Part shown: piece after piece, positions 1 through 64,000 of the stretch
How the letters are laid out: every line of letters starts with the position of its first letter
Position numbering within the stretch: position 1 is the first letter of the stretch
IMG/VR virus record: IMGVR_UViG_3300023371_000089
Coordinates: 1-64,000 of that record
DNA: 64,000 nucleotides
From: a virus
Taxonomy: Duplodnaviria; Heunggongvirae; Uroviricota; Caudoviricetes
Strand: one strand, 5' to 3'
The notes under the pieces: generated by a model
What the model was told of the DNA's origin: nothing
The model's database searches: none
What the model saw: the letters and a program-made list of their open reading frames with translations, nothing else
Program-made: the position numbers and the translations under genes

Positions 1-189
1 AACCTTCAGGGAGCGCAGCCAACATCTTCTCGTATGCAGGCTTAAGTACCGCTTCATTAACACAAACATAGCCGTTTTCCTCTCTGCGAGACCAAAGGCA
101 ATTAATGCACATCTTCTTTAAACCATATGCGTTAGGGCACTTACCCTCTACAAGTTCGCTTCCGCAAATAACACAAAATTCACTCATAT
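1..189 (-). CDS. Small Cys-rich zinc-ribbon protein. The ATG is at 189 and the gene runs off the left window edge, so it is partial.
   Basis: Reverse-complement translation gives MSEFCVICGSELVEGKCPNAYGLKKMCINCLWSRREENGYVCVNEAVLKPAYEKMLAALPEG with no stop before position 1. It carries a CxxC...C...CxxC pattern. The conserved promoter element lies immediately upstream. Confidence 0.5.
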
Positions 190-245
190 TAAATCTATTT
201 TTTAAATTATCGAAAATATACTACAAATATCATACCAAATTATTA
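185..245 (-). promoter_or_regulatory. Conserved ~60-bp early promoter/leader element, copy 1, directly upstream of the ATG at 189.
   Basis: It is near-identical to 754-815 (about 50 of 50 bp identical, then divergent). The reverse complement reads ATTTGGTATGATATTTGTAGTATATTTTCGATAATTTAAAAAATAGATTTAAT followed by ATG, with TTTG and TATATTTT boxes that resemble the Bacteroidota -33 and -7 elements. Confidence 0.5.
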
Positions 246-334
246 ATATCATTAATTTCAAAAATTGTTATCAACTAAAGTCATGTTTTTACCCATTCTA
301 TATATTAGTGATTTTATATTAGTTAAATTTTGTT

Positions 335-757
335 TCATAAGTATAACACTTTTATTTCCAAATTATTCATGTTTTTTAAAAATCTATCACTTTCTTCAAT
401 CGCCAATTTTATTCGTTCAGTTTTTTCATTACATAATAGTAAAATATTATATTGTGTTTGTAAAATATTTTTACATTTCACTGTCAATTCTTTTACTTTT
501 TGCTCATTAACAAATTCACTAAATACGGATAAAATTATATTTTCAGCAATTTCAATATCAGAGTCGCCATCCTCTTTAGCATATTTTTTAACAATATTAA
601 TGCCATTCAAAATATATTCTTCACATTCTGATATAATGCTTTCGCATAAAGCAATATTGTCTACAATAAAACGGCCTTCAGAGTCTGCAATAATTCCATG
701 TTTATTAAACATAAAGGCATGATATCCATGGCATTTCACATAATATTTTTTCTCCAT
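335..757 (-). CDS. Hypothetical protein, 140 aa.
   Basis: ORF with a TGA stop. The ATG is immediately preceded by the second copy of the conserved promoter element. No recognisable domain. Confidence 0.5.
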   Translation of the reverse strand: MEKKYYVKCHGYHAFMFNKHGIIADSEGRFIVDNIALCESIISECEEYILNGINIVKKYAKEDGDSDIEIAENIILSVFSEFVNEQKVKELTVKCKNILQTQYNILLLCNEKTERIKLAIEESDRFLKNMNNLEIKVLYL

Positions 758-815
758 ATTAAATCTATTTTTTAAATTATCGAAAATATACTACAAATAT
801 CATGCCAAAAATTCT
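754..815 (-). promoter_or_regulatory. Conserved ~60-bp early promoter/leader element, copy 2.
   Basis: Direct repeat of 185-245, with the same sequence upstream of the ATG at 757. Confidence 0.5.
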
Positions 816-820
816 TAATA

Positions 821-1360
821 TTAAGAAACTCGTTCCCAATTAAGTTCATAGTCTAGACACTTATATGTACCTGGTTGTAGTCCACCCTTCATACAGAATT
901 CATGAACAAGGCTCTCAATGAATACAAGATTCTCCACAATATACTCATAAAGCCCATACATATATTCCTCAAGTTCCTCAGGGTAACGTCTTCCTGTTGG
1001 CTCTAATTCTGTGCCGGGAATAGCCTCACCCCATTTTCCTATAATAAGAGCAACATCTTCAAGGACATAAGTTCCGCCGAAAAGGTTATATTGGTCAATT
1101 GCCCAACCTATATGTGAGTGGGGGTTGAACTCATTGATTTCTTCCATAAGAACCTCGTTCTCCTTCATATAAAAATCCCATTCATCATGTTTTGTGGATA
1201 ACTTATTTTCAGGTTCCATTTTATCAACAAGATTAAGACGCCTTACAGTCCTCTTAAGTTGTGCAAGTTTTTCTTTATCATCGAAATCAAACGCTTCCAC
1301 CTTAATTGCTGAAATTAGTTTCAAGTGGTCTTCGGTTAATGTAATCTTTTTTACTGCCAT
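821..1360 (-). CDS. Hypothetical protein, 179 aa.
   Basis: Long ORF inside a tightly packed minus-strand block. No recognisable motif. Confidence 0.5.
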   Translation of the reverse strand: MAVKKITLTEDHLKLISAIKVEAFDFDDKEKLAQLKRTVRRLNLVDKMEPENKLSTKHDEWDFYMKENEVLMEEINEFNPHSHIGWAIDQYNLFGGTYVLEDVALIIGKWGEAIPGTELEPTGRRYPEELEEYMYGLYEYIVENLVFIESLVHEFCMKGGLQPGTYKCLDYELNWERVS

Positions 1361-1415
1361 AATTTTCTATGATTTTATACTAATAATATAAAAAAATGTT
1401 ACACAAATGTCAATG

Positions 1416-2207
1416 TTATTGCTTCAAAAGCAATTTTTGACTTATGAAATCTGAAAATTTGACTTTAGTCTCCCCATTGGTTAAACAAAGTTCATTCAGT
1501 TTGAACTTTACCTTTCCATCTTTATAACACCATCTAACTTCACCTGTATTATGAAGATGATTATAATCGTATATCATGAAAATGATATCTCGTTTAGGAA
1601 GATGCGGGTGCTGTTTCACAAACTCATCCAGAAGATACTGTTTATTGAAAAAATTTGCTCTATCGTTTTTTAAAGAAATGTTCTTATTACCTAAAAAAGT
1701 CGATATCGGTTTAACCTGTATATATTCTTTAACAACACCATCTTTTTTAACTATGAGGTCAACGCCATATTCAGAATCCATCACACCATATGTTTCTTCA
1801 ACATCATAACCTTTCTCAGAAAGAATCTTTACCAATTCTTTCTCAGGTTTATGACCATCAAAAGTTTCAATGATGACATGGCAAATAATATCATCAAAAA
1901 ATTCTTCCAAAGTAAATGTGTCGTCATTAACAAGTTCTTTATAACGTCCGGCCAGCATTTGAAGATGCTCTATTGAACGTCCGTATTCTTTATCCCCCTT
2001 TAAATTCTTTGGAATATAATTGGGGGTCGGTAGATAAGTTGTGTATTTATCGAAGAAATCCTGATATGAAATAGGTTTTAATTTAGCGTATAATTTGCTA
2101 TTATCCCCCACATATGGTTTAGGGGCGATATTATCTTTATATATCTGATTATATTTTGCCAACTTTTTTTTCAGATTCTGATAATACTCAACACTTTTAA
2201 GAATCAT
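1416..2207 (-). CDS. Hypothetical protein, 263 aa.
   Basis: Long ORF with coherent strand and spacing. Confidence 0.5.
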   Translation of the reverse strand: MILKSVEYYQNLKKKLAKYNQIYKDNIAPKPYVGDNSKLYAKLKPISYQDFFDKYTTYLPTPNYIPKNLKGDKEYGRSIEHLQMLAGRYKELVNDDTFTLEEFFDDIICHVIIETFDGHKPEKELVKILSEKGYDVEETYGVMDSEYGVDLIVKKDGVVKEYIQVKPISTFLGNKNISLKNDRANFFNKQYLLDEFVKQHPHLPKRDIIFMIYDYNHLHNTGEVRWCYKDGKVKFKLNELCLTNGETKVKFSDFISQKLLLKQ

Positions 2208-2222
2208 ATTATTTCAAATAAT

Positions 2223-2948
2223 TTAGTGTTTATTTGGCACGTATCTTCCATATTTTTCCAATGCCTTCTCTCGTGCCTCTTCAAAAAGTTCACCTGAGCA
2301 TTCAGTAAACTTATAGTATTCTTCAACATCACATCCCAAATATAAGTTACCATCATCACCAAGATGAAACATATTCTCAGAAGCAATATTCATTTCTGTT
2401 TGTGTTGTTAAACAACAAAATTTATAATCTTCCTCCGTTTGTTCCTGCAACCATATATAATCCTGAGGCATCCATTCGCCATCAAAACTTTTATCATATC
2501 TCTCATATAAAAACTGATATGACTCAAATTCTTGGACACATGGTAAACCAACAACCTGTATGACCGAACCTAAAGAATCACATTTAAATGTTTTTCCCAA
2601 AAGATAATCAAATTCTTCCCTTCTAACATTGAAGAACGAATCATTGTCATCGGATATCATAACAATATCTGTTTCAGCCTGTGGTTCAATATTGTCATAA
2701 AAATCAGTACTAGGAGAAAGATAAAAACCTGTCAACACATACTTACCCTTATCAAGATAGCCTTTAGGGACAAAATGCATCTTCCCACAAGATTCCTCGA
2801 TAAGTCTAACAACATCATCGTTAATAATTTTTATAACGCCGATGGCATCACTTAAACATGTAATGTGTGGGTCATGCACATCAGAATCAATTAAAAATTC
2901 GTTTTTCTTATCCACCATAAACAACCATTGTATTATTATCCCAATCAA
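2223..2948 (-). CDS. Hypothetical protein, 241 aa.
   Basis: Long ORF that overlaps the next gene by 41 nt. Confidence 0.45.
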   Translation of the reverse strand: MIGIIIQWLFMVDKKNEFLIDSDVHDPHITCLSDAIGVIKIINDDVVRLIEESCGKMHFVPKGYLDKGKYVLTGFYLSPSTDFYDNIEPQAETDIVMISDDNDSFFNVRREEFDYLLGKTFKCDSLGSVIQVVGLPCVQEFESYQFLYERYDKSFDGEWMPQDYIWLQEQTEEDYKFCCLTTQTEMNIASENMFHLGDDGNLYLGCDVEEYYKFTECSGELFEEAREKALEKYGRYVPNKH

Positions 2949-3459
2949 ATGTCTTATAAATAAAAATCATATCAAAAATGGCAAACTTATACATCCATGA
3001 ACTACTTACGAGTTTTCTATCAGATAAATCAATATTGAAATAGTGCCTTTCACCATCATCTCCTAAATAACTACTCTCCCATTCTCTAATTTCATGCTCC
3101 CATTCCTTTACCAATTCAACAGTAAACCAATGCTTTGAAAATTCTTTTTCCTCAGGATGCTGATATAAGTCAAGAGATGCTTTCATATAATCAATTATCC
3201 TCTGTCTGTATTCAAGAATAATCATCTTGAATCCTTCTTTGGTTATTGAATACACATCAACATCATCATGTTCGAACAAGCATTTGATTTCTTTTTGAAA
3301 ATCTTCATTCTCCCCTTTTAGTTTAAGCCAAAATTCAGTACCGTTGTTATGACAAATTACCTCGCCGTTAATTTCAAACCACGGATAACCGTTATCTTCT
3401 TCAACTTTTATTATCGGTTCATCCTTATCCGCTTTATACCAATTAACCCTCCAACCCAT
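2908..3459 (-). CDS. Hypothetical protein, 183 aa.
   Basis: Long ORF with a short overlap onto its neighbours. Confidence 0.45.
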   Translation of the reverse strand: MGWRVNWYKADKDEPIIKVEEDNGYPWFEINGEVICHNNGTEFWLKLKGENEDFQKEIKCLFEHDDVDVYSITKEGFKMIILEYRQRIIDYMKASLDLYQHPEEKEFSKHWFTVELVKEWEHEIREWESSYLGDDGERHYFNIDLSDRKLVSSSWMYKFAIFDMIFIYKTFDWDNNTMVVYGG

Positions 3460-3706
3460 ATGTTCCTAAAAGTTCTTCTATTATTTTTTTATCAATTGCA
3501 TCCGAAATATTTTTTGTCTGTTCGTTAAGAATATCATTCTCTATTGTTTTTTTCCATTCAGCATCCGGGACATATTGTTTTACAAGATAACAATGAATTA
3601 CAGATTGCCCGTTACAATAACGCTGAAATTCGTCTCCTTCATTTCTACAACCTTTACAATGTTCTTTTCTTAACTTTTTGACAAAATCAGTCTCTGTGTA
3701 TATCAT
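3443..3706 (-). CDS. Small Cys/His-rich (zinc-finger-like) protein, 87 aa.
   Basis: Sequence includes ...HCKGCRNEGDEFQRYCNGQSVIHC... Confidence 0.45.
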   Translation of the reverse strand: MIYTETDFVKKLRKEHCKGCRNEGDEFQRYCNGQSVIHCYLVKQYVPDAEWKKTIENDILNEQTKNISDAIDKKIIEELLGTYGLEG

Positions 3707-3714
3707 AATTTTTT

Positions 3715-4281
3715 TTATAATTGAAATTTCGTGTTTATATAAAAAATATCTCCCTGTGGAGGTGAAAAAGGTTTCACAGCAATTTCATCGTATTTAGGGA
3801 ATCTAAATTGTACAATTGGATAATATCTTTGTTTTTCATTGTTTGTTGTGTCGGAATACAATTTATCAGTTTCTATTTTATTTAACAAATCATATTCCTT
3901 TTCAACCTTAAACTCCACAGTACCGTCTTTTTTGACACCTCTAAGATACTTTACCCAATCCACTGTGCATTCTTCCACCGATTCATAGCCATAGTCACCA
4001 ACTAATCTTGCTGTATTGATATGATTGGATTTTTCGAACTTCTCCCTTTCTTCTTTAAAAACTCGCTCAAGTTTTTCTTTTGTTTCACTGTTCGTTACAA
4101 ACGAATAATATGGTCTGCACTTTTGAGGAATCTTGGATAACGCATCATCTATTGCCTTCCGACATTCAGCACAATAATACATTGAACAACCTTCCTCAGT
4201 ACCATACTCAGGGCCATTACCATATGTACAATATGTGTATTCTTTTTGACAATGTTTACATCTTAATCTGAAATGCTGCAT
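3715..4281 (-). CDS. Zinc-ribbon protein, 188 aa.
   Basis: N-terminal CKHC...C..YC..C...C pattern: MQHFRLRCKHCQKEYTYCTYGNGPEYGTEEGCSMYYCAECRKA. Confidence 0.5.
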   Translation of the reverse strand: MQHFRLRCKHCQKEYTYCTYGNGPEYGTEEGCSMYYCAECRKAIDDALSKIPQKCRPYYSFVTNSETKEKLERVFKEEREKFEKSNHINTARLVGDYGYESVEECTVDWVKYLRGVKKDGTVEFKVEKEYDLLNKIETDKLYSDTTNNEKQRYYPIVQFRFPKYDEIAVKPFSPPQGDIFYINTKFQL

Positions 4282-4285
4282 ACTA

Positions 4286-4729
4286 TTAATCTACATTTAC
4301 ACTCAAATTATATAAATCAGCAAAATCATTAATAACAGTTTCTATGTATTCCCTTCTTCTGTGATAATGAAGTTGATTGTTAATATCATATTCACAATAC
4401 TTATTACCGCTTCTCTCGTATAGCCATCCTCTTAATTCTTGAATTTCATGGGCTTCTCTAATGAATTCCCCATAGTCAAAACTGTCATCATTCCTTTTAG
4501 ATTCCAAAAAACGTGTAATACCCTCCACACAAGGCAATACTTTTATTTCAGAACACCATAGTCCCTTGGTGTTTTCATGTTCGGATTTTTTTTGATAAAA
4601 CTCAATATCAAACATCACATCCCTATTCCCATAATATATTTGATATACCATAACTTTACTCTGTTTTTTTATTTTGTTCATTTGCATATTCATACCCTTG
4701 AATGAACATCTCATAGCAAAGCGATTCAA
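4286..4729 (-). CDS. Hypothetical protein. The start is uncertain, with alternative internal ATGs at 4693, 4681 and 4651.
   Basis: As drawn, the ORF overlaps the upstream gene by 74 nt, so a shorter start is probably correct. Confidence 0.4.
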   Translation of the reverse strand: MNRFAMRCSFKGMNMQMNKIKKQSKVMVYQIYYGNRDVMFDIEFYQKKSEHENTKGLWCSEIKVLPCVEGITRFLESKRNDDSFDYGEFIREAHEIQELRGWLYERSGNKYCEYDINNQLHYHRRREYIETVINDFADLYNLSVNVD

Positions 4730-5081
4730 TTATATCGGCAATTTCTCCTGCTTTTCTTTGATTTTCCATATACTTTGCCCTATACTCTCTCGCACCTCTC
4801 ATTCTATCGTCAATTGGATATATTTTATTTACTATCGTTTCCTTTACATCATGAAGTTTTGTCTCAAGATTTATATCATAAGGTAACTGAAGTTCATAAA
4901 ACTCTTTATTAAGAATATCGATACAATCTTTATAAGCCTTTATTTGTGATTTCCTATCAGTAAAAGGACAGGACAATAAATCATTTTCTAAGAAACCAAT
5001 ACGATTCAATATAACAGTTTTCATCTGTTCTGCCCTGAAATCATTTTGCAGCCGTTCACTCAATATTTCTTTTACATTCAT
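4656..5081 (-). CDS. Hypothetical protein, 141 aa.
   Basis: Long ORF. Confidence 0.45.
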   Translation of the reverse strand: MNVKEILSERLQNDFRAEQMKTVILNRIGFLENDLLSCPFTDRKSQIKAYKDCIDILNKEFYELQLPYDINLETKLHDVKETIVNKIYPIDDRMRGAREYRAKYMENQRKAGEIADIIESLCYEMFIQGYEYANEQNKKTE

Positions 5082-5088
5082 ATTACTT

Positions 5089-5304
5089 TTATAGTTTAAT
5101 CATTTGTTTATCAAAACATCCATAATCAATGTTTGAACCATCATATTCCCCCCATTCATCCTCCCATTCACTTGCCCAAGCTTCATATTCCCAAGGCATT
5201 TCATTTTTAATAAAATCAATTGCATCATTATAGTTTTTATCTATAACAATTTTATGCTCAATGTCACCTGAACCTGTTTTTAATACATAACTATAAATTT
5301 CCAT
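5089..5304 (-). CDS. Small protein whose N-terminus resembles methyltransferase motif I and the following helix. It may be the detached C-terminal fragment of the upstream methyltransferase-like gene.
   Basis: YVLKTGSGDIEHKIVIDKNYNDAIDFIKNEM resembles FxGSGTT....hiGiE...Y...a..Rl. It sits 25 bp downstream of the methyltransferase-like ORF at 5330-6139. Confidence 0.3.
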   Translation of the reverse strand: MEIYSYVLKTGSGDIEHKIVIDKNYNDAIDFIKNEMPWEYEAWASEWEDEWGEYDGSNIDYGCFDKQMIKL

Positions 5305-5329
5305 AATTAACTACTTTTAATTTTTATTA

Positions 5330-6139
5330 TTACTTTACCTCCCAAACTTTACCTTCAAGTTCCTGATTTTCACAATTCTCTAAAATGTTAAAAAGGTTTG
5401 TCTTCTTAGCCTTCTTCTCATTCTTTTCAAAAACCCAAAATGTTGAAGTATATTTTCTTGCATGCTGTTGTGCCTTGTACTTACCTGCAGAAATTAGTCT
5501 TGCTTTTGCTTCAAGAATAAACTCATCCTTAACATAAAAACCAAGTTTCTGAGCAGACATGAATGCAAATGGTACAGCCCAAATTTCCAAGCCACCCGAA
5601 ACTGTTGATTGCATTTTAAAAACACAGATTCCTCCGGGTTTAAGGACTCTATAAGCCTCTTTAATCCACCAATATTCATTTTCCATAAGTTCACCCACAG
5701 GATAAAAGGATGAAAATCTCTTGGCTATCAATGATGAACCTTCTTTGTTATTAACAACACTTGGACAAGCCTTAGGAGAAATCACAAATGGAAGGTCAAT
5801 GACAATTGATTCGATGCTTTCATCTTCCAACGGAAGTTTTTCAAATGGGGTGATTTTACCAACCCTATCAAACTGAGGGAATACATCAAAAAGGTACTTT
5901 GGTTCAGGAATATGATATTCTTCACCTTTTCTATCTTCATAGAATTTCAATGTCGAGGCCGTAATATCACAATCAAATGGTTTACCACCGTTATGCAGTG
6001 TCATAATATTATACAATATCTCTTTTTGGTCATAAGAAATATTGCGTATAATCGTACTGTTATTAAACTCTTCTTTTGTAAGTCTTGCGTTATCTTCCAT
6101 ATATTTAAATTTTGTGCAAATATAGGTTTTTTTCTCCAA
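5330..6139 (-). CDS. Degenerate, possibly fractured beta-class (N6A/N4C, PF01555-like) DNA methyltransferase-like protein.
   Basis: It has a motif-IV-like IVIDLPFV in place of DPPY, then WIKEAYRVLKPGGICVF (the hallmark RVLKPGGs), then TFWVFEKN (like IIWxKxN). The C-terminal FxGSGTT motif I is absent from this ORF. Confidence 0.35.
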   Translation of the reverse strand: MEKKTYICTKFKYMEDNARLTKEEFNNSTIIRNISYDQKEILYNIMTLHNGGKPFDCDITASTLKFYEDRKGEEYHIPEPKYLFDVFPQFDRVGKITPFEKLPLEDESIESIVIDLPFVISPKACPSVVNNKEGSSLIAKRFSSFYPVGELMENEYWWIKEAYRVLKPGGICVFKMQSTVSGGLEIWAVPFAFMSAQKLGFYVKDEFILEAKARLISAGKYKAQQHARKYTSTFWVFEKNEKKAKKTNLFNILENCENQELEGKVWEVK

Positions 6140-6174
6140 AAGACAAAACTATTTATTAAAAAATAAGTTAAGTC

Positions 6175-6606
6175 ATGTGGGGAATTTTAAAACAAATATT
6201 CTTTATTATATGGCAGTTACCACAGGTACTTGTCGCATTGGTAATGTGGCCATTTCTTGGAAAGAAAAAACTGATTAGAAAAGAAAACTACTGTTGGATT
6301 TATGAATGTGAGGCGATGAGAGGTGGTATTTCTTTGGGTTGTTTCATTTATCTTTCCCCAAGTTGCGCCAAAAGAGAAACAACAATACGCCATGAATTGG
6401 GACATGTAAAACAAAGCCATTACCTTGGGGTTTTATACTTGCTTATTATAGGCCTCCCAAGTATATTATGGGCTTGGTTAGGAGATGACAATAAATGCTA
6501 TTTTTCGTTCTACACAGAATCTTGGGCAAATAAACTTATGGAGTTGGAAGTTCGAAGTAACGGACGAAGATGTTATCTCTATCTACCAAAAGAAAAGGAT
6601 GCTTAA
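6175..6606 (+). CDS. Small membrane protein with an HExxH motif (candidate membrane metallopeptidase-like). It is the lone plus-strand gene in the early block.
   Basis: Hydrophobic N-terminus (FFIIWQLPQVLVALVMWPF), the motif TTIRHELGHVKQSH, and a second hydrophobic segment LGVLYLLIIGLPSILWAWL. Confidence 0.4.
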   Translation: MWGILKQIFFIIWQLPQVLVALVMWPFLGKKKLIRKENYCWIYECEAMRGGISLGCFIYLSPSCAKRETTIRHELGHVKQSHYLGVLYLLIIGLPSILWAWLGDDNKCYFSFYTESWANKLMELEVRSNGRRCYLYLPKEKDA

Positions 6607-6622
6607 TTTAAGCATCCTTTTC
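6593..6622. terminator. Bidirectional rho-independent terminator between convergent genes.
   Basis: aaaaggatgctt-aattt-aagcatcctttt: a 10-bp perfect stem flanked by an A-run and a T-run. Confidence 0.6.
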
Positions 6623-7066
6623 TGTATACTCAACGTTTAAAATTAAAGGGGAGGTATCAGCATAATCAAAATGAAGTAGATTTGATAAATCCACTCGGTG
6701 AAAACACATGTCTTCAAATTTTCTTTTTCTTACAACTTTTCCACAAGGGTCTAACAAAAGGAATTCAAAAGTAGTTAAAACATCTTGATTATTTTCAAAT
6801 TCAGAAATAATTGCATCAATATCATCTTCCGTACCAAGACTAATACCAAATTTTAAAGATGCATTCCCAAAACTAACACTAGTTATCCTTAATTCAGGTA
6901 TTTCCATTCCCTTGGTTGTTCTTAACAACCATCTATGGTGCGTTAAAAAAAAATTATTTTCATTTTTTCCAATTTTTAATGATTCCATTTTTTTTAATTT
7001 AACATTTATTATGGATTGGCATATCAGGTTTAAGATATTGAAAACCCTTTCGCTTTTCCGTCTCAA
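6608..7066 (-). CDS. Hypothetical protein, 152 aa.
   Basis: Long ORF. Confidence 0.45.
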   Translation of the reverse strand: MRRKSERVFNILNLICQSIINVKLKKMESLKIGKNENNFFLTHHRWLLRTTKGMEIPELRITSVSFGNASLKFGISLGTEDDIDAIISEFENNQDVLTTFEFLLLDPCGKVVRKRKFEDMCFHRVDLSNLLHFDYADTSPLILNVEYTEKDA

Positions 7067-7274
7067 TCAAACGTAGAAATGTTTGCTGATATTCCGCTGA
7101 AAGGAGCCCTCCATTATAATACACACAACCGTGTACCACTGAAATTTCCATACCCGCAGGGACTGCCATGTTTCCAAAACCCCATTCTTTCTTAAAAACA
7201 TATTTCTCAACATCGTTTATGCTACTCTTAGGGGCAAATGTATATGTCTTTATTCCGTTATTTTCCGTTACCAT
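6999..7274 (-). CDS. Hypothetical protein, 91 aa.
   Basis: ORF in the same operon-like array. Confidence 0.35.
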   Translation of the reverse strand: MVTENNGIKTYTFAPKSSINDVEKYVFKKEWGFGNMAVPAGMEISVVHGCVYYNGGLLSAEYQQTFLRLIETEKRKGFQYLKPDMPIHNKC

Positions 7275-7294
7275 TGTTCAAAAATATTTTAATA

Positions 7295-7759
7295 TTATTT
7301 TGTATATTGAATTCGATAAGTAGTACCTTTTGCAGCCATATTATATGAATCCACTAACATTTCAGTGACTTTTTTCCACTTATCCTCAGCTTCACTGAAA
7401 TTACGTTGTTTTATCCCCATAAAAATCTCACTCTGAATTGTGGCCAACTGTGCGTAAAGAATATTAAGCGGCGAATAATAGTCATCAATCTCAACAGACC
7501 CTTCACAATCTACACTAAATGTGGTCTCCCACTCTTTTGGAGTATTTTTAAGTTCTTTATAAGACTCAAACTTGGCATATCTTTCAGCCATATCACGTTC
7601 AAATGGGCTCTCCTTTGCTTTAATATCATCTAAAATTTCTTTAACACGCTTAGAATCGCTGTCAGTCCATTTGATTTTCAAACTGTTAACCTTTTTCTCT
7701 TCATTAGCCTTGATGTATTCATTCATCCTGCGTATAAGTTCAATATCGTAATTGTCCAT
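7295..7759 (-). CDS. Hypothetical protein, 154 aa.
   Basis: Long ORF. Confidence 0.45.
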   Translation of the reverse strand: MDNYDIELIRRMNEYIKANEEKKVNSLKIKWTDSDSKRVKEILDDIKAKESPFERDMAERYAKFESYKELKNTPKEWETTFSVDCEGSVEIDDYYSPLNILYAQLATIQSEIFMGIKQRNFSEAEDKWKKVTEMLVDSYNMAAKGTTYRIQYTK

Positions 7760-7813
7760 AATTAAAAACTTTTTCTATAAAAAGATAATTCTATTAAATA
7801 GTTTTGTAAATAA

Positions 7814-8707
7814 TTAATCGTGTATTAATGGTTTTAATTCTCTGTTTTTCAACGCTTCTTTAAGTGTGGCAACAAATTCCTCAAGATTAATCTTATCGTA
7901 TGTACCATCAGGCTTAAGCCATAATATTCTTCGAGCAATGACTTTCAGCCCAACCTTTTCGAGACAATTCTGATATAAAGAAAGTTGTAACTTATATAAG
8001 TTCAAAGGCATGTCCAACAATTCTTCAAACGGTACAAGTAACTTCTTTTCTTTGAAATTCTTATAAAGATTCGCATTTGTCTTCCAATCCATTACTATAA
8101 GCCCACTTTTGTCAGGTTTCTTGCCTTCCAACTCCGCATCATAATAAAAAAGAATATCAAATGTCCCCGAATAACCCAAATCAGCGTCATATACCTTTGT
8201 TTCTGCCATAATAGGAATAATGCACTCCGGAATATCCTCATAGAATTTCACAACAGCCTCCTCCTTAGGGTCATAAGCAACAAACCCCCCATCTTCAGTT
8301 AACCTATTCTTATAATCAGGGAGAATCTTATCATGTTGCCCTATCATATAATAAAAACAAGATTCCCCAAATTCATGCCTAAATGTACCCGTTGTACATG
8401 CTTCATTGCTTATTTTTTTCCATGATGCCAAAATTTCATCGGCTGTCATTCCATAATACTTGGACTTAGGATTATTGAAGTTGCGTTCATAAGTCTCCTG
8501 TGCCTTTATCTTAGAATCAAAATGTTCTTGAAAAAGGTGGGTTACATCTGAAACACAAGTCATTGGCTTTCCGTTAAGGAAATATTTATGTCCATCTTCA
8601 ATAAAGACAAGCCCATTAAATGAACTGCGTATTTTCTCTCTTATTTCTTCATATTTCGGGTTATCCCAAATCCCCTCCCATTTATTGTTTCTATATAACG
8701 TTCTCAT
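7814..8707 (-). CDS. PD-(D/E)XK nuclease, RecB/Cas4/YqaJ-like.
   Basis: Motifs GTFDILFYYD (D), LIVMDWKT (D/E-x-K) and YKLQLSLYQ (the QhxxY motif of RecB-family nucleases). Confidence 0.5.
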   Translation of the reverse strand: MRTLYRNNKWEGIWDNPKYEEIREKIRSSFNGLVFIEDGHKYFLNGKPMTCVSDVTHLFQEHFDSKIKAQETYERNFNNPKSKYYGMTADEILASWKKISNEACTTGTFRHEFGESCFYYMIGQHDKILPDYKNRLTEDGGFVAYDPKEEAVVKFYEDIPECIIPIMAETKVYDADLGYSGTFDILFYYDAELEGKKPDKSGLIVMDWKTNANLYKNFKEKKLLVPFEELLDMPLNLYKLQLSLYQNCLEKVGLKVIARRILWLKPDGTYDKINLEEFVATLKEALKNRELKPLIHD

Positions 8708-9068
8708 TCTTAATCTTTTGAATTTTTTCTTTTATCAACCGTTTTTCAAGTTTTGACTTTATGATGTCAGCATGGCAACTGAGAGGTTTACAGAAGCAAC
8801 CGAGATAGACATCCTCACCACTTTTGTAAATCTCATATATCTCATCAATCGCTTTGGTATAAGCAATGTTGGAACCATACATGATGTCAAAATAATCCGA
8901 ATAACGGTCAATAGCCTCTTCCCTGTCTTTTACCACATATATCGCTTTTGTCTTACGGTCCTTTATATGTGTGTAGGGATTACCTAAAACAGAGCCCCGT
9001 CCAACATAAAAACTATTTGGGCCATTATGCGTTTCCACTCTTAAATTATAAACGTATATCATATGCAA
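8691..9068 (-). CDS. DUF4326-like protein.
   Basis: N-terminal IYVYNLR...FYVGRGSVLGNPYTHI matches the conserved YVGRG...GNP core of DUF4326. This assignment is from memory of the family. Confidence 0.4.
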   Translation of the reverse strand: MHMIYVYNLRVETHNGPNSFYVGRGSVLGNPYTHIKDRKTKAIYVVKDREEAIDRYSDYFDIMYGSNIAYTKAIDEIYEIYKSGEDVYLGCFCKPLSCHADIIKSKLEKRLIKEKIQKIKNENVI

Positions 9069-9546
9069 TATTTAACTCACCAATAACTACATCATTCTTA
9101 TATGCTGTAATAGAGGCATTATCCCCCGGTTTATAATGATAGATACAACAAGCATCTTGAATAATATCTCCTTTCACATCAATCCTATCCGGTTTATCTC
9201 CCCATTTTACAGTAAACGGAGTTTCTACGGCATATTTAACTTCTTTTATTTCAAGTACACCCACAACATGTTCTTCGCCTAATGTTAAATCTATTTTAAA
9301 ATTCCCCTTTTTCCCTTTAAGTGGTATGGTATATTTTAAAAAAGTTTCATTCACAGATAACCACTTTTCTTTTGCGTCTACAATAATCTTATATTTTCCC
9401 CAAGTTAAATATTTGACATGTATTTTTAGTTTTTCGGAACTTTGAGTGAAATCTAAAATATTTTTACAATACCAATAGTCTTCAAGGACATATTCTTTTC
9501 TACCCCCTTCTTTTGGTAAAGTTATTGTTACAATACTTGTATTCAT
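9046..9546 (-). CDS. Hypothetical beta-rich protein, 166 aa.
   Basis: Long ORF. Confidence 0.45.
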   Translation of the reverse strand: MNTSIVTITLPKEGGRKEYVLEDYWYCKNILDFTQSSEKLKIHVKYLTWGKYKIIVDAKEKWLSVNETFLKYTIPLKGKKGNFKIDLTLGEEHVVGVLEIKEVKYAVETPFTVKWGDKPDRIDVKGDIIQDACCIYHYKPGDNASITAYKNDVVIGELNIAYDIRL

Positions 9547-9567
9547 ATAATTTTTTTATTATTCTTA

Positions 9568-10155
9568 TTAAATCCAATTATCAAAATCCTCATCAGAATC
9601 ATCTATGATATAATCAAGCGCATCGAACCTATTAATGAAAAATTTAACATCTTCTCTATTGAAATATTCCGGATATTTCTTAAGCAAGACTTCCAAATCA
9701 AGTTCATGATAAGCCCTTTTCATATTTTCTTCAGTAGGAGTTAAACATGTGTCAAAAAAATCATTAAGATATTTTTCAAACTCTTCTTTCGTTATTATTT
9801 CATATTCATCATCAATACTAAACTGTATGGTATTATATACATGATACCACCCGTCACCCGTTTTATCCAAACAGATTCCTTCAAATAAAAAACGTGTTGT
9901 TACAGGTGATAATAGACGAGGGTTCTCCCGAACAGGGGTACCAATCACACCACCACCCGCATGCGTAATCATCATATATTCGTTTTTCCCTTTATTGCTC
10001 CGATTTATCTTAACATATAAAGGGTAACCTTGCGATGCAAAATCATCTTTCACCTCGTTATGCCACTCTCGATATAAATCATATCTTTTATGTTCAATAA
10101 GAGCAGATTCATATTTTAACTCTCTTAATTTCTCCAATCTCTCTTCTTTTGTCAT
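9568..10155 (-). CDS. Hypothetical protein, 195 aa.
   Basis: Long ORF. Its ATG overlaps the downstream gene by 1 nt. Confidence 0.45.
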   Translation of the reverse strand: MTKEERLEKLRELKYESALIEHKRYDLYREWHNEVKDDFASQGYPLYVKINRSNKGKNEYMMITHAGGGVIGTPVRENPRLLSPVTTRFLFEGICLDKTGDGWYHVYNTIQFSIDDEYEIITKEEFEKYLNDFFDTCLTPTEENMKRAYHELDLEVLLKKYPEYFNREDVKFFINRFDALDYIIDDSDEDFDNWI

Positions 10156-10895
10156 TATGCAATCCTCCCTGACAAATATAGTTTTAACATATTATCCTGA
10201 GGTTCATAAGCCTCATCAACATAAGAAACATTGGCAATTGCAGTACCATCAACAACTTGTAGTTTATGATTTCCTGAATGTATATGTCCACAAAAAACAT
10301 ACTGTGGCTGTTTTTCCTTAATTGCAGCAGCAAGAATTGGACAGCCTGCATTACGTTTGTATGGTGTGCCCCAATCAACATATCCGTAGCCTTCAATATC
10401 AGGTGCCGAATGGGTTATAAGAACATCAAGGTCTTCAGGAATTTCAGCAAATTTCTTCCTTAATTTTGCATCAGAACGCATAAAAGCCCAATTACCAAAA
10501 ATCTGACAATATGGGGTACCGAAGATTTTTAAATATGATGGCATACCTGAACCGTCATCAATATATTCAAAGCGGTATTCTTTATTCCTGAGAACCACAA
10601 GACGGCCATTAGTCAACATTGAAAGCCGTTGATAATCATCCTCATTCCAACGTTCAAAAACCATATCATGATTTCCCGGGGTCATAACCACCTTACTCCA
10701 CACATTTTTAAAAGGGAGAGACAGAATCCATTCAACAAACTCATTTTCCACCCATTCTTTTTGAAATGAGAAATAATGGTCATGCGCAGGAACCACATCA
10801 CCACATATCAACATGAGGTCAAATTCCTCAACAACTGTAGGTAAATTACCATGTAAATCTGATGTAACAATTGTCTTAAACATTATATCCTCCAA
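10155..10895 (-). CDS. Calcineurin-like metallophosphoesterase.
   Basis: Motifs TSDLHGN (DxH), ICGDVV (GD), TPGNHD (GNHD), ITHSAP and CGHIHSG (GHxH). Confidence 0.7.
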   Translation of the reverse strand: MEDIMFKTIVTSDLHGNLPTVVEEFDLMLICGDVVPAHDHYFSFQKEWVENEFVEWILSLPFKNVWSKVVMTPGNHDMVFERWNEDDYQRLSMLTNGRLVVLRNKEYRFEYIDDGSGMPSYLKIFGTPYCQIFGNWAFMRSDAKLRKKFAEIPEDLDVLITHSAPDIEGYGYVDWGTPYKRNAGCPILAAAIKEKQPQYVFCGHIHSGNHKLQVVDGTAIANVSYVDEAYEPQDNMLKLYLSGRIA

Positions 10896-11695
10896 CCAAA
10901 TTTAGATTTATCATTATTAACTTTCACGAGAACTCTACCTATTTTATGTATAAGTTCGTTTATACACTTTTCCACTTTTTTAAGACTCCATTTGTATTCT
11001 TTAAGAATCTTCTTCAATTCAATATCATTTTTTACATCATCGAATATCTCAATTAACTCAATATATAACTTACCGACTTCACTGTTGCTTATGTTGCTAT
11101 AATCATATGGGGGCGTTGCAAAATTATCAACCATACAATACGAATACAGCCCATTAATGAAGCCATCCTGTTCAGACTTAAGACAACCATAAATCAATCT
11201 ACCTACCTTATGGCGTTTTTCGTCAGACGATTCCATATCATTCCTCATCTTGGCATATAACGTATTGCTTGGAATTGTTTTCTGAGAACGAAACTGCTGC
11301 AAGATATGTTCCAATTCATGTTGAATCACTTCAACCGCCTTTTCCTTAACAATAGTACCATTAATACCATATAAATTGATATTACATATTATATGATATC
11401 GTCCAAGATATGCAGAGCCACCTGTTACCAAACAACTTTCCCCATATTTATCAACTTCTTCCTTATTAAGGAAATTCCTATATTGATAGGAAATTTTAAA
11501 CTGATGGTCGTCAATTTCAGCACCAACAGAACCTCTTTGGATGGTATATGAACCACCATCTTCTTTCTCCCTGTTTGGTAAATCATTGACAATCGTTTTA
11601 AACACCCTTACAGCCTCATCATAAACACCTTGAAGAACGCCAAGTTCCTCTTTCACAAGAACTCGTAACTGATTTTCGTTTATAATCAGCCTCAT
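10883..11695 (-). CDS. Hypothetical protein with an HExxH motif.
   Basis: VIQHELEHILQQF. The N-terminus MRLIINENQLRVL resembles the N-terminus of the ORF at 46873. Confidence 0.4.
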   Translation of the reverse strand: MRLIINENQLRVLVKEELGVLQGVYDEAVRVFKTIVNDLPNREKEDGGSYTIQRGSVGAEIDDHQFKISYQYRNFLNKEEVDKYGESCLVTGGSAYLGRYHIICNINLYGINGTIVKEKAVEVIQHELEHILQQFRSQKTIPSNTLYAKMRNDMESSDEKRHKVGRLIYGCLKSEQDGFINGLYSYCMVDNFATPPYDYSNISNSEVGKLYIELIEIFDDVKNDIELKKILKEYKWSLKKVEKCINELIHKIGRVLVKVNNDKSKFGWRI

Positions 11696-11699
11696 GTTC

Positions 11700-12389
11700 T
11701 TAATATATAAACCAAGTTATACGTATGTCAGTCGCCTTAAGACATCCATATTGCTGTTCAACCAAAGTACGAATTCGACAGATTTCTCCATAAATCCTAA
11801 GAAGAAAATTGAATTTTTCCTTGAAAACATATTCATTGAAATTATCATCACCAGTTTCCTCATCATATATATGAAAACCAATATTTTGAAGAAGCCTGTC
11901 AAGTTTCCAATTTATATCCTTAAGTTCGTCAGCCTTCATTAATCTCGGCACTGTATCCAAGAAATGTTCTTTCATTTCCCCATATGCCCCAAGAAGGTCA
12001 ATAAGATAAAAATAAGAAGGTATTGATGCATTGGACGCATAATCATTATATTTTTTTACCAATTCAGGTGAAGCATCCTTAGGCATGCCAAGGTCTGATT
12101 CAATATATCCAAAATTATATTCTTTATTCAATAGGAAATCCTGAATTTCATAATCCTCCATAAAATGAGTCGTATCCTCAATATACCCAAATTCAATTGG
12201 CTCCTCACCCTCATCAAGATACTCTTTCGACATTTTCCAAGTAAGGTCTTTAGGAAATGCCCCATCTGCCTCGCAAGCAAGGTAATCATCACGACGAAAC
12301 TTTCTAAGGAGTTCCCATTTTCCACCATTACGGACCTCAATCATTGATACAACATATGTACTCATAAAACCAAATAATTTTTGTTGCAA
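11700..12389 (-). CDS. Hypothetical protein, 229 aa.
   Basis: Long ORF that closes the minus-strand early block. Confidence 0.45.
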   Translation of the reverse strand: MQQKLFGFMSTYVVSMIEVRNGGKWELLRKFRRDDYLACEADGAFPKDLTWKMSKEYLDEGEEPIEFGYIEDTTHFMEDYEIQDFLLNKEYNFGYIESDLGMPKDASPELVKKYNDYASNASIPSYFYLIDLLGAYGEMKEHFLDTVPRLMKADELKDINWKLDRLLQNIGFHIYDEETGDDNFNEYVFKEKFNFLLRIYGEICRIRTLVEQQYGCLKATDIRITWFIY

Positions 12390-12455
12390 AGATAGTGTTT
12401 TCTTTTGGATTAAACAAAAAATGTGAGAAATTATTTTTAACTAAGTGAGTTGTTT

Positions 12456-12491
12456 ACTTGATTTATAACTATTTATAGTTATAAATCAAGT
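12456..12491. promoter_or_regulatory. Perfect 15-bp inverted repeat with a 6-bp spacer (36 bp) in a divergent intergenic region. Candidate operator or regulatory site.
   Basis: ACTTGATTTATAACT-ATTTAT-AGTTATAAATCAAGT, between the minus-strand gene starting at 12389 and the plus-strand gene starting at 12531. Confidence 0.5.
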
Positions 12492-12530
12492 GTATATTTT
12501 AATAACGAAAAGTAAAAATGTAAAATACAT

Positions 12531-13154
12531 ATGGCGACGGATAATAGTAATGCTATATACACAGCAGGAGAAATGCAAAATACAGGGAAGTTCAGTTTCA
12601 ACACAACGAACATCAATAACGCATCATACATACCAAGTTTAGATATGTGTCCAACAAAAGCCCAAATTACTGCAGCAGCAAAAACCGGTTATACTTTAAC
12701 AATTTCAACAGCCTATAATGCTAAACAACTTGTACCAAGCAAAGATTGGTCTATGACAAAAAACATTGGTAAACTAACAATTCATTTTTATACTAGTGCG
12801 TTAACATCAAACACAGTATTAAATGGATGGAGATATACAACTTCAACCCTCCCCTCGTTAAAATATAGCTCATTGGAAACAGGTACATCTATTTTTTATT
12901 GTTCACCAGGTACTTTAAACTCAACTTATACCACAGGTGCGACATTAACCCTTAACACAAGCAAACACAGTACATGGCCAATAGGTTCTTACCTCTGTTA
13001 TCTCGTATACATTTGTACAACTCAGACTGGTTATGCTGTATTATCTGGATATTATGAACCATCGGAAGCAAGTCAGTTAAATTCAGGAACTAACGTTGAA
13101 GCACTTAGGAACTGGTCAATACAAACCTTTACTTTTCAAGAATTTTATAGTTAA
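12531..13154 (+). CDS. Ser/Thr-rich beta-rich protein (possible fibre tip or receptor-binding-type moron). It is an isolated plus-strand gene.
   Basis: 207 aa with 30% or more S/T/N/G. It has its own AT-rich upstream region and ends at a strong terminator. Confidence 0.5.
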   Translation: MATDNSNAIYTAGEMQNTGKFSFNTTNINNASYIPSLDMCPTKAQITAAAKTGYTLTISTAYNAKQLVPSKDWSMTKNIGKLTIHFYTSALTSNTVLNGWRYTTSTLPSLKYSSLETGTSIFYCSPGTLNSTYTTGATLTLNTSKHSTWPIGSYLCYLVYICTTQTGYAVLSGYYEPSEASQLNSGTNVEALRNWSIQTFTFQEFYS

Positions 13155-13192
13155 TATTGAACATTTACTTACTTATTATATACTTACACACG

Positions 13193-13228
13193 AAAAAACG
13201 GGACCTGTCGTGAGACACATCCCGTTTT
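13193..13228. terminator. Bidirectional rho-independent terminator, copy 1 of an identical 35-bp hairpin.
   Basis: aaaaaacgggacctgtcgtgagacacatcccgtttt: stem AAACGGGA/TCCCGTTT with an inner tgtc-GTGA-gaca stem-loop, flanked by an A-run and a T-run. Identical to 28744-28778. Confidence 0.65.
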
Positions 13229-13231
13229 ATT

Positions 13232-14050
13232 TTAAAATCGTCTAATCTTATCCAAATATCCCTCAGATAATTCAATGATATTTGCTTTGTTAGCAAGAGA
13301 TTTAATAAGAAGTTGATTATGAAGAACAACAATAATTTGCACTGTTTGTGATGCATCAACCAAAAAATCCCTCAATGCTGCAAGATTATCCACATCAAGC
13401 CCCTCATCAGGTTCATCCATAATGAAAACCGCTTTCTTTGGGAGTGTATCATCATTAAAACCGTCAATAGCCTCTTTCGTTTTCTCAACAGCCTTTGTCC
13501 ACATATCATTCATCGGTTTTTTAGGAAACAAAGAATCTTTGGTATATACCCCCATTTTTTCATTGGCCTCAATGATTGCCATTTTAAGCGTATTTATCAT
13601 TCTCTGTCCTTTGCTCATTTTTCCTTCAGAAAAAAACTGTGCAAAATCACGGAAATTTTGAAAATTGTAACCGCCTCTCTTATTTTTCACACCCGTATCA
13701 TCCATTCTATGAACAGGAGCATCATAATCATTGACAATTCTGAACATATCCTGCGGCTTATAAGCGGGGTCAAACCCTGATGAATCAGGATAAAAAATCT
13801 TTACATCATCCCAAAACGTATATTCATTATTGAGGCCACCACGAGCAAGCGTCAACCTTGTTATTATATCAACCAATGTCGTCTTACCACAACCGTTTTC
13901 ACCAATAACAAGATTCAACCCCGGTGTAAACTCAATCTTCTTAGGAAGAAGTTTTCTTTTTTTCTCATTTTCATCCTCACTAAGATAATAATAGTCATTA
14001 ACACTATTCTTTGCCTTATAGTTAATTTCAAGTGTTTTAATCATAATCAA
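13232..14050 (-). CDS. Small ABC-type (RecF/SbcC-like) ATPase, 272 aa.
   Basis: Walker A GENGCGKTT, signature-like SEGKMSKGQR, Walker B/D-loop VFIMDEPDEGLD and H-loop VVLHN. Its start overlaps the stop of the pol-C gene (ATGA). Confidence 0.7.
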   Translation of the reverse strand: MIMIKTLEINYKAKNSVNDYYYLSEDENEKKRKLLPKKIEFTPGLNLVIGENGCGKTTLVDIITRLTLARGGLNNEYTFWDDVKIFYPDSSGFDPAYKPQDMFRIVNDYDAPVHRMDDTGVKNKRGGYNFQNFRDFAQFFSEGKMSKGQRMINTLKMAIIEANEKMGVYTKDSLFPKKPMNDMWTKAVEKTKEAIDGFNDDTLPKKAVFIMDEPDEGLDVDNLAALRDFLVDASQTVQIIVVLHNQLLIKSLANKANIIELSEGYLDKIRRF

Positions 14051-15597
14051 ACTGCATTATACTCACTAATACTCTCAATAAGGTCTGATAATGTCATAAG
14101 AACATATTCAGGGTACTTCTTTGAAACAAAATTTCCTGTCTTAGGGTCAATATCAGCAATTGCCGATATGCTCTTAGGTATATCCCCATCTTCAGCAAAT
14201 GCTACTTTTTCATCATATGGCAGGGCTTCAAACGCCTCATTGAATGCATTACGAATTTCATTAATACCCTTTTCCTCTTCCTCAGCCATTCTCCTATCAT
14301 AGTCAGCCACAATTTCCTCCCAATTCATAGAACATTCATCAATGAAAGGAATATCGAACTCAGGATGGGCTTTCCAAAAACGAATCTCCTTATCTTCCAT
14401 TGTCATCAACTGTTCATATGTATCTTGGTCGCCTTCCTTATTAGGTTGTCCCGAAGTAAGTACTGATTCTTCCTCGGTAAAATATGGACGGTCCTCAGGA
14501 TTGGTAATAAGAATACGTGTTCTAATATCTTTCGAGAAGCATACAAGAAGAGGTGTGATTCTCTTATTGAACATGTCAATATACTTTGCTGAATTATATT
14601 CCTCACCTTCCTGACAATATACATCTGTTTCAGAATCAACAATATTCTGTGGAAGAAGTCGTGCGTTAAGAATAATCTCATCCTCTTTCTGAGCATATGG
14701 ATAGGCCTTTGTTAAGAATTCATTCATTGTAAGGGACTTGTCCTCTTTCTTATGCGCCTTGAACTCCTTTTCAATTTTAGTGGTTACATCCACCTTCTCG
14801 TGTTCACCGTTTGATAAAGTCTGATATTCATAATATTTAGCCACTTTCTTGACATCAGCCTGTGACTTGCTTTTACCTGTATTTACATAATACAAAGTCT
14901 CACCCTGCTTGACATCAAGCCCTTCCTTAATTGCCAATTCCATCCATGCCTGACGTGACTTAGGCCTACCTGCCTTAGTAAGCGTCTTGCAATCCTTAAT
15001 ATAATCTTTAATGTTCTTTTTTACCTTACCCTTGGATGCAATATCCTTAAGCGGAATCTGATAATTGTATATCTTTTCTATATAAGAATAATATTCATCC
15101 AAAAATCCTGAGCCATTGTTCTGCAGAAGCAACCTGATACCTTTTTCAAGAAACTTTGAAATATATATAGGCATTTTCTTGGATTTAATGGTATTACCGA
15201 CAAGTTTCACATCATTAGGAAATGGATTTTCCGGGAAATAATCTGCGTAATTTTTACGTGAGAAGTTGATGGTCGAATCAACAATCTCATCTATGCCGAG
15301 TCCCATCTTTCCTCGCATATAAAGGTCATTGAACTCAGCGACATCGGCCTTGAAACCTGTATATTTTTGCCCTTCTACGACATTTCTATTTAGTCCTTTT
15401 CCAATGTAAGGGTTTTCGTCAGTATAACGATACTCTGACGGGAGTTTGAAGTTAAATCCGTCAGTATTTGAGATTACATTTAGTCCCAACGCATTTACAA
15501 TTGTACCATCACATGAAATATCATAAACGTAATCATCTGTTTTTCCCTTTTTCTCTACTTTAATCATATTAAAATATTTTTCATTAAGTTTTTGCAA
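14047..15597 (-). CDS. Family-B DNA polymerase C-terminal half. It comprises a split-intein C-fragment (IntC), then palm motif C (TDG), a KxY-like motif and the thumb domain. The probable start is the second ATG at 15567.
   Basis: From M11 the protein reads MIKVEKKGKTDDYVYDISCDGTIVNALGLNVISN followed by TDGFNFKL...SRKNYADYF. The first 34 aa resemble DnaE-type IntC (MIKIATRKYLGKQNVYDIGVERDHNFALKNGFIASN). The following TDG completes the YGD|TDG motif C whose first half ends the ORF at 20196-22730. Confidence 0.8.
   Translation of the reverse strand: MQKLNEKYFNMIKVEKKGKTDDYVYDISCDGTIVNALGLNVISNTDGFNFKLPSEYRYTDENPYIGKGLNRNVVEGQKYTGFKADVAEFNDLYMRGKMGLGIDEIVDSTINFSRKNYADYFPENPFPNDVKLVGNTIKSKKMPIYISKFLEKGIRLLLQNNGSGFLDEYYSYIEKIYNYQIPLKDIASKGKVKKNIKDYIKDCKTLTKAGRPKSRQAWMELAIKEGLDVKQGETLYYVNTGKSKSQADVKKVAKYYEYQTLSNGEHEKVDVTTKIEKEFKAHKKEDKSLTMNEFLTKAYPYAQKEDEIILNARLLPQNIVDSETDVYCQEGEEYNSAKYIDMFNKRITPLLVCFSKDIRTRILITNPEDRPYFTEEESVLTSGQPNKEGDQDTYEQLMTMEDKEIRFWKAHPEFDIPFIDECSMNWEEIVADYDRRMAEEEEKGINEIRNAFNEAFEALPYDEKVAFAEDGDIPKSISAIADIDPKTGNFVSKKYPEYVLMTLSDLIESISEYNAV
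15466..15567 (-). other. Split-intein C-fragment (IntC, 34 aa), immediately followed by the +1 Thr of the C-extein.
   Basis: The MIK...VYDI...N-Thr pattern matches IntC of naturally split inteins. Confidence 0.7.
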
Positions 15598-15801
15598 AAA
15601 TAAAAACTATTTTTCTTTTTTCCAAATATATTTTTTGGGAATGATATACAAGTTACACTAAAAATGCCATAAATAACTGAAGTCTATACGAAAATGTCTG
15701 GACTTTTTATGATATTTATTAAGAAAAAGTAGTATGAATTTACAATACGTTACTGCTAAAAATGTTAGAAATAATTTTTATAGTGAAAAATAAATATATA
15801 T

Positions 15802-16152
15802 ATGGAAAACCGAAATATAATACAACATCTACGTGGAAATTCACCATTATCAATTGGTAAAGCTAAAGAAATAGGAATGCTCCAAGGAGAAATTGCCATT
15901 AAACATGGTGTTAGCGGAGACTCAGAACTTTATGTATTATCACAAGATGGTGAAGCATTAGATATATTTGTTCCCAAATCGTATATTGATTCAAAACTGT
16001 TTTATGGTACACAGGCAGAATACGATGCGGCATATGCTGCTGGTAAAATTGCAATAGGCGCAATTGTTGTCATTATAGATGATGAAGAAAACACAAATGG
16101 CGCTTCATCTAAATTAGGTGAGGGTGTAATTGGAGAAATGATTTTAGAATAA
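15802..16152 (+). CDS. Small tail-fibre-associated protein with a phage-tail-repeat-like N-terminus.
   Basis: IQHLRGNSPLSIGKAKEIGMLQGEIAIKHGVSGDSELYVLSQDGEALDI follows the same hLxG...L..GEIA pattern as the N-terminus of the fibre protein at 54373-56067. Confidence 0.5.
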   Translation: MENRNIIQHLRGNSPLSIGKAKEIGMLQGEIAIKHGVSGDSELYVLSQDGEALDIFVPKSYIDSKLFYGTQAEYDAAYAAGKIAIGAIVVIIDDEENTNGASSKLGEGVIGEMILE

Positions 16153-16167
16153 AAAATAAATAAAGAG

Positions 16168-17031
16168 ATGATTTTATATATTAAAGGTGCTAATTTTTCA
16201 GCATCAAATATAGGAACACTTAGCACTTATATTGTGCAAAAAACTATGGGTGCAGGTATATCGCACAATATTCCTAATTTTATTAATAGAAACGAGGAAA
16301 ACGTAGTATGGACTGTTACATTATCACAAGATTATATATTTGGTGAATATAGTATTGTTATGGGTGGTGAGGTAATAGAACCAAATATTCAAGATAATAT
16401 TATGACTATAACAATTCCAGTAGTAACCAATAACATCAGTATTTCAATTGCAAGCATTTATGAAAATAATGGAGATGGAAGTGATGGACAAGAAACAGTT
16501 ATATTGTTAAACAATAATGTTAATTTCTCAGATTTAAGTGTTTCATCATATGGTCCTACTCAAGGTACAGGTGGTTCTTCATTCGTAGAAAGATGTGCTC
16601 TTTCAGGAGGTACATATGTAGATTATGTTGATTTTTATGTTATCACACCTAACAAAACTTTCCCTAGCGAACCTATAACTATTCCATATATTAAACTATA
16701 TTTTGTGGATGCTGAAACAGAAACTGTCGAAGAATTAGTATATGACCAAGCAAATCAATCATCTATTTTATCTGATACTACCGAAACAAATGGTTATCAA
16801 ATTATTAGATGTCCTATTAAACGTACATTGCAAAAAAATATTCATCTTGGTATTACAGTAAATGAAGGTTATAGTGATTATTCATCATTGTATACTATCC
16901 CTTATGTAAATTATACGACTTCTAATAGTATACTTGGTAAACCTTATTTTGGTACAACAATTGTTTTGGGACAAACAGTTGCAGGAAAAACTGCTAATTA
17001 TTATTGTCCTATGGTAATTTATGGTTATTAA
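16168..17031 (+). CDS. Putative tail-fibre or structural protein, 287 aa.
   Basis: Beta-rich and S/T/N/G-rich, in the same plus-strand fibre cassette. Confidence 0.5.
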   Translation: MILYIKGANFSASNIGTLSTYIVQKTMGAGISHNIPNFINRNEENVVWTVTLSQDYIFGEYSIVMGGEVIEPNIQDNIMTITIPVVTNNISISIASIYENNGDGSDGQETVILLNNNVNFSDLSVSSYGPTQGTGGSSFVERCALSGGTYVDYVDFYVITPNKTFPSEPITIPYIKLYFVDAETETVEELVYDQANQSSILSDTTETNGYQIIRCPIKRTLQKNIHLGITVNEGYSDYSSLYTIPYVNYTTSNSILGKPYFGTTIVLGQTVAGKTANYYCPMVIYGY

Positions 17032-17063
17032 AATATAATTTTTTTCAAAAAAAAATAATTGAC

Positions 17064-18182
17064 ATGGGTTATACAAAACAAGGGTTTGTGAAGGGAATGA
17101 CATTAGAGCATACTCACCTTATTAATATGGAAGATGGAATAATAAGTGCTTCACAAGGAGGTGTAGAGGATATTTATGCATCGTCATATGGTGTAGTACC
17201 TGGTGTTGTTGATATGAGTAAAATGAATGAGTTATTATCAGCAGCCAATGGCAAAACTATTAGGTTTAATGATGGTGAATATATTTTTCCTTCGCATATA
17301 ACAGTCCCTTCTAACATATCATTTATCGGAAACACTAAAACCATATTTAAATTATCAAGTGATAGTGCATCTAATATTCTTTTTTACATCGTTGGTTCGA
17401 CTAATGTGACAATTTCAAGAATGTTTATTGATGGCGGGGCATCTAAAGTGCAACCTACGGGTAATGTCGATGATATTCTTGATAAAACAAATTCAGGCAA
17501 TCGTTATGGTATTTGGTGTGAAAAAACCAGACGTGTTAAAATTACTGATGTTGATGTTTTAGGATGGGACATGTGTGGACTATATTGTGCAGACAACGAT
17601 TCAGGAGGGGGTGAATATGGCCGTTTCTTCCATACTATAGAAGTGACACGTTCTAGTTTTTATTTTAATTATTATGGTTTGTGGTTTGCTCAATATGGCG
17701 AATATAATCAGGTGGAATGTTGTAATTTTGGTGACAACTTTATTGGTGTTCTAAATGAAGGTGGAAACAATATGTATGTTGGCAACATGTTTTGTAACAA
17801 TTATTGCGGTTTTGCTTTGAATGGGGACGGAATTACTAACGAGTCACACGGAGGCTGTTATAGTTGTACTTACAACCATAATTCAATTACTGGATTAGGT
17901 GGCGGTGTTGCAATTTACATGAATAAAAGCACCGTTGGATGGAATTTTACGGGACAAAATATTTGGTATGGTGCTGTTACATTAAAAGATTGTAAAGGAG
18001 TTATATTTAATGGAAATATTTGGGGTAATGTTCAATTTACAAGTACACATTCAGAAGGATTAAAAAATCAAAATATGGTAACAAACACATACTTCCATAC
18101 CAACCCAAGTGCGGTGTTAAATGGAAATGATGGTTCGACATTTTTTGGACCTTATTTACCTGGGGGTGTGGTTAATGAATAA
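17064..18182 (+). CDS. Putative tailspike or depolymerase with a right-handed parallel beta-helix (pectate-lyase-like) signature. Start taken at the ATG at 17064.
   Basis: Repetitive G-x-N/I-x-I/V turns, for example NISFIGNTKTIFKL, NVTISRMFIDGG, VKITDVDVLGWDMCGLYCADND, NGNIWGN. Confidence 0.5.
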   Translation: MGYTKQGFVKGMTLEHTHLINMEDGIISASQGGVEDIYASSYGVVPGVVDMSKMNELLSAANGKTIRFNDGEYIFPSHITVPSNISFIGNTKTIFKLSSDSASNILFYIVGSTNVTISRMFIDGGASKVQPTGNVDDILDKTNSGNRYGIWCEKTRRVKITDVDVLGWDMCGLYCADNDSGGGEYGRFFHTIEVTRSSFYFNYYGLWFAQYGEYNQVECCNFGDNFIGVLNEGGNNMYVGNMFCNNYCGFALNGDGITNESHGGCYSCTYNHNSITGLGGGVAIYMNKSTVGWNFTGQNIWYGAVTLKDCKGVIFNGNIWGNVQFTSTHSEGLKNQNMVTNTYFHTNPSAVLNGNDGSTFFGPYLPGGVVNE

Positions 18183-18220
18183 CCACACCCCATTTTATAA
18201 AACAATAAAAATAACAAGAT

Positions 18221-20104
18221 ATGGCAACATTTTATATACAATTATCCGATAAATTGCTTAAAATAGGTGATGATGTAACTAAAGAAACAATTCATAAGGC
18301 TTTGGGGTATACTCCAAGTAGTTTTTCGGGTAATTTTAATGATTTGACTGATAACCCATTCGCAATTACTGATGATGGGGAATTTAATATTGTTGACGAA
18401 AATGGTAATATAGTAGCAAAATTCGATGATAAAGGTCTGCACGTTATTGATGTTGAAGTTATTTCTGAAGATGGTATTCATAAACTTTCTAATAAAGTAG
18501 ATAAAAATTATGTAGATAATCTAATTTTTAATGCTAATGAAAATTTACCTTTTAAAGAAGATGAATCAGGCTCTTTTGATATTGCGGATTTAAATGGTAA
18601 TATAATTACCAGCATAGATAGCAATGGTGTTTCTTCTGTAGAATTTAATGCACGTGGTCATAAATTAACTGAAAAAATTGATAATAATATACTTGAAAAC
18701 CGTTTAGATGATTTAACAACAACTAATTTTTCTTCAGGAGAATATGTTGATATTACTCTTAAACAAGAGAAAGGACGCATTACTAATGTTAAAATTAGTG
18801 ACACTAAGTTATCAAACGCAATTAAAATTGATGAAGACCCCGCATTTCAAATATCCGATAACAAAAATAACATTGCATTTAAGGTTGACGAAAAAGGGGC
18901 CGAGGCAGTGGAATTTCGTGCAGGTAAACATTATCTTACTAATAAAACGGAAAGAACTTACGTTGACAATGAACTTTTAAAACTTCGAGTTGATACTCAA
19001 AAATCGATAGGGAATATTAAGTTTTCTGACTTAACTGAAAATCCATTTAACGATTCAGAGGAAGGTACTTTAAAAATTGTCGATAATAAGACTAATATAA
19101 TAGTAACTATAGATAACAATGGCGTAACTTCAACTGAGTTTATTGCAGGAAAGCATAAATTAACTGAAAAATCAGATTTAAATTATGTAAATAATAATTT
19201 TTTAAACATCAACACTTCAGTTGGCACATTAAAAGACAATATCCAAAATAATGAAAAAAATATATCATCTTTAAGTGATGATGTAGAAACTTTAACAAAT
19301 GAAGTTTCTTTAAATACATCTGCTATTACTGAATTGCAAAATATAAAATATGCTTCTTCATCAAGTAAAGGTGGTGCGGCTGATAGTGTGGCTAATGCAC
19401 TAACAATTAAAGCAGGGTCAAGTAAAAACTTTAGTATCGACATTTTCAATGGTAGTTCTGTGACAACAATACCGCTACCAACAAAAATTAGTCACCTTGA
19501 AAACGATTCTAATTTAACTGATGACTTTAACGATGAATTTCATATTATTGATAATGAGGGCAATAAAATTGCGACATTTAATAATTATGGCTTATTTGTT
19601 TCGAAAGTTACAACTGTAGAACCTATAATTTCTCAAGATTTTATTGCAGGAGAACATAAGTTGTCCAATAAAGTTGATAAAAATCATATCGGTGATTCAG
19701 TTAAAAATGTTTTATTAACAACAAATGATTTAACCAATGAAGAAAAACAAACAATTAGAAATAACATAGGTTCTGTAAATAGTTTTGAACAGTATAGTAG
19801 TGATGGAGGAATTCTTAACGAGGAACAGTATAGAATAATGTCAAAATATTTATATACCCCATTTATGATTTCTTCTAACAGTGTGACTACAATACCAGAT
19901 GAATTATTGAATGAAAGTAAAACAAATTTTTTCTGTGATTGGTGTTGGAATATAATGAGAATAACAGGTGGTGAACCAATAGTTGTAGTTGAATGGGACG
20001 ACTATGATAACCCAACTAAGTTTAAAGGTCTTTTGAATGGAGTTACATATGTAGTCAATCGCACTAATTGGACCATTGCTCCTGAAGACTATTCGGGGGA
20101 ATAG
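18221..20104 (+). CDS. Tail-fibre protein carrying five internal repeats of about 75 aa.
   Basis: Repeats of the form ...F.I.D.NGNII..ID.NGV.S.EF.AG.HKLT.K.D.NYV.N... For example: EFNARGHKLTEKIDNNILENRLDDL, EFRAGKHYLTNKTERTYVDNELLKL, EFIAGKHKLTEKSDLNYVNNNFLNI, DFIAGEHKLSNKVDKNHIGD. Confidence 0.6.
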   Translation: MATFYIQLSDKLLKIGDDVTKETIHKALGYTPSSFSGNFNDLTDNPFAITDDGEFNIVDENGNIVAKFDDKGLHVIDVEVISEDGIHKLSNKVDKNYVDNLIFNANENLPFKEDESGSFDIADLNGNIITSIDSNGVSSVEFNARGHKLTEKIDNNILENRLDDLTTTNFSSGEYVDITLKQEKGRITNVKISDTKLSNAIKIDEDPAFQISDNKNNIAFKVDEKGAEAVEFRAGKHYLTNKTERTYVDNELLKLRVDTQKSIGNIKFSDLTENPFNDSEEGTLKIVDNKTNIIVTIDNNGVTSTEFIAGKHKLTEKSDLNYVNNNFLNINTSVGTLKDNIQNNEKNISSLSDDVETLTNEVSLNTSAITELQNIKYASSSSKGGAADSVANALTIKAGSSKNFSIDIFNGSSVTTIPLPTKISHLENDSNLTDDFNDEFHIIDNEGNKIATFNNYGLFVSKVTTVEPIISQDFIAGEHKLSNKVDKNHIGDSVKNVLLTTNDLTNEEKQTIRNNIGSVNSFEQYSSDGGILNEEQYRIMSKYLYTPFMISSNSVTTIPDELLNESKTNFFCDWCWNIMRITGGEPIVVVEWDDYDNPTKFKGLLNGVTYVVNRTNWTIAPEDYSGE

Positions 20105-20164
20105 CATAGACCCCGAAGATACATCAACTAATGATGAAAATGAAATCATAGAAGGAGAATAAAC

Positions 20165-20189
20165 AAACCCAGGATTTTATCCTGGGTTT
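20165..20189. terminator. Bidirectional terminator between the convergent fibre gene and the pol-N gene.
   Basis: aaacccagga-ttttat-cctgggttt, a perfect palindrome followed by a T-run. Confidence 0.65.
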
Positions 20190-20195
20190 ACTTTT

Positions 20196-22730
20196 TTAAC
20201 TATTTTTTATCATTTTCTTTACATATTGGAGACCTGCAACAATGGTTTTCGAGTACGTAACCCCCTCCTTATAATTCTCCATGAACGAATCGTAGAAAAT
20301 CTTCATATTCTCCTTTGTTGTATTGAAAATAACGCAGTTTATCTTGCCATTAGGATTGTTTGCCGCATCAATACCAATTTGTTTCCAATCATCATACGGG
20401 AAACGCTTCTGATTAAGCCCCTTTATCTCGCCCTCATAATACTCCAATTTCGTACTTTCATTTATCTCACTTGGTTTAATCTTAACCTTATCAGAATTGA
20501 AGAGGCTGTGGTCCTCAGTTACTTCCACCCTCATATCACCCTCAGAAACCTCGTATATTGGCTTATCGCACCCATGACGATAAATGTATTCAGGTGAAAC
20601 CCAACCACTTCTACAAAGCACTTCAAACGGCTTTTCTGAATAATCGTATTCCCTACCAAGTTCATCTACTTTAATAGCAAATGGATTGATAAGCGTTTCA
20701 ACAGGAAGAATGTCAATCAGCCCACTATTTTTCCAACGGATAAATAATGGCGTGTCAGGAGTGAAAGAGTCACCAACGATAGGTTTATAGCCAAGACTAT
20801 TAAAGTGAGAAATCATAAGGCGAAGGCACATACGACCTGTACATGTTGTCCTCTCAGCACATATCTTGCTTCCCCATGGAAAAAGATTCTCGGCCCCGTA
20901 TGACCCGAAAAAGCTATTACCTAACACCTTCATTTGAAGCTGTTTTTTATCATTTGCTGATTCCTCTTTTTCCACCAATTTCAATTTATCTTTTAACTCA
21001 TTAAGTTCATCATCACTACCACTAAAGTTTTTTATACGTTCTTTTAGTTTATCTATTTCTTTTCCTGCTTTTTTCTTAAGTTTCTTATATTTCTCACGTT
21101 CAGTAAGCACATATTCAAGGAACTTAAGCATTGAATCCATAAGGTCTCTACCATGAGTAATTCCCCATGTAAGAATAATTGACGGATAAAGTGAGTTAAA
21201 GTCAAATTTCGCAACATTATCAACAAATCCTACTGTGAGAAGTCTTGAGAGACCACCTGTAAATGTTCCACCTTCACCGAACTGTGGGATTGCGAGACCG
21301 TTTTCATATGACCAAGCAAGCATCAAACTTTTCCACTGTCCCGCAGTTCCCATTGTACAACATTTCTGGTATGGGACCGGTAGCATTTTACATATAAGAA
21401 AATTGGTTGTATTGTAACGATGTTCTACCTTATCACATTCCCAAAGGTCATCAAGAAGATAACGTTCAACAATGTACTTTCCTGTGGTAGGTAAATAACC
21501 GGCCTTAATTGGTTTATCTTCAGTTACTTTATACCAATCACCATTTTCATTATTCAATGCATATGTGTTAACAGTATCATTCCATGTATCTGAAATCTTG
21601 TCACCCGGTACATAGACACGGTTAACCTTTTCCATCTTTGAATACTTGGTAACGTACTTAAGGTCAGCCTTAAGCATATTACTGTCAATTGCCTGAGCGC
21701 GTCTTACCGCATGGAGAGAATCTGTCACAATTATTCCCGGAACGATTGTCTGCTTGAACTGTTCCACCTCACCACCAAGTTTAAGGACTGTATCCTTGGT
21801 ATTCTTTCTAATAACATCATCACCAAACATTTTCATCTCCTCACAAATGTACTCAATTGGATAGTCAAGTTGTTCACATCTTGTGATAATGAAGTTCCAG
21901 TCGAAGTTTTCTCCATTATGTGCCGTAATGACGTCAGGATTAAAATATTGAATCATTGAAAGGAATACCTTAATGTTGTGCAACTCACTTGCATCACGTT
22001 CTTCCTTTGTGTTTCCTGTTACTGTGAGGATGCGTTCAAAATCAACTTTTTTACCCTTATACATCACAGGACGATTAAAACGCACACCAATCTGATTGAT
22101 TCTATTATATCGAGGGTCGAGGCCTTCAGTCTCCAAGTCGAATATCATCCTCAAGAGTTTATCATAATCTTCATACCCCTTAAAGAATCGTTTTCCTGTG
22201 GATATCATGAACTGTTCCTGTGGAGTTACCACAAGATACTGTCTTTCATCTGCTTTTGAAACGAAATTCTCATTTTCCTCTTCTTCTGAGTTATCATCAG
22301 CCTTTGATTTCGAATATAAAGGGTTTTCGGCTTCTTTAAAGAATTTTGAAAATCTCTGATATGACATCGGCCTTTTTGCATAGAACATGAAGATATAGCC
22401 ATTGTCAGCGATTTCGGGAACCACTTCACCTTGATTATTCTTTGTATCAAGGACTTTTATGCCAATTCCAAATTCACGCATTAGGCGTTGCACTTCAGAA
22501 CGGTCTCCATTGCAAAGTTTCTCACAGGCTCTTCGTGTTGCCCACACGAATGGACGGAATGGTTCCATCTTGTAGTGTTTAACGTCATTTGCGTCCCTGT
22601 AGAACACTTTTATTTTATCTTCATTGTACTTATATTCAAGATTTACGATACGTTCCTGAGGGTCGGTACCATTAATAAATGAATTGATTACATCGGTCGT
22701 AATCTCTGTTTTTCTCTGAGGTTCAAGCAT
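20196..22730 (-). CDS. Family-B DNA polymerase N-terminal part (exonuclease, palm motifs A and B, first half of motif C) fused to a split-intein N-fragment.
   Basis: Exo I FDLETEGLD, motif A DFNSLYPSII, motif B KVLGNSFFGSYG. It then reads ...GYKPIVGD followed by SFTPDTPLFI (Hint block A) ...VEVTEDHSLFN (block B TxxH). The ORF ends with TAA at a terminator, without the second half of motif C or a thumb domain. Confidence 0.85.
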   Translation of the reverse strand: MLEPQRKTEITTDVINSFINGTDPQERIVNLEYKYNEDKIKVFYRDANDVKHYKMEPFRPFVWATRRACEKLCNGDRSEVQRLMREFGIGIKVLDTKNNQGEVVPEIADNGYIFMFYAKRPMSYQRFSKFFKEAENPLYSKSKADDNSEEEENENFVSKADERQYLVVTPQEQFMISTGKRFFKGYEDYDKLLRMIFDLETEGLDPRYNRINQIGVRFNRPVMYKGKKVDFERILTVTGNTKEERDASELHNIKVFLSMIQYFNPDVITAHNGENFDWNFIITRCEQLDYPIEYICEEMKMFGDDVIRKNTKDTVLKLGGEVEQFKQTIVPGIIVTDSLHAVRRAQAIDSNMLKADLKYVTKYSKMEKVNRVYVPGDKISDTWNDTVNTYALNNENGDWYKVTEDKPIKAGYLPTTGKYIVERYLLDDLWECDKVEHRYNTTNFLICKMLPVPYQKCCTMGTAGQWKSLMLAWSYENGLAIPQFGEGGTFTGGLSRLLTVGFVDNVAKFDFNSLYPSIILTWGITHGRDLMDSMLKFLEYVLTEREKYKKLKKKAGKEIDKLKERIKNFSGSDDELNELKDKLKLVEKEESANDKKQLQMKVLGNSFFGSYGAENLFPWGSKICAERTTCTGRMCLRLMISHFNSLGYKPIVGDSFTPDTPLFIRWKNSGLIDILPVETLINPFAIKVDELGREYDYSEKPFEVLCRSGWVSPEYIYRHGCDKPIYEVSEGDMRVEVTEDHSLFNSDKVKIKPSEINESTKLEYYEGEIKGLNQKRFPYDDWKQIGIDAANNPNGKINCVIFNTTKENMKIFYDSFMENYKEGVTYSKTIVAGLQYVKKMIKNS
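20199..20768 (-). other. Split-intein N-fragment (IntN) plus a C-terminal tail of about 65 aa. The N-extein is 20769-22730 (654 aa).
   Basis: The Ser1 codon is at 20766-20768, directly after the GD codons. Confidence 0.65.
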
Positions 22731-22854
22731 AAATTTTAAATTATATTTAATTGTTATTTTTGGTAAGGTTAAACCATAATCACTATGGTATCATTTACCA
22801 CCATATAATAATATATGTGCAAATATAGAAATAAGGTTTGAATAAAACAAAAAT

Positions 22855-22877
22855 AAAGAGTCTTATTCAAACTCTTT
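22855..22877 (-). terminator. Hairpin that overlaps the stop of the Dam-like fragment gene.
   Basis: aaagagt-cttattcaa-actcttt. On the minus strand it is followed by a T-rich run. Confidence 0.4.
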
Positions 22878-23429
22878 ATTCAGGTGTTTTTTTAATATAA
22901 ACAAATATTCAGTTGTATGAATATCTCGTTCTCTAAGGTTTCTGCTGCCTCTAAACGCAACGTAATCAATATTTTTAACTTTTAATTCCCCATATTTAGA
23001 AAGCATTTCTACCATTTCCTCATAAGAAATAAACCCTTCATTGTTATATGATATAATCAAATATTTTGAATCAATATCACTAACAAGTTCTTCAAATGTT
23101 TTTAGGGCGTCATTTTTCTTATTATAAGACGATTTGTTCCAATCATCAGGTATTCCCGCGACTTTACTAATGTTAGAACCTATTTCATTCTTTATAATAG
23201 TATTAAGCATGAAATAATTAGAACCATATGGATGTTGATTATATGGTGGGTCTATATAAGTTATATCAAGCCCTTTAAGATGTTTTACCAAGACATTAGC
23301 ATCCTCTTGAAAGAGACGCACATTTGAATTATAATTGGAAAACACGGGTTTTTTTAACTCTATTTTTCCCATTATACGTTCAAGGGCATTTAAACCGTTT
23401 GTCAATCTTCTTTGTAATCTTATCACCAA
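22863..23429 (-). CDS. Dam-family N6-adenine DNA methyltransferase, C-terminal portion only. It lacks the motif I/X SAM-binding half, so it may be truncated or non-autonomous.
   Basis: LDITYIDPPY (motif IV) followed by a T4/E. coli Dam-like C-terminus (...LIISYNNEG...VKNIDYVAFRGSRNLRERDIHTTEYLFILKK). Only about 60 aa precede DPPY, and there is no FxGxG motif. Confidence 0.55.
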   Translation of the reverse strand: MVIRLQRRLTNGLNALERIMGKIELKKPVFSNYNSNVRLFQEDANVLVKHLKGLDITYIDPPYNQHPYGSNYFMLNTIIKNEIGSNISKVAGIPDDWNKSSYNKKNDALKTFEELVSDIDSKYLIISYNNEGFISYEEMVEMLSKYGELKVKNIDYVAFRGSRNLRERDIHTTEYLFILKKHLNKEFE

Positions 23430-23492
23430 TATTGTACATATAAAATAGTGTTTTAAAATTATAATTTAAGTTACGACAAAAAACGTGCCAAA

Positions 23493-24221
23493 CTATATTA
23501 TCATTTCATAAATTTCTAAAATTGCAGATGGTGGGATATTATCTTTGGTATAAACTCCATAACTATAATTGGGGTCAAGATAGAAATCAATGTTTTCAGG
23601 AATCTTACTTACATCAATTATTAACAAACAATGCTTATCCTCGTCCTGTTTTACGGTTTTAAGTTGTTTTGTAAGGCTGTATATATCATCAGGAGGTGTA
23701 TCTTCAACAAATAGGTACACTCGTTCAGGATAAGAGAATAGTGGGTTTTTAAATCTCGGTGATAAACCTATTTTACTAATCTTTTCAACGTTCTTTTCGG
23801 AGGTAACATGATATATTCTATCCATACTCCTTACATACTTGTTTACATCATCCTGATTTTTAGGTTCAAAGTTAAGATATACCCAATTATCAATATACGG
23901 ATAATCATTTTCAACAGAACAAAAATAGCCACATAAATCCATTGCTTTCTTCACTTTGTCAATGATGTTCTCATTGTTAGGTATGATTACACGAAGTTTT
24001 TCAACTTTGTTATTACTGAAAACCTCTATCTGACTATCATCAAAATCATATAAATCAATGATATATTTTCTCGTTTTCTCTATTGGATAGGTTCTAATTA
24101 GGCCTTCCTCCAAGAAATTTCGTTTTTCATGAATCGCAATGGAAAGAGGGTTTCCATAAGAAAAATTCTCAATCACCCCTCTTTTCTCATTCCATTTCTT
24201 GATTATCCGCTTGCTAATCAT
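23493..24221 (-). CDS. Hypothetical protein, 242 aa.
   Basis: Long ORF. It is not the missing Dam N-terminal half, as it has no FxGxG. Confidence 0.45.
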   Translation of the reverse strand: MISKRIIKKWNEKRGVIENFSYGNPLSIAIHEKRNFLEEGLIRTYPIEKTRKYIIDLYDFDDSQIEVFSNNKVEKLRVIIPNNENIIDKVKKAMDLCGYFCSVENDYPYIDNWVYLNFEPKNQDDVNKYVRSMDRIYHVTSEKNVEKISKIGLSPRFKNPLFSYPERVYLFVEDTPPDDIYSLTKQLKTVKQDEDKHCLLIIDVSKIPENIDFYLDPNYSYGVYTKDNIPPSAILEIYEMII

Positions 24222-24228
24222 ATGTTAT

Positions 24229-24579
24229 TTATCTGTTAACCTTTACAAGAATATTTCTCTTAACCTTGCTTGGAATCTCATTCTCAGTCTTAAGGATGTT
24301 AAGAATTGTGTCATATACCTTCTGATAAACATCCACCCCAACAGAATCATAAGGCATTCCCACCTTACCATTAGAATTGAACTCATGCATGTGGATATAG
24401 CCATTCATGATATCATATCTCACAGAGTGAACCCCTTCTACAGTGGTATTTCCCAACCATTTATTATAGTTTGCAAGCGAAATGGTTCTGAGCCCATAAT
24501 TTCTCATAATTTCCTTAATTGCTCCACGCAACTGATACTTCTCATAGGAAGTATTGGTCTTAGCATTCTTCTTTCTCAT
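24229..24579 (-). CDS. Hypothetical protein, 116 aa.
   Basis: ORF in the array. Confidence 0.4.
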   Translation of the reverse strand: MRKKNAKTNTSYEKYQLRGAIKEIMRNYGLRTISLANYNKWLGNTTVEGVHSVRYDIMNGYIHMHEFNSNGKVGMPYDSVGVDVYQKVYDTILNILKTENEIPSKVKRNILVKVNR

Positions 24580-24642
24580 AAAATTTTTCTTTTAAATTAG
24601 TAAATACAAATATATTGATTGTTTTTGAAAATACCAAAAATA

Positions 24643-24969
24643 TTAGTGTTCGATTTCAACTACGGAAACCAATTCAGTAAAATAATCATAATCAGTGCGG
24701 GATGATTGTGTATTGTCTTTCTTTGCTTTATATACCTCAACCATTATTAGTGAGCCCGCTTGAATACTAACACCTTTCCAAAAGCCAACCAAACTCCTTT
24801 CCACCGTGTAGTTACGATATGTCACTTTTACCCATTTACCAATAAGATGGTCATATTGTCCGCCAATACTATCTGCATATTCCTTTTTAATGATTTCCTT
24901 CTTGGACTTTAACTCATGTATTTTCAAGTCAATATCAGCCATCCTATTTTCAAATTCCTTCTTTGTCAT
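24643..24969 (-). CDS. Hypothetical protein, 108 aa.
   Basis: ORF in the array. Confidence 0.4.
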   Translation of the reverse strand: MTKKEFENRMADIDLKIHELKSKKEIIKKEYADSIGGQYDHLIGKWVKVTYRNYTVERSLVGFWKGVSIQAGSLIMVEVYKAKKDNTQSSRTDYDYFTELVSVVEIEH

Positions 24970-25420
24970 CTTCTTCCTGTTTTTCTATTTTATATTTCTT
25001 TTCCAAAAGTTCTTTGGTCGCCCATAGAATCCCCTCATTCAATGCGGTTTCATAAGTGTGATAAAGCATATCCCATGCATCAGAGTCAATAAGTATGGAA
25101 ATTTCATCCGCTACAATAAAACAATACCTCTTCAATGAAGGCATATTTGAAACCTCCACATCAATATTAAACGCCTCCCTCAACCACCTCTGAGCATCAT
25201 AATGAGTCGGAGCATCAATATTGTCGTATCCAAGACAATCATCAGGCAATGAATTATGAGAAAAAGAACAATCTTCAGCATATGAACCCCTAAACTGAGA
25301 AGAAATTCTTATGAGTTCTTCACCTTGACGGGTATAGTATCCAAATGTTCTTTCATTGAAACCCAATTTCTTAAGGTTTAAACTACAATCTTTTGAACAA
25401 AAATCTTTATTAGACAACAT
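24950..25420 (-). CDS. Hypothetical protein, 156 aa.
   Basis: ORF in the array. Confidence 0.4.
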   Translation of the reverse strand: MLSNKDFCSKDCSLNLKKLGFNERTFGYYTRQGEELIRISSQFRGSYAEDCSFSHNSLPDDCLGYDNIDAPTHYDAQRWLREAFNIDVEVSNMPSLKRYCFIVADEISILIDSDAWDMLYHTYETALNEGILWATKELLEKKYKIEKQEEDDKEGI

Positions 25421-25421
25421 A

Positions 25422-25736
25422 TTATTTTTCTTTAATCGAATCTAAAATATCTTTAGCGAGTTCAGTCATTTCATTCAGACTCTTTTGAATTTCATTGGGC
25501 TCATAACAATCCATAACAACGTTATCCATGACCCAAGTACTCAATTTTGAACCATTTTCTTCCGAAAACTTTTTATATCTTTCAGGGTAAAGGTCACAAT
25601 AATGTTCATAGCCAAGAAACTCGTTCCACACCATAAAAACTTTTCCGTTCGAATCAGTTTCTTCGCATCTTTTCATAAGAGACCTAATCTGTTGATGAAC
25701 ACATCCACCAGAACAATTACATCCTTTACATGCCAT
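25422..25736 (-). CDS. Small protein with a Cys-rich N-terminus.
   Basis: MACKGCNCSGGCVHQQ... Confidence 0.4.
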   Translation of the reverse strand: MACKGCNCSGGCVHQQIRSLMKRCEETDSNGKVFMVWNEFLGYEHYCDLYPERYKKFSEENGSKLSTWVMDNVVMDCYEPNEIQKSLNEMTELAKDILDSIKEK

Positions 25737-25748
25737 ATCTTTTACTAT

Positions 25749-25949
25749 TTATACAGGTTTAACTTCGTAATTCAAATCAAGCATATCTTGATAAGATTCG
25801 ACCATTAATTTGTGTTTTACCGCCTTAGCAACCTTATGTGACTCGAAAACTCCTATACATATTCCATTCTCATATACTGCATGAGGCTTAGGCTTAAACA
25901 TTTTTCTTTTTTCTTCTTTATTCATACCCCATTGCTTTTTTATAATCAT
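25749..25949 (-). CDS. Small hypothetical protein, 66 aa.
   Basis: Short ORF in a packed array. Confidence 0.3.
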   Translation of the reverse strand: MIIKKQWGMNKEEKRKMFKPKPHAVYENGICIGVFESHKVAKAVKHKLMVESYQDMLDLNYEVKPV

Positions 25950-26184
25950 CGTACATTAATCCAAACCTAACATCAGTAACATCCCCGGATATATAATCAA
26001 GAGCAAAATCCTTAAACCATTCAAAAGCCCTTTCCTCACCATATACAGCACCCTTGCAAAACTCATCCATCATTTCATTTTTGCTGAATTTTCTCATATC
26101 CAAACCAAGGCCCGTATTATAACTTTTAATTGATTTCAATGCAGCTTTAAACCTCTCAGGAGTTCTGTATTCTCGTTTATCCAT
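25918..26184 (-). CDS. Small hypothetical protein, 88 aa.
   Basis: Short ORF. Confidence 0.35.
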   Translation of the reverse strand: MDKREYRTPERFKAALKSIKSYNTGLGLDMRKFSKNEMMDEFCKGAVYGEERAFEWFKDFALDYISGDVTDVRFGLMYDDYKKAMGYE

Positions 26185-26939
26185 TACTCATCAAAATTTT
26201 CAAAATTCGTACCATATTGGAACGTGTCCCATTCTCTCCCAAAAACACTGAAAAGTCCATTGTCTTTAATCAGGAGTTCAATGATTTGACCCTCATCAGC
26301 CCAAACATCATAAGCCGAACACCAACCCATTTGGTCTTCAGTTGCACGATATGTCTGACTGAAAATTTCATAAAGACGCATTTCTTTATTCACTGATTTA
26401 GCGTAAGACAGGGCATCAGCAATACATTCACTATTCTGTGGCAACCCAACGTGAGGCCTCCATCCGAAATCATATTTATTTAGTTCCCTCATCAACGCCC
26501 AAAATGAAAAATCGTCACGCACATTCACTGTCATCTCATGACCATAAGCATTATTATAAGGGAAAACCCATTTTTCTATGAACCCCTCACAATATAAAGG
26601 ACTGATATCATTATTAGTACTATATAAATCGCCATATACAAGGTCCTTAGGAAGACTTACTATGAATGCGTCTCCCGGGGTCTTAACAGTTACAACCCAC
26701 CCATGAAAATTGTCTCGACAAATTACAGTAATACCATTATTAAGTCTAAACATATATACGGGAAGTAAGCAACTCTTGCTCATATGTGATGATACGACAA
26801 AACAAGGAGTTTTCAAGAGATTAGTACATATACTATCCCTAACAAAACATTCCTGTTTCTCTGCAGATTTCTTCCAAAGAAGGGTATCATCAAGGTCAAA
26901 ACTTCTCTGTCTGTTTAAAATCAATTCATTAATTCTCAT
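26184..26939 (-). CDS. Hypothetical protein, 251 aa.
   Basis: Long ORF. Confidence 0.45.
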   Translation of the reverse strand: MRINELILNRQRSFDLDDTLLWKKSAEKQECFVRDSICTNLLKTPCFVVSSHMSKSCLLPVYMFRLNNGITVICRDNFHGWVVTVKTPGDAFIVSLPKDLVYGDLYSTNNDISPLYCEGFIEKWVFPYNNAYGHEMTVNVRDDFSFWALMRELNKYDFGWRPHVGLPQNSECIADALSYAKSVNKEMRLYEIFSQTYRATEDQMGWCSAYDVWADEGQIIELLIKDNGLFSVFGREWDTFQYGTNFENFDE

Positions 26940-26993
26940 AAAGTTTTTATTTAAAAGTTTTCTTATCTTACTGCAAATACCGTGCCAAAGTAA

Positions 26994-27197
26994 TTAGTCC
27001 CCAAAAATATTTTCACCTTTGTCAAACTTTCTTTGCTTATCAGCAACATCTTCCCTAAAATCATCCCATTCGAATAATGTAGGAATATCCAAATTATCAG
27101 GAAACCAATCCATCCAAGAAAAAGGATTTCCATTAATTATCCACAATGGTCCTCCAAGAACAATTGTTGTAAAAAAGATAAAAATACCCAAAATCAT
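26994..27197 (-). CDS. Small membrane protein. Start taken at the internal ATG at 27197.
   Basis: MILGIFIFFTTIVLGGPLWII... followed by an acidic tail. It lies directly abutting the right end of the IS element. Confidence 0.4.
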   Translation of the reverse strand: MILGIFIFFTTIVLGGPLWIINGNPFSWMDWFPDNLDIPTLFEWDDFREDVADKQRKFDKGENIFGD

Positions 27198-27204
27198 GGT
27201 TATT

Positions 27205-27420
27205 CCATTGCAGTCAACTACACCCACCTAAAGGAGGGTGCTTGACACTGCCTCGTTAGAGGCATGTCGATTGGGAGGTTGACTGCTCCCTGCCTGTAAG
27301 GATAACCAATTGACCTTCAATTGGTAAAAAACTCGATACAGGGTGGTTGGACCTTTGTCCGATATTAATCGCAGCATTCCAATCTGAGTCAAAGACAACT
27401 CCGTCAACGCAGATATATCT
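27205..27420 (-). ncRNA. Putative omega-RNA/reRNA scaffold of TnpB. It overlaps the tnpB 3' end and the right-end hairpin. The guide would derive from flanking DNA around 27205-27220.
   Basis: The position matches characterised IS605 TnpB systems (3' end of tnpB plus the right end). Structured elements include ccaattg-acctt-caattgg (27306-27324) and the right-end hairpin. Confidence 0.3.
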
Positions 27421-28583
27421 GCGACCACGGCGCTCTCCATCACGATTATTGGTGCGACAATCCATCTGACTTGTATACATCGGAGAAACTGTTTCCACCT
27501 GCTTGCCCGCAAGTGGTGCCTTGTAAGTCAATATACGTTTAAATTCATAAAATGGAATCTGAGATAAAGCATTGTTATGCTTCGCTCTCTTGTACCCCTC
27601 ACTGGTACGTGAAGTTTTCTTTTTAATCTTTGTGAGGTCTTCCATCACAATGATGGAAGCATTTGTACTATTAATGAGTACTTTACTTGCACGATAACAC
27701 ATGTCCTTAGAGAGGTTGCGTTCCTTGTTGCGAACTTTCTTAAGGTGGCGCTTTGCTGATTTGGTACCTTTCTCTTGTAGTTTACGCTTAAGATAACGGA
27801 TGTCCCTACGCTTCTTAAGATATGTTGTATCTTTAAATGCCTTACCCTCTGAGGTAACAAATATCATTCTTGCACCGAGGTCAACACCTATGCACTCCTC
27901 AGAATGTAATGGTTTTTCAGGTACTTCGAAGGGTACTGAAAGGAAGAAATTCCCGTTTCTATAGAATATTGTAGGGTCATATGCCTTATAAGTACTAAGC
28001 ATTTCTTTTGCCTTAGGATAGACATTAAAAGGTACGAAAGTACGTTTGTTTTTCTGTGCCCCAGTAATGGTTATTCCTTCAGATGTAAGCACTCCGTAGA
28101 GGCGTTTATCGAGGGTCATTGTTAATGATTTTCTCTGTGGTACTTCAGCGTTCTTATGTTTGTTTGCTTTAATTGATTTCAAAGCAGACGCTGCTGCTTG
28201 TTCGCACTTGATTACCATCTGTGAAGATAAAGCAGGAAACTCTGTCCTAATTACGTTATAACACGCCTCGTGTACTTTTTTAAGTGACAGTGTTATTTTG
28301 TTATCATGTAGAATACGTGTACACCTATTGTACGCATCTCTTGCACATACAAGAAGATTGTACCAATGCGTTGCATTGGTATCATCCATTATTAGAGGTA
28401 TGTTATAGGTTTGTACAATCATAGCATTCACGTATGTGATTTCTATATATAAATATTATAATAAATTAAAAAGTTTTATTTTTTTTTAAAAGTTATATAT
28501 TTACATTAAGAAAATAATGTTTAACCAAAAAGGGTTTAATCGTAGTTCCTCTCCACCCTAAAGGATGGAGTTTCCCTACGATA
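27221..28583 (-). mobile_element. IS200/IS605-family insertion sequence of the tnpB-only (IS1341-like) type. There is no tnpA.
   Basis: A TnpB ORF flanked by subterminal hairpins with similar loops. The right end at 27221-27240 reads CACCC-acctaaagga-GGGTG. The left end at 28551-28570 reads CTCCA-ccctaaagga-TGGAG, nested inside atcgtag...ctacgat (28538-28583). No Y1 transposase ORF fits between the ends. Confidence 0.65.
27256..28431 (-). CDS. tnpB: TnpB (IS605 OrfB family, RuvC-like RNA-guided endonuclease).
   Basis: RuvC-I IGVDLGARMIF, RuvC-II SIIVMEDL, RuvC-III FDSDWNAAINIGQR. The Zn finger is incomplete (2 Cys). The N-terminal domain is typical of this family. Confidence 0.85.
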   Translation of the reverse strand: MNAMIVQTYNIPLIMDDTNATHWYNLLVCARDAYNRCTRILHDNKITLSLKKVHEACYNVIRTEFPALSSQMVIKCEQAAASALKSIKANKHKNAEVPQRKSLTMTLDKRLYGVLTSEGITITGAQKNKRTFVPFNVYPKAKEMLSTYKAYDPTIFYRNGNFFLSVPFEVPEKPLHSEECIGVDLGARMIFVTSEGKAFKDTTYLKKRRDIRYLKRKLQEKGTKSAKRHLKKVRNKERNLSKDMCYRASKVLINSTNASIIVMEDLTKIKKKTSRTSEGYKRAKHNNALSQIPFYEFKRILTYKAPLAGKQVETVSPMYTSQMDCRTNNRDGERRGRRYICVDGVVFDSDWNAAINIGQRSNHPVSSFLPIEGQLVILTGREQSTSQSTCL

Positions 28584-28743
28584 AATTTATATGAAAAAAT
28601 AAGGAATTAACCAAAGTCTCAAACCGATTAATTTCAAATGTGTTTTAGTACGTTCTGTCATAAAATCATAATTTAACATTCTCAGGGCAAATATACAAAA
28701 ACCATGCCAAACCTAAAAAAATTCTTTTTTTTGCTACTTATAT

Positions 28744-28778
28744 AAAAAACGGGACCTGTCGTGAGACACATCCCGTTT
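28744..28778 (-). terminator. Rho-independent terminator downstream of the flotillin gene. It is copy 2 of the identical 35-bp hairpin.
   Basis: aaaaaacgggacctgtcgtgagacacatcccgttt, identical to 13193-13228. The upstream context tacttaTaTa matches tacttaCaCa at the first copy. Confidence 0.65.
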
Positions 28779-28797
28779 ACTTCTATTATATCAACAT

Positions 28798-30357
28798 TTA
28801 GTCGTGAAGAATCTGTTTACCCGTTGCTTCAACCTCAACATGTCCACCCTTAAGCGAAACATTTCTATCGGTCTTAGCATTAATTGTGTGGGACTCAAGA
28901 ATCTTAGAAAGGTCCACGCCTGTCGCATTGGAAACCGTATCAAATGTCTGTTTGATGACCATTGGGACATTTGCTGATACGCCTGAGACACCATTATTAT
29001 CACCGCCACCATAAATGGTAACATTATCAATTGACTTGATTGGTTCAGCAACGTTCTTGGCCATGTCAGGAAGAATACCAACAAGCATTTCAACAATTGC
29101 AGCATCATTATACTTCTGATAAGCGTCGGCTTTCTTGTTCATTGCTTCAGCCTCAGCCTCACCCTTCTTAAGAATTGCATAAGCCTCAGCTTCACCCTTA
29201 GCCTTGATACCGAGAGCCTCCTGTTCCATCTTAAACTTAAGTGCCTCAGCCTCCGCTCTCATAGCCTTTGCCCTCTGCTCAGCCTCATATGTCTCTGCTT
29301 CAGCCTTTCTCTTGCGCTGTTCAAGTTCTGCTGCAGCCGCAACTTCCTTATGATACTTATCAGCATCAGCCTTCTTATTTACTTCCGCCTCAAGAGTCTT
29401 CTGCATGATGGCAATTTCCTGAGCCTTCAATTCCTGTGTCTTGGCAGCCTTTTCAACCTCCGCCTCAACCTGCTTTGCATTGATTTCCTTGCGTCTTTCA
29501 GCCTCAATAAGAGCCTCGGCAGCATGTGCCTCAACGGTCTTCACCTTAATGGTCTTTGCCTGTTCCTGCTTCTGAATTTCATATGCAGCATCAGCCTCAG
29601 CACGTTTGATGTCTTCCGAAATCTTAAGTTCTGACTTCTTGATTGCAAGCTCATTGTTTTTCTCAGCAATCTTCGTCTCCGACGCAACACGTGCATCATT
29701 TGATTCCTGAAGAGCCTGAGCCTCTGCTACCTTCACATCCTTTGTGGCCTGTGCCTTATTAATGGCAGCCTCCTTAGTAATCTTGCATGTATTATCAGCA
29801 CCGAGAGCCTCAATAAGCCCCTCACGGTCAGTTACTGACTGAATATTACATGAAAGAATTTCAATACCCAGGCGTTCCATATCAACAGCAGCCTTCTTCT
29901 GAATCTGATTAGAGAAACCATCACGGTCTGTGTTAAGGGCGCGTAAGTCGAGTGTTCCAACAATCTCACGCATATTACCCTGAAGAACATCCTTCACCTG
30001 ATGAGATATCATCTCAGGAGACATATTAAGAAAGTTCGCACTTGCAAGCCTAATCCCATCTTCAGTTGGCATAATTCTAACCTTTGCCACAGCATCCACA
30101 TCTACATTGATGAAGTCTGAGGTTGGGACAGGGGTTGTTGTCTTTACATCAACTGTAATCTGTCCGGTATAAACCTTATCAAGTTTCTGAAAGAACGGAA
30201 TCCTAAATCCACCTGAACCAATAAGAATTTTAGGCTTTTTAGTAAGTCCTGATATAATATAAGCAATCTGTGGCGATGTCTTAACATAAGACGCAAAAAT
30301 AAAAAGGACAAGGAATGCCACAATTCCAATGACCACATAAGTAAGTGTACTTGACAT
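28798..30357 (-). CDS. Flotillin-like SPFH/band-7 protein (FloT/YqiK-type).
   Basis: An N-terminal transmembrane segment, then an SPFH core (...ILIGSGGFRIPFFQKLDKVYTGQITVDV...), then a long Ala/Glu/Lys-rich coiled coil (EAEAE repeats). Confidence 0.8.
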   Translation of the reverse strand: MSSTLTYVVIGIVAFLVLFIFASYVKTSPQIAYIISGLTKKPKILIGSGGFRIPFFQKLDKVYTGQITVDVKTTTPVPTSDFINVDVDAVAKVRIMPTEDGIRLASANFLNMSPEMISHQVKDVLQGNMREIVGTLDLRALNTDRDGFSNQIQKKAAVDMERLGIEILSCNIQSVTDREGLIEALGADNTCKITKEAAINKAQATKDVKVAEAQALQESNDARVASETKIAEKNNELAIKKSELKISEDIKRAEADAAYEIQKQEQAKTIKVKTVEAHAAEALIEAERRKEINAKQVEAEVEKAAKTQELKAQEIAIMQKTLEAEVNKKADADKYHKEVAAAAELEQRKRKAEAETYEAEQRAKAMRAEAEALKFKMEQEALGIKAKGEAEAYAILKKGEAEAEAMNKKADAYQKYNDAAIVEMLVGILPDMAKNVAEPIKSIDNVTIYGGGDNNGVSGVSANVPMVIKQTFDTVSNATGVDLSKILESHTINAKTDRNVSLKGGHVEVEATGKQILHD

Positions 30358-30376
30358 ATATTTAAAAAATTAAAAA

Positions 30377-30757
30377 TTATTTCCTATTTTTCTTTTCATT
30401 CCTAAGTTCAACAACAGTCATAACTGCGTAATTAGCAAGGTCAAGAAGAGTATCTTCAACGGATTCGTCCTTTACCTGAATCTGTCCTTTCTCATAAATG
30501 TTTTCAAGACGTTCCATCTTATCCGACAGCCTTAACAAGGCTGTAAGAAAACCCCATTTCTTAAATCTCTTATGGAAATTATTTCCATAATCGGCATTCT
30601 TTTTAGCATGAACAACGTCCATTTCATGCAGAACATCATTAAAGTAATCAACATATTCATCAGAAGCAGTTTCTTCTACAGGCAATTCAACGTAATCACT
30701 TCCATAATCTTTTGCAAGATTATCACCACTAAGTGTAAAACAATCGTAATTCTCCAT
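30377..30757 (-). CDS. MazG-like nucleotide pyrophosphohydrolase. Start taken at the ATG at 30757 (MENYD...).
   Basis: ...FHKRFKKWGFLTALLRLSDKMERLE...DESVEDTLLDLANYAVM follows the MazG EExxD/ELgDxL pattern. The upstream portion of the longer ORF looks non-coding. Confidence 0.5.
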   Translation of the reverse strand: MENYDCFTLSGDNLAKDYGSDYVELPVEETASDEYVDYFNDVLHEMDVVHAKKNADYGNNFHKRFKKWGFLTALLRLSDKMERLENIYEKGQIQVKDESVEDTLLDLANYAVMTVVELRNEKKNRK

Positions 30758-30807
30758 TTCTTTTTTTTTTCGCAAAGATAGAAACTTTTTAGTAGAAAAC
30801 AAAAAAA

Positions 30808-30840
30808 CTCCAACGTTTCTTGCGCAGGGAACCGTTGGAG
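30808..30840 (-). terminator. Hairpin with a T-run on the minus strand, upstream of mazG.
   Basis: CTCCAACG-tttcttgcgcagggaac-CGTTGGAG. The minus-strand reading is followed by TTTTTTT. Confidence 0.4.
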
Positions 30841-30946
30841 AGAAAAATGATATAGTGTGGTTAGAAACCGATGTGGCGGTTATTTGACGATAAATATCGT
30901 TCAAAATAAAAAAATCGCACTATTTATTATAAAAATTGAATTTATC

Positions 30947-31090
30947 ATGGCATGTGCTTGTAAAAATAGTAAAAAAAATGTACAACCGGTAAAACAGGTT
31001 CAGAAAACCGTTAATAAACCAATTTCCCCAAGAACATCTCAAAAAGTAACAAAAACTGGAAAAAGAGTCATCATACGTCGCCCCATTTAA
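30947..31090 (+). CDS. Possible small, highly basic peptide (47 aa) antisense to the minus-strand block. Its coding status is doubtful.
   Basis: MACACKNSKKNVQPVKQVQKTVNKPISPRTSQKVTKTGKRVIIRRPI. It lies in a 250-nt region with no minus-strand ORF. Confidence 0.2.
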   Translation: MACACKNSKKNVQPVKQVQKTVNKPISPRTSQKVTKTGKRVIIRRPI

Positions 31091-31515
31091 ACGTATTTTT
31101 CAAGCCACCTGAATTTAACTGAAGGTCTCCACTGTCGCCATGTTGTGTTAGCAAGATTATATCCAATAAGGACCTTTCCAACGCATTTCATCTTCACAGG
31201 AGCCTTTACCCAAACTTCTCTTGTGAACTCAGCATCCCATACCTGTTTTTCAGTTGGGATAACTATTTTATCATCAGGGACCGATTCAATATTCTCAGGA
31301 ACATGAACATACATCTCTTCGTATGCCCCATCAAAATTAATACCGAGGAATGCACCTGAAATGGTTTTAGAAAAGCATATTCGTTTTGTCTTTTTATCCT
31401 CAAGTTGTTCACATTCATAATCGCCTATAATGATATTATCAGGCACTCTTGGTTTAAATACTTCACCGTCATGATTTGCATGGCTAAGGTGATATAGTTT
31501 ATTAATTTTTCTCAT
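31087..31515 (-). CDS. Hypothetical protein, 142 aa.
   Basis: Long ORF. Confidence 0.45.
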   Translation of the reverse strand: MRKINKLYHLSHANHDGEVFKPRVPDNIIIGDYECEQLEDKKTKRICFSKTISGAFLGINFDGAYEEMYVHVPENIESVPDDKIVIPTEKQVWDAEFTREVWVKAPVKMKCVGKVLIGYNLANTTWRQWRPSVKFRWLEKYV

Positions 31516-31685
31516 GACAATTTTCTATAAAATTTTTCAATTCTGCTTTCTTCAATAAAAAACACTTTATTGGTATTCTTTCCAACTAAAGTCAACTCTT
31601 TATCATTAATTTCAACCAATTCAAAAACATCGTCAGAGTAGCCTTTGGCTAAATAACAATCCCCTACTTTATGTTCAATCCCCAT
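31512..31685 (-). CDS. Small hypothetical protein (57 aa), below the ORF-track cutoff. It is translationally coupled (ATGA) to the downstream gene.
   Basis: MGIEHKVGDCYLAKGYSDDVFELVEINDKELTLVGKNTNKVFFIEESRIEKFYRKLS. Confidence 0.3.
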   Translation of the reverse strand: MGIEHKVGDCYLAKGYSDDVFELVEINDKELTLVGKNTNKVFFIEESRIEKFYRKLS

Positions 31686-31873
31686 ATTTTATATGTTTGG
31701 TTTTAAATGGCAAAAATCCAAAATAGCAATCTTTGCATAACAATGTATGCAACCACATAATAGGATTCCAATAGAATATATAGAGAAGTCCCGTTTTCGA
31801 ACTTCTCCAATATATCCCTCGTTTATCAACATGGTCATAAACCATTGGTTCAAAGTGAAATCTACCCATATTT

Positions 31874-32563
31874 CTACTTCTTTCTGATTACTGAATCAAT
31901 AAGGCCAAATTCAACAGCCTCATCCGCAGTATACCACCTATCCAACTTACAAAGTTCTGCAATTTCGTCAATAGGCCTGTTTGTATTTTCCGCAAGAATC
32001 TGATAAAGAGTATTCTTACACTTCTCCATCTGTTCATACTCAACACGAAGGTCCTCAGCTTTAATCCTTCCAATCCCGGTTGATGGCTGATGAATCATAA
32101 CCTCTGAATGTGGGAGTGAATATCTTTTTCCTGACGCCCCCGAAGACAAAAGAACTGCAGCCATTGATGCACATGTTCCCATGCAATAAGTTGAAACATC
32201 AGGTGTTACAAAATTCATGATATCATATAACATCAAGCCACTTGCGACACTTCCCCCAGGGGAATTAATATATAGTTTAATATCTTCGGTTTCATCCACA
32301 GAGTTAAGGAACATCAACTGTGAAGCAAGGATATTAGCACTATCAGAAGTAACCTCAGTTCCAAGGAAAAGAATACGGTCCTTAAACAGACGGCTAAATA
32401 CAGACATCTGCGTTACATTCATCTCACGTTCCTCAAGAATGTATGGCTCCACGTATCCACCATTGGTTCTCTGAAGATACTTATCATATTCATTCAACTT
32501 ATTACTACCAATACCATACTCTGAACGAGCAAAAAGTTCATAATCTTTTCTAAATTTATCCAT
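31874..32563 (-). CDS. clpP: ATP-dependent Clp protease proteolytic subunit (ClpP) homologue.
   Basis: Full ClpP fold with the catalytic triad in context: MGTCASMAAVLL (Ser), MIHQPS (His), LDRWYTADEA (Asp). Confidence 0.85.
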   Translation of the reverse strand: MDKFRKDYELFARSEYGIGSNKLNEYDKYLQRTNGGYVEPYILEEREMNVTQMSVFSRLFKDRILFLGTEVTSDSANILASQLMFLNSVDETEDIKLYINSPGGSVASGLMLYDIMNFVTPDVSTYCMGTCASMAAVLLSSGASGKRYSLPHSEVMIHQPSTGIGRIKAEDLRVEYEQMEKCKNTLYQILAENTNRPIDEIAELCKLDRWYTADEAVEFGLIDSVIRKK

Positions 32564-32574
32564 ATTTTTTTTTA

Positions 32575-33426
32575 TTAAATGTTAATCAATATCTCTTTAT
32601 CTTCCTCAATATCAGTTTCTGATTCGATTATGAACTTATAAAAACCATAATCTTCATTTTTCACTTCAACAAGTTTATATGTGCATTTTTCAACATCCCA
32701 CACGACATATCCGTGCCCATAAATGCTTTCACCGTTATTCTGTTGAATCAATGAGCCACAGTACACAGCCTTAACACCATTCTTCTTTATCTCCTGATGT
32801 TTATGTATATGTCCTGCAATAACAAAATCAAGGCCCTCAAAAATGCTTGCATCAAGTCCATTTTCAGTCACTCTATTGGTATGAGATACCGCGCCATTAA
32901 TATCAGCATGAATTACACCAACATAAGTCTTGTTTTCCCCATATTCTGACTTAGCCCATTCAATGTCAGGGCGATTGAAATCATCAAATGATGAATAAAG
33001 ACACCAAACAATGTTATCATCCACATACATTCCCGAAGTGTATTCAGTGTAAGAATCAAGATAAACCACATCTTCATTGCCTGCAATTTCTATAACAGGG
33101 GTCAATGAATCAACACGAGACTTATTGTTCATTAGAAAATCATGATTTCCACAAATCACAATTACCTTTGCCACTTTAGATAATGAATTTAAAAACCATG
33201 ATACCGCAAGATTAGCCTCATTTGATACTGTTATCTTATTTTCAAAGATATCACCGGCCACAACAATTCTTACTTCATCCCTTTCAAATCCACCATCTTC
33301 CATATCAATATGACATTTATTAATGAATTTGTTAAGCATGTCATAAGTCTCATCCATTCTTTTAAGATTGCGGATGTGAATATCCGCACAAGCAATAATT
33401 TTCTTTACCATGTTGCAAATATACAA
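32575..33426 (-). CDS. Mre11/SbcD-like (T4 gp47-like) metallophosphoesterase nuclease.
   Basis: Motifs CADIHI, VVAGDIFEN, ICGNHDF, VIHADINGA and IAGHIHKHQ. Confidence 0.7.
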   Translation of the reverse strand: MYICNMVKKIIACADIHIRNLKRMDETYDMLNKFINKCHIDMEDGGFERDEVRIVVAGDIFENKITVSNEANLAVSWFLNSLSKVAKVIVICGNHDFLMNNKSRVDSLTPVIEIAGNEDVVYLDSYTEYTSGMYVDDNIVWCLYSSFDDFNRPDIEWAKSEYGENKTYVGVIHADINGAVSHTNRVTENGLDASIFEGLDFVIAGHIHKHQEIKKNGVKAVYCGSLIQQNNGESIYGHGYVVWDVEKCTYKLVEVKNEDYGFYKFIIESETDIEEDKEILINI

Positions 33427-33433
33427 ATATTAT

Positions 33434-34435
33434 TCAAATCAGCAAATCAATTTCATCAAATTTTTTCGCAGATTTAATTGTTTCAATAATTCCTTTTTTC
33501 CCCAAAGCCTCATATACCTCACCGAAATCTTTATATTCATTGAGTTCAATATACTTTATTCTACCTCGTAATCTCCCCACATTAAGAAGATTATATATTC
33601 TCTTCGTTTCTTCTATAGTGGTATCCGAATCAAGACATATTATAATATCAGCATTGGCTTTGGAATACAGTTTTTTATATAATTCACTATCTTTCAACAA
33701 AAATTTACCGAGCATTGAAATAGCATTATTATAATAGATACAATCAAGAGCACCTTCAACCAGAACTATATCGGCATCGAAATTAATTAAACTTTCTTGG
33801 AAGACTATTTCTTTTTTATCAGCATCGCAATTCTTGTATTTCGTTTTCTTTTCGTATCCGGAAAAATCTCGCGACACCCAATAATTAAGGAACCCATATT
33901 CATCATAAGACGGAATTACAATCCTGTTTCTCATTGTCCATGTCTCACCATCCCATTGTGTATAGCCTATATTGAAACGGTCAACGATATCCTGCGTTAT
34001 TTGGCGTTTTTCGAGGTAATTTTTAAGTTTTTTACTCTTAAGTGATGAAATATCTATCTTGGTATAAGTTTCTGGCAATTTAAGTGTTTTTCCATTCTTA
34101 TCTGTATTGCCATATATCTCATCCATATACGACGACAAGTCGTACATTTTACTCTCTCTAATGGATTTTATTTCTTCCTCATATATCTTGAATTTTTCTT
34201 TACCACCATATCGTCGTATTAAATACGAAAGGTTCCCCTTCCCGTCACAAGCCCAACAATGATACTTGCCAATGGCAAATGAAACCTCAAGATTATATTT
34301 CCCATCGGGCCCACCTTTTTCCTCAGCACAATCCATTATGCAATTGAACTGATACTGTGAACACCCTTTCATGTATCCACCCTGCTTTGATTCACCTAAA
34401 ATTGAAACTAAAATATTATAAATCTTCTGAAACAT
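33434..34435 (-). CDS. DnaG-type DNA primase with a Zn-ribbon and a TOPRIM domain. Start probably at an internal Met, because the longest ORF overlaps the upstream gene.
   Basis: Zn-binding CSQYQFNC...C..C.../HCWACDGKGN. TOPRIM motifs IVLVEGALDCIY (E) and IICLDSDTT (DxD). Confidence 0.7.
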   Translation of the reverse strand: MFQKIYNILVSILGESKQGGYMKGCSQYQFNCIMDCAEEKGGPDGKYNLEVSFAIGKYHCWACDGKGNLSYLIRRYGGKEKFKIYEEEIKSIRESKMYDLSSYMDEIYGNTDKNGKTLKLPETYTKIDISSLKSKKLKNYLEKRQITQDIVDRFNIGYTQWDGETWTMRNRIVIPSYDEYGFLNYWVSRDFSGYEKKTKYKNCDADKKEIVFQESLINFDADIVLVEGALDCIYYNNAISMLGKFLLKDSELYKKLYSKANADIIICLDSDTTIEETKRIYNLLNVGRLRGRIKYIELNEYKDFGEVYEALGKKGIIETIKSAKKFDEIDLLI

Positions 34436-34535
34436 TTGATAAAAAATTTTTCGCAAATATAGTGATAAAATATTAAAAAAACAAAAGGAAGACCGAAGTC
34501 CTCCTTTATATTCACTTATTTTATATACTCTGCCA

Positions 34536-35000
34536 TCAATATGTGCCGCAATCAACTTCATCATAGGTCCTGATTTGGCCATTCACAATCAGATATGATT
34601 TATAATCTCTGTTTTTAACTCTGACTGACATGCCATCTTCAAAACGTTTTGTTTTTGTTGTCTGAGAATATCCTGTATCGTCCCTCTCTACCCCAATCTC
34701 AACAATATAATATGTTGCGGAGGTTATTCCGTTGGCATCTTCACCAACGAGGTAACGGTCACCCGGATTCAACATGCTGGGTAATGCGGACACAATATCA
34801 ATAACAGGTAAAAGTTGCCCAGTTGGTTCTGTTATAAGATTATCACCGAAATACTCTCTCCAAGTGATAACTCCCGTTTCCGAATCAACCGACTTTACTG
34901 AATATCGGGTCCAATAATCCAACATATTAGCCTTAGCCAATAAATTATACCCTTCCTCAGTACCTCTCCAAAATTTTACCATGTTTTTGTTTTCTGCCAT
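34536..35000 (-). CDS. Hypothetical (possibly structural) protein. Start taken at MAENKN.
   Basis: Long ORF. The longer alternative start lies inside the C/G homopolymer hairpin. Confidence 0.45.
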   Translation of the reverse strand: MAENKNMVKFWRGTEEGYNLLAKANMLDYWTRYSVKSVDSETGVITWREYFGDNLITEPTGQLLPVIDIVSALPSMLNPGDRYLVGEDANGITSATYYIVEIGVERDDTGYSQTTKTKRFEDGMSVRVKNRDYKSYLIVNGQIRTYDEVDCGTY

Positions 35001-35029
35001 TTTGCCCAAAAACTTACTCGTTTTTATTA

Positions 35030-35080
35030 ATGGCCATCCCCCCATAGAACTATCCTAATGGGGGGGGGGTAGCCATTTAT
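35030..35080. repeat. Imperfect hairpin containing a C6 tract and a G10 homopolymer tract (35060-35069).
   Basis: ggccatcccccc-atagaactatcctaat-ggggggggggtagcc, between the stop of the fibre gene at 35087 and the start of the gene at 34536. Confidence 0.6.
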
Positions 35081-35086
35081 TAATTA

Positions 35087-37135
35087 TTAATTCAGAACCT
35101 CTGCATCGTCGCCGTCATAGTACATGAAACCATAAAGGCCTTCACTACCTTTGACAAGTTCGATGTGTCCTGCAGCGACTGTCTCATCAGTTGCTGTTTC
35201 AACCTTAACCGAAACCTTAGGGTTGTTAGGGTCAGCGTTGTTTACTTCAATAGCATTGTCTGCGGAAGTAACTGAATTCACACCACCCGCAACAGCAGCG
35301 CGAATGCTATCCTGAATACCCTGAAGGACTGTTGAAATCTTGGTATCTCCTGAATAAATCGCATCACCTGTTGCGCCAGTAATATCACTACCGAGAGCAA
35401 TATCCTTAGCAGCAATTTCGAGTTCAGCAACCTTACCCTCAGAAACTACAGCATCAATACCATTAACCTTAACAGCCTCAATTACGTTAACCTGAGCGCC
35501 CTCAGCAATGTTATTAAGTTTCTCCTCATAAGAAGCCTCAAATTCATTGAAACCGTCTTTGGTTACGAAAGTATCGTCGCCATACTTCTTAGCATCAGCA
35601 AGAACCTGAGCGTCAGCAGCAGCCCACTTCTTATCAATCTCAACCTCACGCTCATCGGTATAAGCCTTAGCGTCAGCAAGAGCCTGAGCAGCTGCGCCTG
35701 CAACCTCGTAGTTTCCTGCAAGGCCATCAGCATATTCTTTAGCAGCCCTAAGAACCTCATTATCAAGTTCAGTTATCTTATCAAGGAATGCTTGTGAAAC
35801 TGCAATACCATTAGTTGTTACCTGAAGATAAGTGTTTGCAGTCTCATCAACCTTTACCTTGAACGTTTTACCATCAAGAACAAGGCCATCACCCGCAGCA
35901 TAGTAATCAAGAAGGTCTGTTACATCCATGCGGATATCTTCTTTACCTGCAGCAGTATTGAAGGTCAATACGAGATATTTCTCACCGGCCTCACCTTCTT
36001 TAGGTCCATCAAGAACAGCACCTTCAAGCATACCATCCTTAATGAAAGCAGTTGCATCAATTGATGAAACAACCTCACCATTAATTCCCTGGAGACGAAG
36101 CACTGCATTCTGTTCATCTGAAGCCGGAACATAAGCAAGAGTAAGAGTTGTTTTCAATTTATCTCCATCAAGGGAAATAACTTTTTCACCATCAGCAACT
36201 CCCTGAACCGGAGCAGTTGGAACAATAACATCAACTGATTTATCAGCCTCTGCTATCACAAGAGCCTGTCCGTTAACTTTAACGACCTCAAGTTTGTTAA
36301 CCTGAGCACCTGCCTCGATATTACCAAGTTTAGTACCCTCATCATTAGTCATAAGACGAGAACCCTCAACCTTATCGACTTTCTTACCAAGTTCACCCTC
36401 TATTTCAGATTTAAGAGCAGCATCAGCACCTATATAAGCATCATGGTCAATTGCTTCAAGAACCTTAACGCGCCCATCCATAGCCTCGTCCTTACCATCG
36501 GCATAGTCTTTAGCGTCAGTAAGAGCCTGAGCAGCCTGTTCATCAGCATAAGTCTTTGCTGCATCCTCAGCATCGGCAATTTCTTTGTAAAGTCCTGTAG
36601 CAGCATCCTCGCCTGCAGCCGCTTTTCCTATTTCAGATTCAATACCTGAAACCTTAGTCTTAAGTTCAGCAACGTCAGCGTCAAGATTACCACTTGCAGT
36701 AGAAGCTGCGAGTTTCTGAAGTTGTCCCTGACCGATTACAATATAAGGAGCAGCGTCATATTCAACAGCAGCACCTTCACCTTCTCCGTCAGCATCATAC
36801 TCAGATTTAGTCTTAACATAGATAACCTGACCAATATTATCATCAGTTGCAAGAGCAACTGCATCCTTATATTCTTCAACAGCAAGTGAACCATTTCCTG
36901 AACCTACGGCAACCCAAGCGTCTTCTGAAGTCGAATTAGCCGCATCTTTAAGCATGTATACCTGTCCATCTTCAACAACAGCAACAAGCATACCGTTATA
37001 TTTCGCCAAACCAAATGTATCATCAGCAAGCAAGTCAGCAAATGACTGTACTACTGTTCTATCATCAAGTGGCTGTGCACCGGTAGGTTTAATTGCCGAT
37101 GCGAAGTTTATCATACCATTAAATAATTTTGCCAT
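35087..37135 (-). CDS. Tail-fibre protein (Ala/Asp/Glu-rich, 682 aa) from the paralogue family that shares an N-terminal GSLAVEEYKDAV domain.
   Basis: VAVGSGNGSLAVEEYKDAVALATDDNIGQVIYVK...PYIVIGQGQLQKL is homologous to the N-terminus of the protein at 52323. It also carries a GEKYLVLTFNTAAGKEDI module. Confidence 0.65.
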   Translation of the reverse strand: MAKLFNGMINFASAIKPTGAQPLDDRTVVQSFADLLADDTFGLAKYNGMLVAVVEDGQVYMLKDAANSTSEDAWVAVGSGNGSLAVEEYKDAVALATDDNIGQVIYVKTKSEYDADGEGEGAAVEYDAAPYIVIGQGQLQKLAASTASGNLDADVAELKTKVSGIESEIGKAAAGEDAATGLYKEIADAEDAAKTYADEQAAQALTDAKDYADGKDEAMDGRVKVLEAIDHDAYIGADAALKSEIEGELGKKVDKVEGSRLMTNDEGTKLGNIEAGAQVNKLEVVKVNGQALVIAEADKSVDVIVPTAPVQGVADGEKVISLDGDKLKTTLTLAYVPASDEQNAVLRLQGINGEVVSSIDATAFIKDGMLEGAVLDGPKEGEAGEKYLVLTFNTAAGKEDIRMDVTDLLDYYAAGDGLVLDGKTFKVKVDETANTYLQVTTNGIAVSQAFLDKITELDNEVLRAAKEYADGLAGNYEVAGAAAQALADAKAYTDEREVEIDKKWAAADAQVLADAKKYGDDTFVTKDGFNEFEASYEEKLNNIAEGAQVNVIEAVKVNGIDAVVSEGKVAELEIAAKDIALGSDITGATGDAIYSGDTKISTVLQGIQDSIRAAVAGGVNSVTSADNAIEVNNADPNNPKVSVKVETATDETVAAGHIELVKGSEGLYGFMYYDGDDAEVLN

Positions 37136-37164
37136 ATCCTAAAATCAATATTCTTCAATTATTA

Positions 37165-39111
37165 TTAAGCCACTGTGAATTTAACACGGTTAGGTCCTTC
37201 AGTTGAAGCCCACTCATAAACTGTATAAGTCACCTCTTTACCCTGAATAGTTCTTGTAACAGTACCGTTTGCGACGAACTTATCTTTACAATCAATAGCA
37301 TATTTCGCTGTAGTTGGATTGATTGCCATTGCAGTTGTTACCTTCCAAGCACCAGGGAGGAAAAGACGGTATGGTTCAAGGCCCTGATTAGCAAATGAAA
37401 CCGCAAATGAAGTATTTGATTTCATAAGAGCCAATTTAGTACCATCACCTGTTACTGGAGCAGCGAGGTCTGCCATAGCCGCACCAGTTGCATCTGTAGT
37501 AGAAGCACTAACGCCATTGGTATATACAGGATAAACACCTGTTACAGTGAATGTTGCAGACTGATTAGAAGGGTCTTTTTCAACACCTGCCTGAGCAGCA
37601 ATTGCAACTGATTTCTTCTCCTCACTTCTTCCACCAAGGTTTGAAACGATATAATAAGAAGCAACTCCATCATGTGAACCTGTATGCTTAGGCGCATCCT
37701 CAGTTACTACATACTTATTAGTTCCTTCAACAGCAACAAGAGTACATGAAGCAAGCTTACATAAAGAAGCGGTAGCGTCTTGAACTGTTGTTGGGAGTGT
37801 TCCTGTGAAACCGGTAGAAGCCGCTGAAAGTTCATAAACGTTGTTATTCATCTGTGAAACTGTCCAAGCACCTGAAACTGAAGTTGCGTCTACAACATCA
37901 TCACCATCAACAGTAGCAGAATAACCATGCTCAAATCCACTTACTTTAGGCTCAGTCTTAGAAATTGAAACTGCATTTGCTGTAACCTCACTGAATGTAA
38001 TTGCCTGTCCAACTTCTACAAGCCCATTATTGTTTCCACCTGTTGCACTAACAGTTGGTGCTGAAATTGAAACACTATAACTTGGAGTATTCTTTGAAGG
38101 TACCGGATAGATTTCAACACAAAGAAGAGCCTTAAGAACTGCCTGAAGGTCAGTACCTGCAGGGATGACACCATCAGCAAAAGCAGATTTAACTGCATCA
38201 GAAGCAAGAGGGCCACCCTCAATTGTAATAGATTCCTTAAGAACTGTCTTATCAACTGTCATATCGTCAACAACAAGTTCATTGGATTCGTTAACTGAAA
38301 GGAAGTTGTTAGCCTCAGCAACCTTAACATTGAAAGTCACACCATCCTCAGCGAGTTCGAGTGCGGTACCTGCATTGTAAAGTTTCGCAAAATCAGAAAC
38401 CTTAATCTCATCAGTCTTAGTTGACTCACCCTCAGTCTTCCAAGTGAAAATGATATATTTCTCACCATCTTCTTTAGTTTCAACTTTAACATCCTCAAGA
38501 ACGCTGTCTTTCAGGAAATCAGTTGCATCAAATCCTGCAATTTCCTCGCCACCAATTCCCGTAAGAGAGATTTTATTGTTCTCATATTTAAGACCAATTG
38601 TTGATGAAAGAATACCGTCAGCAACATTAAGAACTTTGTCGCCTTCAGCAACATTCTTCACCATAATTTCAGTAAGTGAATCTTGAAGGTCCTTAATATC
38701 ACCTTCAACTTCGTCGAAACGAGCAGTAACCTTAGCGAAAGCAGCAGCAAGATTTGCAAAATCCTCATCCATTACAGTGATTTTGCCTTCACCATCAAGA
38801 CTAACATTTACAATACCTACCACCTTAAGAAGGGCTGCAGCTACATCAGCGCTCTCGTCATCAAGAGTGGCAATTTTATCAGCAAGAGATTCAATCTGTC
38901 CTTCCTGATAACGAGCATAGTGCTTTGTACCGAAATAAATGTCATAAATGTCGTTTCTTAAATCATTGTCATCCTGTACGCCCTCAGTGTTGGCATCAGA
39001 ATCAACAACTGTTCTAACGAACCAAATATAACCTTTTCTATCAGCTGCAGCAACCTCTGCGAAAGTCGTACCAAGTACGGACTTAATACCTTTAAAAAGT
39101 TGTTTTGACAT
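37165..39111 (-). CDS. Tail-fibre or structural protein, 648 aa.
   Basis: Shares the GEKYIIFTWKTEGES...DGVTFNVKV module with the proteins at 35087 and 52323. The C-terminal region is S/T/G/A-rich and beta-rich. Confidence 0.6.
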   Translation of the reverse strand: MSKQLFKGIKSVLGTTFAEVAAADRKGYIWFVRTVVDSDANTEGVQDDNDLRNDIYDIYFGTKHYARYQEGQIESLADKIATLDDESADVAAALLKVVGIVNVSLDGEGKITVMDEDFANLAAAFAKVTARFDEVEGDIKDLQDSLTEIMVKNVAEGDKVLNVADGILSSTIGLKYENNKISLTGIGGEEIAGFDATDFLKDSVLEDVKVETKEDGEKYIIFTWKTEGESTKTDEIKVSDFAKLYNAGTALELAEDGVTFNVKVAEANNFLSVNESNELVVDDMTVDKTVLKESITIEGGPLASDAVKSAFADGVIPAGTDLQAVLKALLCVEIYPVPSKNTPSYSVSISAPTVSATGGNNNGLVEVGQAITFSEVTANAVSISKTEPKVSGFEHGYSATVDGDDVVDATSVSGAWTVSQMNNNVYELSAASTGFTGTLPTTVQDATASLCKLASCTLVAVEGTNKYVVTEDAPKHTGSHDGVASYYIVSNLGGRSEEKKSVAIAAQAGVEKDPSNQSATFTVTGVYPVYTNGVSASTTDATGAAMADLAAPVTGDGTKLALMKSNTSFAVSFANQGLEPYRLFLPGAWKVTTAMAINPTTAKYAIDCKDKFVANGTVTRTIQGKEVTYTVYEWASTEGPNRVKFTVA

Positions 39112-39229
39112 ATCTGATTATTATTTATTCTTATAATTCCAGTTTATTTTAACATTAAATTAATATCTCTTATAAATAATAATATTATTTTAAATATTAT
39201 ATTTTTATTAAGATATTTTCTTACTTATA

Positions 39230-40162
39230 TTAGAGAATTTCGTTTTCCAAATCATCACCCGAAAGAGATATGCCCGTTGAATAAAGACCATCCTCATTAA
39301 CAACCAAAACATTATCTTCAGCGTTTGAAATCTTCACGGAAAGTTTCTTATTCTCGTCTTTCTGAATTGTAATTCCATCAACAGCAACATCACCCTCACC
39401 ACTTGTGATTGAATCAAGCCTGTCTTGAATTGTGATTACATCACCCGAAATTGTCTGAATCTTAGCGTCAGTGCTTGCGGTATACTCATTAAATGATTCT
39501 TCCAAAGTCCCAACCTTTTTAGAAACATCTTGAATTTGCTGAGTATTGCCTGAAACCCTTGCTGAAATTGCTTCAATATTCTGAGTATTTACTGAAACAT
39601 TTCCTGCTATTGAATTGATTCGTTCTGAAAGGCCTTCATCAGCCTTTTTATAGGCTTCATCAATTTCGCTGATACGGGTTTCAACCTCAGTAAGGTCAAC
39701 ATCCGGAACTGAAGCGGAAATTACAAGACTGCCATCAATTTCTTCTACAAAAGCAATATTATCACCTGCTTTAAGTTTGTCAATACCCGCAATCTTTTCA
39801 ATTTTTGAATTAAGGTTTGAAATACCGTTTGCATTTTCATCTGCCTTTGATGCTATATCCTTAATGCGTGAATCAAGATTTTTCAATTCACCCTCAACTG
39901 CATCAACACGCTCCTCGACTTTCCCCAAGTCAATAGAGCCATACTTCTCCCAAGAATAATCTTCAGTAAGAATATACTGTGCGGGGCCCTCACCAAGGCC
40001 ATCATCAAGTACCATCACAACCATACCAGGCGTGTAATACTTGGCCAATACAAATGAACTGATTTTAGTCAGGTCTTCAATATTGGCGACAGGTGCAACC
40101 TTAGCATCAATATAACCCTTACCAGAGTATTTGAATTGGTCTGAATAATTTATAACTGCCAT
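39230..40162 (-). CDS. Coiled-coil fibre or structural protein, 310 aa.
   Basis: Heptad-like Ser/Ile/Glu-rich repeats (ISARVSGNTQQIQDVSKKVGTLEES...). Confidence 0.5.
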   Translation of the reverse strand: MAVINYSDQFKYSGKGYIDAKVAPVANIEDLTKISSFVLAKYYTPGMVVMVLDDGLGEGPAQYILTEDYSWEKYGSIDLGKVEERVDAVEGELKNLDSRIKDIASKADENANGISNLNSKIEKIAGIDKLKAGDNIAFVEEIDGSLVISASVPDVDLTEVETRISEIDEAYKKADEGLSERINSIAGNVSVNTQNIEAISARVSGNTQQIQDVSKKVGTLEESFNEYTASTDAKIQTISGDVITIQDRLDSITSGEGDVAVDGITIQKDENKKLSVKISNAEDNVLVVNEDGLYSTGISLSGDDLENEIL

Positions 40163-40164
40163 CT

Positions 40165-41130
40165 TTATGCGTATTTGATTATATAAGTTATTGAATCTTC
40201 TGGAATATCAATCACAGCCTCAGGAACTGCAGGGTCATAGACAGCAGAAAGTTCTGTGTCGTTAGCCGTCTTATACCATACATGGTAAGCAACGCCATCA
40301 ATTATTGCATCATGCTCCCTTTTATTCCATCCTTCAATAACAGAATCGTTTGTGGAAGCAGCCAGAATATCAACAACCTCACGGTCAGTGATGATTATAA
40401 TATCCTGAGCATTATTAAGAAGAACCTCAGTTATTTCAGCAGGGGACATTTCTGCAAGACCCTCTATTGCAATAGGTTCAATATCAGCAACAAATGTCTC
40501 AGTTGCACTTTCACTCTCCATTGTTATGCTATCTATAACAGATATTGCATCAAAAATTTCTTCATCTGTCATAGTATCAATATGCCCTTTCATGGCTGCA
40601 ATTTGATATGCAACTGGGAAAACTACCGGTGCATTAAGTGTTATCTGATACTTAAATTCCTCATCCTGATAAGTTTTCTTACCTGCAAGGGCATCGGTTT
40701 CAGAACCACCAATACCATAGTTTTCAATAGAGGCAATATCCCCAAGCCCGAATTGAATTCCTGAAGCGCCTGAAGTTCCTTTCTCTATTTTAACAGTGTA
40801 TTGTTCATCACCATTGTAAGAAATTGCCACATACATATCAGAAGCAGTCGTTCCCGCAAACATAACAACAGCGTCACCATTCACTATCTCAAGTGACATT
40901 GCCTTGGTTTGTATTGTAGGCGTTGTATCTCCGGTATTAGAATCAGAACCGGAACCTGAACCACTACCGTTGGTAATAAAAATAGTTTTTGAATATTCTT
41001 CTCCCGGAAGGTTGCAAAGGTCAATATATGCACCATTCCAATAATGACGTTCCTCTATCCTGTTATCACCCTCCCAAAGTTCACCGTTTGGGCCGATTGA
41101 ATTTTCACGTATATCTCCTAAGTAACTCAT
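40165..41130 (-). CDS. Structural protein with a GSGSGSGS linker, 321 aa.
   Basis: Lies in the structural gene block and contains ...ITNGSGSGSGSDSNTGDTTPT... Confidence 0.5.
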   Translation of the reverse strand: MSYLGDIRENSIGPNGELWEGDNRIEERHYWNGAYIDLCNLPGEEYSKTIFITNGSGSGSGSDSNTGDTTPTIQTKAMSLEIVNGDAVVMFAGTTASDMYVAISYNGDEQYTVKIEKGTSGASGIQFGLGDIASIENYGIGGSETDALAGKKTYQDEEFKYQITLNAPVVFPVAYQIAAMKGHIDTMTDEEIFDAISVIDSITMESESATETFVADIEPIAIEGLAEMSPAEITEVLLNNAQDIIIITDREVVDILAASTNDSVIEGWNKREHDAIIDGVAYHVWYKTANDTELSAVYDPAVPEAVIDIPEDSITYIIKYA

Positions 41131-41248
41131 GGTATACTAATTTAATTTCTTATAAATAGGTAAAAGACTAAGAAAAAGAAGCCTCTCTTATGAAAAATCC
41201 AAAAGAAAGACTTCGTGCAAAAATATATCAAGATTGACTGTAGGTTTC

Positions 41249-42064
41249 CTATTCAGTAGTCTTACCAAGTTCAAGACGTTTATCATAGATATTACCCCAA
41301 ATCTTTGTTGAATATCTAATAACGTAGCCGCCATCAGTTTTTTCAATATCAGGGTTGAATATCTCAGGTTTTTCAATTCCATAGCGATTAACATTAATGT
41401 ATGCTAATGCACAAATCAAAGAATCACAAGCATCATAATTTTCTTTTTTAATCTCCCCTTTACCATTTCTTGACCATTCAATATCAGGATAAAGGTTATT
41501 TACAAGGTCCATCATGATGACTTTCTTGTCAATATCATAAGGATAGGCACCAAAAAGAACGAGATTATTTGAATTAATATCTTTCTTTATATGTGCAAGA
41601 GGATATTCCTTTCCCTTTTTATTATATTTTCTTATTGAACACAACTCAGGGAAAGAAAAAGCACGAGAATCATATGATGAAATAAATTTAGGGACAATAC
41701 CAAGATGATGATATATTGCCTCTGAAACCATACCATTGAATCGTATAAGTTTACCGACAGTCGAAATGTTATTGGATGATAAGAGAGGTTCCTCAATTAT
41801 AACATCAGTTATACCAAATTCTTTTAATGGTACAATAAATTCATTCTCGAAAATTTGTTTCTTAATAAACAAAATCTCAATACCACTAATATCTTTAGGC
41901 ACTTTAGGTGAAATCTGAGTGATTTTTACTATTTCAGGTTTACTTACACCGTCATCAATAACAATTGATGCCCCAATGCATGAGGTACTAATATCAAGTC
42001 CCAAGATGACACGATGAATTTTGTCATCTTTCTCGGTAATTCGTATATTATCTGCTTCAGTCAT
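41249..42064 (-). CDS. RuvC-like (A22/Ydc2-type) Holliday-junction resolvase.
   Basis: RVILGLDISTSCIGASIV (Asp), VIIEEPLL (Glu), NYDACDSLICALAY (Asp/Asp): an RNase-H-fold catalytic pattern. Confidence 0.55.
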   Translation of the reverse strand: MTEADNIRITEKDDKIHRVILGLDISTSCIGASIVIDDGVSKPEIVKITQISPKVPKDISGIEILFIKKQIFENEFIVPLKEFGITDVIIEEPLLSSNNISTVGKLIRFNGMVSEAIYHHLGIVPKFISSYDSRAFSFPELCSIRKYNKKGKEYPLAHIKKDINSNNLVLFGAYPYDIDKKVIMMDLVNNLYPDIEWSRNGKGEIKKENYDACDSLICALAYINVNRYGIEKPEIFNPDIEKTDGGYVIRYSTKIWGNIYDKRLELGKTTE

Positions 42065-42134
42065 TCAACATCTTTTAAAGAAAAATAAGTTAAAAAAGTT
42101 TAAAAGTAAAGTTGTTAGTATCAAAATTTATCAC

Positions 42135-42142
42135 TATATTTG
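42135..42142 (+). promoter_or_regulatory. Bacteroidota-type -7 promoter box TATATTTG, about 18 bp upstream of the ATG at 42160.
   Basis: Exact TAnnTTTG match in a divergent intergenic region. Confidence 0.35.
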
Positions 42143-42159
42143 CAACAAATATTTTTGTT

Positions 42160-42573
42160 ATGACAATTGACATTGAAAATAAATTACATAATGACATAAA
42201 AGAATATTGTAGAATGAATGGTTTGGTGATGAAAGATTTTGTCAACAAACTTCTTAAAAAATCATTTACTGTAGAAAAATATGGGGAAACCCCATTTGGG
42301 GAGGTTTCATTAAAACCTAAAATTCATAATACTGAAGTAGACGGGCGTTTTTCTGATGTCCAATCAACCACAATACTCCACGAGCGAAACAATTCAATAA
42401 GTCAAACTGAAGTGGTGGAAAAAAAAATTCAAATTGTAGACGAACCTAAAACCATTTTTAATGATGATTGTGATATTGAACGTTACAAAGGAGAGGTCCC
42501 GAAAAATTATTATGAAGAAATAAAAGTAACCCAAAAACAAACGGAAAAAAAAAGTAAAAAACGTAAATTATAA
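42160..42573 (+). CDS. Small protein with a ribbon-helix-helix-like N-terminus. Possible transcriptional regulator.
   Basis: MTIDIENKLHNDIKEYCRMNGLVMKDFVNKLLKK follows a beta-strand then helix-helix pattern. It is the first gene of the plus-strand block. Confidence 0.35.
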   Translation: MTIDIENKLHNDIKEYCRMNGLVMKDFVNKLLKKSFTVEKYGETPFGEVSLKPKIHNTEVDGRFSDVQSTTILHERNNSISQTEVVEKKIQIVDEPKTIFNDDCDIERYKGEVPKNYYEEIKVTQKQTEKKSKKRKL

Positions 42574-42578
42574 AATTA

Positions 42579-44969
42579 ATGGCTAAAGATTTGAAAATTG
42601 GCGAAAACGCCAAAATAACAATTGAATGGAAAGTGCTTCCTGTTGATTTTTCAAAGGAAAAAGAAGAAAGTATCAGAGAAAACGTCGCAAAGAAATACGG
42701 TGTTCCATCAAAGAATGTAGAAATTGTTCCTATTTTTATCTCCTTAAATAATAAAGGAGAAAAGGTTGCATTGACCAATGACACAATACAAAACATTCAG
42801 GACCCTAAATTTCAACAGCAACTTTTCCAAGCATATCTTGATGAAAACAATATCGAGGATTATGATTTTAATGAAATCATTAAAATCGACAGTCATATTA
42901 ACTCCCTCATAGATTATGAGGTATATGATAAGTTCAAGAGATATGAAATCAAGTGGTTAAAGTGGTCAAATTTCCTTTCTTATGGAGATGATAACTTTTT
43001 TGATTTTACAACTTTGAATGGTTTGGTTCTTCTTAATGGTGAACCTGCTAATCAGAGCGGTAAATCTACTTTTGCATATGACCTTCTTCATTTCGTACTC
43101 TTTGGTAAGACAACCTCGGGTAAGGCTGACGACCTTGCAGGTATCTTTAATAGATATCGTCCGGAAACAACAGAAGTTAAGGTTGAAGGTTGTATTGAAA
43201 TAGACGGTGAAGATTATATCATTAGGCGCACACTTACTCGCCCCGCACATAAAAGACGTACAGCAAAAAGCAAGGTTACGCAGAAGGTGGAATATTTCAA
43301 AGTCGTCAACGGTGAAGAACAGGTTCTTGACGATATTGAAAACATGGAAGGTGAGAATAATGTTCAAACAACTAAAATCATTAAAGAGGCTATTGGTAAC
43401 GAAAAAGATTTTGACCTCGTAATTTGTGCTAATTCCGACAATCTTAAGTCTTTAATTTCCCTTAAGGATACTGAAAGGGGGCGTCTTCTTTCTAAATGGA
43501 TTGGTCTTCTACCTCTTGAGGAAAAAGATGCCATCGCACGTGAGAAGTGGAATAAAGAAATATCAAAGTCACTTCTTTCCAACATATATAGTCGTGAAGT
43601 GTTGAAAACTGAAATTGATGCATTTAATCTCTCTATCGAAGATAATAGTAAAAGAATTGATGAGACTAAAGTAAAACACACTGACTCTACCAAGAGATGC
43701 GATGAATTGGCTAAACAAAAAGAAGCACTTCTTTCAGCCAAGAGAGAAGTTGACTCCTCCCTTACCAAAGTAGATGTGCATACAATTGAGCGTCAAATTG
43801 AAGATGTCACTGAGAAAGGAAAACAGACAAAGGCATTAATGGATAAAACGAAAAACGACCTTGATGCAATTGCTAATGTTGAATTCTCCGAAAACGAATA
43901 TCAGGACCTGCAAAATAAAAGGGAAAATCTTGCTGTTGAAATAAACGGTATTAAAAATACAATACGTCAACTCCGCGAGACAAATAAAAATCTCGCTGCT
44001 TCAGAGTATTGCCCCACATGTAAAAGAAAACTTGAAGGGGTTAATTATAGCGCAACAATTGCAGAAAACGAAGAAAAAATTAAAACTCTTATCAGTGATG
44101 GGGAGAAAAAGAACGGGAAATTAAACGAAATTAAGGAAAATATCGTTAAAATGGACGAAAATCGTCGTCTTTTTAATGAAAAAAGTCGTTTATCAATACT
44201 TATTGATAAGTATGATGCTGATTTAAAGGTTCTTAGACTTAAACTTAAAGACCTCAGGCAGACAATGAAAGCCCTTGAAGACAATAAGGCTGTAATTGAA
44301 GCGAATAATAAGATAGAAAATTCACTTAATGTCCTTAATGTTTCATTAAAAACTGAAGAGGGTATTAGAGATAATCTTCTCCTTCAAATAAATGGCCTTG
44401 AAAATGAAAATAAAACTCTTCAAGACAACATTAAAAATAGAGAAAACATAATTTCTCAGATTGACAATGAGGAAAAAATTGTCAAGACGTGGAAAATATA
44501 TCTCACTCTTGTTGGTAAGAATGGTATTGGAAAAATGGTTTTACGTCAGGCTCTACCTCTGATAAACGGAGAACTTAAACGTCTTCTCTCAGGAGTTTGT
44601 GATTTTGATGTTGAAGTTGTCATTGACGACCACAATGATGTTGCGTTTAATCTTGTAAGAAATAACACCGTTACAAAATTGTCAGGTGGTTCAGGATTTG
44701 AACAGACTGCAGCGGCATTGGCTTTGAGAGTTGTTCTTGGGAACATTTCGACATTAAGCCGTCCGTCAATTCTTCTTCTTGATGAGGTACTTGGTGGTGT
44801 AGCACAGGAAAACTATGAAAATATCAAACTTTTGTTTGACCGTATAGTAAAAGATTATAGTGTTGTCCTCCACATAACCCACCTTAATCAGATTATAGAT
44901 TGGCACACGTCAATCATAACGGTAAGAAAAGAGAATCAGATATCGTCAATTAGCCAAAAGGCTGTTTAA
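42579..44969 (+). CDS. sbcC: SbcC/Rad50-like (T4 gp46-like) ATPase with a zinc hook.
   Basis: Walker A GEPANQSGKST, a long coiled coil, a CPTCKRKL zinc hook, the signature LSGGSGFEQT and Walker B/D-loop ILLLDEV. Confidence 0.8.
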   Translation: MAKDLKIGENAKITIEWKVLPVDFSKEKEESIRENVAKKYGVPSKNVEIVPIFISLNNKGEKVALTNDTIQNIQDPKFQQQLFQAYLDENNIEDYDFNEIIKIDSHINSLIDYEVYDKFKRYEIKWLKWSNFLSYGDDNFFDFTTLNGLVLLNGEPANQSGKSTFAYDLLHFVLFGKTTSGKADDLAGIFNRYRPETTEVKVEGCIEIDGEDYIIRRTLTRPAHKRRTAKSKVTQKVEYFKVVNGEEQVLDDIENMEGENNVQTTKIIKEAIGNEKDFDLVICANSDNLKSLISLKDTERGRLLSKWIGLLPLEEKDAIAREKWNKEISKSLLSNIYSREVLKTEIDAFNLSIEDNSKRIDETKVKHTDSTKRCDELAKQKEALLSAKREVDSSLTKVDVHTIERQIEDVTEKGKQTKALMDKTKNDLDAIANVEFSENEYQDLQNKRENLAVEINGIKNTIRQLRETNKNLAASEYCPTCKRKLEGVNYSATIAENEEKIKTLISDGEKKNGKLNEIKENIVKMDENRRLFNEKSRLSILIDKYDADLKVLRLKLKDLRQTMKALEDNKAVIEANNKIENSLNVLNVSLKTEEGIRDNLLLQINGLENENKTLQDNIKNRENIISQIDNEEKIVKTWKIYLTLVGKNGIGKMVLRQALPLINGELKRLLSGVCDFDVEVVIDDHNDVAFNLVRNNTVTKLSGGSGFEQTAAALALRVVLGNISTLSRPSILLLDEVLGGVAQENYENIKLLFDRIVKDYSVVLHITHLNQIIDWHTSIITVRKENQISSISQKAV

Positions 44970-44995
44970 AATAAAAAAAGAAACATGAGAATGTA

Positions 44996-45709
44996 ATGTT
45001 AAAAGATTTTAATAATATCTATGACGTAAACGCAGGATATTATTTTAAAGACATAACAAACACTAAGCCCTTAACAAGGGCTGAAGAAAGAAGACTCTCA
45101 AAAAGATGGAGAGAAAAAAAAGATGTAAATGCACGAAATAAGTTGGTTCAATCAAATCTGAAATTCGCTGCAAATATTGCGAAAAATTATAAAGGGCTTG
45201 GATTATCATATTCTGATTTAATTCAAGAAGCGAATGCAGGGCTTTTTAAGGCTGCAGATAAATTTGAACCTGAACTTGGTAATAAATTTATATCTTATGC
45301 AGTAAATTGGATTAGGGAGTCGATATTATCAGCCCTTAAGAAAAGAAATTCTCTCCCCTCAGAAGAATTGCCTGTTGAATACAATGAATTGGAAACCTAT
45401 GAGGAGGCTGATTACATTGATGAAAAAATGAGTGATGATATCTACATTGAAGATAACTCTGAATCTGAAAGAGAAAAGGATATTAATACAGTTGTAAACC
45501 TTCTCTTAAAAGATTTAACCCCAAGAGAACAATTCATTGTTACTAAATATAGCGGCATTGGTGAACGCAAGCCTAAAACATTAGAAGAAATTGGAAATGA
45601 ATTGGGATTAACTAAAGAACGAGTTAGACAGATATATGAAAAAGCAATGAAAAAACTACGTGTTTCGGCACTTGAGAATTGCTTTTCTAAAGATATTTAT
45701 AAAAGATAA
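44996..45709 (+). CDS. Sigma-70 family RNA polymerase sigma factor.
   Basis: Region 2 LVQSNLKFAANIAKNY...YSDLIQEANAGLFKAADKFEPELGNKFISYAVNWIRESI. Region 4 HTH TLEEIGNELGLTKERVRQIYEKAMKKLR. Confidence 0.85.
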   Translation: MLKDFNNIYDVNAGYYFKDITNTKPLTRAEERRLSKRWREKKDVNARNKLVQSNLKFAANIAKNYKGLGLSYSDLIQEANAGLFKAADKFEPELGNKFISYAVNWIRESILSALKKRNSLPSEELPVEYNELETYEEADYIDEKMSDDIYIEDNSESEREKDINTVVNLLLKDLTPREQFIVTKYSGIGERKPKTLEEIGNELGLTKERVRQIYEKAMKKLRVSALENCFSKDIYKR

Positions 45710-45717
45710 ATTTTGTT

Positions 45718-46086
45718 TTGAAAATGGTTAAAAAGAGTACAAAGACAACTGAAACCCCTGAGGTTCAGTCTGAGGTGACATTAATGGAACAGCAGATACA
45801 AACTGAAATTGAAACGCAAGTTGAAAATGAAATTTCAGACATAAAAGAACAGATGGAAAACCTGCAACCTGCAGAAAATGTTATTGAAACAATTATGGCT
45901 TCAGAACCGGAGGAAGTTGAAGAAATTATTGACAATGAGTTAAAAAAAGTAGATGAACTCGTTGCAACAGTAGCGGAAAAAATTAACGAGATGGAAGAAA
46001 AATATCCTGAAATCACAAAAGTTGTTGAGAAGGTTAAGAAAGCGAATCCTCGTTTTACTAACGTTTGGAATGGCATAGCATATTAA
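45718..46086 (+). CDS. Highly acidic Glu-rich protein, 122 aa.
   Basis: About 30% E/D. It lies immediately after the sigma-factor gene. Confidence 0.45.
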   Translation: MKMVKKSTKTTETPEVQSEVTLMEQQIQTEIETQVENEISDIKEQMENLQPAENVIETIMASEPEEVEEIIDNELKKVDELVATVAEKINEMEEKYPEITKVVEKVKKANPRFTNVWNGIAY

Positions 46087-46100
46087 AAAATATTAATAAA

Positions 46101-46613
46101 ATGGCAAAAAGTAGTTATTCAACCGCATGTGATATGCTTGATGCTATACGTCGCGGAATTGTAGAAAATACGGAGGCAAAAAAAGGACTCATCAAGGAAG
46201 AGGCTGAGGCACAAACAATTGAAAGTGCGATTGCAATAACCGATGACCCTAAATTCGGTGATAATGTTCTGACAAACCAAATGAATCAGTTCTTATCTTC
46301 AGTTGATAGTGGTGCACAGTTTACTAAGCCAAATGAAGAAAATCCTGCAGATAGTCCACTTATCTATATGCCTGAAACCGGTAATATGGTTTTTTCTGGA
46401 ACAATACCAAGCCTTAATAATTTAAAATGGCAGTTTGTGTTGAAAAATAACACAGGCGATGGTTGTTTCATGTGGGCCGATGGTTTAATTCTTAATAAAG
46501 AAAACTTAAAGACTCTCAATAAGTTAATGGGATTTTATAATAATTGGAAAACCCAATGGCAAACATCCGCTAAAGAATTGGAACAACTTGAAAATCTTGT
46601 TAGGAAAAATTAA
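46101..46613 (+). CDS. Hypothetical protein. Start taken at MAKSSY.
   Basis: ORF followed by a strong terminator. Confidence 0.45.
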   Translation: MAKSSYSTACDMLDAIRRGIVENTEAKKGLIKEEAEAQTIESAIAITDDPKFGDNVLTNQMNQFLSSVDSGAQFTKPNEENPADSPLIYMPETGNMVFSGTIPSLNNLKWQFVLKNNTGDGCFMWADGLILNKENLKTLNKLMGFYNNWKTQWQTSAKELEQLENLVRKN

Positions 46614-46623
46614 ATAACAAAAA

Positions 46624-46647
46624 CCACTCAGAAATGAGTGGTTTTTT
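46624..46647 (+). terminator. Rho-independent terminator.
   Basis: ccactca-gaaa-tgagtgg followed by tttttt. Confidence 0.7.
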
Positions 46648-46686
46648 AGTTTTATATTGCTATTTATCAGTAATAGAAAAAGATAA

Positions 46687-46866
46687 ATGAAAAACTGTAA
46701 AAAACATATAAGAGAGGAGTTCGACAGAGATGATGTCATGCAGTTAATCAAGCGTGATAAAGAATTTGAAAAACGAATCAAAGAAATCACAACTGATGTG
46801 GTTACTGACCTCTTTCGTGTGCTTTGGCAAAGGAAATCTTCTTACGAATCAGAACTTAAGAGATAA
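46687..46866 (+). CDS. Small hypothetical protein (59 aa), below the ORF-track cutoff.
   Basis: MKNCKKHIREEFDRDDVMQLIKRDKEFEKRIKEITTDVVTDLFRVLWQRKSSYESELKR. Confidence 0.3.
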   Translation: MKNCKKHIREEFDRDDVMQLIKRDKEFEKRIKEITTDVVTDLFRVLWQRKSSYESELKR

Positions 46867-46872
46867 TAAAAC

Positions 46873-47499
46873 ATGAGAACCATACTTATAAATGAGTCTC
46901 AGGTTAATGCCTTGAGAAAAAATATTGAGATGATTAATGAGGAAGTCACCTTCTTCAGTTTCATGTCTCATATCAAGGCGTATCTAAAACAACTTTTAAC
47001 CGACCCCATATATGCAAAACCCGATGCTTTTCTTATTGCTAATGGGTTAGATGGTGAAAAAGCATTATCATTGCTTATTGATAACGGGGTTATTATTAAA
47101 GATGAAAAAATCGACAGTTCAGGGGATAAAGACCAATTTACAATTTCATACAAAATCCCTCGTCAGAACTTTGAAAGAAAAATCAAAAGGCTTTATACTA
47201 AACTATTTGAAATCAACATCGCTGATGGTTGTGTAATTAATGAGGAGGATGGCGGTGCAACATCTGCAGATGCTTCAGGTGCTTTTGAACAGCCTCTTTT
47301 TGGTAAACCACTCAGGCGAAAAACAATTTACGTCACACAAGAACAATATGACAGGCTCCAAGCATTGAAAGAGGAGGCTGTAATGGATACTGCAATAGGT
47401 GATTTCGGTTATGATGCTCCACCTTTTGAAAAGGATGATGACCCTACATACAATCATAAGGACTTGATTAAAACTTCTGTGGAGGACGGTAAAAAATGA
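46873..47499 (+). CDS. Hypothetical protein, 208 aa.
   Basis: Long ORF with an ATGA overlap onto the next gene. Confidence 0.45.
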   Translation: MRTILINESQVNALRKNIEMINEEVTFFSFMSHIKAYLKQLLTDPIYAKPDAFLIANGLDGEKALSLLIDNGVIIKDEKIDSSGDKDQFTISYKIPRQNFERKIKRLYTKLFEINIADGCVINEEDGGATSADASGAFEQPLFGKPLRRKTIYVTQEQYDRLQALKEEAVMDTAIGDFGYDAPPFEKDDDPTYNHKDLIKTSVEDGKK

Positions 47500-47690
47500 C
47501 ACGATTTGACTATTATTCCAATATAAATCCTGATGCAGCAAAAAAAATAATGAAAATTGCTGAGGAACTTGAGGATGAAAAGCAACAAATCATTCCCGAT
47601 GAAGAAAAAATGAAAAAATTGGTTTACAGACAATTTATGGCGGGAATGGAAATAAACACAGGACAAGGTAGAAACTATAAATTATATTAA
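47496..47690 (+). CDS. Small hypothetical protein, 64 aa.
   Basis: Translationally coupled ORF. Confidence 0.35.
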   Translation: MTRFDYYSNINPDAAKKIMKIAEELEDEKQQIIPDEEKMKKLVYRQFMAGMEINTGQGRNYKLY

Positions 47691-47700
47691 ACTATAAACA

Positions 47701-48516
47701 ATGGACAAAAGTATTACAGTAGGAAGGATGAGAGAACTCATCAAGGAAAGTCAAGGCCAATTCAATCCTGTAATTGGAGATGGCGTTGAGAGCGAAAACA
47801 AGAAAAACAATGAAAAGTCCTACAAAGATGCCAAAACCAAAACTGACGCAAAAGAGGTGAAAGTTAAACATGATGTTCCTAAAAAGGAAGATAAAAACAA
47901 AACAACCCTCGATTACACATTCAATTCTGACCCGGGTAAAGAATATAAAGAAAGGGTTCACGCGCAAGCCAAAGGTTATACAAGCAAGGCTGAAGAAGAG
48001 AATGACATTGAAAAAAATGCTGAATTTGGTGATGATTTTTATAAAGTGGCAAAAGAGGCAGGACAGGAACTTCATCAGAAGGAAGAAGACTTGAAAAAAT
48101 CAGGGTTACAGGCTCGTGAACTTCCTGACGGAACATTCAAAAAGGAAGACATGTATGAAGAAAAAAGTGTCAAAACCGTGAGATTCAAAAGGACTGAATT
48201 CCTTACTGAAGAACACATGATGTCAAAGATTCCTGATGAAATGAAAATTGAAGGACGACGTTTCAGGATGAAGGATATGAATGACCAAACATATCTTCTC
48301 GAATGGACTAAAAATCAGTACAGTGGTAAAGAAAGTGCTGTCATTCTTGAACACACTAATGAAAAGAAAGTTAACGAAAGTATTGAACGCATGAAAGCAC
48401 TGTATGGTTTCAAATTGGGTGAAAAAACAACAAGAACAACTTCACAAGGAAGGATGTATGAAAATAATGATGGGGTGCGTGAAACCCTGAATAATATAAG
48501 AAATTATAAGAAATAA
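47701..48516 (+). CDS. Highly charged Lys/Glu-rich protein. Possible internal virion or scaffold-type protein.
   Basis: 271 aa, more than 35% K/E/D. Confidence 0.45.
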   Translation: MDKSITVGRMRELIKESQGQFNPVIGDGVESENKKNNEKSYKDAKTKTDAKEVKVKHDVPKKEDKNKTTLDYTFNSDPGKEYKERVHAQAKGYTSKAEEENDIEKNAEFGDDFYKVAKEAGQELHQKEEDLKKSGLQARELPDGTFKKEDMYEEKSVKTVRFKRTEFLTEEHMMSKIPDEMKIEGRRFRMKDMNDQTYLLEWTKNQYSGKESAVILEHTNEKKVNESIERMKALYGFKLGEKTTRTTSQGRMYENNDGVRETLNNIRNYKK

Positions 48517-48524
48517 GGGTTATC

Positions 48525-49229
48525 ATGGAAGAAAAGATTGACAAAGGGTTAAATTGGTTTGAGAAAGCACTGCAGATTGTTGAGAAATACAAATTCAAGA
48601 CAATTTTTAAGGCAGTTATCTATATATTGATTATTGCAGCAACAATAGGCTTCATTAAAAACCCAACATGGATTTTCGAACAATATCAAACTTGGTTGGA
48701 CAAACAACATGAGGTGGCAATGATTGACCGTGAACATATTGATATGAAAATTCACACAATTATAGAAAAACTGAACTTTAAAACAAATAGTGCACGTGTC
48801 TTTATTCTCGAATATCATAATGGTACTGAAAGTGTAACGGGTCTCCCTTTTCGTAAATGTTCTGCAACTTATGAAGCAATAAATGTTGGCGTCATGCCCA
48901 TTGCCCATGATTATGCTGAAATCAATTTAAGTTTAATGCCATTTGCAAGCCACATGGCGACAACAGGATATTGGTGTGGGGATATTCATGATATGGAAGA
49001 CATTGACCGCTCATTCTGTTATAGACTTAAGGCAAGCGGCGTAGAGCATTTTACGGCTGTCACCATTGAAGGTGTAGATAAACCTCTTGCGCTTCTGATT
49101 GTTTCCTATGATGAAAGATACATTGACCATAACTGTGATGAAGTAAGAGAAAATATTAGACACTGCGCTCTTGAACTCTCCCTTTTGTTTGAAATCAACC
49201 AACAATACGGTGAACGAATTAAAATATAA
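48525..49229 (+). CDS. Membrane-anchored protein, 234 aa.
   Basis: N-terminal transmembrane segment AVIYILIIAATIGFI. It lies just upstream of the lysis cassette. Confidence 0.45.
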   Translation: MEEKIDKGLNWFEKALQIVEKYKFKTIFKAVIYILIIAATIGFIKNPTWIFEQYQTWLDKQHEVAMIDREHIDMKIHTIIEKLNFKTNSARVFILEYHNGTESVTGLPFRKCSATYEAINVGVMPIAHDYAEINLSLMPFASHMATTGYWCGDIHDMEDIDRSFCYRLKASGVEHFTAVTIEGVDKPLALLIVSYDERYIDHNCDEVRENIRHCALELSLLFEINQQYGERIKI

Positions 49230-49249
49230 CATAAACATTTTGTATAAAA

Positions 49250-49274
49250 AAGGCGGTTTAAAACCGCCTTTTTC
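49250..49274 (+). terminator. Rho-independent terminator.
   Basis: aggcggttt-aaa-accgcct followed by ttttt. Confidence 0.7.
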
Positions 49275-49315
49275 TTTTAATTATTCTCCTATTTATTGTT
49301 ATAAAACTAAAAAAT

Positions 49316-49852
49316 ATGGCTAACGCTGAAAAATTAATGCCACTTATATTGAAATGGGAAGGTGGATATTCTCACCATCCTTCAGATAAGGGTAGGTGTA
49401 CCATGAAAGGGATAACAATCGGAACCTATCAAAAATTCTACGGTTATTCAAAAACATGCACCGACCTTAAATGTATTACTGATGATGAATGGCTTGCAAT
49501 TTTCAAAAATGGATATTGGGACCCCATGTGTGGAGATTCCATTAAAAACCAAAGCATTGCTAATATTATTGTAGATTGGGCGTGGATGAGCGGTGTTAAA
49601 ACAGTGTCAAAAAAAATACAGAAAATATTAGGCGTCAAAGATGATGGGATTGTAGGACCAATTACAATGTCATCATTAAATTCAATGGAACAGAAACCTT
49701 TGTTCGATAAGATTTACAAAGAGCGCGAAAACTTCTATTATAATATATGCAAAAATAACCCAAGTCAAGAGGTTTTCCTAAAAGGATGGTTAAATAGACT
49801 TGCTGATTATACATTCGAGGAAGAAATCCCCGAAGAAAAAAAAAATAACTGA
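49316..49852 (+). CDS. Endolysin: GH108 lysozyme domain plus a C-terminal PG_binding_3 domain.
   Basis: N-terminal LKWEGGYSHHPSDKGRCTMKGIT (the EGGY catalytic motif of GH108). C-terminal LGVKDDGIVGPITMSSLN (peptidoglycan-binding). Confidence 0.8.
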   Translation: MANAEKLMPLILKWEGGYSHHPSDKGRCTMKGITIGTYQKFYGYSKTCTDLKCITDDEWLAIFKNGYWDPMCGDSIKNQSIANIIVDWAWMSGVKTVSKKIQKILGVKDDGIVGPITMSSLNSMEQKPLFDKIYKERENFYYNICKNNPSQEVFLKGWLNRLADYTFEEEIPEEKKNN

Positions 49853-49857
49853 AGAAA

Positions 49858-50385
49858 ATGAAGAAAAACATGAAAAAAAACATTTTATTGACTATATTCG
49901 TGAGTTTTGTAATGCTTGCATCTTTAGGAGGATGCGGAACAATAAAACATGTGCCGGTAACCGATAAAACCGATGTGGCAACACGTGATAGCATTATTTT
50001 TCGAGACAGCACAAGAGTTATTGATTCTATTATTTATGTGCAAATCCCTCGTGAAAAAGTGATGGATATAATTTCACAAATCGACACAAGCAATCTCGAA
50101 ACAAGCGTGGCTAAATCAACTGCTTATGTTGACACAACCTCGTTAATGATAATCCATTCTTTGGAAAATAAAGATACTGTTATATCTGAGAAAATCGTAT
50201 ATAAAGATAGGTATATTACAGAAGAAAAAATTGTATATCGTGATTCAATACAAATAAAAGAGGTGCCTGTTGAAGTGGAGGTGGAGAAAGTTAAATATCC
50301 TAAAACTTATTGGTGGCTGCTTGGGTTCTTTGTTATTGTCGTCGGAATTGGAATTGTAAAAATCTATTTAAAATTTAAAAAATAA
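49858..50385 (+). CDS. Candidate unimolecular spanin: lipoprotein signal peptide plus a C-terminal transmembrane helix.
   Basis: MKKNMKKNILLTIFVSFVMLASLGGCG (lipobox LGGC) and C-terminal WWLLGFFVIVVGIGIVKIYL. It lies immediately after the endolysin. Confidence 0.55.
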   Translation: MKKNMKKNILLTIFVSFVMLASLGGCGTIKHVPVTDKTDVATRDSIIFRDSTRVIDSIIYVQIPREKVMDIISQIDTSNLETSVAKSTAYVDTTSLMIIHSLENKDTVISEKIVYKDRYITEEKIVYRDSIQIKEVPVEVEVEKVKYPKTYWWLLGFFVIVVGIGIVKIYLKFKK

Positions 50386-50387
50386 CG

Positions 50388-50416
50388 ACAGGTGCTTTTA
50401 AAAGCACCTGTTTTTG
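50388..50416 (+). terminator. Rho-independent terminator.
   Basis: acaggtgc-ttttaaaa-gcacctgt followed by ttttg. Confidence 0.65.
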
Positions 50417-50466
50417 TTTACTATAAACCATAAAATAACTATTTTCATTATAAAATATGTTAAGAT

Positions 50467-50649
50467 ATGGTGACTAAGATTTTTGTTTTTATACTTATAT
50501 TCGCAATCCTTAATCTTATCAAAGAAGGATTTATATTCTATCGTTCATTACGTATGGGAGAGTCTGACATGACAACAACACGACTTTGGGGTATAGGTTT
50601 GTCATTGGCTTACATTTTTACAATAATCTTTACAGGAATTGGATTCTAA
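50467..50649 (+). CDS. Holin-like small protein with two transmembrane segments.
   Basis: 60 aa with two hydrophobic helices (IFVFILIFAILNLI; WGIGLSLAYIFTIIFTGIGF). In the lysis cassette. Confidence 0.45.
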   Translation: MVTKIFVFILIFAILNLIKEGFIFYRSLRMGESDMTTTRLWGIGLSLAYIFTIIFTGIGF

Positions 50650-51095
50650 TGGAACTTAATGATAAAATTGCAAAGTTGGGGTCAAGGTTCAGAAAAATGA
50701 ACATTGCTGAGGGAATCATATTCCTTACTGTGGATTTTCCTAAAGAGTGGAAAATAAGTGAGAAAATCATTGCAAAACATGATGTGAAAGTAATGCCCAC
50801 AGAAGATGGCGTTGGATATTATTTTGCAGCGACACTTGCAACAGGAATTGATAAAATTTTTAATGCAATTGATGAAACAATTACATTTAATGAGGTTGCG
50901 GGTATTAAAAAATCACTTTTCTTGGAAAAGGTAAACGAACTTCAAACAATATTCGAGGAAGAACCTCTTGATGTACTTCAAACAATAGAATTCAAATATA
51001 GAAAGAAAAAACCAAAAAACACCCGTAAAACTGAAGAAAATATCGAAGATAATAATGAAAAAATAGAAGAAGGTGAATCATGTCTAGCTGGTTAA
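50649..51095 (+). CDS. Hypothetical protein. The start overlaps the holin stop (TAATG).
   Basis: MELNDKIAKLG... ORF. Confidence 0.4.
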   Translation: MELNDKIAKLGSRFRKMNIAEGIIFLTVDFPKEWKISEKIIAKHDVKVMPTEDGVGYYFAATLATGIDKIFNAIDETITFNEVAGIKKSLFLEKVNELQTIFEEEPLDVLQTIEFKYRKKKPKNTRKTEENIEDNNEKIEEGESCLAG

Positions 51096-51469
51096 TTGTT
51101 CTTTGTTATTCTATAATGGCTTATGGGATTTGTAATATTATTGTTTTTGGGTCCGGGCCATTTCGTATTTTTGAAAAATTAAGATATTGGAGTGATTACA
51201 TTGATGAACATTTTGGTCAACTTTTTTCCTGCATGATGTGTCTTCCAACCAATTTAGGAATTGTATTATCCATTATAAATTGGTTCCTAATTCCAATTGC
51301 ATTTACACCGTTTAATATCATGTTTGGTAGTGTTACAGGCCTTTGGTGGTTAGCGGCTATTTGTGACGGAGCATTCACCTCAGGTATTGTATGGCTTATT
51401 CATCACATTGAAGAATATTTTGAAAATAAGGTTATAACATCAGGAGAAAAAGTTTACGAAGATGACTGA
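51080..51469 (+). CDS. Multi-pass membrane protein, 129 aa.
   Basis: Three or four hydrophobic segments. Confidence 0.45.
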   Translation: MSSWLIVLCYSIMAYGICNIIVFGSGPFRIFEKLRYWSDYIDEHFGQLFSCMMCLPTNLGIVLSIINWFLIPIAFTPFNIMFGSVTGLWWLAAICDGAFTSGIVWLIHHIEEYFENKVITSGEKVYEDD

Positions 51470-51734
51470 GGAAATGAAAAATGAAATCATATTGAACGAG
51501 GTTTTAAGAAAGAACGATGAAACAAAAAGAAATAAAGAAATGAATTCGTTCGCAAAAGCCTTGAAAAATGGCTTAGGAGAGGAGATAAAGAAAGAATTGG
51601 TCAACCCTTCAAAACCCAATAAAAAGGCGGGGAGAAGGCTTAAAAGACAACGTTTTTGGGGCAAATTAAAAGAAGATTTCAAGATACTTTTCTTTAAGAC
51701 GAATAAGGATGATAATGAGATTAGTTATGAATAA
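51462..51734 (+). CDS. Small basic protein, 90 aa.
   Basis: ORF with a 4-nt overlap. Confidence 0.35.
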   Translation: MTEEMKNEIILNEVLRKNDETKRNKEMNSFAKALKNGLGEEIKKELVNPSKPNKKAGRRLKRQRFWGKLKEDFKILFFKTNKDDNEISYE

Positions 51735-51966
51735 AATTCCTAAGGGTGATATTCTAATTAGAATTGCTGATTTGCTAAAATCAGAATTTGAAAAAGAAAT
51801 AGATTTCTCTATGATGGAAATACGTTTTAACGTTGGGAAAAACATGATACAGAAAGTCAATGAAGATTTCTATTATAGATATAATAATGAAGGAGAACCT
51901 GAGCCTGCTGATGAAGTCGCAGTTACAACTAACGGAATTACATTCAAATACGTGGGGGAAGAATAA
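51709..51966 (+). CDS. Small hypothetical protein, 85 aa.
   Basis: ORF with a 1-nt overlap onto the next gene. Confidence 0.35.
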   Translation: MIMRLVMNKIPKGDILIRIADLLKSEFEKEIDFSMMEIRFNVGKNMIQKVNEDFYYRYNNEGEPEPADEVAVTTNGITFKYVGEE

Positions 51967-52289
51967 TGGCTATAGTTTACATACTTGGTGATTCAGGGCA
52001 AGATAATACTTTCAAAATTGGTGTGACACGTGGCCCTGTTGAAAAGAGAATCAAACAACTTCAAACAGGAAATGGTGGAGAAATATATCTTGTGAAAACA
52101 TATGAAACGCAATATCCATTCTTCGTCGAAAGGCTTCTTCACCAAAAACTGTATCCAAAACAAAAACGCAATGAGTGGTTCAATCTTGACGTTCAAGATA
52201 TAGTTCTTTTTGAAAACTATTGCAAGGAAATTGAAAAACAGGCTGAGGCATTAAAAGAAAATCCATTCGCGAATAAGTTATTGAAATAA
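51966..52289 (+). CDS. T5orf172 (GIY-YIG-related) domain protein.
   Basis: VYILGDSGQDNTFKIGVTRGPVEKRIKQLQTGN...LHQKLYPKQKRNEWFNL matches the YIL...KIG.T...RI..L.tG...EWF consensus of the T5orf172 domain. Confidence 0.55.
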   Translation: MAIVYILGDSGQDNTFKIGVTRGPVEKRIKQLQTGNGGEIYLVKTYETQYPFFVERLLHQKLYPKQKRNEWFNLDVQDIVLFENYCKEIEKQAEALKENPFANKLLK

Positions 52290-52290
52290 T

Positions 52291-52317
52291 AAAGGGAGGT
52301 TTTAAAACCTCCCTTTT
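52291..52317. terminator. Bidirectional terminator between convergent blocks.
   Basis: aaagggaggtttt-aaa-acctcccttt. Confidence 0.7.
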
Positions 52318-52322
52318 CTATA

Positions 52323-54269
52323 TTAAAGTGCTATCATTTTAGTCCACTTAGCGAAATTGTGTTGAATTTCAAGCAAATAATTTGTATTAGTTTCCAAATC
52401 AGCAATCGGAATATTTGATAAAATTATATCTGCAGGAAGGGATATTGTTCCAAATGTATCACTTGTCTTGAACAGAACTGAATAACGATAAGCAACCTCG
52501 CCCTCAGTTTCCTCATAAGTTAATGTTAAATTGGATACCGGTTCCTCAATAACATGCAATGTATTTGGTTTAATTGTAAGAGTACCCTCCACCGGAACTG
52601 TTGTGTCTATAGCCCAATTCACCTGTGAATTAATATCATTAAGGGATGCTGTCATTGCAATAACAGTTGCCCCAAGAGTATTCTCAATTTTCCTCACAGC
52701 AGTATTGACGTTATCCCCCATTACAATTGAATCCATTGTATAAGATGCTTCTTCAAGAGTTTCATCAAGAACAATATCCTTGCCTTCAAGAACAACGCCA
52801 TTTTCTTGGGAAATTGTATAACCATTTACGGTATATGCATCAATAGCCTCAGTCTTTTCATTGAAAGCTTTTCCCTGTTCCTCAATTTTATCAGCAAGAA
52901 CCTTAAGTTCATCCTGAGTACCGTCAGCAGATACTATATATGAAAGTTTTCCTTCACCTTCAACAAGATAAAATCCCTCAAGGTAAACAACCTCATTATA
53001 CTCCGAATCCTTCTTGGTCTTAAAAATTTGTCCTACATTGTTTGCGGTGGCACGTTGAACTGCAGTGGCATAATTCTCAACTTCCTGAGGTTTTAAATTA
53101 TTCATATTCAATTTCAACGAGGAAGTTTCGCCACTTATTGCCGAAATACTATCCGTATTACCTGATACTGTTTCTGAAAGACTTGCCAATTCCTCACTAT
53201 ATCCTGATACAACCATTGAAAGGTTCGCCAATTCTTCTGTATTACCTGATACTGTTTCTGAAAGACTTGCCAATTCTTCTGTGTGGCCACTAATTGTATC
53301 AGTAATTACCGATAAAATATTTTCAATCTCAGATATGCGTGTTTTAAACGTTTCAGCAATAACAAGACTACCATTTTCATCAAATGCAAGAATAGTTTCA
53401 TTTTCACCTAACCTAATTCCAATAATTTGGTTTTCTAAAGAAATGCCATCCCCCGAAGAGTATTGTTCAGTAAACATCTCTGAAACGTCAACCATAATAT
53501 CCTCTTTTTGGGCGGCTTCAGTAAATGTCAACACAAGGTATTTTACCCCATCAACCTCATCAATATAAACATTTTCAACTCTTCCATCAGCAACGCCTTC
53601 AATGTTATCAACAGAAACAGTAAATGCAACAGTCTTATCAGTAACCGGAAGTTCCTCACCATTTACAATGATTTTTTCAATAACGTTAGCCTGAGCATTG
53701 GTTTCAATGCCCTGAAGTTTTGTGATATCTGAATCTGAAACAAGTGAGTAACCACTTTTAATATCAACTTTTTTATCAAGTTCAGAATTTAATTCCCCAA
53801 CGCTTATTTTCAACCCTGCAATCTCAGTATCCACATCAGCATCACCGGAAGCAAGTGACATTGAAAGTTTCATGAGTTCACCTTCACCTATAACAATATA
53901 AGGCCCTGTGTAATATGTTTGATTGTCATATACACTATCGTTCTTAACGAATATAATTTGTCCAAGATTTTCGGCAGATGCTTCAATAACTGCGTCTTTA
54001 TATTCCTCTACTGCAAGTGAACCGTTTCCGGATATTTTTACAACATCCCCCAATGTATTTTTAATGTATATGCTTGGGTCATTCGCATTATTGTTAATAA
54101 CAAGAATACCTTTATTGAGTTCCAATTGTTCTGTTTTAAGAACATCATATAGAGGATGGTCAGGCTGAACGTCTATGAAAAATTTTGCAAGTTCATTATT
54201 AATTTCAGTCTGAGTTGTTCCCGTAACACGGTTTACATGGCCGTGCACAATGTTTCTATTATTTGCCAT
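52323..54269 (-). CDS. Tail-fibre protein, paralogue of the one at 35087-37135, with internal tandem repeats.
   Basis: ISGNGSLAVEEYKDAVIEASAENLGQIIFVK...PYIVIGEGELMKL, a GVKYLVLTFTEAAQKEDI module, and EELASLSETVSGNT tandem repeats (DNA 53110-53300). Confidence 0.65.
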   Translation of the reverse strand: MANNRNIVHGHVNRVTGTTQTEINNELAKFFIDVQPDHPLYDVLKTEQLELNKGILVINNNANDPSIYIKNTLGDVVKISGNGSLAVEEYKDAVIEASAENLGQIIFVKNDSVYDNQTYYTGPYIVIGEGELMKLSMSLASGDADVDTEIAGLKISVGELNSELDKKVDIKSGYSLVSDSDITKLQGIETNAQANVIEKIIVNGEELPVTDKTVAFTVSVDNIEGVADGRVENVYIDEVDGVKYLVLTFTEAAQKEDIMVDVSEMFTEQYSSGDGISLENQIIGIRLGENETILAFDENGSLVIAETFKTRISEIENILSVITDTISGHTEELASLSETVSGNTEELANLSMVVSGYSEELASLSETVSGNTDSISAISGETSSLKLNMNNLKPQEVENYATAVQRATANNVGQIFKTKKDSEYNEVVYLEGFYLVEGEGKLSYIVSADGTQDELKVLADKIEEQGKAFNEKTEAIDAYTVNGYTISQENGVVLEGKDIVLDETLEEASYTMDSIVMGDNVNTAVRKIENTLGATVIAMTASLNDINSQVNWAIDTTVPVEGTLTIKPNTLHVIEEPVSNLTLTYEETEGEVAYRYSVLFKTSDTFGTISLPADIILSNIPIADLETNTNYLLEIQHNFAKWTKMIAL

Positions 54270-54322
54270 TGATTATAACCTTTTTAATTATCTATAAATA
54301 GTTAAAATACATGTAAAAAACA

Positions 54323-54345
54323 ATGGGGGACCATTGGTCCCCCAT
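54323..54345 (-). terminator. Hairpin terminator downstream of the fibre gene at 54373.
   Basis: atgggggac-cattg-gtcccccat. A T-run follows on the minus strand. Confidence 0.55.
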
Positions 54346-54372
54346 ATATTTTAACATAAACTATTAGGCCTA

Positions 54373-56067
54373 TTAATATTCGCCACAGTCAATTGTCATG
54401 TTAGAAAAATCAATCGCTACTGCAGTACCTGTCTTAACGGCACTTACACCTGTAAGATTAGATACTGTAACACTCTGAACGGCTGTATCTGCGGTTGATT
54501 TAACACCTACAAGAGCATCAGCCGATGCAATATCATTTTCAGCAACATTTACAGCTGTAACCTTACCATCTTGCTCAATAACCTCAACAGCAACGTGCTT
54601 ACCACTTGCAACAGTAGCAGTACCTGCTGTAGCATCAAGTGCTCCTATTGCGTCGCTAATCTGAGTTGCAACTGGAGTCTCGCCTACGAGCCCCTGAAGA
54701 CCTGTAATTGCTGTTGCATTATTATCAGCCTTTGTCTGAGCAGCGGTTATTGCAGCCTGAATTGAACCCTGTGTAGTATATCCTGATGTTACTTTCTTAA
54801 GATTGTCGATATCACTAACCATCTGCGCTGATGAAGTTTCATCACTGGAAATCCAAGCAGCGATTTCTTGCAATGTATCAAAATCTTCTGGTGCCTCAGC
54901 AATAACCTTCGCAACCTCTGCAGCGGCAATTTCACGAGCAGACATATCTTCATCGTCACCTACGAGTGTATTAACTTTTGTCTGAAGGGCTGAAAGGTCA
55001 TCTGAAGTAGCGAACTCACTCATATCCTCAGTTACTGTAACACCTGTGATAACGCCATCAAGCTGGTCAACTTTAACTGTTACATGAGCACTTGAACCTG
55101 TTTCAGATGCATCAAGTCCCCCTATTGCGTTGCTAATCTGAGTTGCAACTGCAGTGTCGCCTACAAGTTCCTCAAGAGCATCAATTGCATCCGCATTGTC
55201 ATCGGCTTTCTTATCAACAGCGCTAATTTGGCCATTAAGGGCTGTTGTAGTTGCAGTTATTGCAGAATCAACATAAGTTTTAGCACTCGCAATTGCGTTA
55301 CTCTCAGCATTATCCCATGCGTTAACCTTTGCTGATGTAATACCATCAATAACACCCTTATTATCATGGGTATGTGCAGATGATTCAAGTGCTTCAATCT
55401 TTGTGCCGTGTCCTGCAATATTAGCAGTATTTGCACTAATTGCTGCAGTATTTGCACTAATTGCGGCAGTATTATCAGCAACGTCCTTTACGAGACCATC
55501 AGTACTGTCACCCACAAGTGCTTCGAGGTCAGATACACGACTTGTAAGGGTTTCGCCAGAACCTGCACCAACACCTACAGCAGCCTGAAGTTCTGCGATA
55601 TCAGCCTCATTGTCCCCAACGCGAGTTCCGAGAGCGGTTAAATCAGCACCCTTAGCGAACTCACTCATATCCTCAGTTACTGTAACACCTGTGATTTTAC
55701 CACCAGCCTGGTCAACCTTAACTGTCACATGAGTACTGTTTCCTGAAGTACTTCCACTAAGAGCGGCAATATCAGCCTTTGTTGCTGCGCTGCTATCTCT
55801 GAAAGTTTCGAGAGCAGTAACTTTACCCTCTGCAGCACTTAAACGAGTATCAATTCCATTTACGTTATTTGAAATTGCACTTGTTAAACCCGTTACCTTA
55901 TCAAGTGAAGGTATGTATACAAGAGCATCACCTGCGCTTGTCAATACAGCCAACTCAGTATCAGCCTTTGTTGCAGCATTACGTACCGCAATCTCACCAA
56001 GATTAAGTTTTGTAGCATCGGCGAGTCGAGTCGTACCGTGTAAATGTATTAATGTTTGTCTTGCCAT
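54373..56067 (-). CDS. Ala/Thr-rich tail-fibre protein with a phage-tail-repeat-like N-terminus and internal duplicated modules.
   Basis: N-terminus IHLHGTTRLADATKLNLGEIAVRNAATKADTELAVLTSAGDALVYIP. HVTVKVDQ.GG.ITGVTVTEDMSEFA repeats. Direct DNA repeats at 55012-55095 versus 55657-55742 and at 54634-54691 versus 55109-55166. A tandem 21-bp repeat at 55420-55475. Confidence 0.65.
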   Translation of the reverse strand: MARQTLIHLHGTTRLADATKLNLGEIAVRNAATKADTELAVLTSAGDALVYIPSLDKVTGLTSAISNNVNGIDTRLSAAEGKVTALETFRDSSAATKADIAALSGSTSGNSTHVTVKVDQAGGKITGVTVTEDMSEFAKGADLTALGTRVGDNEADIAELQAAVGVGAGSGETLTSRVSDLEALVGDSTDGLVKDVADNTAAISANTAAISANTANIAGHGTKIEALESSAHTHDNKGVIDGITSAKVNAWDNAESNAIASAKTYVDSAITATTTALNGQISAVDKKADDNADAIDALEELVGDTAVATQISNAIGGLDASETGSSAHVTVKVDQLDGVITGVTVTEDMSEFATSDDLSALQTKVNTLVGDDEDMSAREIAAAEVAKVIAEAPEDFDTLQEIAAWISSDETSSAQMVSDIDNLKKVTSGYTTQGSIQAAITAAQTKADNNATAITGLQGLVGETPVATQISDAIGALDATAGTATVASGKHVAVEVIEQDGKVTAVNVAENDIASADALVGVKSTADTAVQSVTVSNLTGVSAVKTGTAVAIDFSNMTIDCGEY

Positions 56068-56086
56068 ATATATATGTTATTTAATT

Positions 56087-56578
56087 TTATATTTCATATA
56101 ATTTCCAATCAATAGAATCCTTAACTACCCAACCTTCATTCAATACCGTTTGGATATGAGCGATTGCCCCCATATAAAATTCCTGAAGTTCATTCAGGTC
56201 TTCAAAAACATGATATTCAGGAGAAGTTGTTTCACCGAACTTAAACTTTAAAGGGAGTGTTGCACCATTAGTCTGCACTGCAAGGTCATATGCTGCCTTA
56301 TAATTAAACTGATTTTCAGAAGAAAGCCATATATTATATCCTTTCCATTGATAACCATCTAATATATTTTCTTCAACCTTGGTATTGTAATAAGAGATGA
56401 TAATATCCTTGATTTCAGATTCGCTTGGTTTATGATTAAAACAGAATTCTTCCCAAATCCCAAGATTAGTTTCCTTACCGTTCTTGAAAATTGGCTGATA
56501 ATCCCATGCTACGATATACTTGTTTTTACCAACAACTTTAATTGGCTTGTATTCGTTCTTTCTGTTCTTAATTTTCAT
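56087..56578 (-). CDS. Hypothetical protein, 163 aa.
   Basis: ORF between the fibre gene and the giant gene. Confidence 0.45.
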   Translation of the reverse strand: MKIKNRKNEYKPIKVVGKNKYIVAWDYQPIFKNGKETNLGIWEEFCFNHKPSESEIKDIIISYYNTKVEENILDGYQWKGYNIWLSSENQFNYKAAYDLAVQTNGATLPLKFKFGETTSPEYHVFEDLNELQEFYMGAIAHIQTVLNEGWVVKDSIDWKLYEI

Positions 56579-56599
56579 ATCAACAATAAATAGTTATTA

Positions 56600-56627
56600 G
56601 AAACCGGATATTTTACAATCCGGTTTC
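56600..56627 (-). terminator. Hairpin 10 nt downstream of the stop of the giant gene.
   Basis: gaaaccggat-attttaca-atccggtttc. The T-run is better on the plus side, so the orientation is ambiguous. Confidence 0.4.
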
Positions 56628-56636
56628 ATTTTTTTA

Positions 56637-59600
56637 TTAAAAAACAATCTTTTTACCAAAAATATAATATTTCATGGTAGCCCCTCTATCATAAGCATTT
56701 CCATCAAAACACCATGCTGTTTCAGTTCCCTGAGTTTCAGAAGTCCAACATCCGGTAAAATCAATATCCGTATTTTCGGCAACAACAAGCATTTCCTCAT
56801 ATGAAGGGATATAACCTTTTATTGTCTTATCGCCGAAATTATTGTTTACTGCAATTGCAAACATTTCATTCTCAGGGTCAGCAGCGAGAACTGCATTAGT
56901 ATTTTTAAAGCCATTTGCTGACGACATCATGACATCATCAACATCAGTTCCTTCAATTGCAATCCCCTTAGAACCCCATGGCATTGCCCCGCTTACAGTA
57001 TCGATGTAATAATCAGTATCGGAAAGTTTCACACAAATGACACTACCCACTGTTTCAACACCTATTTCAGTTTCATAGACAATTTCAAAATCGCCTTCAA
57101 ATGATGCAGGAATTGTATCAATAACAGTATTAAACTTTTTACCGCCCTCAGTTACGAAACCATTAGCCTTTACATTGAAATTATTCATTGGGAGCGTAAA
57201 ATACATGGTTTCGCCCGAATATATTCGACGGTATTCATGCCCCTTGTTATCAACAAGTTCAATAACAGTTCCATATGGAATATCTTGGTCACATACCAAT
57301 GTTATTGCAATAGGTCGCACATAATTTGTGGTATCATTAGAAAGTAACATTGCCGACATCATAGGGTCACTATATATCTTATTACCAATTGTGTTAACAA
57401 CCAAACCATCAATACCTGTACCAATAGAGTTTTCGCCCCTATATTTAAATATAATTGAATCATCGTTTAATGCAATGTTCAATTTTTTATTGAAACCATT
57501 GTCTCTCTTGAAATTCATAATTTCATCACCATTACCATTGGTTATGACCGCCCAACGATAATCAGACTGTGACCACTGTCCCATTTCCACGTTAACCGAT
57601 GATGTATCTGAAAGCATTGAAAGGTCGAACTCCATAGAAGTATGTACTGGAGAACTAGAAGTTCCACCTTCAAGTTTACCATTTCTAATACCCTCAAAAC
57701 GTTTATCATAGAACCATCCGTTAGTTGCCATCAGAGCCTTAACCGAGTCATCATAAACACCTTTAGTGAAGTTATATCCCTCACCCGAGAAAAGCATTGA
57801 ATTATCGCCAAGATAAATCGTAGTGTATTGACCCTCAACAATACCAACCACTTCTCCGTTCAAAGTAATATTCAAATCAGTAATGATATCGTCAGTTGTA
57901 TACTTATGGTAATCACTTTCCTGAGTAGTTTCAAGACCGCCAACCATAATTATATTGTTTTCATCTGCCGAAAGAATTGCGCCATCCTTAATAATGCGTA
58001 CGTATCCTTCACTGAAAAGATGGGATATTCTAACGAGTGGTGAGAGAAGATTAATCTCTTTACCATTATCATTCGAAACAAAACCTGTCGAGAATGCTTC
58101 ATAAGCCTCCGGTTTAACTATAATTTCATCCAACGTCACATTGAAGAAATCTCCATTTACTGTAGTAGGTGGGGTTAAACCATTGAACTTTAATGTTTTT
58201 AACTGATTTGACAACCAGAAAGAATTTCCTCCAATTGACTCCAATGTTGAAGGGAATGTAATGGTTTTCAAATTACTTACGGAATAGAAAGTCGAACTTC
58301 CAATTGTTTTTATTCCTTCAGGTATAATACAATTAATAGGATAACCATTTTGATAGAAACACTTATCAGGTATTAACGTTTCATTGCTTGCAAAGGCATA
58401 GTTATTCCCATAATTTGTGTTGGTGAATAAATTTGTTGATTTATTATTTGTTAAACAATTCAACTTTATGCTTTGTCCTTCTGACCCTTCAAATATGTAC
58501 TGTCCATTAAGGATAACATTTTCAGGTATAACAACATTGGCTTCTCTTCTATATTGCATTGAATAGCCACACGCATATACAGGAACTGTGTTAATGATAT
58601 TGGCTGACGCTGTATCTTTACCCAAACGGATAAGAGTTATTGAATCATCATTCACCTCATAGAGGGCACCATCATAAACCTGACATTTACTTGCCTTTGA
58701 AACTCCGTCATACTCTGAACCAAGGAAATTGATGTTACGACATCCCTGGAATGGGTTATTATCAACACCATAAACAATTTCGAGAGTATCAATTGATGGA
58801 ACCGCAAAGTCAGTCAATAATTCGCAACCCCTGAAAGCATGCTTTCCAATATATTCACAGTTATTACCAAGTTCAAATTTCTTCAACTGAGTACAACCTT
58901 CACAAAGTTGGGCTCCTATATATTTAAATGACAGCGGTTTATAAGTAGGGTTCTTTTCCTCATCATACCCACTCTGTGCTCCATAAATACTTTCGAGGGC
59001 TGTACAACCTGAGAACATCTTTGCATTTGCATAGAAGAAACTTGGTGGGAATGCCACTTCTCTCATTCCACTACACCCTGCAAAGAAACCTTCAGGAATA
59101 AGTACCTGATTTACATTACCCTCCTGTGGCATTTGTCCGATAAGAGAACTTGTAAAATATTGGAATTCAAGGAATGATGTAATTTCAGGGTGATTAGCAA
59201 AGATAGAAGTCTTCTTACCGCTATAATCCGTTTTAAGGAGTTGTTCAATGGTAACATTAGCAGCCTCCATCTTATTAAGTTTACCATAACCAGTCTCATC
59301 TTCCACAATAATTCCCGCATCAACAAGAATGTTATAAACAGGGGCGTTCATTGCTTCAGTGATAATTGTATTAGGGTCCTTAAACCCAATTTCTTTAGTG
59401 TTGACACAAAGTTCTAAACCATCATAATCCCTTGTTACTGTACACTGAACCATAACGACGCCATCAAAACCCGCAGGGGCCTGAATGTATGCCATCTCCT
59501 TATCAGTGTCAGTAAGAGAAACCTTATTTGCATATCCACTTGAACCGCCTATAATCTCCCATTTTACAGAGAATATACCACGGCCTTCGAGTTCTTCATC

Positions 59601-62600
59601 ATTAACTGATGAAGGGATGAAATCAATCCAAAGTTTATTCTTATCGTCATCATCATACAAATCCTTTAATGACATAATTGACAGTTCTGAAGGGTAGATA
59701 CGTTTCTTAATTGGGATAGAAAGTTGGAGTGGTATTTCATTTTTCTCATCCTCATATTCTATTGAAAGATTCAAATATGTATAATTGTTGTTGCTCTCCA
59801 ATACTTTAATGGTGAAATAATCCCTCTTAAGATTATCAGTATTCATTGTAATAATACCTTCAGTAGCCTCAATAATTTTGTTTACTGAAGTACCATCCTC
59901 CTCAATTTCGTTGACTGTTGCATAAACAGATATCTCACCACCAAGTTGTGTACCTACTGTTGTTACGTCAATACGGATATCGCCATCACCTTCATAAATG
60001 TACGGAACCTCTGTCGCATAAACACCTGTATATGCCTTAATATACACTGCAGAACCTTCCTTGAAACAATCTACTCCAAAAATCGACTTAAGTTGCGCAA
60101 TGTCATTGAAGGTAAGGTCTGACTTAATCTCAATATTACCACGAACGTTCAATGATGATAACTGCGACTTACCAATTCCCGCCAAAGAGAACAGTTTGTT
60201 ATAGTTGGTTCTATCGAATACCCAATTGATACCCTGCAGATTAAGATTAACTTTGTTAAGTTCATTCCTATTGCTCTTAACAGCAACCCAATTCAATACA
60301 AAGTTGAAATCATTCATAAGGTTCCTACAATTGTCAATTGTAAGGTTATTCAATCTCGCAAATGTCGGGTCTTCTGATACAATACCATCATAATAAATCA
60401 TTGATGACCTAGTCAATGAAAGTGTTTCAGTTGTTGACGGTAGTTCTACATATTGCACAAGGCAACCATCCGCAAATGTAAAATTGGCAATCGAAGTACC
60501 TTTTGCAAATACGTTGCGGATATTAAGAAGTTTGTTAAGTCCATCAAGTTTATCAATATTCCTGATGTTAGTTACGTCAAGAACCTCAAGTTTCTCAGCA
60601 ACATCAAGTCCACTGAATTTCATTGCAGTACCGTTGTTCACTAAATCAGTTCGTGTATGGTCACCAACAAGAATTTCTTTCATTTTGGTACCGACTGAAG
60701 GAGAATAGCAACCGGTAACGTCAATTTCAGTCAACGCACCAACGCAGCCACGAAGGTCAAATGTAGAAATATTCGCAGCACCCATTAGTTCAAGATATGA
60801 ACCGATATTGAATGCTGACGCAGTTCTGAAAGTATGATTTGTACCTGCAATAAGTGCAGTAGGAGTCATCTCCGTAATAACATTATCATGGCCCCATGCA
60901 TAATAAACAGGTTCACCTGATTTAATGGTAAACTCAGAGCCTGCAGGGAGGTTTGTTGAACGGAACTTAATAAGTGATGCCCTAAAGTTAGCATTAGCAA
61001 AACGACTGTCAAACACGTTGAAACGGCGTCCAAGCCACCATTTTCTATGAGCCGAACGAGAACCCTGCACGTCATAGAGATAATCCTCATAAACGTGAGT
61101 TGCGGTGCCCTCTTTATCGACCTTCTGTGTCCATCCCTCTACATAAGTCTTAATATATTTAGTTTCAGCATCTTTATTATAAATGCGCTCACACCACATA
61201 TCAGATTGATTTGTGTCATATTCTCTCAATGCATTTGCGTATGAAAGGCTATAAAGAGGGTTTGAAGTTGAATCAGTAAGTTTGTTGTCAACCTCAGTCA
61301 CATGTTCCATGAACTCAACATCAGCCTCAAGGTTGTTCCAAAGTGTAGACTCACGGCCCGCATATACATAACCAGTACCATCCTTAGTCTCACGAGTAAT
61401 GTAAGGGTCGAAAACAAGACGACCATCATTCTTCACACCGAGAATTGTATCGTTGTCATAGTTGATGAAAAACCAAAGAGAAGGCAATGTTGAATTAGGG
61501 TCACTTGTATTAGGTCCTTCAGTTGTCAACATACTATTCTTCACGGTTTGGTCAACACCACCAAAACGCATAAGATAGATATAATAAGCAGCCATCTTAT
61601 CCATTTCAATATGGTCATATTTCTCCACAGCAAATTTTAATGCTCTGTTGAAAGGAGTGTCATCAACACGTTGCGCCTCATAATATGGAGCAAAGTCAAA
61701 TTCGTTTTTCCATACATAATATTTGTCTCCACCGACACAAACAAAATCATAATTTCCTTGTTCTACTTCAGGGAGTACATCAACACGGAGAAGATTACTT
61801 AACTGCCATGTATAGAAATAGTCGCCACATTTAATATATTCATATTCACTATCTTTTTCAGTAGGAATAACATCAACTTCATTGTATTCAATACTGTCAA
61901 TAACATCATCAGCAATTTCTGTCAATGCATAACCATCTTTAGTGATTTGCGATGAAATTGATTCATATGGGACCTCAGTATAGAAATTATAATTAGGATA
62001 ACTAATCTTAAATGTCCCTGTTTGTTTAGTAAGACTTTGGATAATCAGTTTTCCATCAGCGTCACGATAGTAATTTTCTGTTGGCAGTGCTGCCTGTGAG
62101 AACGGCACAGCCATACCTGTCTCATTGTCGATATTCAAATAACGACAAGAAACAAGCCATTCAGCAAATCTCCTCAAAGAGTTTGTGTGGAAATAATCAC
62201 CACAGTCAGGGAAACGAGACTCGAAAGCACCGTCAAATGAACCGTTTACGAGAATACCAACCTTTTCATCATCGTCACCAACCATGAATCCCTTGGCAGT
62301 CTTAAAGAGTGCAAGCTCATTAACCGAGTTAAGAAGTTCCCAACATTCCATCTTAGGGTTATCAAGAAGTTCTTTACCACGGAGCATATACCATTCCTGT
62401 GAACCGTCCTCAAGATATTTCGATGTATAAAGGTCCGAATCAACGTCAGGGGTTGAAGTGTAACCACCCTCTGACCAAGAACAAGCGTATTCTATCTCAC
62501 CTGTTTTATCATCCTCTTCACCATGTATTATAGGCTTTTCATTACCAATGTAAAAATATTGAACCTCTTGGTCGTCAATTTCAATACCGCCGGTAAAACC

Positions 62601-64000
62601 GAAGACATCTTCAGTTGATTTATCGTTATTGAAATTATATTTCCCTTGGAATTCCGGCGCAGCACCACCCAATCTTTCGTAGAAAAGAACAATTGGGAAA
62701 CCATCGATACATGTACGGACATCATATGGATATTCTTCAGCATATTTTTCAGCCTTTGCCTGTGCTTTGGTCTTGTATCCACCATTTTTCAACACACCGT
62801 TCCAATAACGTGCAGTACCTGTATTATGTGATGACGATGACTCAGCAAAATCGGCTTTAAGGCACCAACACTTAACAGGTATAGAACCCTCTTTAAATGC
62901 GTATTTACCCTTTGCAACAAGCGCTTCAGGATTAAGATTACTTGCATCACGATTTCCTGGGTTACCATCCAAGAAAATGTTTGAACCAACATAAAGTTCC
63001 GTTCTATCATCCTTTGCTGTATAAAGACGGAAATTCTTCACCGGATAGTTCATTGAAGAAGTACCCTGTGGAGTAATATAAGCACATTTCACAAAGAAAT
63101 TATAACTTGGGTTCTGAATATTGGTATAAAGGACATCGAAGTGTCTTGTTAACTTTTTATTCTTCTTCTCCTGATGAAGGTCTTCAATTTTTTCATTTTC
63201 AAAAATCTGATAGAACGTCATTACAGGAATTGATGATTTAAGTTTGTCAGCATCGAACTGTTCCTTATTAGATTCAAGAACTATATTGTTTCGCTCATAA
63301 AGGGCTCTCTTCTCAGCACTGCTGTTCCTATAATAAATGAAGTTATCAAGAATTTCAGTACTTGAAAGTGCTCTGTTGTAGAGTTTTATCGAATAAATAT
63401 TAATACCTGCATCCTTATTTCCTCGGAACATGATTTTTGAATCATTGTAGAAATTTGTACCGGCATCATAAGCGTATGCACCGCAGTATTCACCATTAAC
63501 ATAAATACTCAATATGCGATTACGATATCCTTCCTCATTAAGGTCAGGGGTAATAACAAATGATATGCGGTTACTTTCCTCAGCCTTATATTTAGTAGAC
63601 ACCATTTTAGCATATCCCGAATTCTCCCCATCCCCTGTTACAATATCACGAGAAATCGCCAATTCAGCACCTGCAGCATAGATACTAATACCAGGGGCAA
63701 AATTATCACTACCACAAATACGGCAAATCACAGCATCATCGTTATATACATTGGTTGTCTCGAATTCAAACTCAAATGTTGCTCCCTGCAACTTCATTGT
63801 TGCAAGTTTATCCTCATCAAATGGTTTGTAATTAATTGTAATTGCATTACCATTTGCGAGTTTAAGTTTACCATCTGACCATCCTGATGTATTTGACCAG
63901 TCGAACTCACGATTCCATGCATAATACTCCCCATTAAAAATCAAGAAGTCATAATCTTCATTCTCTTCAAGAGGAAGTTCGTCCACCTCAAGACAGTTAT
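56637..64000 (-). CDS. Giant virion (tail-fibre or host-adhesion) protein with more than 2449 aa. The N-terminus lies beyond the right window edge. It contains BspA-type leucine-rich repeats.
   Basis: The reading frame is open to position 64000. There are LRR-like segments (FSGCTALESIYGAQS; AFRGCELLTDFAVPSIDTLEIV; LEVLDVTNIRNIDKLDGLNKLLNIRNVFAKG) and many beta-rich, carbohydrate-binding-like segments. Confidence 0.8.
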   Translation of the reverse strand, partial: NCLEVDELPLEENEDYDFLIFNGEYYAWNREFDWSNTSGWSDGKLKLANGNAITINYKPFDEDKLATMKLQGATFEFEFETTNVYNDDAVICRICGSDNFAPGISIYAAGAELAISRDIVTGDGENSGYAKMVSTKYKAEESNRISFVITPDLNEEGYRNRILSIYVNGEYCGAYAYDAGTNFYNDSKIMFRGNKDAGINIYSIKLYNRALSSTEILDNFIYYRNSSAEKRALYERNNIVLESNKEQFDADKLKSSIPVMTFYQIFENEKIEDLHQEKKNKKLTRHFDVLYTNIQNPSYNFFVKCAYITPQGTSSMNYPVKNFRLYTAKDDRTELYVGSNIFLDGNPGNRDASNLNPEALVAKGKYAFKEGSIPVKCWCLKADFAESSSSHNTGTARYWNGVLKNGGYKTKAQAKAEKYAEEYPYDVRTCIDGFPIVLFYERLGGAAPEFQGKYNFNNDKSTEDVFGFTGGIEIDDQEVQYFYIGNEKPIIHGEEDDKTGEIEYACSWSEGGYTSTPDVDSDLYTSKYLEDGSQEWYMLRGKELLDNPKMECWELLNSVNELALFKTAKGFMVGDDDEKVGILVNGSFDGAFESRFPDCGDYFHTNSLRRFAEWLVSCRYLNIDNETGMAVPFSQAALPTENYYRDADGKLIIQSLTKQTGTFKISYPNYNFYTEVPYESISSQITKDGYALTEIADDVIDSIEYNEVDVIPTEKDSEYEYIKCGDYFYTWQLSNLLRVDVLPEVEQGNYDFVCVGGDKYYVWKNEFDFAPYYEAQRVDDTPFNRALKFAVEKYDHIEMDKMAAYYIYLMRFGGVDQTVKNSMLTTEGPNTSDPNSTLPSLWFFINYDNDTILGVKNDGRLVFDPYITRETKDGTGYVYAGRESTLWNNLEADVEFMEHVTEVDNKLTDSTSNPLYSLSYANALREYDTNQSDMWCERIYNKDAETKYIKTYVEGWTQKVDKEGTATHVYEDYLYDVQGSRSAHRKWWLGRRFNVFDSRFANANFRASLIKFRSTNLPAGSEFTIKSGEPVYYAWGHDNVITEMTPTALIAGTNHTFRTASAFNIGSYLELMGAANISTFDLRGCVGALTEIDVTGCYSPSVGTKMKEILVGDHTRTDLVNNGTAMKFSGLDVAEKLEVLDVTNIRNIDKLDGLNKLLNIRNVFAKGTSIANFTFADGCLVQYVELPSTTETLSLTRSSMIYYDGIVSEDPTFARLNNLTIDNCRNLMNDFNFVLNWVAVKSNRNELNKVNLNLQGINWVFDRTNYNKLFSLAGIGKSQLSSLNVRGNIEIKSDLTFNDIAQLKSIFGVDCFKEGSAVYIKAYTGVYATEVPYIYEGDGDIRIDVTTVGTQLGGEISVYATVNEIEEDGTSVNKIIEATEGIITMNTDNLKRDYFTIKVLESNNNYTYLNLSIEYEDEKNEIPLQLSIPIKKRIYPSELSIMSLKDLYDDDDKNKLWIDFIPSSVNDEELEGRGIFSVKWEIIGGSSGYANKVSLTDTDKEMAYIQAPAGFDGVVMVQCTVTRDYDGLELCVNTKEIGFKDPNTIITEAMNAPVYNILVDAGIIVEDETGYGKLNKMEAANVTIEQLLKTDYSGKKTSIFANHPEITSFLEFQYFTSSLIGQMPQEGNVNQVLIPEGFFAGCSGMREVAFPPSFFYANAKMFSGCTALESIYGAQSGYDEEKNPTYKPLSFKYIGAQLCEGCTQLKKFELGNNCEYIGKHAFRGCELLTDFAVPSIDTLEIVYGVDNNPFQGCRNINFLGSEYDGVSKASKCQVYDGALYEVNDDSITLIRLGKDTASANIINTVPVYACGYSMQYRREANVVIPENVILNGQYIFEGSEGQSIKLNCLTNNKSTNLFTNTNYGNNYAFASNETLIPDKCFYQNGYPINCIIPEGIKTIGSSTFYSVSNLKTITFPSTLESIGGNSFWLSNQLKTLKFNGLTPPTTVNGDFFNVTLDEIIVKPEAYEAFSTGFVSNDNGKEINLLSPLVRISHLFSEGYVRIIKDGAILSADENNIIMVGGLETTQESDYHKYTTDDIITDLNITLNGEVVGIVEGQYTTIYLGDNSMLFSGEGYNFTKGVYDDSVKALMATNGWFYDKRFEGIRNGKLEGGTSSSPVHTSMEFDLSMLSDTSSVNVEMGQWSQSDYRWAVITNGNGDEIMNFKRDNGFNKKLNIALNDDSIIFKYRGENSIGTGIDGLVVNTIGNKIYSDPMMSAMLLSNDTTNYVRPIAITLVCDQDIPYGTVIELVDNKGHEYRRIYSGETMYFTLPMNNFNVKANGFVTEGGKKFNTVIDTIPASFEGDFEIVYETEIGVETVGSVICVKLSDTDYYIDTVSGAMPWGSKGIAIEGTDVDDVMMSSANGFKNTNAVLAADPENEMFAIAVNNNFGDKTIKGYIPSYEEMLVVAENTDIDFTGCWTSETQGTETAWCFDGNAYDRGATMKYYIFGKKIVF

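Follow-up and report, generated by a model that had tools for sequence, protein, structure and literature searches.

In an uncultivated jumbo phage, the gene for the replicative polymerase is very probably broken at the classical "pol-c" intein site, a point in motif C that separates its first Asp from the Thr that follows (..VGD/TDG..; the slash marks the insertion point). Each piece of this family-B gene very likely retains one of the two parts of a Ser1/Thr+1 (oxyester) intein of class 1, by which the two products would be joined through trans-splicing. The DNA analyzed, referred to below as the window, comprises 64,000 nt of a Caudoviricetes virus, and its features are listed in Table 1. 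A protein identical to one of its cassette proteins is also encoded on a 349,824 bp contig. Split inteins are already known in phage and archaeal PolB, and the present case adds a further member; what is notable here is the vestige of an endonuclease on IntN and the variable cargo between the halves.

Table 1. Features of the split polymerase locus and of the DNA between its halves
Feature	Position	Strand	Description
Window	1 to 64,000		IMG/VR record IMGVR_UViG_3300023371_000089
N-half ORF	20196-22730	-	844 aa
N-extein	20769..22730	-	PolB residues 1-654; 3'-5' exonuclease motifs, palm motifs A and B, first Asp of motif C (..PIVGD654)
N-half motifs			ExoI, residues 197-203; ExoII, 272-280; motif A, 510-517; motif B, 601-612
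IntN	20430..20768	-	Hint N-fragment, residues 655-767, 113 aa
Helical tail of N-half	20199..20429	-	Residues 768-844, 77 aa
N-half stop and bidirectional terminator-like hairpin	20158..20198	both	TAA at 20196-20198; common to the convergent 627-aa gene
Cassette gene 4	18221..20104	+	627 aa; repeat-containing, tail-fibre-like (receptor-binding) protein
Terminator-like hairpin	18163-18191		At the end of cassette gene 3
Cassette gene 3	17064..18182	+	372 aa as called on public contigs; possible beta-helix tail protein
Cassette gene 2	16168..17031	+	287 aa; co-oriented and tightly packed with its neighbours
Cassette gene 1	15802..16152	+	116 aa; PF24243 (phage tail tip domain) matched weakly, with a sub-threshold E of 0.022
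Divergent intergenic region	15568..15801		IntC start to cassette gene 1; promoters presumed
C-half ORF	14047-15597	-	516 aa
IntC	15466..15567	-	34 aa, M11-N44 of the listed ORF
C-extein	14047..15465	-	T45-V516, 472 aa and stop; TDG of motif C, KxY motif, rest of palm, thumb-like part

An earlier note on this DNA had read an exonuclease motif, palm motifs A and B and then the first half of motif C in the N-half, and Pfam and phmmer agree. DNA_pol_B_exo1 (PF03104) matched residues 191-354 (E=3e-11) and DNA_pol_B (PF00136) matched residues 500-638 (E=2e-8). When searched against the PDB, ..GYKPIVGD654 aligned with ..FKVLYAD540 of 9°N/KOD polymerase (YAD/TDG). This alignment ends at D540, which indicates that the last polymerase residue of the N-half is the first Asp of motif C. 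Contiguous homologues without an intein align as far as 20766. Beyond D654 the protein continues with SFTPDTPLFI ... VEVTEDHSLF, as previously noted, and ends in KNS-TAA, which abuts a hairpin (20158-20196) that both strands score as terminator-like.

The C-half has no Pfam match and no sequence match in the PDB; as a result, such genes are routinely left "hypothetical" and the polymerase looks truncated. Its AF2 model was nevertheless matched by Foldseek to the 9°N, KOD, pol alpha, pol delta and RB69 polymerases with a probability of 1.00 (E about 2e-4). Family-B features are thus found in both halves: exonuclease motifs and motifs A and B in the first, and TDG, RKNY and the structural matches in the second. 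The KxY motif reads SRKNYAD (residues 113-119), and both TDGFNF and RKNY are invariant in the C-half family. The TDG and the KxY-like motif described in the earlier note are borne out, but in its 470-aa thumb-like region the superposition on PolB structures covers only ~140 residues (~139 aligned columns), so the region is only partly thumb; the ~300 C-terminal residues of the C-extein are lineage-specific and have no structural match. The C-half has more than 1400 homologues; the majority are stand-alone genes of full length, and ~120 positions are invariant. Among the 120 best of these, 97 are stand-alone genes for IntC and extein, mostly on contigs of up to 373 kb.

From its second Met the C-half reads MIKVEKKGKTDDYVYDISCDGTIVNALGLNVISN/TDGFNF. 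The protein starts exactly 34 aa ahead of TDGFNF in 76 of the 97 stand-alone homologues, which suggests that ATG 15567, and not TTG 15597, is probably the true start. This conserved 34-aa segment, together with the structural matches, bears out the proposal that the ORF opens with an IntC and goes on into the rest of PolB. IntC follows the pattern ..VYDIS..VISN, with the block F Asp in VYD and the terminal Asn of block G, and is homologous to the C-terminus of the contiguous (cis) intein of relative P0109 (..YVYDISANGTFVNALGMITCHN). Among the 97 stand-alone homologues, VYD is present in about 97 and VYDI in 87; the terminal residue is Asn in 93 and Gln in 4, and the last two residues are SN in 86, HN in 3 and KQ in 4. 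The penultimate block G residue is Ser43 here, not His (the cis relative has HN), and the block F His is also absent. In many inteins these two His residues assist Asn cyclization, but there are inteins that splice without them. Modelled alone, IntC is disordered (pLDDT <50), as expected for a fragment of a split intein.

The segment that follows IVGD had been assigned to a Hint N-fragment, and this assignment is borne out. Ser1 (block A, SFTPDTPLFI), which directly follows ..IVGD654, is Ser in 27 of 29 relatives. The NX motif, R718-H719, has R in 28 and H in all 29, and aligns with K-H of the Aes123 PolB1 intein; a His preceded by Arg or Lys at this position is a signature specific to Ser1 inteins (PMC10189870). 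Both T and H of the TxxH motif (block B/N3, T738-E-D-H741) are present in 29/29, and N4 reads ..KLEYYEG. IntN matches the P0109 cis intein (E=6e-25), which itself bears Pfam Intein_splicing and LAGLIDADG_3, and the family profile matches the Aes123 PolB1 and TFIIB inteins. Pfam Hint and intein models gave no direct match to the N-half at E<=0.1. IntN has the Hint fold, with weak Foldseek E-values for the fragment alone (0.03-2); the best matches of the intein among PDB chains were PI-PkoII (E=0.003) and Aes123 PolB1. The net charges of IntN (-9) and IntC (-1) are not strikingly complementary. What the earlier note had left uninterpreted is the further 77 conserved residues. This tail represents a vestige of a homing-endonuclease domain, from its second LAGLIDADG half: it matches the second LAGLIDADG motif and is without the catalytic loop and the β-strands.

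The predicted junction IVGD/TDGFNF is found uninterrupted in nature. The contiguous, intein-free homologues P0094, P0103, P0115, P0008 and P0070 read PIVGD-TDGFNF, and contiguous homologues are collinear with both exteins, which places the break at 20766/15465; the predicted spliced peptide is ..PIVGDTDGFNFK... In P0109 a full LAGLIDADG intein occupies the same site. The insertion site corresponds to the pol-c allele (YGD/TDS, YID/TDG) with Ser1...Asn/Thr. This site is defined as YxD/TDx, and the split PolB of Nanoarchaeum is broken there too (PMC549080). IntN and IntC lie on separate ORFs, each fused to one part of the same polymerase, and the split falls where endonucleases are inserted, in the canonical place after N4 and before block F, leaving a long IntN and a 34-aa IntC.

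We infer trans-splicing of the two halves from the conservation of the residues that it would use. The two genes would be transcribed and translated separately, and IntN (113 aa with its 77-aa tail) and IntC would associate to complete the Hint fold. An N-O acyl shift at Ser655 would then be followed by trans-esterification to Thr45, cyclization of Asn44 and an O-N shift. This would yield a single polymerase chain of ~1126 aa in which motif C is whole (..PIVGDTDGFNF..).

The halves might instead associate through their intein fragments as a non-covalent two-subunit polymerase that works without splicing. Precedents are gp43, which in some T4-like phages is split without an intein, and NrdA, which is split in phage Aeh1, and split PolB enzymes active without splicing exist (PMC3045599; PMC2677866, citing Petrov/Karam and Kelman). 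The missing penultimate His is consistent with such a complex, in which the conserved 77-aa tail could serve for interaction. However, the break lies inside the catalytic motif YxD/TDG, and an unspliced complex would have ~190 + 34 foreign residues in its active site. Residues needed only for the chemistry (Ser1, NX His, TxxH, terminal Asn/Gln and a Thr+1 that is invariant in the alignment) have been kept even though the exteins have diverged to ~60% identity, which is not expected if binding alone mattered. We regard a two-subunit enzyme as quite unlikely.

That the genes are a decaying pseudogene pair, with replication left to another polymerase encoded elsewhere, is a very improbable reading. 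The genome is at least 350 kb long and the window covers 64 kb of it, and the C-half of relative L012 has apparent frameshifts; against this, both ORFs are intact here, the C-half family is as large and as constrained as described above, no other PolB-like sequence lies within the 64-kb window, and only one PolB N-half is present among the genes called around the halves in relatives. It is more improbable still that the separation is an artefact of assembly or an invertible or mobile segment, with halves that are really adjacent, fused, or joined at the RNA level by an intron or trans-splicing. The cassette, on the opposite strand and with reversed GC skew, does superficially resemble an inverted insert. 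Yet the identical layout, with cassette proteins 100% identical, was found on contigs from at least four separately assembled samples, which excludes an assembly error, and no inverted or direct repeats were found flanking the cassette. The N-half ends at a stop codon and terminator of its own, and IntC starts from its own ATG; no intron or ribozyme was found in 13000-24000, and there were no Rfam intron matches. The stand-alone start of IntC is, moreover, kept in 97 relatives with different neighbours.

Four plus-strand ORFs lie between the polymerase halves and run opposite to both, as the earlier note had stated; their sequences give the "tail-fibre" identity moderate support. Residues 61-122 of the third protein match phrog_25268 "tail protein" (E=4e-8), and tblastn aligned 16% of this query with NosD-like tail proteins of Sinorhizobium phages (E=4e-5). 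The fourth has four internal repeats, and its 102 homologues have mosaic C-termini with Phage_fiber_2 (PF03406), SASA esterase, GDPD, Laminin_G_3 or Big_2; the protein itself has no direct match in Pfam, PHROG or NCBIfam. The second has no family match in the same three collections, and none of the four genes carries an endonuclease signature in them. The cassette had also been credited with its own promoter and terminator. Terminator-like hairpins are indeed present, but promoter-like matches in the divergent region (15568..15801) were no more frequent than in shuffled sequence.

The layout was at first called unusual, and this needs qualifying: the gap is a variable slot in the clade, and the halves can be permuted. 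Its usual content in relatives is a homing-endonuclease gene that stands free, as in L002, L008 and L012, and genes of this kind (phrog_559, phrog_3339; E down to 1e-138) lie between or adjoin the halves in L002, L008, L010 and L012. In L010 the gene order is permuted, with the C-half 9.5 kb upstream of the N-half; in L009 no N-half was found within 10 kb upstream. When the window was compared with the 88%-identical L012, DNA homology ended exactly at the stop codon of the N-half, and its other limit lay at 15586, ~20 nt upstream of the IntC ATG.

These arrangements suggest a history in which a cis intein with LAGLIDADG at the pol-c site lost most of its endonuclease and left the helical tail. 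A free-standing homing-endonuclease gene would then, probably, have broken the gene immediately ahead of block F, in a slot that here would have come to hold the four-gene, opposite-strand, tail-fibre-like cassette. We also considered, as a single and doubtful proposal, that the gap is an exchange slot kept by homing endonucleases and that the IntN vestige has been exapted. Endonucleases that cut an intein-less or differently occupied pol-c site would provoke repair from a co-infecting relative; this repair would co-convert the content of the gap, and tail-fibre cassettes could hitch-hike between jumbo phages with the split intein. The 77-aa vestige would then be, for example, a solubility or assembly module for an unusually long IntN and not mere debris.

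The Neq Pol of Nanoarchaeum equitans (NEQ068, NEQ528) has a split PolB intein with the same pol-c break point (PMC549080). It differs in being archaeal and thermophilic, with halves that are unlinked in the genome, and sequence similarity was not detectable here. We know of no endonuclease vestige reported on the Neq Pol IntN. Cysteine-less split inteins are known in phage PolB (Aes123 PolB1, CP21 PolB1, LCGC14 PolB2 and GOM-OPS-1 PolB2), and jumbo phage MIJ3 has a split PolB. This set comes from T4-like or Pseudomonas jumbo phages, and for none of its members has a 77-aa endonuclease vestige been reported, or halves that are separated by structural genes; the IntC described here has 34 aa. 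MIJ3 has an HNH gene between its PolB halves, in contrast to the tail-fibre-like cassette of the window. PolB16 OarG, from a sheep gut metagenome, is split atypically (IntN of 15 aa, IntC of 168 aa) at a site two residues further on (..GDTD/S), where the +1 residue is Ser, whereas here it is Thr. The cis pol-c inteins of archaeal and Mimivirus PolB share the insertion point, Ser1...Asn/Thr+1 and a LAGLIDADG endonuclease (PMC549080) but are contiguous; P0109 is such a cis intein within the present family.

The "fractured genes" of Dassa et al. (2009; PMC2677866) are halves with split-intein fragments a few kb apart on one strand, as here. The endonuclease gene that their model places between the halves is present in the three relatives named above and not in the window. 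The endonucleases of the relatives are DUF723 treble-clef repeats, in contrast to the GIY-YIG/Vsr-like enzymes of PMC2677866, as far as the two were compared. Jug (jumbo gut) phages also have split DNA polymerase genes, although the paper on them describes no polymerase split intein or trans-splicing; their genomes have 27-30% GC, versus 31-42% in the window and 39% in L002.

All the stages of the route that has been proposed for gene breakage by inteins occur in this one gene family: an allele with no intein, a LAGLIDADG cis intein, halves flanking a free-standing endonuclease, halves flanking unrelated cargo (the window) and permuted halves. With this series, phylogenetics can put the gene-breaking model of Dassa et al. 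to a direct test. Natural split inteins with catalytic Ser/Thr, not Cys, are rare and are wanted for protein ligation under oxidizing conditions (PMC12707363; PMC10189870). The best matches alone provide ~100 natural split-intein variants, including Asn-to-Gln and His-less block G forms, and the family includes, besides, an IntN that is unusual in having an extra domain.

An earlier note, made from the sequence alone, proposed that the family-B DNA polymerase (PolB) of this phage is encoded as two minus-strand ORFs whose products are joined by a split intein. Both ORFs lie where it placed them (see the table), and its reconstruction proved right on every point that could be tested. The upstream ORF (N-half) contains Pfam domains DNA_pol_B_exo1 (residues 191–354) and DNA_pol_B (500–638) and matches PHROG 262 'DNA polymerase' (E = 1.5e-52). 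The motifs fall at residues 197–203, 272–280 and 424–431 (Exo I–III), 510–517 (motif A) and 601–612 (motif B). When PDB chains were searched with phmmer, residues 488–654 aligned to 382–540 of the 9°N and KOD polymerases, placing ..GYKPIVGD654 on ..FKVLYAD540, the first Asp of catalytic YAD/TDG (slashes mark the break). The ORF is therefore a family-B polymerase as far as the middle of motif C. Past D654 it departs from the polymerase (SFTPDTPLFI...VEVTEDHSLF...) and closes with KNS-TAA, whose stop region (20196–20198) abuts a hairpin (20158–20196) scoring as a terminator on both strands, in agreement with the bidirectional terminator described earlier. A tblastn search of 50,697 GenBank phage records with both halves returned no close relative; the only matches to the N-half were Salinibacter phage polymerases, at 23–26% identity, which implies that it has no close cultured relative, and the C-half had no match.

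Coordinates of features in the window and layout of the polymerase halves in relatives (L, locus; P, protein homologue)
Feature	Location	Strand	Description
N-half ORF	20196–22730	minus	844 aa
C-half ORF	14047–15597	minus	516 aa
188-aa ORF	22863–23429	minus	matches only C-terminal part of D12-class N6-adenine methyltransferases
TnpB-like ORF	27256–28431	minus	OrfB_IS605 + Cas12f1-like TNB domain
SPFH/flotillin-like protein	28798–30357	minus	
DnaG-type primase	33434–34582	minus	
2449-aa giant ORF	56637–63986	minus	BspA-type leucine-rich repeats (LRR_5, E = 2e-30)
L002 (P0104)	373-kb contig	one strand	N-half, endonuclease gene, nucleotidyltransferase, 70-aa ORF, C-half
P0064 contig	274 kb		between halves: opposite-strand 545-aa gene, 84-aa ORF, endonuclease gene
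L008 (P0003)	37-kb contig		five inter-half genes, three endonuclease-like
L012 (P0004, C-half 88% identical)	45-kb contig		one endonuclease gene between halves
L010 (P0021)	329-kb contig		C-half 9.5 kb upstream of N-half
L009 (P0019)	166-kb contig		N-half not found within 10 kb upstream

No Hint or intein model in Pfam, PHROG or NCBIfam matched the N-half directly, so homologue profiles and structure were used instead. A search with residues 647–844 returned 129 proteins; JGI names two of them 'intein/homing endonuclease', and Pfam Intein_splicing occurs in one. The C-half homologue P0109 contains a complete cis intein at the position of the window's break, reading ..YAPIVGD/SVTYDTP...CTEDHSLF...LYGFFMADGS...FLDGFCCGDG...YVYDISANGTFVNALGMITCHN/TDGFNF.., with Pfam LAGLIDADG_3 and Intein_splicing; window residues 647–765 match the N-terminal part of this intein with 38% identity (E = 6e-25). 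A profile of 29 N-halves found the Aes123 PolB1 split intein of known structure (9hth; E = 9e-5) as well as the TFIIB mini-intein (E = 6e-3). The AlphaFold model of residues 647–844 is confident (pLDDT 91.8), and split inteins head its Foldseek list, although with weak scores. What follows IVGD is an intein N-fragment (IntN), and the P0109 and profile matches confirm the Hint N-terminal domain assigned to it.

From its second Met, the C-half reads MIKVEKKGKTDDYVYDISCDGTIVNALGLNVISN/TDGFNF..., with SRKNYAD at residues 113–119. The 120 best of its 1412 homologues (E ≤ 1e-3) were sorted by form: 97 are stand-alone proteins opening with the same intein C-fragment (IntC), as predicted for the window, five are contiguous intein-free polymerases reading ..PIVGD-TDGFNF.., one is the cis-intein form, and 17 are 5′-truncated gene calls or other forms. 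Because the stand-alone proteins mostly start with a 34-aa segment (76 of 97), the window's gene most likely begins at ATG 15567, yielding an IntC of 34 aa. The contiguous homologues are collinear with the window, one alignment block ending at 20766 and the next spanning 15495–14059; the exteins therefore abut at GD/TDG, the spliced junction that had been predicted. Scans of Pfam, PHROG and NCBIfam gave no match to the C-half, nor did PDB sequences searched with phmmer and with hmmsearch using a 32-sequence profile. In the AlphaFold model (pLDDT 78), IntC is disordered, as an unpaired fragment should be. Foldseek matched this model to the 9°N, KOD, pol alpha, pol delta and RB69 polymerases (probability 1.00, E ∼ 2e-4) over ∼139 columns, and neither TDGFNF nor the KxY motif (RKNY) varies across the family. 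The final ∼300 residues have no structural counterpart in this comparison; a PolB fold is thus upheld for part of what had been called a 470-aa thumb-like region, a label that overstated its extent.

According to Ogata et al. (PMC549080), the 'pol-c' allele is YGD/TDS in Mimivirus and YID/TDG in archaea, its inteins start with Ser1, end in Asn and are followed by Thr+1, and the split Nanoarchaeum equitans PolB is broken at the same point. Judged by its residues, ..VGD/S...N/TDG.. in the window is this same site, at which N. equitans PolB likewise carries a split intein. Family exteins have diverged to ∼60% identity, and the residues conserved are those for chemistry rather than binding: Ser1 (27/29), the Thr and His of block B (TEDH; 29/29), the block F Asp (VYD; essentially all), the terminal Asn (93/97, with Gln in the remaining four) and an invariant Thr+1. 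An invariant His after Arg (..YIYRH719..) aligns to K-H of the Aes123 intein, and this R-H corresponds to the 'NX' motif, shown by Hoffmann et al. to mark Ser1 (oxyester) inteins and to be essential in PolB16 OarG (PMC10189870). The penultimate His is absent, with Ser in its place in 86 of 97 relatives; the cis relative P0109 retains it. Its loss is a deviation and not a disqualification; inteins lacking this residue are known to splice. Charge complementarity between IntN and IntC was considered as support and dropped as weak. On the strength of these conserved residues, the two products are very probably joined by trans-splicing, into a polymerase predicted to have 1126 aa (∼130 kDa).

All N-halves run 64–87 residues past block N4 (most 73–80), the window's by 77, with the conserved pattern ..DRvP..iLN....k.F.........SKT..AG.qyLK. 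AlphaFold models this tail with high confidence as four helices. Pfam scans of 26 N-half tails gave only noise, and the 77-aa tail gave no significant BLASTP match to the P0109 cis intein; similarity emerged by profile comparison, in which the 26-tail profile aligned to residues 225–282 of that intein (hhalign probability 80%, E = 1.4e-5). This segment holds the second LAGLIDADG motif (..KRVPECILNSDKEVKKAFLDGFCCGDG...QKSKVAMGGLYFILKEL), and the alignment gaps sit where the catalytic GDG loop and β-strands would be. We read the tail as a probable vestige of a homing endonuclease, and its conservation suggests continuing usefulness.

The separation of the halves by an oppositely oriented cassette could have been an artifact of assembly. 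The exact C-half protein is present on at least ten contigs, and at four loci, each from a separate sample assembly, the order is the same (N-half; opposite-strand genes of 627, 372, 287 and 116 aa; C-half), with cassette proteins 100% identical. ENA assemblies ERZ27248306, ERZ27248326, ERZ27248436 and ERZ27248446 derive from the source samples. The arrangement is real, and it is variable within the clade; at L010, where the order is permuted, the first 175 aa of the N-half share 56% identity with their counterpart in the window (E = 1e-66). The DUF723/treble-clef genes match the PHROGs 'HNH endonuclease' and 'homing endonuclease' (E down to 1e-138). At the DNA level, the window is homologous to L012 through the N-half as far as 20202 and again from 15586, ∼20 nt short of the IntC ATG; the stretches in between, 4.6 kb in the window and 1.85 kb in L012, are unrelated. 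The inter-half space is therefore a replaceable slot with tight boundaries, and the window would represent a state in which other cargo has taken the place of the endonuclease gene. An Rfam scan found no intron or ribozyme, in keeping with the claim that the intervening DNA is not an intron, and a search around the cassette for flanking repeats, as marks of a transposon or invertible segment, gave nothing convincing.

Some of the relatives' halves show irregularities of their own. At L012 (4454–4567) the IntC ORF stops right past 'TDG' and the C-extein resumes ∼146 nt on in another frame (4714–5988); two frameshifts, from assembly error or from decay, or else an unrecognised insertion would account for this. 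The C-halves P0095, P0067 and P0120 lack IntC as well as the 'TD' of motif C at their start (..HGRLGFNF.., MKGFNF.., ..KSFNF..), which suggests that this site is interrupted in another way or that their starts are mis-called.

The four cassette genes had been called tail-fibre or depolymerase genes with their own promoter and terminator. Terminators are plausible; a promoter scan of the region was no better than shuffled sequence. The 372-aa protein matches PHROG 'tail protein' over ∼60 aa (E = 4e-8) and NosD-like tail proteins of Sinorhizobium phages. The 627-aa protein has four internal repeats and 102 homologues with mosaic C-termini, some carrying Phage_fiber_2, sialate O-acetylesterase (SASA), GDPD, Laminin_G_3 or Big_2 domains, a pattern characteristic of receptor-binding proteins; it had no tblastn match in the GenBank phage records. 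The 116- and 287-aa genes had no informative match in Pfam, PHROG or NCBIfam. 'Tail-fibre-like' is thus a reasonable, though unproven, description of the cassette, with partial matches for two of its genes. The repeats in the 627-aa gene (18479–19707, plus strand) are four diverged 53-nt copies with 62–72% identity, encoding a recurring ..HKL(S/T)xKxDxNYV.. motif.

The 627-aa protein also occurs on a 349,824-bp contig, with relatives on contigs of 274–373 kb, sizes that indicate a jumbo phage. Jug genomes have 27–30% GC, whereas the window has 31–42% and L002 39%, which argues against Jug membership without settling it. Phage PolB split inteins were already known (Aes123 PolB1, CP21 PolB1, LCGC14 and GOM-OPS-1 PolB2, MIJ3), as was that of the sheep-gut metagenomic PolB16 OarG, and the 'fractured gene' layout, with a model of its decay into unlinked halves, was published in 2009 (PMC2677866); given these precedents, the window's arrangement belongs to a known kind. 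What stands out is the large family (∼100 natural Ser1/Thr+1 variants among the top matches alone), the endonuclease remnant conserved on IntN, the almost universal loss of the penultimate His with occasional terminal Gln, and the occurrence of intein-free, cis, fractured, cargo-bearing and permuted states within one family.

Several minor observations were made. In P0059, P0079, P0087 and P0111, IntC ends in Lys-Gln, not Ser-Asn, before Thr+1, rare 'glutamine-type' C-termini in an otherwise Asn-type family. The match of the 188-aa ORF beside the polymerase covers Pfam positions 158–236 of 253 and phrog_27806 positions 223–378 of 798; this may be another truncated or split gene. TnpB-like genes also lie near the polymerase halves in L008 and L009, and the flotillin-like protein is unusual cargo for a phage. 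IMPDH genes with Hint/Vint intein domains were found on relatives' contigs (P0064 contig, 21053–21575; L011, 10214–10745), and inteins seem to be common in this clade outside the polymerase as well.

Follow-up and report, generated by a model that had tools for sequence, protein, structure and literature searches.

The window, i.e., the whole 64,000-nt stretch of viral DNA analysed here, derives from a giant phage of about 350 kb, the hosts of which are probably gut-type Bacteroidota. Between positions 15802 and 20104 it carries a block of four plus-strand open reading frames, hereafter g1 to g4, flanked on both sides by minus-strand genes that encode the two halves of a DNA polymerase, polC (14047-15597) and polN (20196-22730). 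The GC skew changes sign across exactly this block, and all four encoded proteins have homologues, which bears out the original prediction of four plus-strand genes between the polymerase halves. The block is located in the replication region, distant from the recognised structural genes. The switch of strand and GC skew at both borders could be taken as the sign of an assembly chimera, with a cassette wrongly joined to the polymerase locus, yet such an error is vanishingly improbable: from independent samples and assemblers, identical polN is found on at least 23 contigs, g3 on 26 and g4 on 21, and the gene order of the window recurs on an independent ENA contig of 26.8 kb. Because the arrangement, with 100% identical proteins, recurs on more than 20 independent contigs, an assembly artefact is considered excluded.

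A split intein breaks the family-B DNA polymerase, and the break falls precisely in motif C (GD|TDG). The N-extein corresponds to the N-terminal 654 residues of polN (20769..22730, minus strand), which cover the exonuclease and palm up to ...IVGD, match Pfam DNA_pol_B_exo1 and DNA_pol_B as well as PHROG 262, and are collinear with the intact polymerases of relatives. The C-extein corresponds to the C-terminal 472 residues of polC starting at TDGFNFKLP (14047..15465 with the stop codon, minus strand), and tblastn and blastn place it collinear with the same intact relatives. In the intact 1119-1160-aa polymerases, residues 1-654 of polN and 45-516 of polC meet exactly. Where these proteins read ...IVGD|TDGFNF..., the window has ...IVGD followed by the first Ser of the intein N-fragment and, in the other gene, an intein C-fragment ending in ...ISN followed by TDGFNF. 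This amounts to an in-frame insertion at a conserved site spread over two ORFs, with 190 aa added after IVGD and 34 aa before TDGFNF. The junction sequences thus agree with the intact relatives and confirm that the cassette sits in the gap of a polymerase fractured at a split-intein site.

Both intein fragments are absent from the intact relatives. The N-fragment comprises 190 aa (polN residues 655-844, beginning SFTPDTPLFIRW; 20196..20768 with the stop codon, minus strand) and consists of a core of about 105 aa, in which block B (VTEDHS) is located, and of a tail of about 85 aa that is less well conserved. The C-fragment, MIKVEKKGKTDDYVYDISCDGTIVNALGLNVISN, comprises 34 aa (15466..15567, minus strand) and ends with Asn, followed by Thr at +1. 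The probable true start of polC is the ATG at 15567, as the mechanically called TTG start at 15597 falls within the -7 box of a promoter-like block; the beginning of the C-fragment, ATGATTAAAGTAGA, is kept in L012, L015 and L023. The boundary residues of an intein are present (Ser655 at position 1, the C-terminal Asn and Thr at +1), and the T-E-D-H of block B is invariant, with T84 and H87 unchanged in 12 homologues. The penultimate His is replaced by Ser (SN end), which is unusual and conserved in the three relatives examined for it (L017, L019 and L025). A profile of the N-fragment built from 12 homologues matches PDB 9hth_A (E 1.6e-4), a 173-aa chain deposited as 'DNA-directed DNA polymerase' that we take to be an intein, and also 5o9j and 5o9i (E ~0.01), TFIIB chains known as mini-intein structures. 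Curated intein HMMs all remained below threshold: Pfam Intein_splicing reached E 0.011 and 15.9 bits against a cut-off of 35.8, and the NCBIfam intein models gave no match. The two halves lie in the same order and orientation, and each carries an intein fragment, which is the organisation of a fractured gene. Since the split intein lies inside catalytic motif C, the polymerase is made as two polypeptides, and one can presume from the sequence that polN and polC are rejoined by protein trans-splicing, which would give a product of ~1126 aa.

The first two genes of the cassette encode smaller proteins. The 116-aa product of g1 (15802-16152, plus strand) was predicted to have a phage-tail-repeat N-terminus, for which the only trace is a sub-threshold match to Pfam Phage_tail_C at residues 68-76. 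Its conserved part is C-terminal: the last 53 aa are 57% identical (E 3e-17) to a 243-aa protein, L029:8399-9130, whose gene comes first in the same module of another phage. The 287-aa product of g2 (16168-17031, plus strand) is predicted to form two beta-sandwich domains (AF2 pLDDT 87), of which the N-terminal one, about 100 aa long, is widely shared and the C-terminal one is variable; most of its 242 homologues match residues 1 to about 105 only. Structure comparisons returned weak CBM-like matches in the PDB and, in BFVD, mostly uncharacterised phage proteins with a few named tail proteins. The expected beta-rich character of g2 is thus borne out, but its designation as a fibre is putative. 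Pfam and PHROG searches of g1, g2 and g4 gave no significant family match.

The 372-aa product of g3 (17064-18182, plus strand) is predicted with good confidence to adopt a right-handed parallel beta-helix (AF2 pLDDT 88, pTM 0.85), in line with the expectation tested by this structure prediction, and its start ATG at 17064 agrees with the homologue consensus MxYxKQGF. Foldseek retrieved 70 PDB matches at E<=1e-3, with 10-17% identity, which include the polysaccharide lyase RbmB (E 6.6e-8), LH3, polygalacturonases, GH28 enzymes and phage tailspikes. PHROG classifies the protein as a 'tail protein' (E 4e-8), and it matches tail or NosD-like proteins of Sinorhizobium phages; Pfam Beta_helix is found on one of its homologues. 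Residues K64, R67, R156, E213, H262, H272 and D356 are invariant. The description of g3 as pectate-lyase-like holds for the fold but not for the family: Pfam pectate-lyase models gave no match, with only a chance-level hit to Bflower_3, and membership of the pectate lyase family proper (Pectate_lyase / PL1) was rejected because the similarity, at 10-17% identity, is at the level of the fold. In its predicted right-handed beta-helix, g3 resembles the tailspikes of Acinetobacter phage Fri1 (gp49, 6c72), CBA120 (TSP3, 6nw9) and phi29 (gp12, 3suc), and the model makes it a candidate tailspike or polysaccharide depolymerase. It differs from known tailspikes in being short and so distant in sequence from the solved structures, and the position of its module inside a replication gene is unusual.

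The 627-aa product of g4 (18221-20104, plus strand) is of the fibre type. It combines a conserved N-terminal region (about 100 aa) with five divergent repeats, a segment of heptad-like character and about 90 C-terminal residues that form an orphan tip, i.e., the layout of a tail fibre with a conserved N-terminal attachment region, a repetitive shaft and a variable distal tip. The N-terminal region is 46-58% identical to the N-termini of many proteins of 457-950 aa, overall identity to homologues does not exceed 38%, and no homologue extends past about residue 540. No curated tail-fibre family in Pfam or PHROG matches g4 itself; Phage_fiber_2 occurs only in some homologues, others of which carry GDPD or SASA domains. 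Self-comparison yields diagonals scoring 107, 103 and 83, against a shuffle maximum of 47, and upholds the number of repeats, five, but not their description as uniform tandem units of about 75 aa. Their cores span 51-64 aa, their HKLxxK motifs lie at residues 87, 147, 237, 312 and 479 (spacings of 60, 90, 75 and 167 aa), and four of them are in tandem while one lies beyond a non-repeat segment.

The synteny of the g1 C-terminal part, g2, g3 and the g4 N-terminal part is found outside any polymerase gene in L029 and L020/21, and in L020 the module adjoins an Mtd_N tail-fibre-type protein. Because the order g1-g2-g3-g4 is kept in unrelated phage backgrounds, the cassette appears to be a portable receptor-binding module that passes from one phage background to another and shows the combination of conserved N-termini with variable C-termini that is usual for such modules. 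The original proposal of a coherent receptor-binding (host-range) module is supported, and fold, architecture and neighbours point to a location of g1-g4 products in the virion. The four genes could instead encode non-structural proteins with merely tail-like folds, such as soluble enzymes that degrade glycans or modify surfaces, or products with accessory or defence-related roles. The lack of a significant curated family match for g1, g2 and g4, the presence of non-phage lyases and hydrolases among the best structural matches of g3, the occurrence of g3-like domains on MAG contigs assigned to bacteria and the above-mentioned location of the block, among replication genes and distant from the structural ones recognised, would all be compatible with such a role. 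We nevertheless regard it as quite unlikely, given the PHROG and annotated phage tail protein matches of g3, the receptor-binding architecture of g2 and g4 (conserved N-terminus, variable or orphan C-terminus), the collagen, Phage_fiber_2, SASA or GDPD domains of homologues and the Mtd_N neighbour in L020.

The borders of the cassette are made of control elements. On the left, a promoter-like block of the Bacteroidetes type precedes polC (15590..15636, minus strand), with a -33 TTTG (15626-15623) separated by 20 nt from the -7 element TATTTTTG (15602-15595); it is almost invariant in the window, L015, L023 and L012 despite differing upstream DNA. A pattern search located a similar element, TTTG-N20-TATATTTG, upstream of polN (22820..22851, minus strand), and each polymerase half would thus be expressed from its own promoter-like element. 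The window contains 12 copies of the pattern, all on the minus strand, where shuffled sequences give 2.5±1.5; a plus-strand search for TAnnTTTG returned none. Between the polC block and g1 lies a cassette-specific AT-rich leader (15637..15801, plus strand) that shares no homology with relatives and contains the direct repeat CTAAAAATGnnAnAAATAA at 15658 and 15756, the whole 204-bp spacer left of g1 having a GC content of 20%. No promoter of g1 was recognised in this spacer, where sigma-70-like matches are no commoner than chance, and it presumably lies within the 15637-15801 leader. Of the divergent promoter region expected here, the polC side is thus confirmed by a conserved promoter-like block, but the g1 side is not recognisable. 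Since the cassette lacks the host-type promoter pattern of the minus strand, it probably belongs to a different temporal class, likely a late one.

On the right, the expected palindromic terminator is present as a hairpin with a perfect 11-bp stem (20165..20189), but its T-runs on both strands make it a bidirectional intrinsic terminator that serves convergent g4 and polN alike. As the only clear terminator of the cassette is shared with polN, the description of the block as self-contained was overstated. A further GC-rich hairpin of 12 bp (-22 kcal/mol) is predicted to overlap the g3 stop codon (18163..18191, plus strand) and possibly terminates or attenuates transcription within the cassette, ahead of g4. 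Transcription of the cassette would run away from the polC promoter towards the hairpin that also terminates polN. A mobile-element carrier was sought, and Pfam and PHROG revealed no recombinase or transposase among g1-g4, nor did the borders contain meaningful repeats; a transposon or integrative element is not supported, the borders coinciding with regulatory elements of the fractured gene itself.

Phage DNA-metabolism genes that are divided by a split intein and have a free-standing homing-endonuclease gene in the intervening gap have been described as 'fractured genes' (Dassa, London, Stoddard, Schueler-Furman & Pietrokovski 2009; PMC2677866). The halves in the window conform to this description in being collinear, on the same strand, each equipped with an intein fragment and provided with separate control elements, and relatives of the window show the exact layout. 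One or two free-standing homing-endonuclease genes, on the same strand as the polymerase, occupy the gap in L012, L015, L017, L019, L023, L025 and L027; they are of the DUF723/HNH type and carry DUF723, DUF4379 or CapR zinc fingers. In six split lineages (60-83% polN identity), they directly follow polN and give PHROG HNH/homing-endonuclease matches (E 5e-137, 2e-107 and 1.5e-76), and in the endonuclease-bearing L017 and L019, polN is followed by a hairpin at the matching position. In L016, the closest split relative (95% polN identity), the gap is taken up by an unrelated passenger gene of 250 aa. Unlike these published fractured genes, the gap in the window holds no endonuclease gene and is filled with 4.5 kb of four opposite-strand structural-type genes. 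Neither tblastn with the endonucleases of eight relatives nor Pfam/PHROG searches detected an endonuclease ORF or remnant in the gap or in the 64-kb window, so the replacement is read from comparison and not from a scar.

The original prediction linked the fracture of the polymerase to the acquisition of the module. A single event, in which insertion of the fibre cassette itself broke an intein-bearing or intact polymerase, would account for the exact position of the cassette between the intein halves, and the existence in L011 of an intact, intein-less polymerase, 95% identical to that of the window outside the intein, indicates that the state of the locus changed recently in this lineage. 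The relatives speak against it. The comparison at the intein site found the cassette in none of the seven further split lineages sampled (L012/13, L015, L016, L017, L019, L023, L025, L027; about 60-95% polN identity), whereas many lineages, down to about 58% identity, are split at this very residue by a homologous intein, and all those sampled have endonuclease genes or another passenger gene in the gap. The position of the polN terminator and the polC promoter block are common to those split relatives, and g4 is found only in the phage of the window. The single-event scheme is therefore very unlikely, and the proposed linkage is not supported. Homology to relatives ends at the polN stop and terminator and resumes at 15636, the conserved polC promoter, which argues that only the endonuclease slot was replaced by the cassette. 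This narrow loss of homology, together with the content of the relatives' gaps and the occurrence of the module order elsewhere, makes the split older than the cassette and far more widespread.

Altogether, we consider it probable that the split by intein and endonuclease came first and that the module later took over the endonuclease slot. According to this model, a mobile split intein with its homing endonuclease would have fractured the polymerase before the arrival of the cassette, and the endonuclease slot alone (about 15637-20160) would then have been swapped by recombination for the opposite-strand four-gene module, a later cargo that would leave the intein without an endonuclease. PMC2677866 proposed, as a later step in the fate of fractured genes, that endonuclease loss leads to the uncoupling of the halves, and the arrangement in the window fits such a step.

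How the cargo reached this genome may be more intricate. The intein of the window differs from that of L016 (87-93% DNA identity, vs 97-100% in the mid extein), and the two differ in gap content; the intein and the cassette could therefore share an unsampled donor. DNA identity to L011, elsewhere 93-99%, falls to 78-79% only within about 150 nt to the left and right of the intein site, and this flanking sequence looks co-converted. The intein C-fragment and promoter are 95% identical to those of L015, although the identity of the two exteins is only about 80%, and across the family the intein core is more conserved than the extein (81-93% vs 61-82%). These observations would agree with a joint entry of the cassette and both intein fragments, as one unit that homologous recombination or co-conversion brought in from an unsampled donor phage, with the conserved polymerase flanks serving as arms; the exchange of endonuclease for cassette would then have taken place elsewhere, and the gap would act as a portable cargo slot. 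A donor with the same intein-cassette unit was not found, all cassette contigs belonging to the same phage, and a unit devoid of an endonuclease would have no active homing drive. Such a joint entry, which we hold to be rather unlikely, is a refinement of the preferred sequence of events, split first and cassette later, and not an opponent to it.

Other split polymerases bracket the locus. In the Pseudomonas jumbo phage vB_PaeM_MIJ3, PolB is encoded by two ORFs with a split intein, and the HNH gene orf154 lies between the halves (PMC6892783). Compared by description, the window shares with MIJ3 a jumbo-phage context, a two-ORF family-B polymerase, an intein with a Ser start, a block B of the ...VTEDHS... 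type and a VYDI-type block F, but MIJ3 keeps orf154 and an intein end HN|S, whereas the intein of the window ends SN|T and its gap contains the fibre cassette. The split PolB of Nanoarchaeum equitans and cyanobacterial DnaE (cited in PMC2677866) are likewise essential polymerases encoded by two genes with a naturally split intein and no endonuclease nearby. Their halves are far apart and fixed in the lineage; those of the window are 4.6 kb apart, at a locus whose state varies between close relatives, being intact in some and occupied by an endonuclease or by cargo in others. In T4-like Aeromonas phages, the genes for gp43 PolB and NrdA (Petrov & Karam; Edgell, cited in PMC2677866) are also broken by inserted DNA, an insert of 2-3 kb that can include a homing-endonuclease gene, but, unlike in the window, these splits are intein-less and the subunits associate non-covalently. 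The literature searched contained no report of structural-gene cargo in a fractured-gene gap, the gaps of PMC2677866 being filled with endonuclease genes.

The locus can be viewed as a natural intermediate in split-intein evolution, in which cargo in place of the endonuclease is new within the known fractured-gene arrangement. We tentatively raise the idea, rather unlikely at present, that the fractured-gene gap may be a general cargo slot and more than a site for a homing endonuclease: as the intein halves and the highly conserved polymerase flanks would readily recombine when jumbo phages co-infect a cell, whatever sits in the gap would move from genome to genome along with the intein, in this case a whole host-range module. 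If this were true, the exchange of host range would be tied physically to a replication gene that is essential, and the antisense, late transcription of the module would run head-on into polN.

The two halves of the family-B DNA polymerase, polN (20196-22730, minus strand, 844 aa) and polC (14047-15597, minus strand, 516 aa), flank a cassette of four plus-strand genes, whose ORFs are present as first described: g1 (15802-16152, 116 aa), g2 (16168-17031, 287 aa), g3 (17064-18182, 372 aa) and g4 (18221-20104, 627 aa). For g3, the ATG at 17064 was chosen from the homologue start MxYxKQGF, the mechanical ORF start being a TTG upstream, at 17004. GC skew is positive over 16-20 kb only and negative on either side. 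The arrangement is genuine and stable, because identical polN, g3 and g4 proteins recur on at least 23, 26 and 21 contigs, respectively, including one of 349,824 bp, and because gene order is unchanged on an independent 26.8-kb contig. The rest of the window is the replication and nucleotide-metabolism region of a jumbo phage, which also encodes a primase, an SbcC-like protein, a sigma factor, methyltransferases, ClpP, Band_7 and TnpB, with no paralogues of g1-g4 elsewhere in the window. A 2449-aa ORF (56637-63986, minus strand) reaches the window edge. Close to the polymerase locus, the window (27256-28431, minus strand) and several relatives (L011 8354-9991, L015 5176-6105, L023 4504-5424) carry TnpB/Cas12f-like (OrfB_IS605) and IS1595-type transposase genes. 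Megablast of window 13-23 kb against GenBank phages and tblastn of g2 and of g4 gave no match, and tblastn of polN returned only distant Salinibacter phage polymerases. Scans of IMG/VR with g4 and with the g3 family found nothing, while polN retrieved only intact polymerases about 60% identical, with no cassette within 10 kb. The kind of promoter found, and the occurrence of g3 homologues on Bacteroidales MAG contigs, point to a host that is probably a member of the Bacteroidota.

polN carries the family-B exonuclease and polymerase domains. Residues 1-654 of polN and 45-516 of polC are contiguous in intact relatives of 1119-1160 aa, in which the junction, where ...YKPIVGD meets TDGFNFKLP..., lies within motif C. 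The window has, on the N side, 190 extra aa after IVGD (20196-20768), beginning SFTPDTPLFIRW and including an invariant VTEDHS, and, on the C side, a short piece ahead of TDGFNF, ending ...DYVYDISCDGTIVNALGLNVISN. The intein thus begins with Ser1, has a TxxH in block B, and ends in Asn ahead of Thr at +1. To curated HMMs it is hardly visible (Pfam Intein_splicing, E 0.011), and the NCBIfam intein models gave no match. A profile of 12 homologous N-fragments matched PDB 9hth_A (E 1.6e-4), a 173-aa chain named 'DNA-directed DNA polymerase' that is taken to be an intein, and the TFIIB chains 5o9j/5o9i (E about 0.01), known as mini-intein structures. As read from the sequence, polN and polC would be joined by trans-splicing. 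The mechanical polC start, TTG 15597, falls within a conserved -7 promoter box; the true start is probably ATG 15567 (MIKVEKK...), giving 506 aa, as called in relative L012, and an intein C-fragment of 34 aa. In its length and its first residues (MIK...), this fragment resembles the C-fragment of Npu DnaE. Across the polN homologues P0002-P0120, the N-fragment core is consistently more conserved than the extein, i.e., the polymerase part outside the intein: residues 655-760 are 81-93% identical where the relatives' extein is 61-82% identical (89% vs 64% in P0032, for example). The N-fragment tail (761-844, about 85 aa) is far less conserved (36-92%) and carries no recognisable domain. The intein resembles, by motif, that of Pseudomonas jumbo phage MIJ3, in which a split PolB and split intein occur with an HNH gene (PMC6892783).

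The polN search returned many split proteins (824-860 aa, 58-100% identity) and many intact ones (1122-1138 aa), among them P0026, from locus L011, with 95% identity across the extein. Homologues of a third size class, about 910-936 aa long (P0060-P0073, P0075, P0078-P0084), cover only 51-61% of polN at 59-66% identity and may represent a different split position or domain architecture. The contexts of relatives were covered over about 10 kb around each polymerase. Split relatives carry in the gap genes on the polymerase strand that are mutually homologous: one 561-aa gene between polN and polC in P0010 (82% identity), two such genes of 561 and 502 aa in P0005 (83%), a single gene of 388 or 394 aa in P0012 (81%) and P0025 (75%), genes of 561, 250 and 503 aa in P0032 (69%), and one of 554 aa in P0074 (61%). 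In P0077 (60%; L027/L028), polN is followed by a 565-aa endonuclease gene and then by unrelated genes (225 aa, 193 aa, IMPDH and others), with no polC within 8 kb, so that the polymerase halves seem already uncoupled. The gap genes carry DUF723/DUF4379/CapR zinc-finger repeats and match the PHROG 'HNH endonuclease' and 'homing endonuclease' families (E 5e-137, 2e-107, 1.5e-76); zinc fingers of these kinds are what phage homing endonucleases use to bind DNA (PMC10448857). Relatives commonly have additional free-standing DUF723 endonuclease genes (L017 2016-2951, L023 149-1507, L025 4556-6007, L011 12493+). In the 95% identical relative P0002 (L016), the gap gene is neither endonuclease nor cassette: it is a same-strand gene starting 13 nt after polN (4250-4942), 66% identical to the 250-aa passenger of L023 (12285-13037). 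This passenger is distantly related (E 3e-5 to 3e-10) to a 242-aa window gene of no assigned family just upstream of polN (23493-24221, minus strand). The intact polymerase of P0026/L011 directly precedes an AAA/SMC gene, the same gene that follows polC in the window.

Three split lineages show a further peculiarity: the C-fragment ORF stops after three C-extein residues, i.e., ...SN is followed by TDG and a stop (L017 ~13930-13960, L019 ~13985-14005, L025 ~12350-12375; also L026). The conserved GFNFKLP... picks up again beyond an in-frame TAA in L017, and in the -1 frame in L019 and L025, and the gene callers' next start lies about 22 conserved codons downstream. Either read-through or -1 frameshifting, or a further polymerase break, would account for this pattern; if the latter, splicing would add only 'TDG', completing motif C. 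The window polC, unlike these, is uninterrupted.

The relatives with an endonuclease gene in the gap correspond to the 'fractured gene' layout described by Dassa et al. 2009 (PMC2677866), in which the gap holds endonuclease genes, not structural genes. The window is a fractured gene in all respects except the defining endonuclease: no DUF723-type endonuclease gene or remnant was found in the gap or in the whole 64-kb window. It matches the stage proposed by Dassa et al. that follows endonuclease loss, on the way to uncoupled halves such as Nanoarchaeum PolB and cyanobacterial DnaE; L027/L028, in which polC is not adjacent, may represent a further stage. The split is older than the cassette, common to many lineages and tied to a homing-endonuclease family, and the cassette is limited to one phage, in which it sits in the endonuclease's place.

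The breakpoints delimit this replacement closely. Homology between the window and its split relatives at the DNA level extends through the polN stop (20196-20202), continues in L017 and L019 past a hairpin to about 20160, and restarts at 15636; therefore, the unique segment is about 15637-20160, the endonuclease slot only. No convincing transposon-like repeats were found at the cassette borders. The hairpin (20165-20189, -16 to -17 kcal/mol on either strand) confirms the terminator predicted at the right-hand end of the cassette, but not its ownership: because a terminator hairpin (AAGAAACCCATTATAATGGGTTTCTTTTT) follows polN at the corresponding position in L017 and L019, it is best seen as the bidirectional terminator of polN, shared by the module. 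Compared with the intact L011, the window is 93-99% identical in DNA but only 78-79% in the approximately 150 nt on each side of the insertion site, a pattern that co-conversion during homing should produce. When L016 is the partner, identity is 97-100% in the mid extein and just 87-93% in the intein, and the window's intein C-fragment and promoter are 95% identical to those of L015. Such comparisons, like the high conservation of the intein core relative to the extein, give signs of a mobile and recombinogenic intein locus. Genetic exchange between phages is known to have boundaries at homing-endonuclease sites (PMC10448857). The swap may have been a local replacement of the gap contents, or a unit of intein plus cargo may have been imported from a donor not sampled; the mosaic identities fit either.

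On the polC side, a 47-nt block (15636-15590, minus strand), AAAAAATATATTTGGAAAAAAGAAAAATAGTTTTTATTTTTGCAAAAA, is nearly invariant in the window, L015, L023 and L012 despite differing upstream DNA. Its layout, TTTG, 20 nt and TATTTTTG, follows the -33/-7 consensus of Bacteroides-type promoters. In the window, TTTG-N17-22-TAnnTTTG has 12 matches vs 2.5+-1.5 in shuffles, and all 12 sites are on the minus strand, including those upstream of polN (22851-22820) and polC (15626-15595) and others at 12418-12387, 24638-24607, 6147-6117 and 33446-33416. None lies in the plus-strand blocks (the cassette, 12531-13154 and 42-51 kb), which hints at two transcription regimes in the window. A scan for sigma-70-type promoters did not rise above chance, no shared motif was seen by eye upstream of the plus-strand genes, and the repeat CTAAAAATGnnAnAAATAA is weak (3 matches vs 0.5 expected). 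Within the cassette, a 12-bp GC-rich hairpin (18163-18191, -22 kcal/mol) overlaps the g3 stop, is followed by ATTTTATAAA, and may be an internal attenuator setting the g3:g4 ratio.

The g3 protein was originally predicted to be a pectate-lyase-like beta-helix protein and a candidate depolymerase. The beta-helix is borne out: the AlphaFold model (30-sequence alignment; pLDDT 88, pTM 0.85) is a long series of short strands, and Foldseek against PDB retrieves right-handed beta-helix proteins, including the Vibrio polysaccharide lyase RbmB (E 6.6e-8), adenovirus LH3, GH28 polygalacturonases, an alginate epimerase/lyase and the phage tailspikes Fri1 gp49, phi29 gp12, CBA120 TSP3, Sf6 and APK16. No pectate-lyase sequence family matched; g3 matches a PHROGs 'tail protein' family (E 4e-8) and, in tblastn, NosD-like tail proteins of Sinorhizobium phages. 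The fold makes g3 a candidate depolymerase. On a Bacteroidales MAG contig (SUYN01000004.1, 178 kb; L031 2665-10382) that may be a binned phage, at least two of three tandem ORFs of about 820-844 aa carry a g3-like beta-helix domain (42% and 67% identity); the domain has therefore been shuffled into larger spike proteins.

The five repeats claimed for g4 are present, but the unit measures about 55 aa rather than 75, the copies are divergent, and only four are in tandem, the fifth coming after a heptad-like insert. The HKL motif falls at residues 87, 147, 237, 312 and 479 of the protein (consensus ..PF..DE.G.F.I.DN.GNII...D..GV.S.EF.AG.HKLT.K.D.NYV.N), and self-comparison diagonals score 107, 103 and 83, whereas none of 50 shuffles scored above 47. 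No tandem repeats were found in the DNA; the repetition shows in the protein alone. Many proteins of 457-950 aa have an N-terminus 46-58% identical to the first ~100 aa of g4, and some homologues carry Phage_fiber_2, SASA esterase or GDPD domains; the repeats are more loosely shared, and beyond about residue 540 there is no match among 5.8 billion proteins. Receptor-binding fibres are usually organised in this way. For g2, 242 homologues were found, most alike over residues 1 to ~105 only. The model has two beta-sandwich domains (pLDDT 87) with no PDB match in Foldseek at E<=1e-3, weak matches being CBM-like, and matches in BFVD are mostly uncharacterised phage proteins, plus a few named tail proteins. 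The phage-tail repeat assigned to the g1 N-terminus finds no support: Mtd_N is undetected even at E<=10, and g1 has no similarity to the Mtd_N protein or the 94-aa gene of the contig L020. Over the C-terminal 53 aa, g1 shares 57% identity (E 3e-17) with the end of a 243-aa protein of another phage, L029.

On L029, the 51-kb contig ERZ28436111 NODE_440, which has a primase-polymerase, the genes that come after the one for this protein are g2-like (32%), then homologous to g3 (71%), then similar to g4 in the N-terminus (40%). The order g2-like, g3 (80%), g4 N-terminus recurs on the 202-kb and 107-kb contigs L020 (TONG22-1 scaffold_3) and L021, outside any polymerase gene and adjoining an Mtd_N tail-fibre-type protein, a lysozyme, PhoH and Band_7. 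Since g3 is 80% identical and the adjoining Band_7 only 35%, the module moves between phage backgrounds. Several structural-type genes of L020 (7109-7567, 11210-12007, 12571-13602) contain an in-frame TAG (e.g., in an Mtd_N protein, between MAIYTI and LKRGKA...), which suggests TAG recoding in that jumbo phage. Recoding was ruled out in the window, where read-through adds at most 18 codons to any ORF. The original prediction had linked polymerase fracture and module acquisition as one event. Split polymerases without the cassette, and the cassette order outside polymerase genes, seen in different genomes, essentially refute this link. Of that prediction there remains a module of the host-range type that has become fixed within the gap of the replication gene.

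In the resulting model, polN and polC would be transcribed separately from host-type promoters and their products joined by trans-splicing. The module would be transcribed the opposite way from a 165-nt cassette-specific leader, in which no promoter was recognised, pass the internal hairpin at the g3 stop (18163-18191) and end at the shared terminator. The lack of plus-strand host-type promoters, together with the phage's own sigma-70-family gene (44996-45709), suggests a different temporal class for the module.

No report of structural cargo in a fractured-gene gap was found in literature searches not aimed at such cargo. The origin of natural split inteins and the drift of the gene halves have been argued mostly from end states, namely metagenomic fractured genes, Nanoarchaeum PolB and cyanobacterial DnaE. 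In this phage family, a single site in an essential gene occurs in a natural gradation of states: an intact allele; split alleles whose gap contains one endonuclease gene, two of them, or an unrelated passenger gene; the window, with a four-gene structural module and no endonuclease; and halves no longer adjacent. The Ser1/Thr+1 split intein, with cysteine-free splicing junction residues and many natural variants, is of practical interest, and the locus flags a receptor-binding module, with a predicted beta-helix enzyme and an orphan fibre tip, in jumbo phages probably infecting Bacteroidota. A fractured gene in which each half has its own promoter and terminator leaves a gap that can accept large, unrelated cargo on the opposite strand, and the phage is evidently unharmed by it, since it is present in many samples. 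What gives the locus its value is this series of natural states, not the cassette.

Follow-up and report, generated by a model that had tools for sequence, protein, structure and literature searches.

A probable IS1341-type, tnpB-only insertion sequence with a predicted omega-RNA in the genome of a large phage

The sequence analysed in this work, referred to here as the window, is a stretch of viral DNA of 64,000 nucleotides (IMGVR_UViG_3300023371_000089:1-64000), and all positions are counted from its first letter. An ENA contig (165 kb) and a JGI contig match the window with 100% identity, and the contigs carrying its proteins reach 0.2-1 Mb. Its genes include those for a family-B DNA polymerase, a primase, SbcCD-like proteins, ClpP, a sigma factor and a GH108 lysin. 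The genome concerned is that of a large, probably jumbo, phage, which is present, for example, in the samples ERZ27248436 and JGI 3300018493 and whose host is probably a Prevotella or another member of the Bacteroidales. On its minus strand, downstream of a flotillin gene and the terminator-like hairpin of that gene, there is an element of 1378 bp (28590..27213), which contains a tnpB coding sequence of 388 aa (27256..28422, from an ATG) recognised by Pfam, by PDB alignments and by the alignment of homologues. When read from a GTG at 28431, this open reading frame (27256..28431) encodes 391 aa, the length that had been predicted originally; the ATG at 28422 is the likelier start and it is also the one called on the identical public contigs. 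The element ends 16 nt upstream of the ATG (27197) of an ORF for a small membrane protein of 67 aa (26994..27197, minus strand), which is located downstream of it. A match to OrzO-P at 28715-28775 (E = 7.6) was not accepted, as this region looks like the flotillin terminator.

The assignment of the encoded protein to the TnpB family is based on several kinds of comparisons. Its Pfam matches are to Cas12f1-like_TNB (3e-15) and to OrfB_IS605 (2e-5, just under the curated cut-off), and its sequence matches in the PDB include the TnpB proteins of ISDra2 and ISFba1 as well as Cas12f. The same three kinds of proteins are found by a Foldseek search (E values from 4e-18 to 6e-12) with an AlphaFold (AF2) model of the protein, for which the mean pLDDT is 85. 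In the alignments, the motif GVDLG corresponds to RuvC-I and MEDL to RuvC-II, and in the PDB alignments D347 is opposite D361 of ISDra2. The split RuvC domain with its D-E-D triad, a defining feature of TnpB, is thus present, and the original claim that RuvC-I, RuvC-II and RuvC-III are intact is borne out by the alignment, in which D181 (codon 27882..27880), E261 (27642..27640) and D347 (27384..27382, all on the minus strand) are invariant in 26 homologues showing 54-97% identity. However, the TNB domain has a degenerate CCCC (CxxC...CxxC) zinc finger, only C322 and C338 being retained in this protein and 1-3 of the cysteines in the members of its family, and because of this, nuclease activity cannot be assumed from the presence of the triad alone. 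The dN/dS ratio for tnpB is 0.23 in the comparison with a 97%-identical copy (dS 0.058) and 0.07 in comparisons with two 84%-identical copies, and these ratios indicate that the protein is under purifying selection.

The two ends of the element carry the hairpins that had been predicted, and when examined on the plus strand both of them, viz. CTCCA-CCCTAAAGGA-TGGAG at 28551-28570 and CACCC-ACCTAAAGGA-GGGTG at 27221-27240, read letter for letter as described, with a common loop. Viewed on the strand of tnpB, the left end forms a nested imperfect palindrome (28539..28582), which is evident from the sequence and from an alignment of 29 left ends, and in which an outer stem ATCGTAG/CTACGAT surrounds GGAAA, the inner hairpin CTCCA-TCCTTTAGGG-TGGAG (28570..28551) and AGGAA. 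Compensatory changes are seen in all nine predicted pairs of this left end (9/9), and 0 chance matches to its 30-nt motif are expected in the window. The right end consists of the subterminal hairpin CACCC-TCCTTTAGGT-GGGTG (27221..27240, minus strand), supported by the sequence and by the ends of related elements, and on the 3' side of this hairpin lies the terminal GTAGTTGAC, whose final base is 27213. Subterminal hairpins at both ends, in place of terminal inverted repeats, are characteristic of the IS200/IS605 family, and in the present case 29-44 relatives have kept both hairpins through compensatory changes.

The exact limits of the element are established by a related phage contig (L336), which was reached via a 95%-aa-identical homologue of a neighbouring 251-aa gene. 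In this contig, the sequence corresponding to positions 28776..28591 of the window is fused straight to that from 27212 onward, so that it represents an exact empty site. The junction in it consists of TTTTTTCAT (in a longer reading, CCTTATTTTTTCAT) followed directly by TGCAATGG, with nothing duplicated. As 28591 is joined to 27212 in the empty site, the element corresponds to 28590..27213; the span of 27205-28600 given by the original prediction does contain it, but these limits are more exact. The final bases of the left flank are TTCAT (28591..28595, minus strand), which the empty site identifies as the target or transposon-adjacent motif (TAM), and insertion directly 3' of TTCAT without any duplication of the target is a signature of IS200/IS605 elements. 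Further information on the boundaries comes from an unrelated contig (L001), where a copy of the element (97% identical in nucleotides and 98% in amino acids) is present in another context. The similarity of the two DNAs stops exactly after GGGTGTAGTTGAC, i.e. at window position 27213, whereas on the left it ends at about 28603, near TTCAT followed by ATAAAT, due to a chance similarity of T-rich flanks. Other searches for an empty site gave negative results: 18 viral loci found via flotillin homologues showed none, their neighbouring genes being unconserved and the phages too distant, and none was detected by exact DNA patterns in viral and JGI metagenome contigs, where the plain pattern of the right flank is also absent, so that these collections seem to lack this phage. 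Positions 26000-30500 likewise had no match in GenBank phage records by megablast.

The empty allele also bears upon what was present at this site before the insertion. The original prediction placed the element in an intergenic spot next to the flotillin gene and directly upstream of the membrane-protein gene, and while these neighbours are as described, the site may not lie wholly between genes, as in the L336 allele an ORF of 96 aa, whose start ATG corresponds to window position 28661 and which includes the small membrane-protein ORF, spans the insertion point. In the window this ORF is broken by the element after codon 23, and based on this comparison the small membrane-protein gene beside the element may be a disrupted gene.

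Related elements, about 45 in number, share the same ends and the TTCAY motif and all of them contain tnpB only, with none carrying TnpA. In their left ends the TAM is followed by a short A-rich stretch, the outer stem, GGAA(A/G), the inner hairpin (with the loop CTTTAG or CTTCAG), AGGAAT and the complement of the outer stem, and their right ends show CAAGC, a hairpin with the same loop and then GTAGTTGAC. The recurrence of this architecture, together with the compensatory changes in its stems, agrees with the earlier description of the ends as a hallmark of IS200/IS605 elements. TTCAY is found at 28 of the 32 tabulated junctions (18 TTCAT and 10 TTCAC), the four deviating junctions being TACAC (twice), ATCAT and CTCAC; there is also one uncertain case (L291), and copies in three further contigs (L329, L330 and L331) add three TTCAT junctions. 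The possibility that CAT or CAC of the TAM tends to coincide with the start codon of a gene on the opposite strand was considered, and it was not retained, as this holds for 10/32 junctions against a background of 23%, a difference that is not significant (p = 0.2).

Most of these relatives are on large viral contigs, up to 418 kb, and a few are in Bacteroidales/Prevotella assemblies, at least one of them within a phage region with a head protease beside the element. From the sample identifiers and the titles of neighbouring MAGs, we infer that the samples are mostly from rumen or gut. The clade appears to occur almost only in large rumen and gut phages of Bacteroidales, often with several copies in one genome and always without TnpA. 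The suggestion that active insertion sequences are rare in virulent phage genomes is overstated, since TnpB is frequent in phages (PMC12607003) and the relatives of this element are common on large viral contigs. Some contigs harbour two copies (L261 and L264; L281 and L287), and in L001 a second, different TnpB of 441 aa is located between the same kinds of ends. Close copies, with 73-98% amino acid identity, are found in four unrelated phage-like contexts, among them the copies in L329, L330 and L331 (73-84% amino acid identity). The same element is thus observed at different sites, as is expected of a mobile IS200/IS605 element, and because a 97%-identical copy is present in a different context, the comparison indicates that the element has moved recently.

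The left end of the element is separated from the start of tnpB by only 168 nt, and therefore, as originally stated, there is no room for a tnpA gene. Among the matches listed for the window (25 of 41 Pfam families; 68 ORFs of at least 80 aa) there is no Y1_Tnp, and in the approximately 45 relatives no gene is found between the left end and tnpB. A Y1 (HUH) TnpA, which is a criterion for the IS200/IS605 family, is lacking from the element, and its absence is expected for the non-autonomous tnpB-only subgroup. An IStron, in which a group I intron is fused to an IS605/IS607 element, was also considered and rejected, in view of the 168 nt available before tnpB and of a permissive Rfam scan that gave no intron match.

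The terminus at the right end is shared with elements of other kinds. The 16-base pattern of this end is unspecific, as many of its at least 117 matches in viral contigs are to unrelated sequences, e.g. marine phage structural genes, and the cases used here are only those that were checked with Pfam. One of these (L216) is an autonomous IS605 element with the same right-end terminus, which encodes both Y1_Tnp (8e-35) and TnpB. This type of right end belongs to a bona fide IS605 group. The same terminus is located beside IscB genes (RRXRR + HNH) in two others (L138 and L148) and beside an IsrB-like gene in another (L137). In the two loci with IscB genes, full matches to HEARO (117 and 93 bits) start exactly at the terminus. 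In the window itself, the permissive Rfam scan yielded a partial HEARO match on the plus strand (27213-27310; 19.7 bits, E = 0.33, compared with a gathering score of 83). This match should not be interpreted as a genuine IscB-type RNA, as it covers only the first part of the model, no iscB ORF accompanies it, and it is on the strand opposite to tnpB; the weak match occurs because this transposon right end is common to IscB/HEARO elements. The likeness to IscB/HEARO (Rfam RF02033) is one of the terminus, viz. GTCAAC-TA-hairpin with the loop CCUAAAGG. However, the orientation differs: the RNA of IscB elements starts at the terminus, has a 5' guide and is read inward, whereas the predicted RNA of the present element has a 3' guide and is read outward from the opposite strand. 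From these comparisons it appears that one transposon end serves both outward-reading TnpB RNAs and inward-reading IscB RNAs.

The predicted omega-RNA scaffold of 130 nt (27213..27342, minus strand) covers the right end together with the final 87 nt of tnpB, and it is supported by RNAalifold, by covariation and by the z-score of its fold. From an alignment of the 3'-terminal 170 nt of 44 elements, RNAalifold yielded four helices, which in the window correspond to a long-range helix (27342-27337 with 27298-27293), P1 (27290-27286 with 27277-27273), the P2 hairpin (~27266-27245), whose loop contains the tnpB stop codon, and P3 (27240-27221), which is the right-end hairpin; compensatory changes are present in 19 of their 24 pairs. 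To these helices a pseudoknot was added, formed by GUCAAC in the P1 loop (27283-27278) with the terminal GUUGAC (27218-27213), and a pseudoknot beside the guide is a reported feature of TnpB omega-RNAs (PMC10097598). For the resulting 30 pairs, 94.9% of the cells are paired, as against 73.5% in shuffles and 27-41% when the partners are slid, and both-side changes occur in 22/30 pairs; none of the observed measures was reached in any of 500 shuffles. Pairing in the pseudoknot helix reaches 98.9% and three of its pairs covary, the outer one changing from G-C to A-U or U-A (e.g. GUCAAU/AUUGAC and AUCAAC/GUUGAU). The single-sequence fold of the omega-RNA in the window has z = -6.97, and in the permissive scan no Rfam family on the tnpB strand matched it. 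A candidate P0 hairpin (27322..27302) is also seen inside the long-range helix; its register varies by subfamily and it overlaps a conserved coding motif, P-x-[DE]-G.

The RNA had been predicted at about 27205-27420 on the minus strand. The covariation of helices and pseudoknot in 44 relatives supports its presence at the tnpB 3' end, but its extent is narrower, with the scaffold at 27342..27213 followed by a guide at 27212..~27193. The predicted guide segment (approximately 27193..27212, minus strand; TGCAATGGAATAACCATGAT) would be transcribed from flanking phage DNA, and it extends into the first bases of the small membrane-protein ORF; its placement directly after the right-end boundary is that expected from the known mechanism of TnpB (PMC8612924). 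Between loci, the DNA right after the element boundary is unrelated, and within the window a second target of the guide was not found. TnpB systems are also recognised by a structured RNA that overlaps the 3' end of tnpB as well as the right end and takes its guide from the flank, and the predicted RNA described here is of this kind. With respect to the empty L336 allele, the right flank in the window shows a 1-nt deletion, and the guide, when compared with the corresponding sequence (TGCAATGGTAATAACCATGG), shows two differences, namely an indel of 1 nt at its position 9 and a substitution at its position 19. Because of these differences the present RNP may fail to cut the L336 allele. The mismatch could reflect either decay after the insertion or an allele that escapes cutting, and one contig cannot distinguish between the two.

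In the ISfinder classification, the IS1341 group of the IS200/IS605 family is made up of tnpB-only elements. By description, the element reported here is similar to this group in that tnpB alone is located between IS605-type ends and it is non-autonomous. Based on the different lines of evidence described above, it is very probably a non-autonomous tnpB-only (IS1341) insertion sequence of the IS200/IS605 family, which has entered a large phage genome directly 3' of a TTCAT and would work as an RNA-guided TnpB system. Among the closest known systems is the TnpB of ISDra2 and the IS605 group with its omega (re)RNA (Karvelis 2021, PMC8612924; structures 8bf8, 8exa and 8h1j, PMC10097598). The two are alike in their RuvC D-E-D residues, with D347 aligning with D361 of ISDra2, in the guide RNA, which in the present element is predicted to span the 3' end of tnpB as well as the right end and to have a pseudoknot beside the guide, in the correspondence of the 5' TAM at the left flank to the transposase target motif, and in having subterminal hairpins and no target duplication. 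However, the identity between the two proteins is low (about 15-18% in a structure-based alignment; phmmer E 1e-6), the TAM of the window element is TTCAY rather than the TTGAT of ISDra2, and, unlike ISDra2, the window element is without tnpA, has degenerate zinc-finger cysteines and is carried by a large phage.

If the established biology of TnpB is applied to this element, then its expression, the processing of its RNA, cleavage, homing and the source of TnpA can be envisaged as follows. Transcription through the right end would produce an omega-RNA ending, on its 3' side, in a guide (27212..~27193) of flanking phage sequence. TnpB together with this RNA would recognise TTCAT followed by the flank (TTCAT-TGCAATGGAATAACC), i.e. 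a genome that is without the element or has lost it. The RNP would then cut the element-free genome, and recombinational repair from an occupied copy would restore or spread the element. In a phage whose genome is present in numerous copies within a cell and which often co-infects, such cutting and repair would amount to homing (PMC13565253). Movement to new TTCAY sites would need a Y1 (HUH) TnpA in trans, since there is none in the element or among the Pfam families listed for the window. The function proposed for the element, as we infer it from TnpB biology, is to home into phage genomes or to be retained in them under RNA guidance, TnpA being supplied in trans. The concept of homing for TnpB has been described earlier (PMC10690162) and non-restorative homing into co-infecting phages has been reviewed (PMC13565253). 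There is a likeness here to the free-standing homing endonuclease genes of T4-like phages (Seg and Mob; PMC13565253), in that cutting of co-infecting element-free genomes followed by repair copying is predicted; unlike Seg and Mob, the target would be recognised by an RNA guide and the TAM and not by a protein, and transposon ends are present. A broader suggestion, that this TnpB clade is a phage-adapted lineage which spreads between co-infecting phages mainly by TnpA-independent RNA-guided homing, as a natural gene drive, is put forward only tentatively.

One of the other explanations of this locus is that the two hairpins are ordinary terminators or regulatory hairpins of the phage, and that tnpB stands on its own as a phage gene outside any discrete element. 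Hairpins are numerous in the AT-rich window, and a genuine terminator-like hairpin with a T-run is located nearby, after the flotillin gene (~28776..28743). However, neither of the end hairpins is followed by a T-tract, the terminator scan flagged neither of them, and both travel with tnpB into unrelated contexts, while the block between them is precisely missing from the empty allele. On the strength of the L001 copy and the L336 empty site, we consider this explanation to be refuted. It is also very improbable that TnpB has been domesticated by the phage, whether to act as a TldR-like repressor guided by RNA or to attack competitors or the host. The element has the same orientation as a phage operon and is located in its leader or 5' portion, huge phages carry compact type V-like effectors (PMC12607003) and repressors derived from TnpB are documented (PMC10705468), but, unlike the nuclease-dead repressors, the catalytic residues of the present protein are intact. 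Further, the element has both transposon ends in full and adjoins a TAM, its location differs in every relative, and the guide is the plain adjacent flank, with no second target in the window; neither a guide conserved across loci nor a conserved position in diverged phages is seen.

A third explanation is that the element is a fixed and inert relic, which has ceased to move or home in this phage despite the intact look of its gene and ends, and in which the loss of the zinc finger has inactivated the nuclease or TnpB has a role other than that of a nuclease. The lost cysteines are in keeping with it, as are the presence of the element in every contig with identical neighbouring proteins and the imperfect match of the guide to the sole known empty allele. 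However, the loss of cysteines is common to the whole clade, which is clearly still spreading, and dN/dS values of 0.07-0.23 across the whole of TnpB, an invariant D-E-D triad, and ends and a predicted omega-RNA structure maintained by compensatory changes across the clade all count against a relic. In view of this selection, and of the recent second copy at another site (97% identical; dS 0.058), an inert relic is possible but disfavoured, and we regard it as unlikely, although less so than domestication. The reading of the element as a non-autonomous insertion sequence with an RNA-guided TnpB system is thus preferred.

In terms of its significance, the family to which this element belongs, its mechanism and the idea of homing are all known, and the occurrence of TnpB in phages, including huge phages, has already been reported as frequent (PMC12607003, where Al-Shayeb 2022 is referenced for TnpB in huge phages). 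What is new is a well-characterised member with a pair of occupied and empty alleles. In annotations, insertion sequence is the appropriate label for this element. Further, the clade of the 388-aa TnpB, in which the TAM is TTCAY, the scaffold has 130 nt and a canonical zinc finger is lacking, may be of interest for the mining of small genome editors. That TnpB drives its own inheritance between co-infecting phages has been proposed in reviews, and a demonstration of it in phages was not found in the literature consulted. The occupied allele, the empty L336 allele, the exact TAM and predicted guide and the covarying omega-RNA together make such TnpB-driven inheritance directly testable. If the clade is indeed a phage-adapted lineage, then the occupied allele and the guide-mismatched empty allele would represent a snapshot of drive and escape.

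In the related phage contig L336, where the element is absent and its flanks are joined, a 96-aa ORF (MTERTKTHLKLIGLRLWLIPYFFIAMVITMVLGIF...) crosses the insertion point (L336:122-412, corresponding to window 28661-28591 plus 27212-26994), and in the window this ORF is broken by the element after codon 23, with a 67-aa ORF remaining whose ATG lies at 27197. Because the ORF of the empty allele is split in this manner, the insertion, which the original prediction placed in an intergenic spot, may have truncated a small membrane-protein gene. L336 is the sole empty-site allele found, and in the comparison based on it (window 27193-27212 vs L336:193-213) the predicted guide and the empty site differ at two points: guide position 9, where there is an indel of 1 nt (GGAATAACC vs GGTAATAACC), and position 19, where a base is substituted. 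Judged from these differences, the L336 allele could represent either an escape from TnpB cutting or a decay that followed the insertion. On the upstream side of the element, a hairpin resembling a terminator, T-run included (ACGGGA...TCCCGTTTTTT; window 28776-28743, minus strand), is found 3' of the flotillin gene, and it is followed by TTTG...TATATTTG (about 28710-28690, minus strand), which is similar to the Bacteroidota promoter motif, viz. TAnnTTTG; transcripts begun at this promoter-like sequence would enter the element in the sense direction.

The window element and its copy in contig L001 are 97% identical overall, yet the P2 hairpin of their omega-RNAs is swapped wholesale (27266-27245 vs L001:7159-7181), and the two stems differ but are both fully paired (GCCTC/GAGGC vs ACTTT/AAAGT). 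The same swap also alters the C-terminus of TnpB, which is 388 aa long in the window and 398 aa in the L001 copy. In the TNB zinc finger (window 27467-27407, about residues 319-339), most cysteines are gone throughout the TnpB clade, whose members retain 1-3 Cys where CxxC...CxxC is expected, and a strongly conserved basic stretch, RDGERRGRRY, takes its place.

Additional tnpB genes of other types are present in related phage contigs (L001:1127-2648, L329:8793-9167 and L337:1532-2764), and the 441-aa TnpB of L001 is flanked by left and right ends of the same kind; no tnpA was found near the TnpB elements of these contigs. The related phages each appear to hold several TnpB elements. The T5orf172/MUG113 domain is GIY-YIG-like and frequently associated with homing endonucleases; a protein with this domain is encoded by one of the 68 window ORFs in alignment set A3, and in L330, a contig with a related TnpB element, such a gene (L330:3505-3822) lies immediately upstream of that element.

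The right-end terminus of the element (window 27213-27310, plus strand), when reverse-complemented, is identical to the start of the full matches to HEARO, the IscB omega-RNA (L138:638-866; L148:3804-4049). As the two are the same sequence, a single type of transposon end is used by both the outward-reading TnpB RNAs and the inward-reading IscB RNAs.
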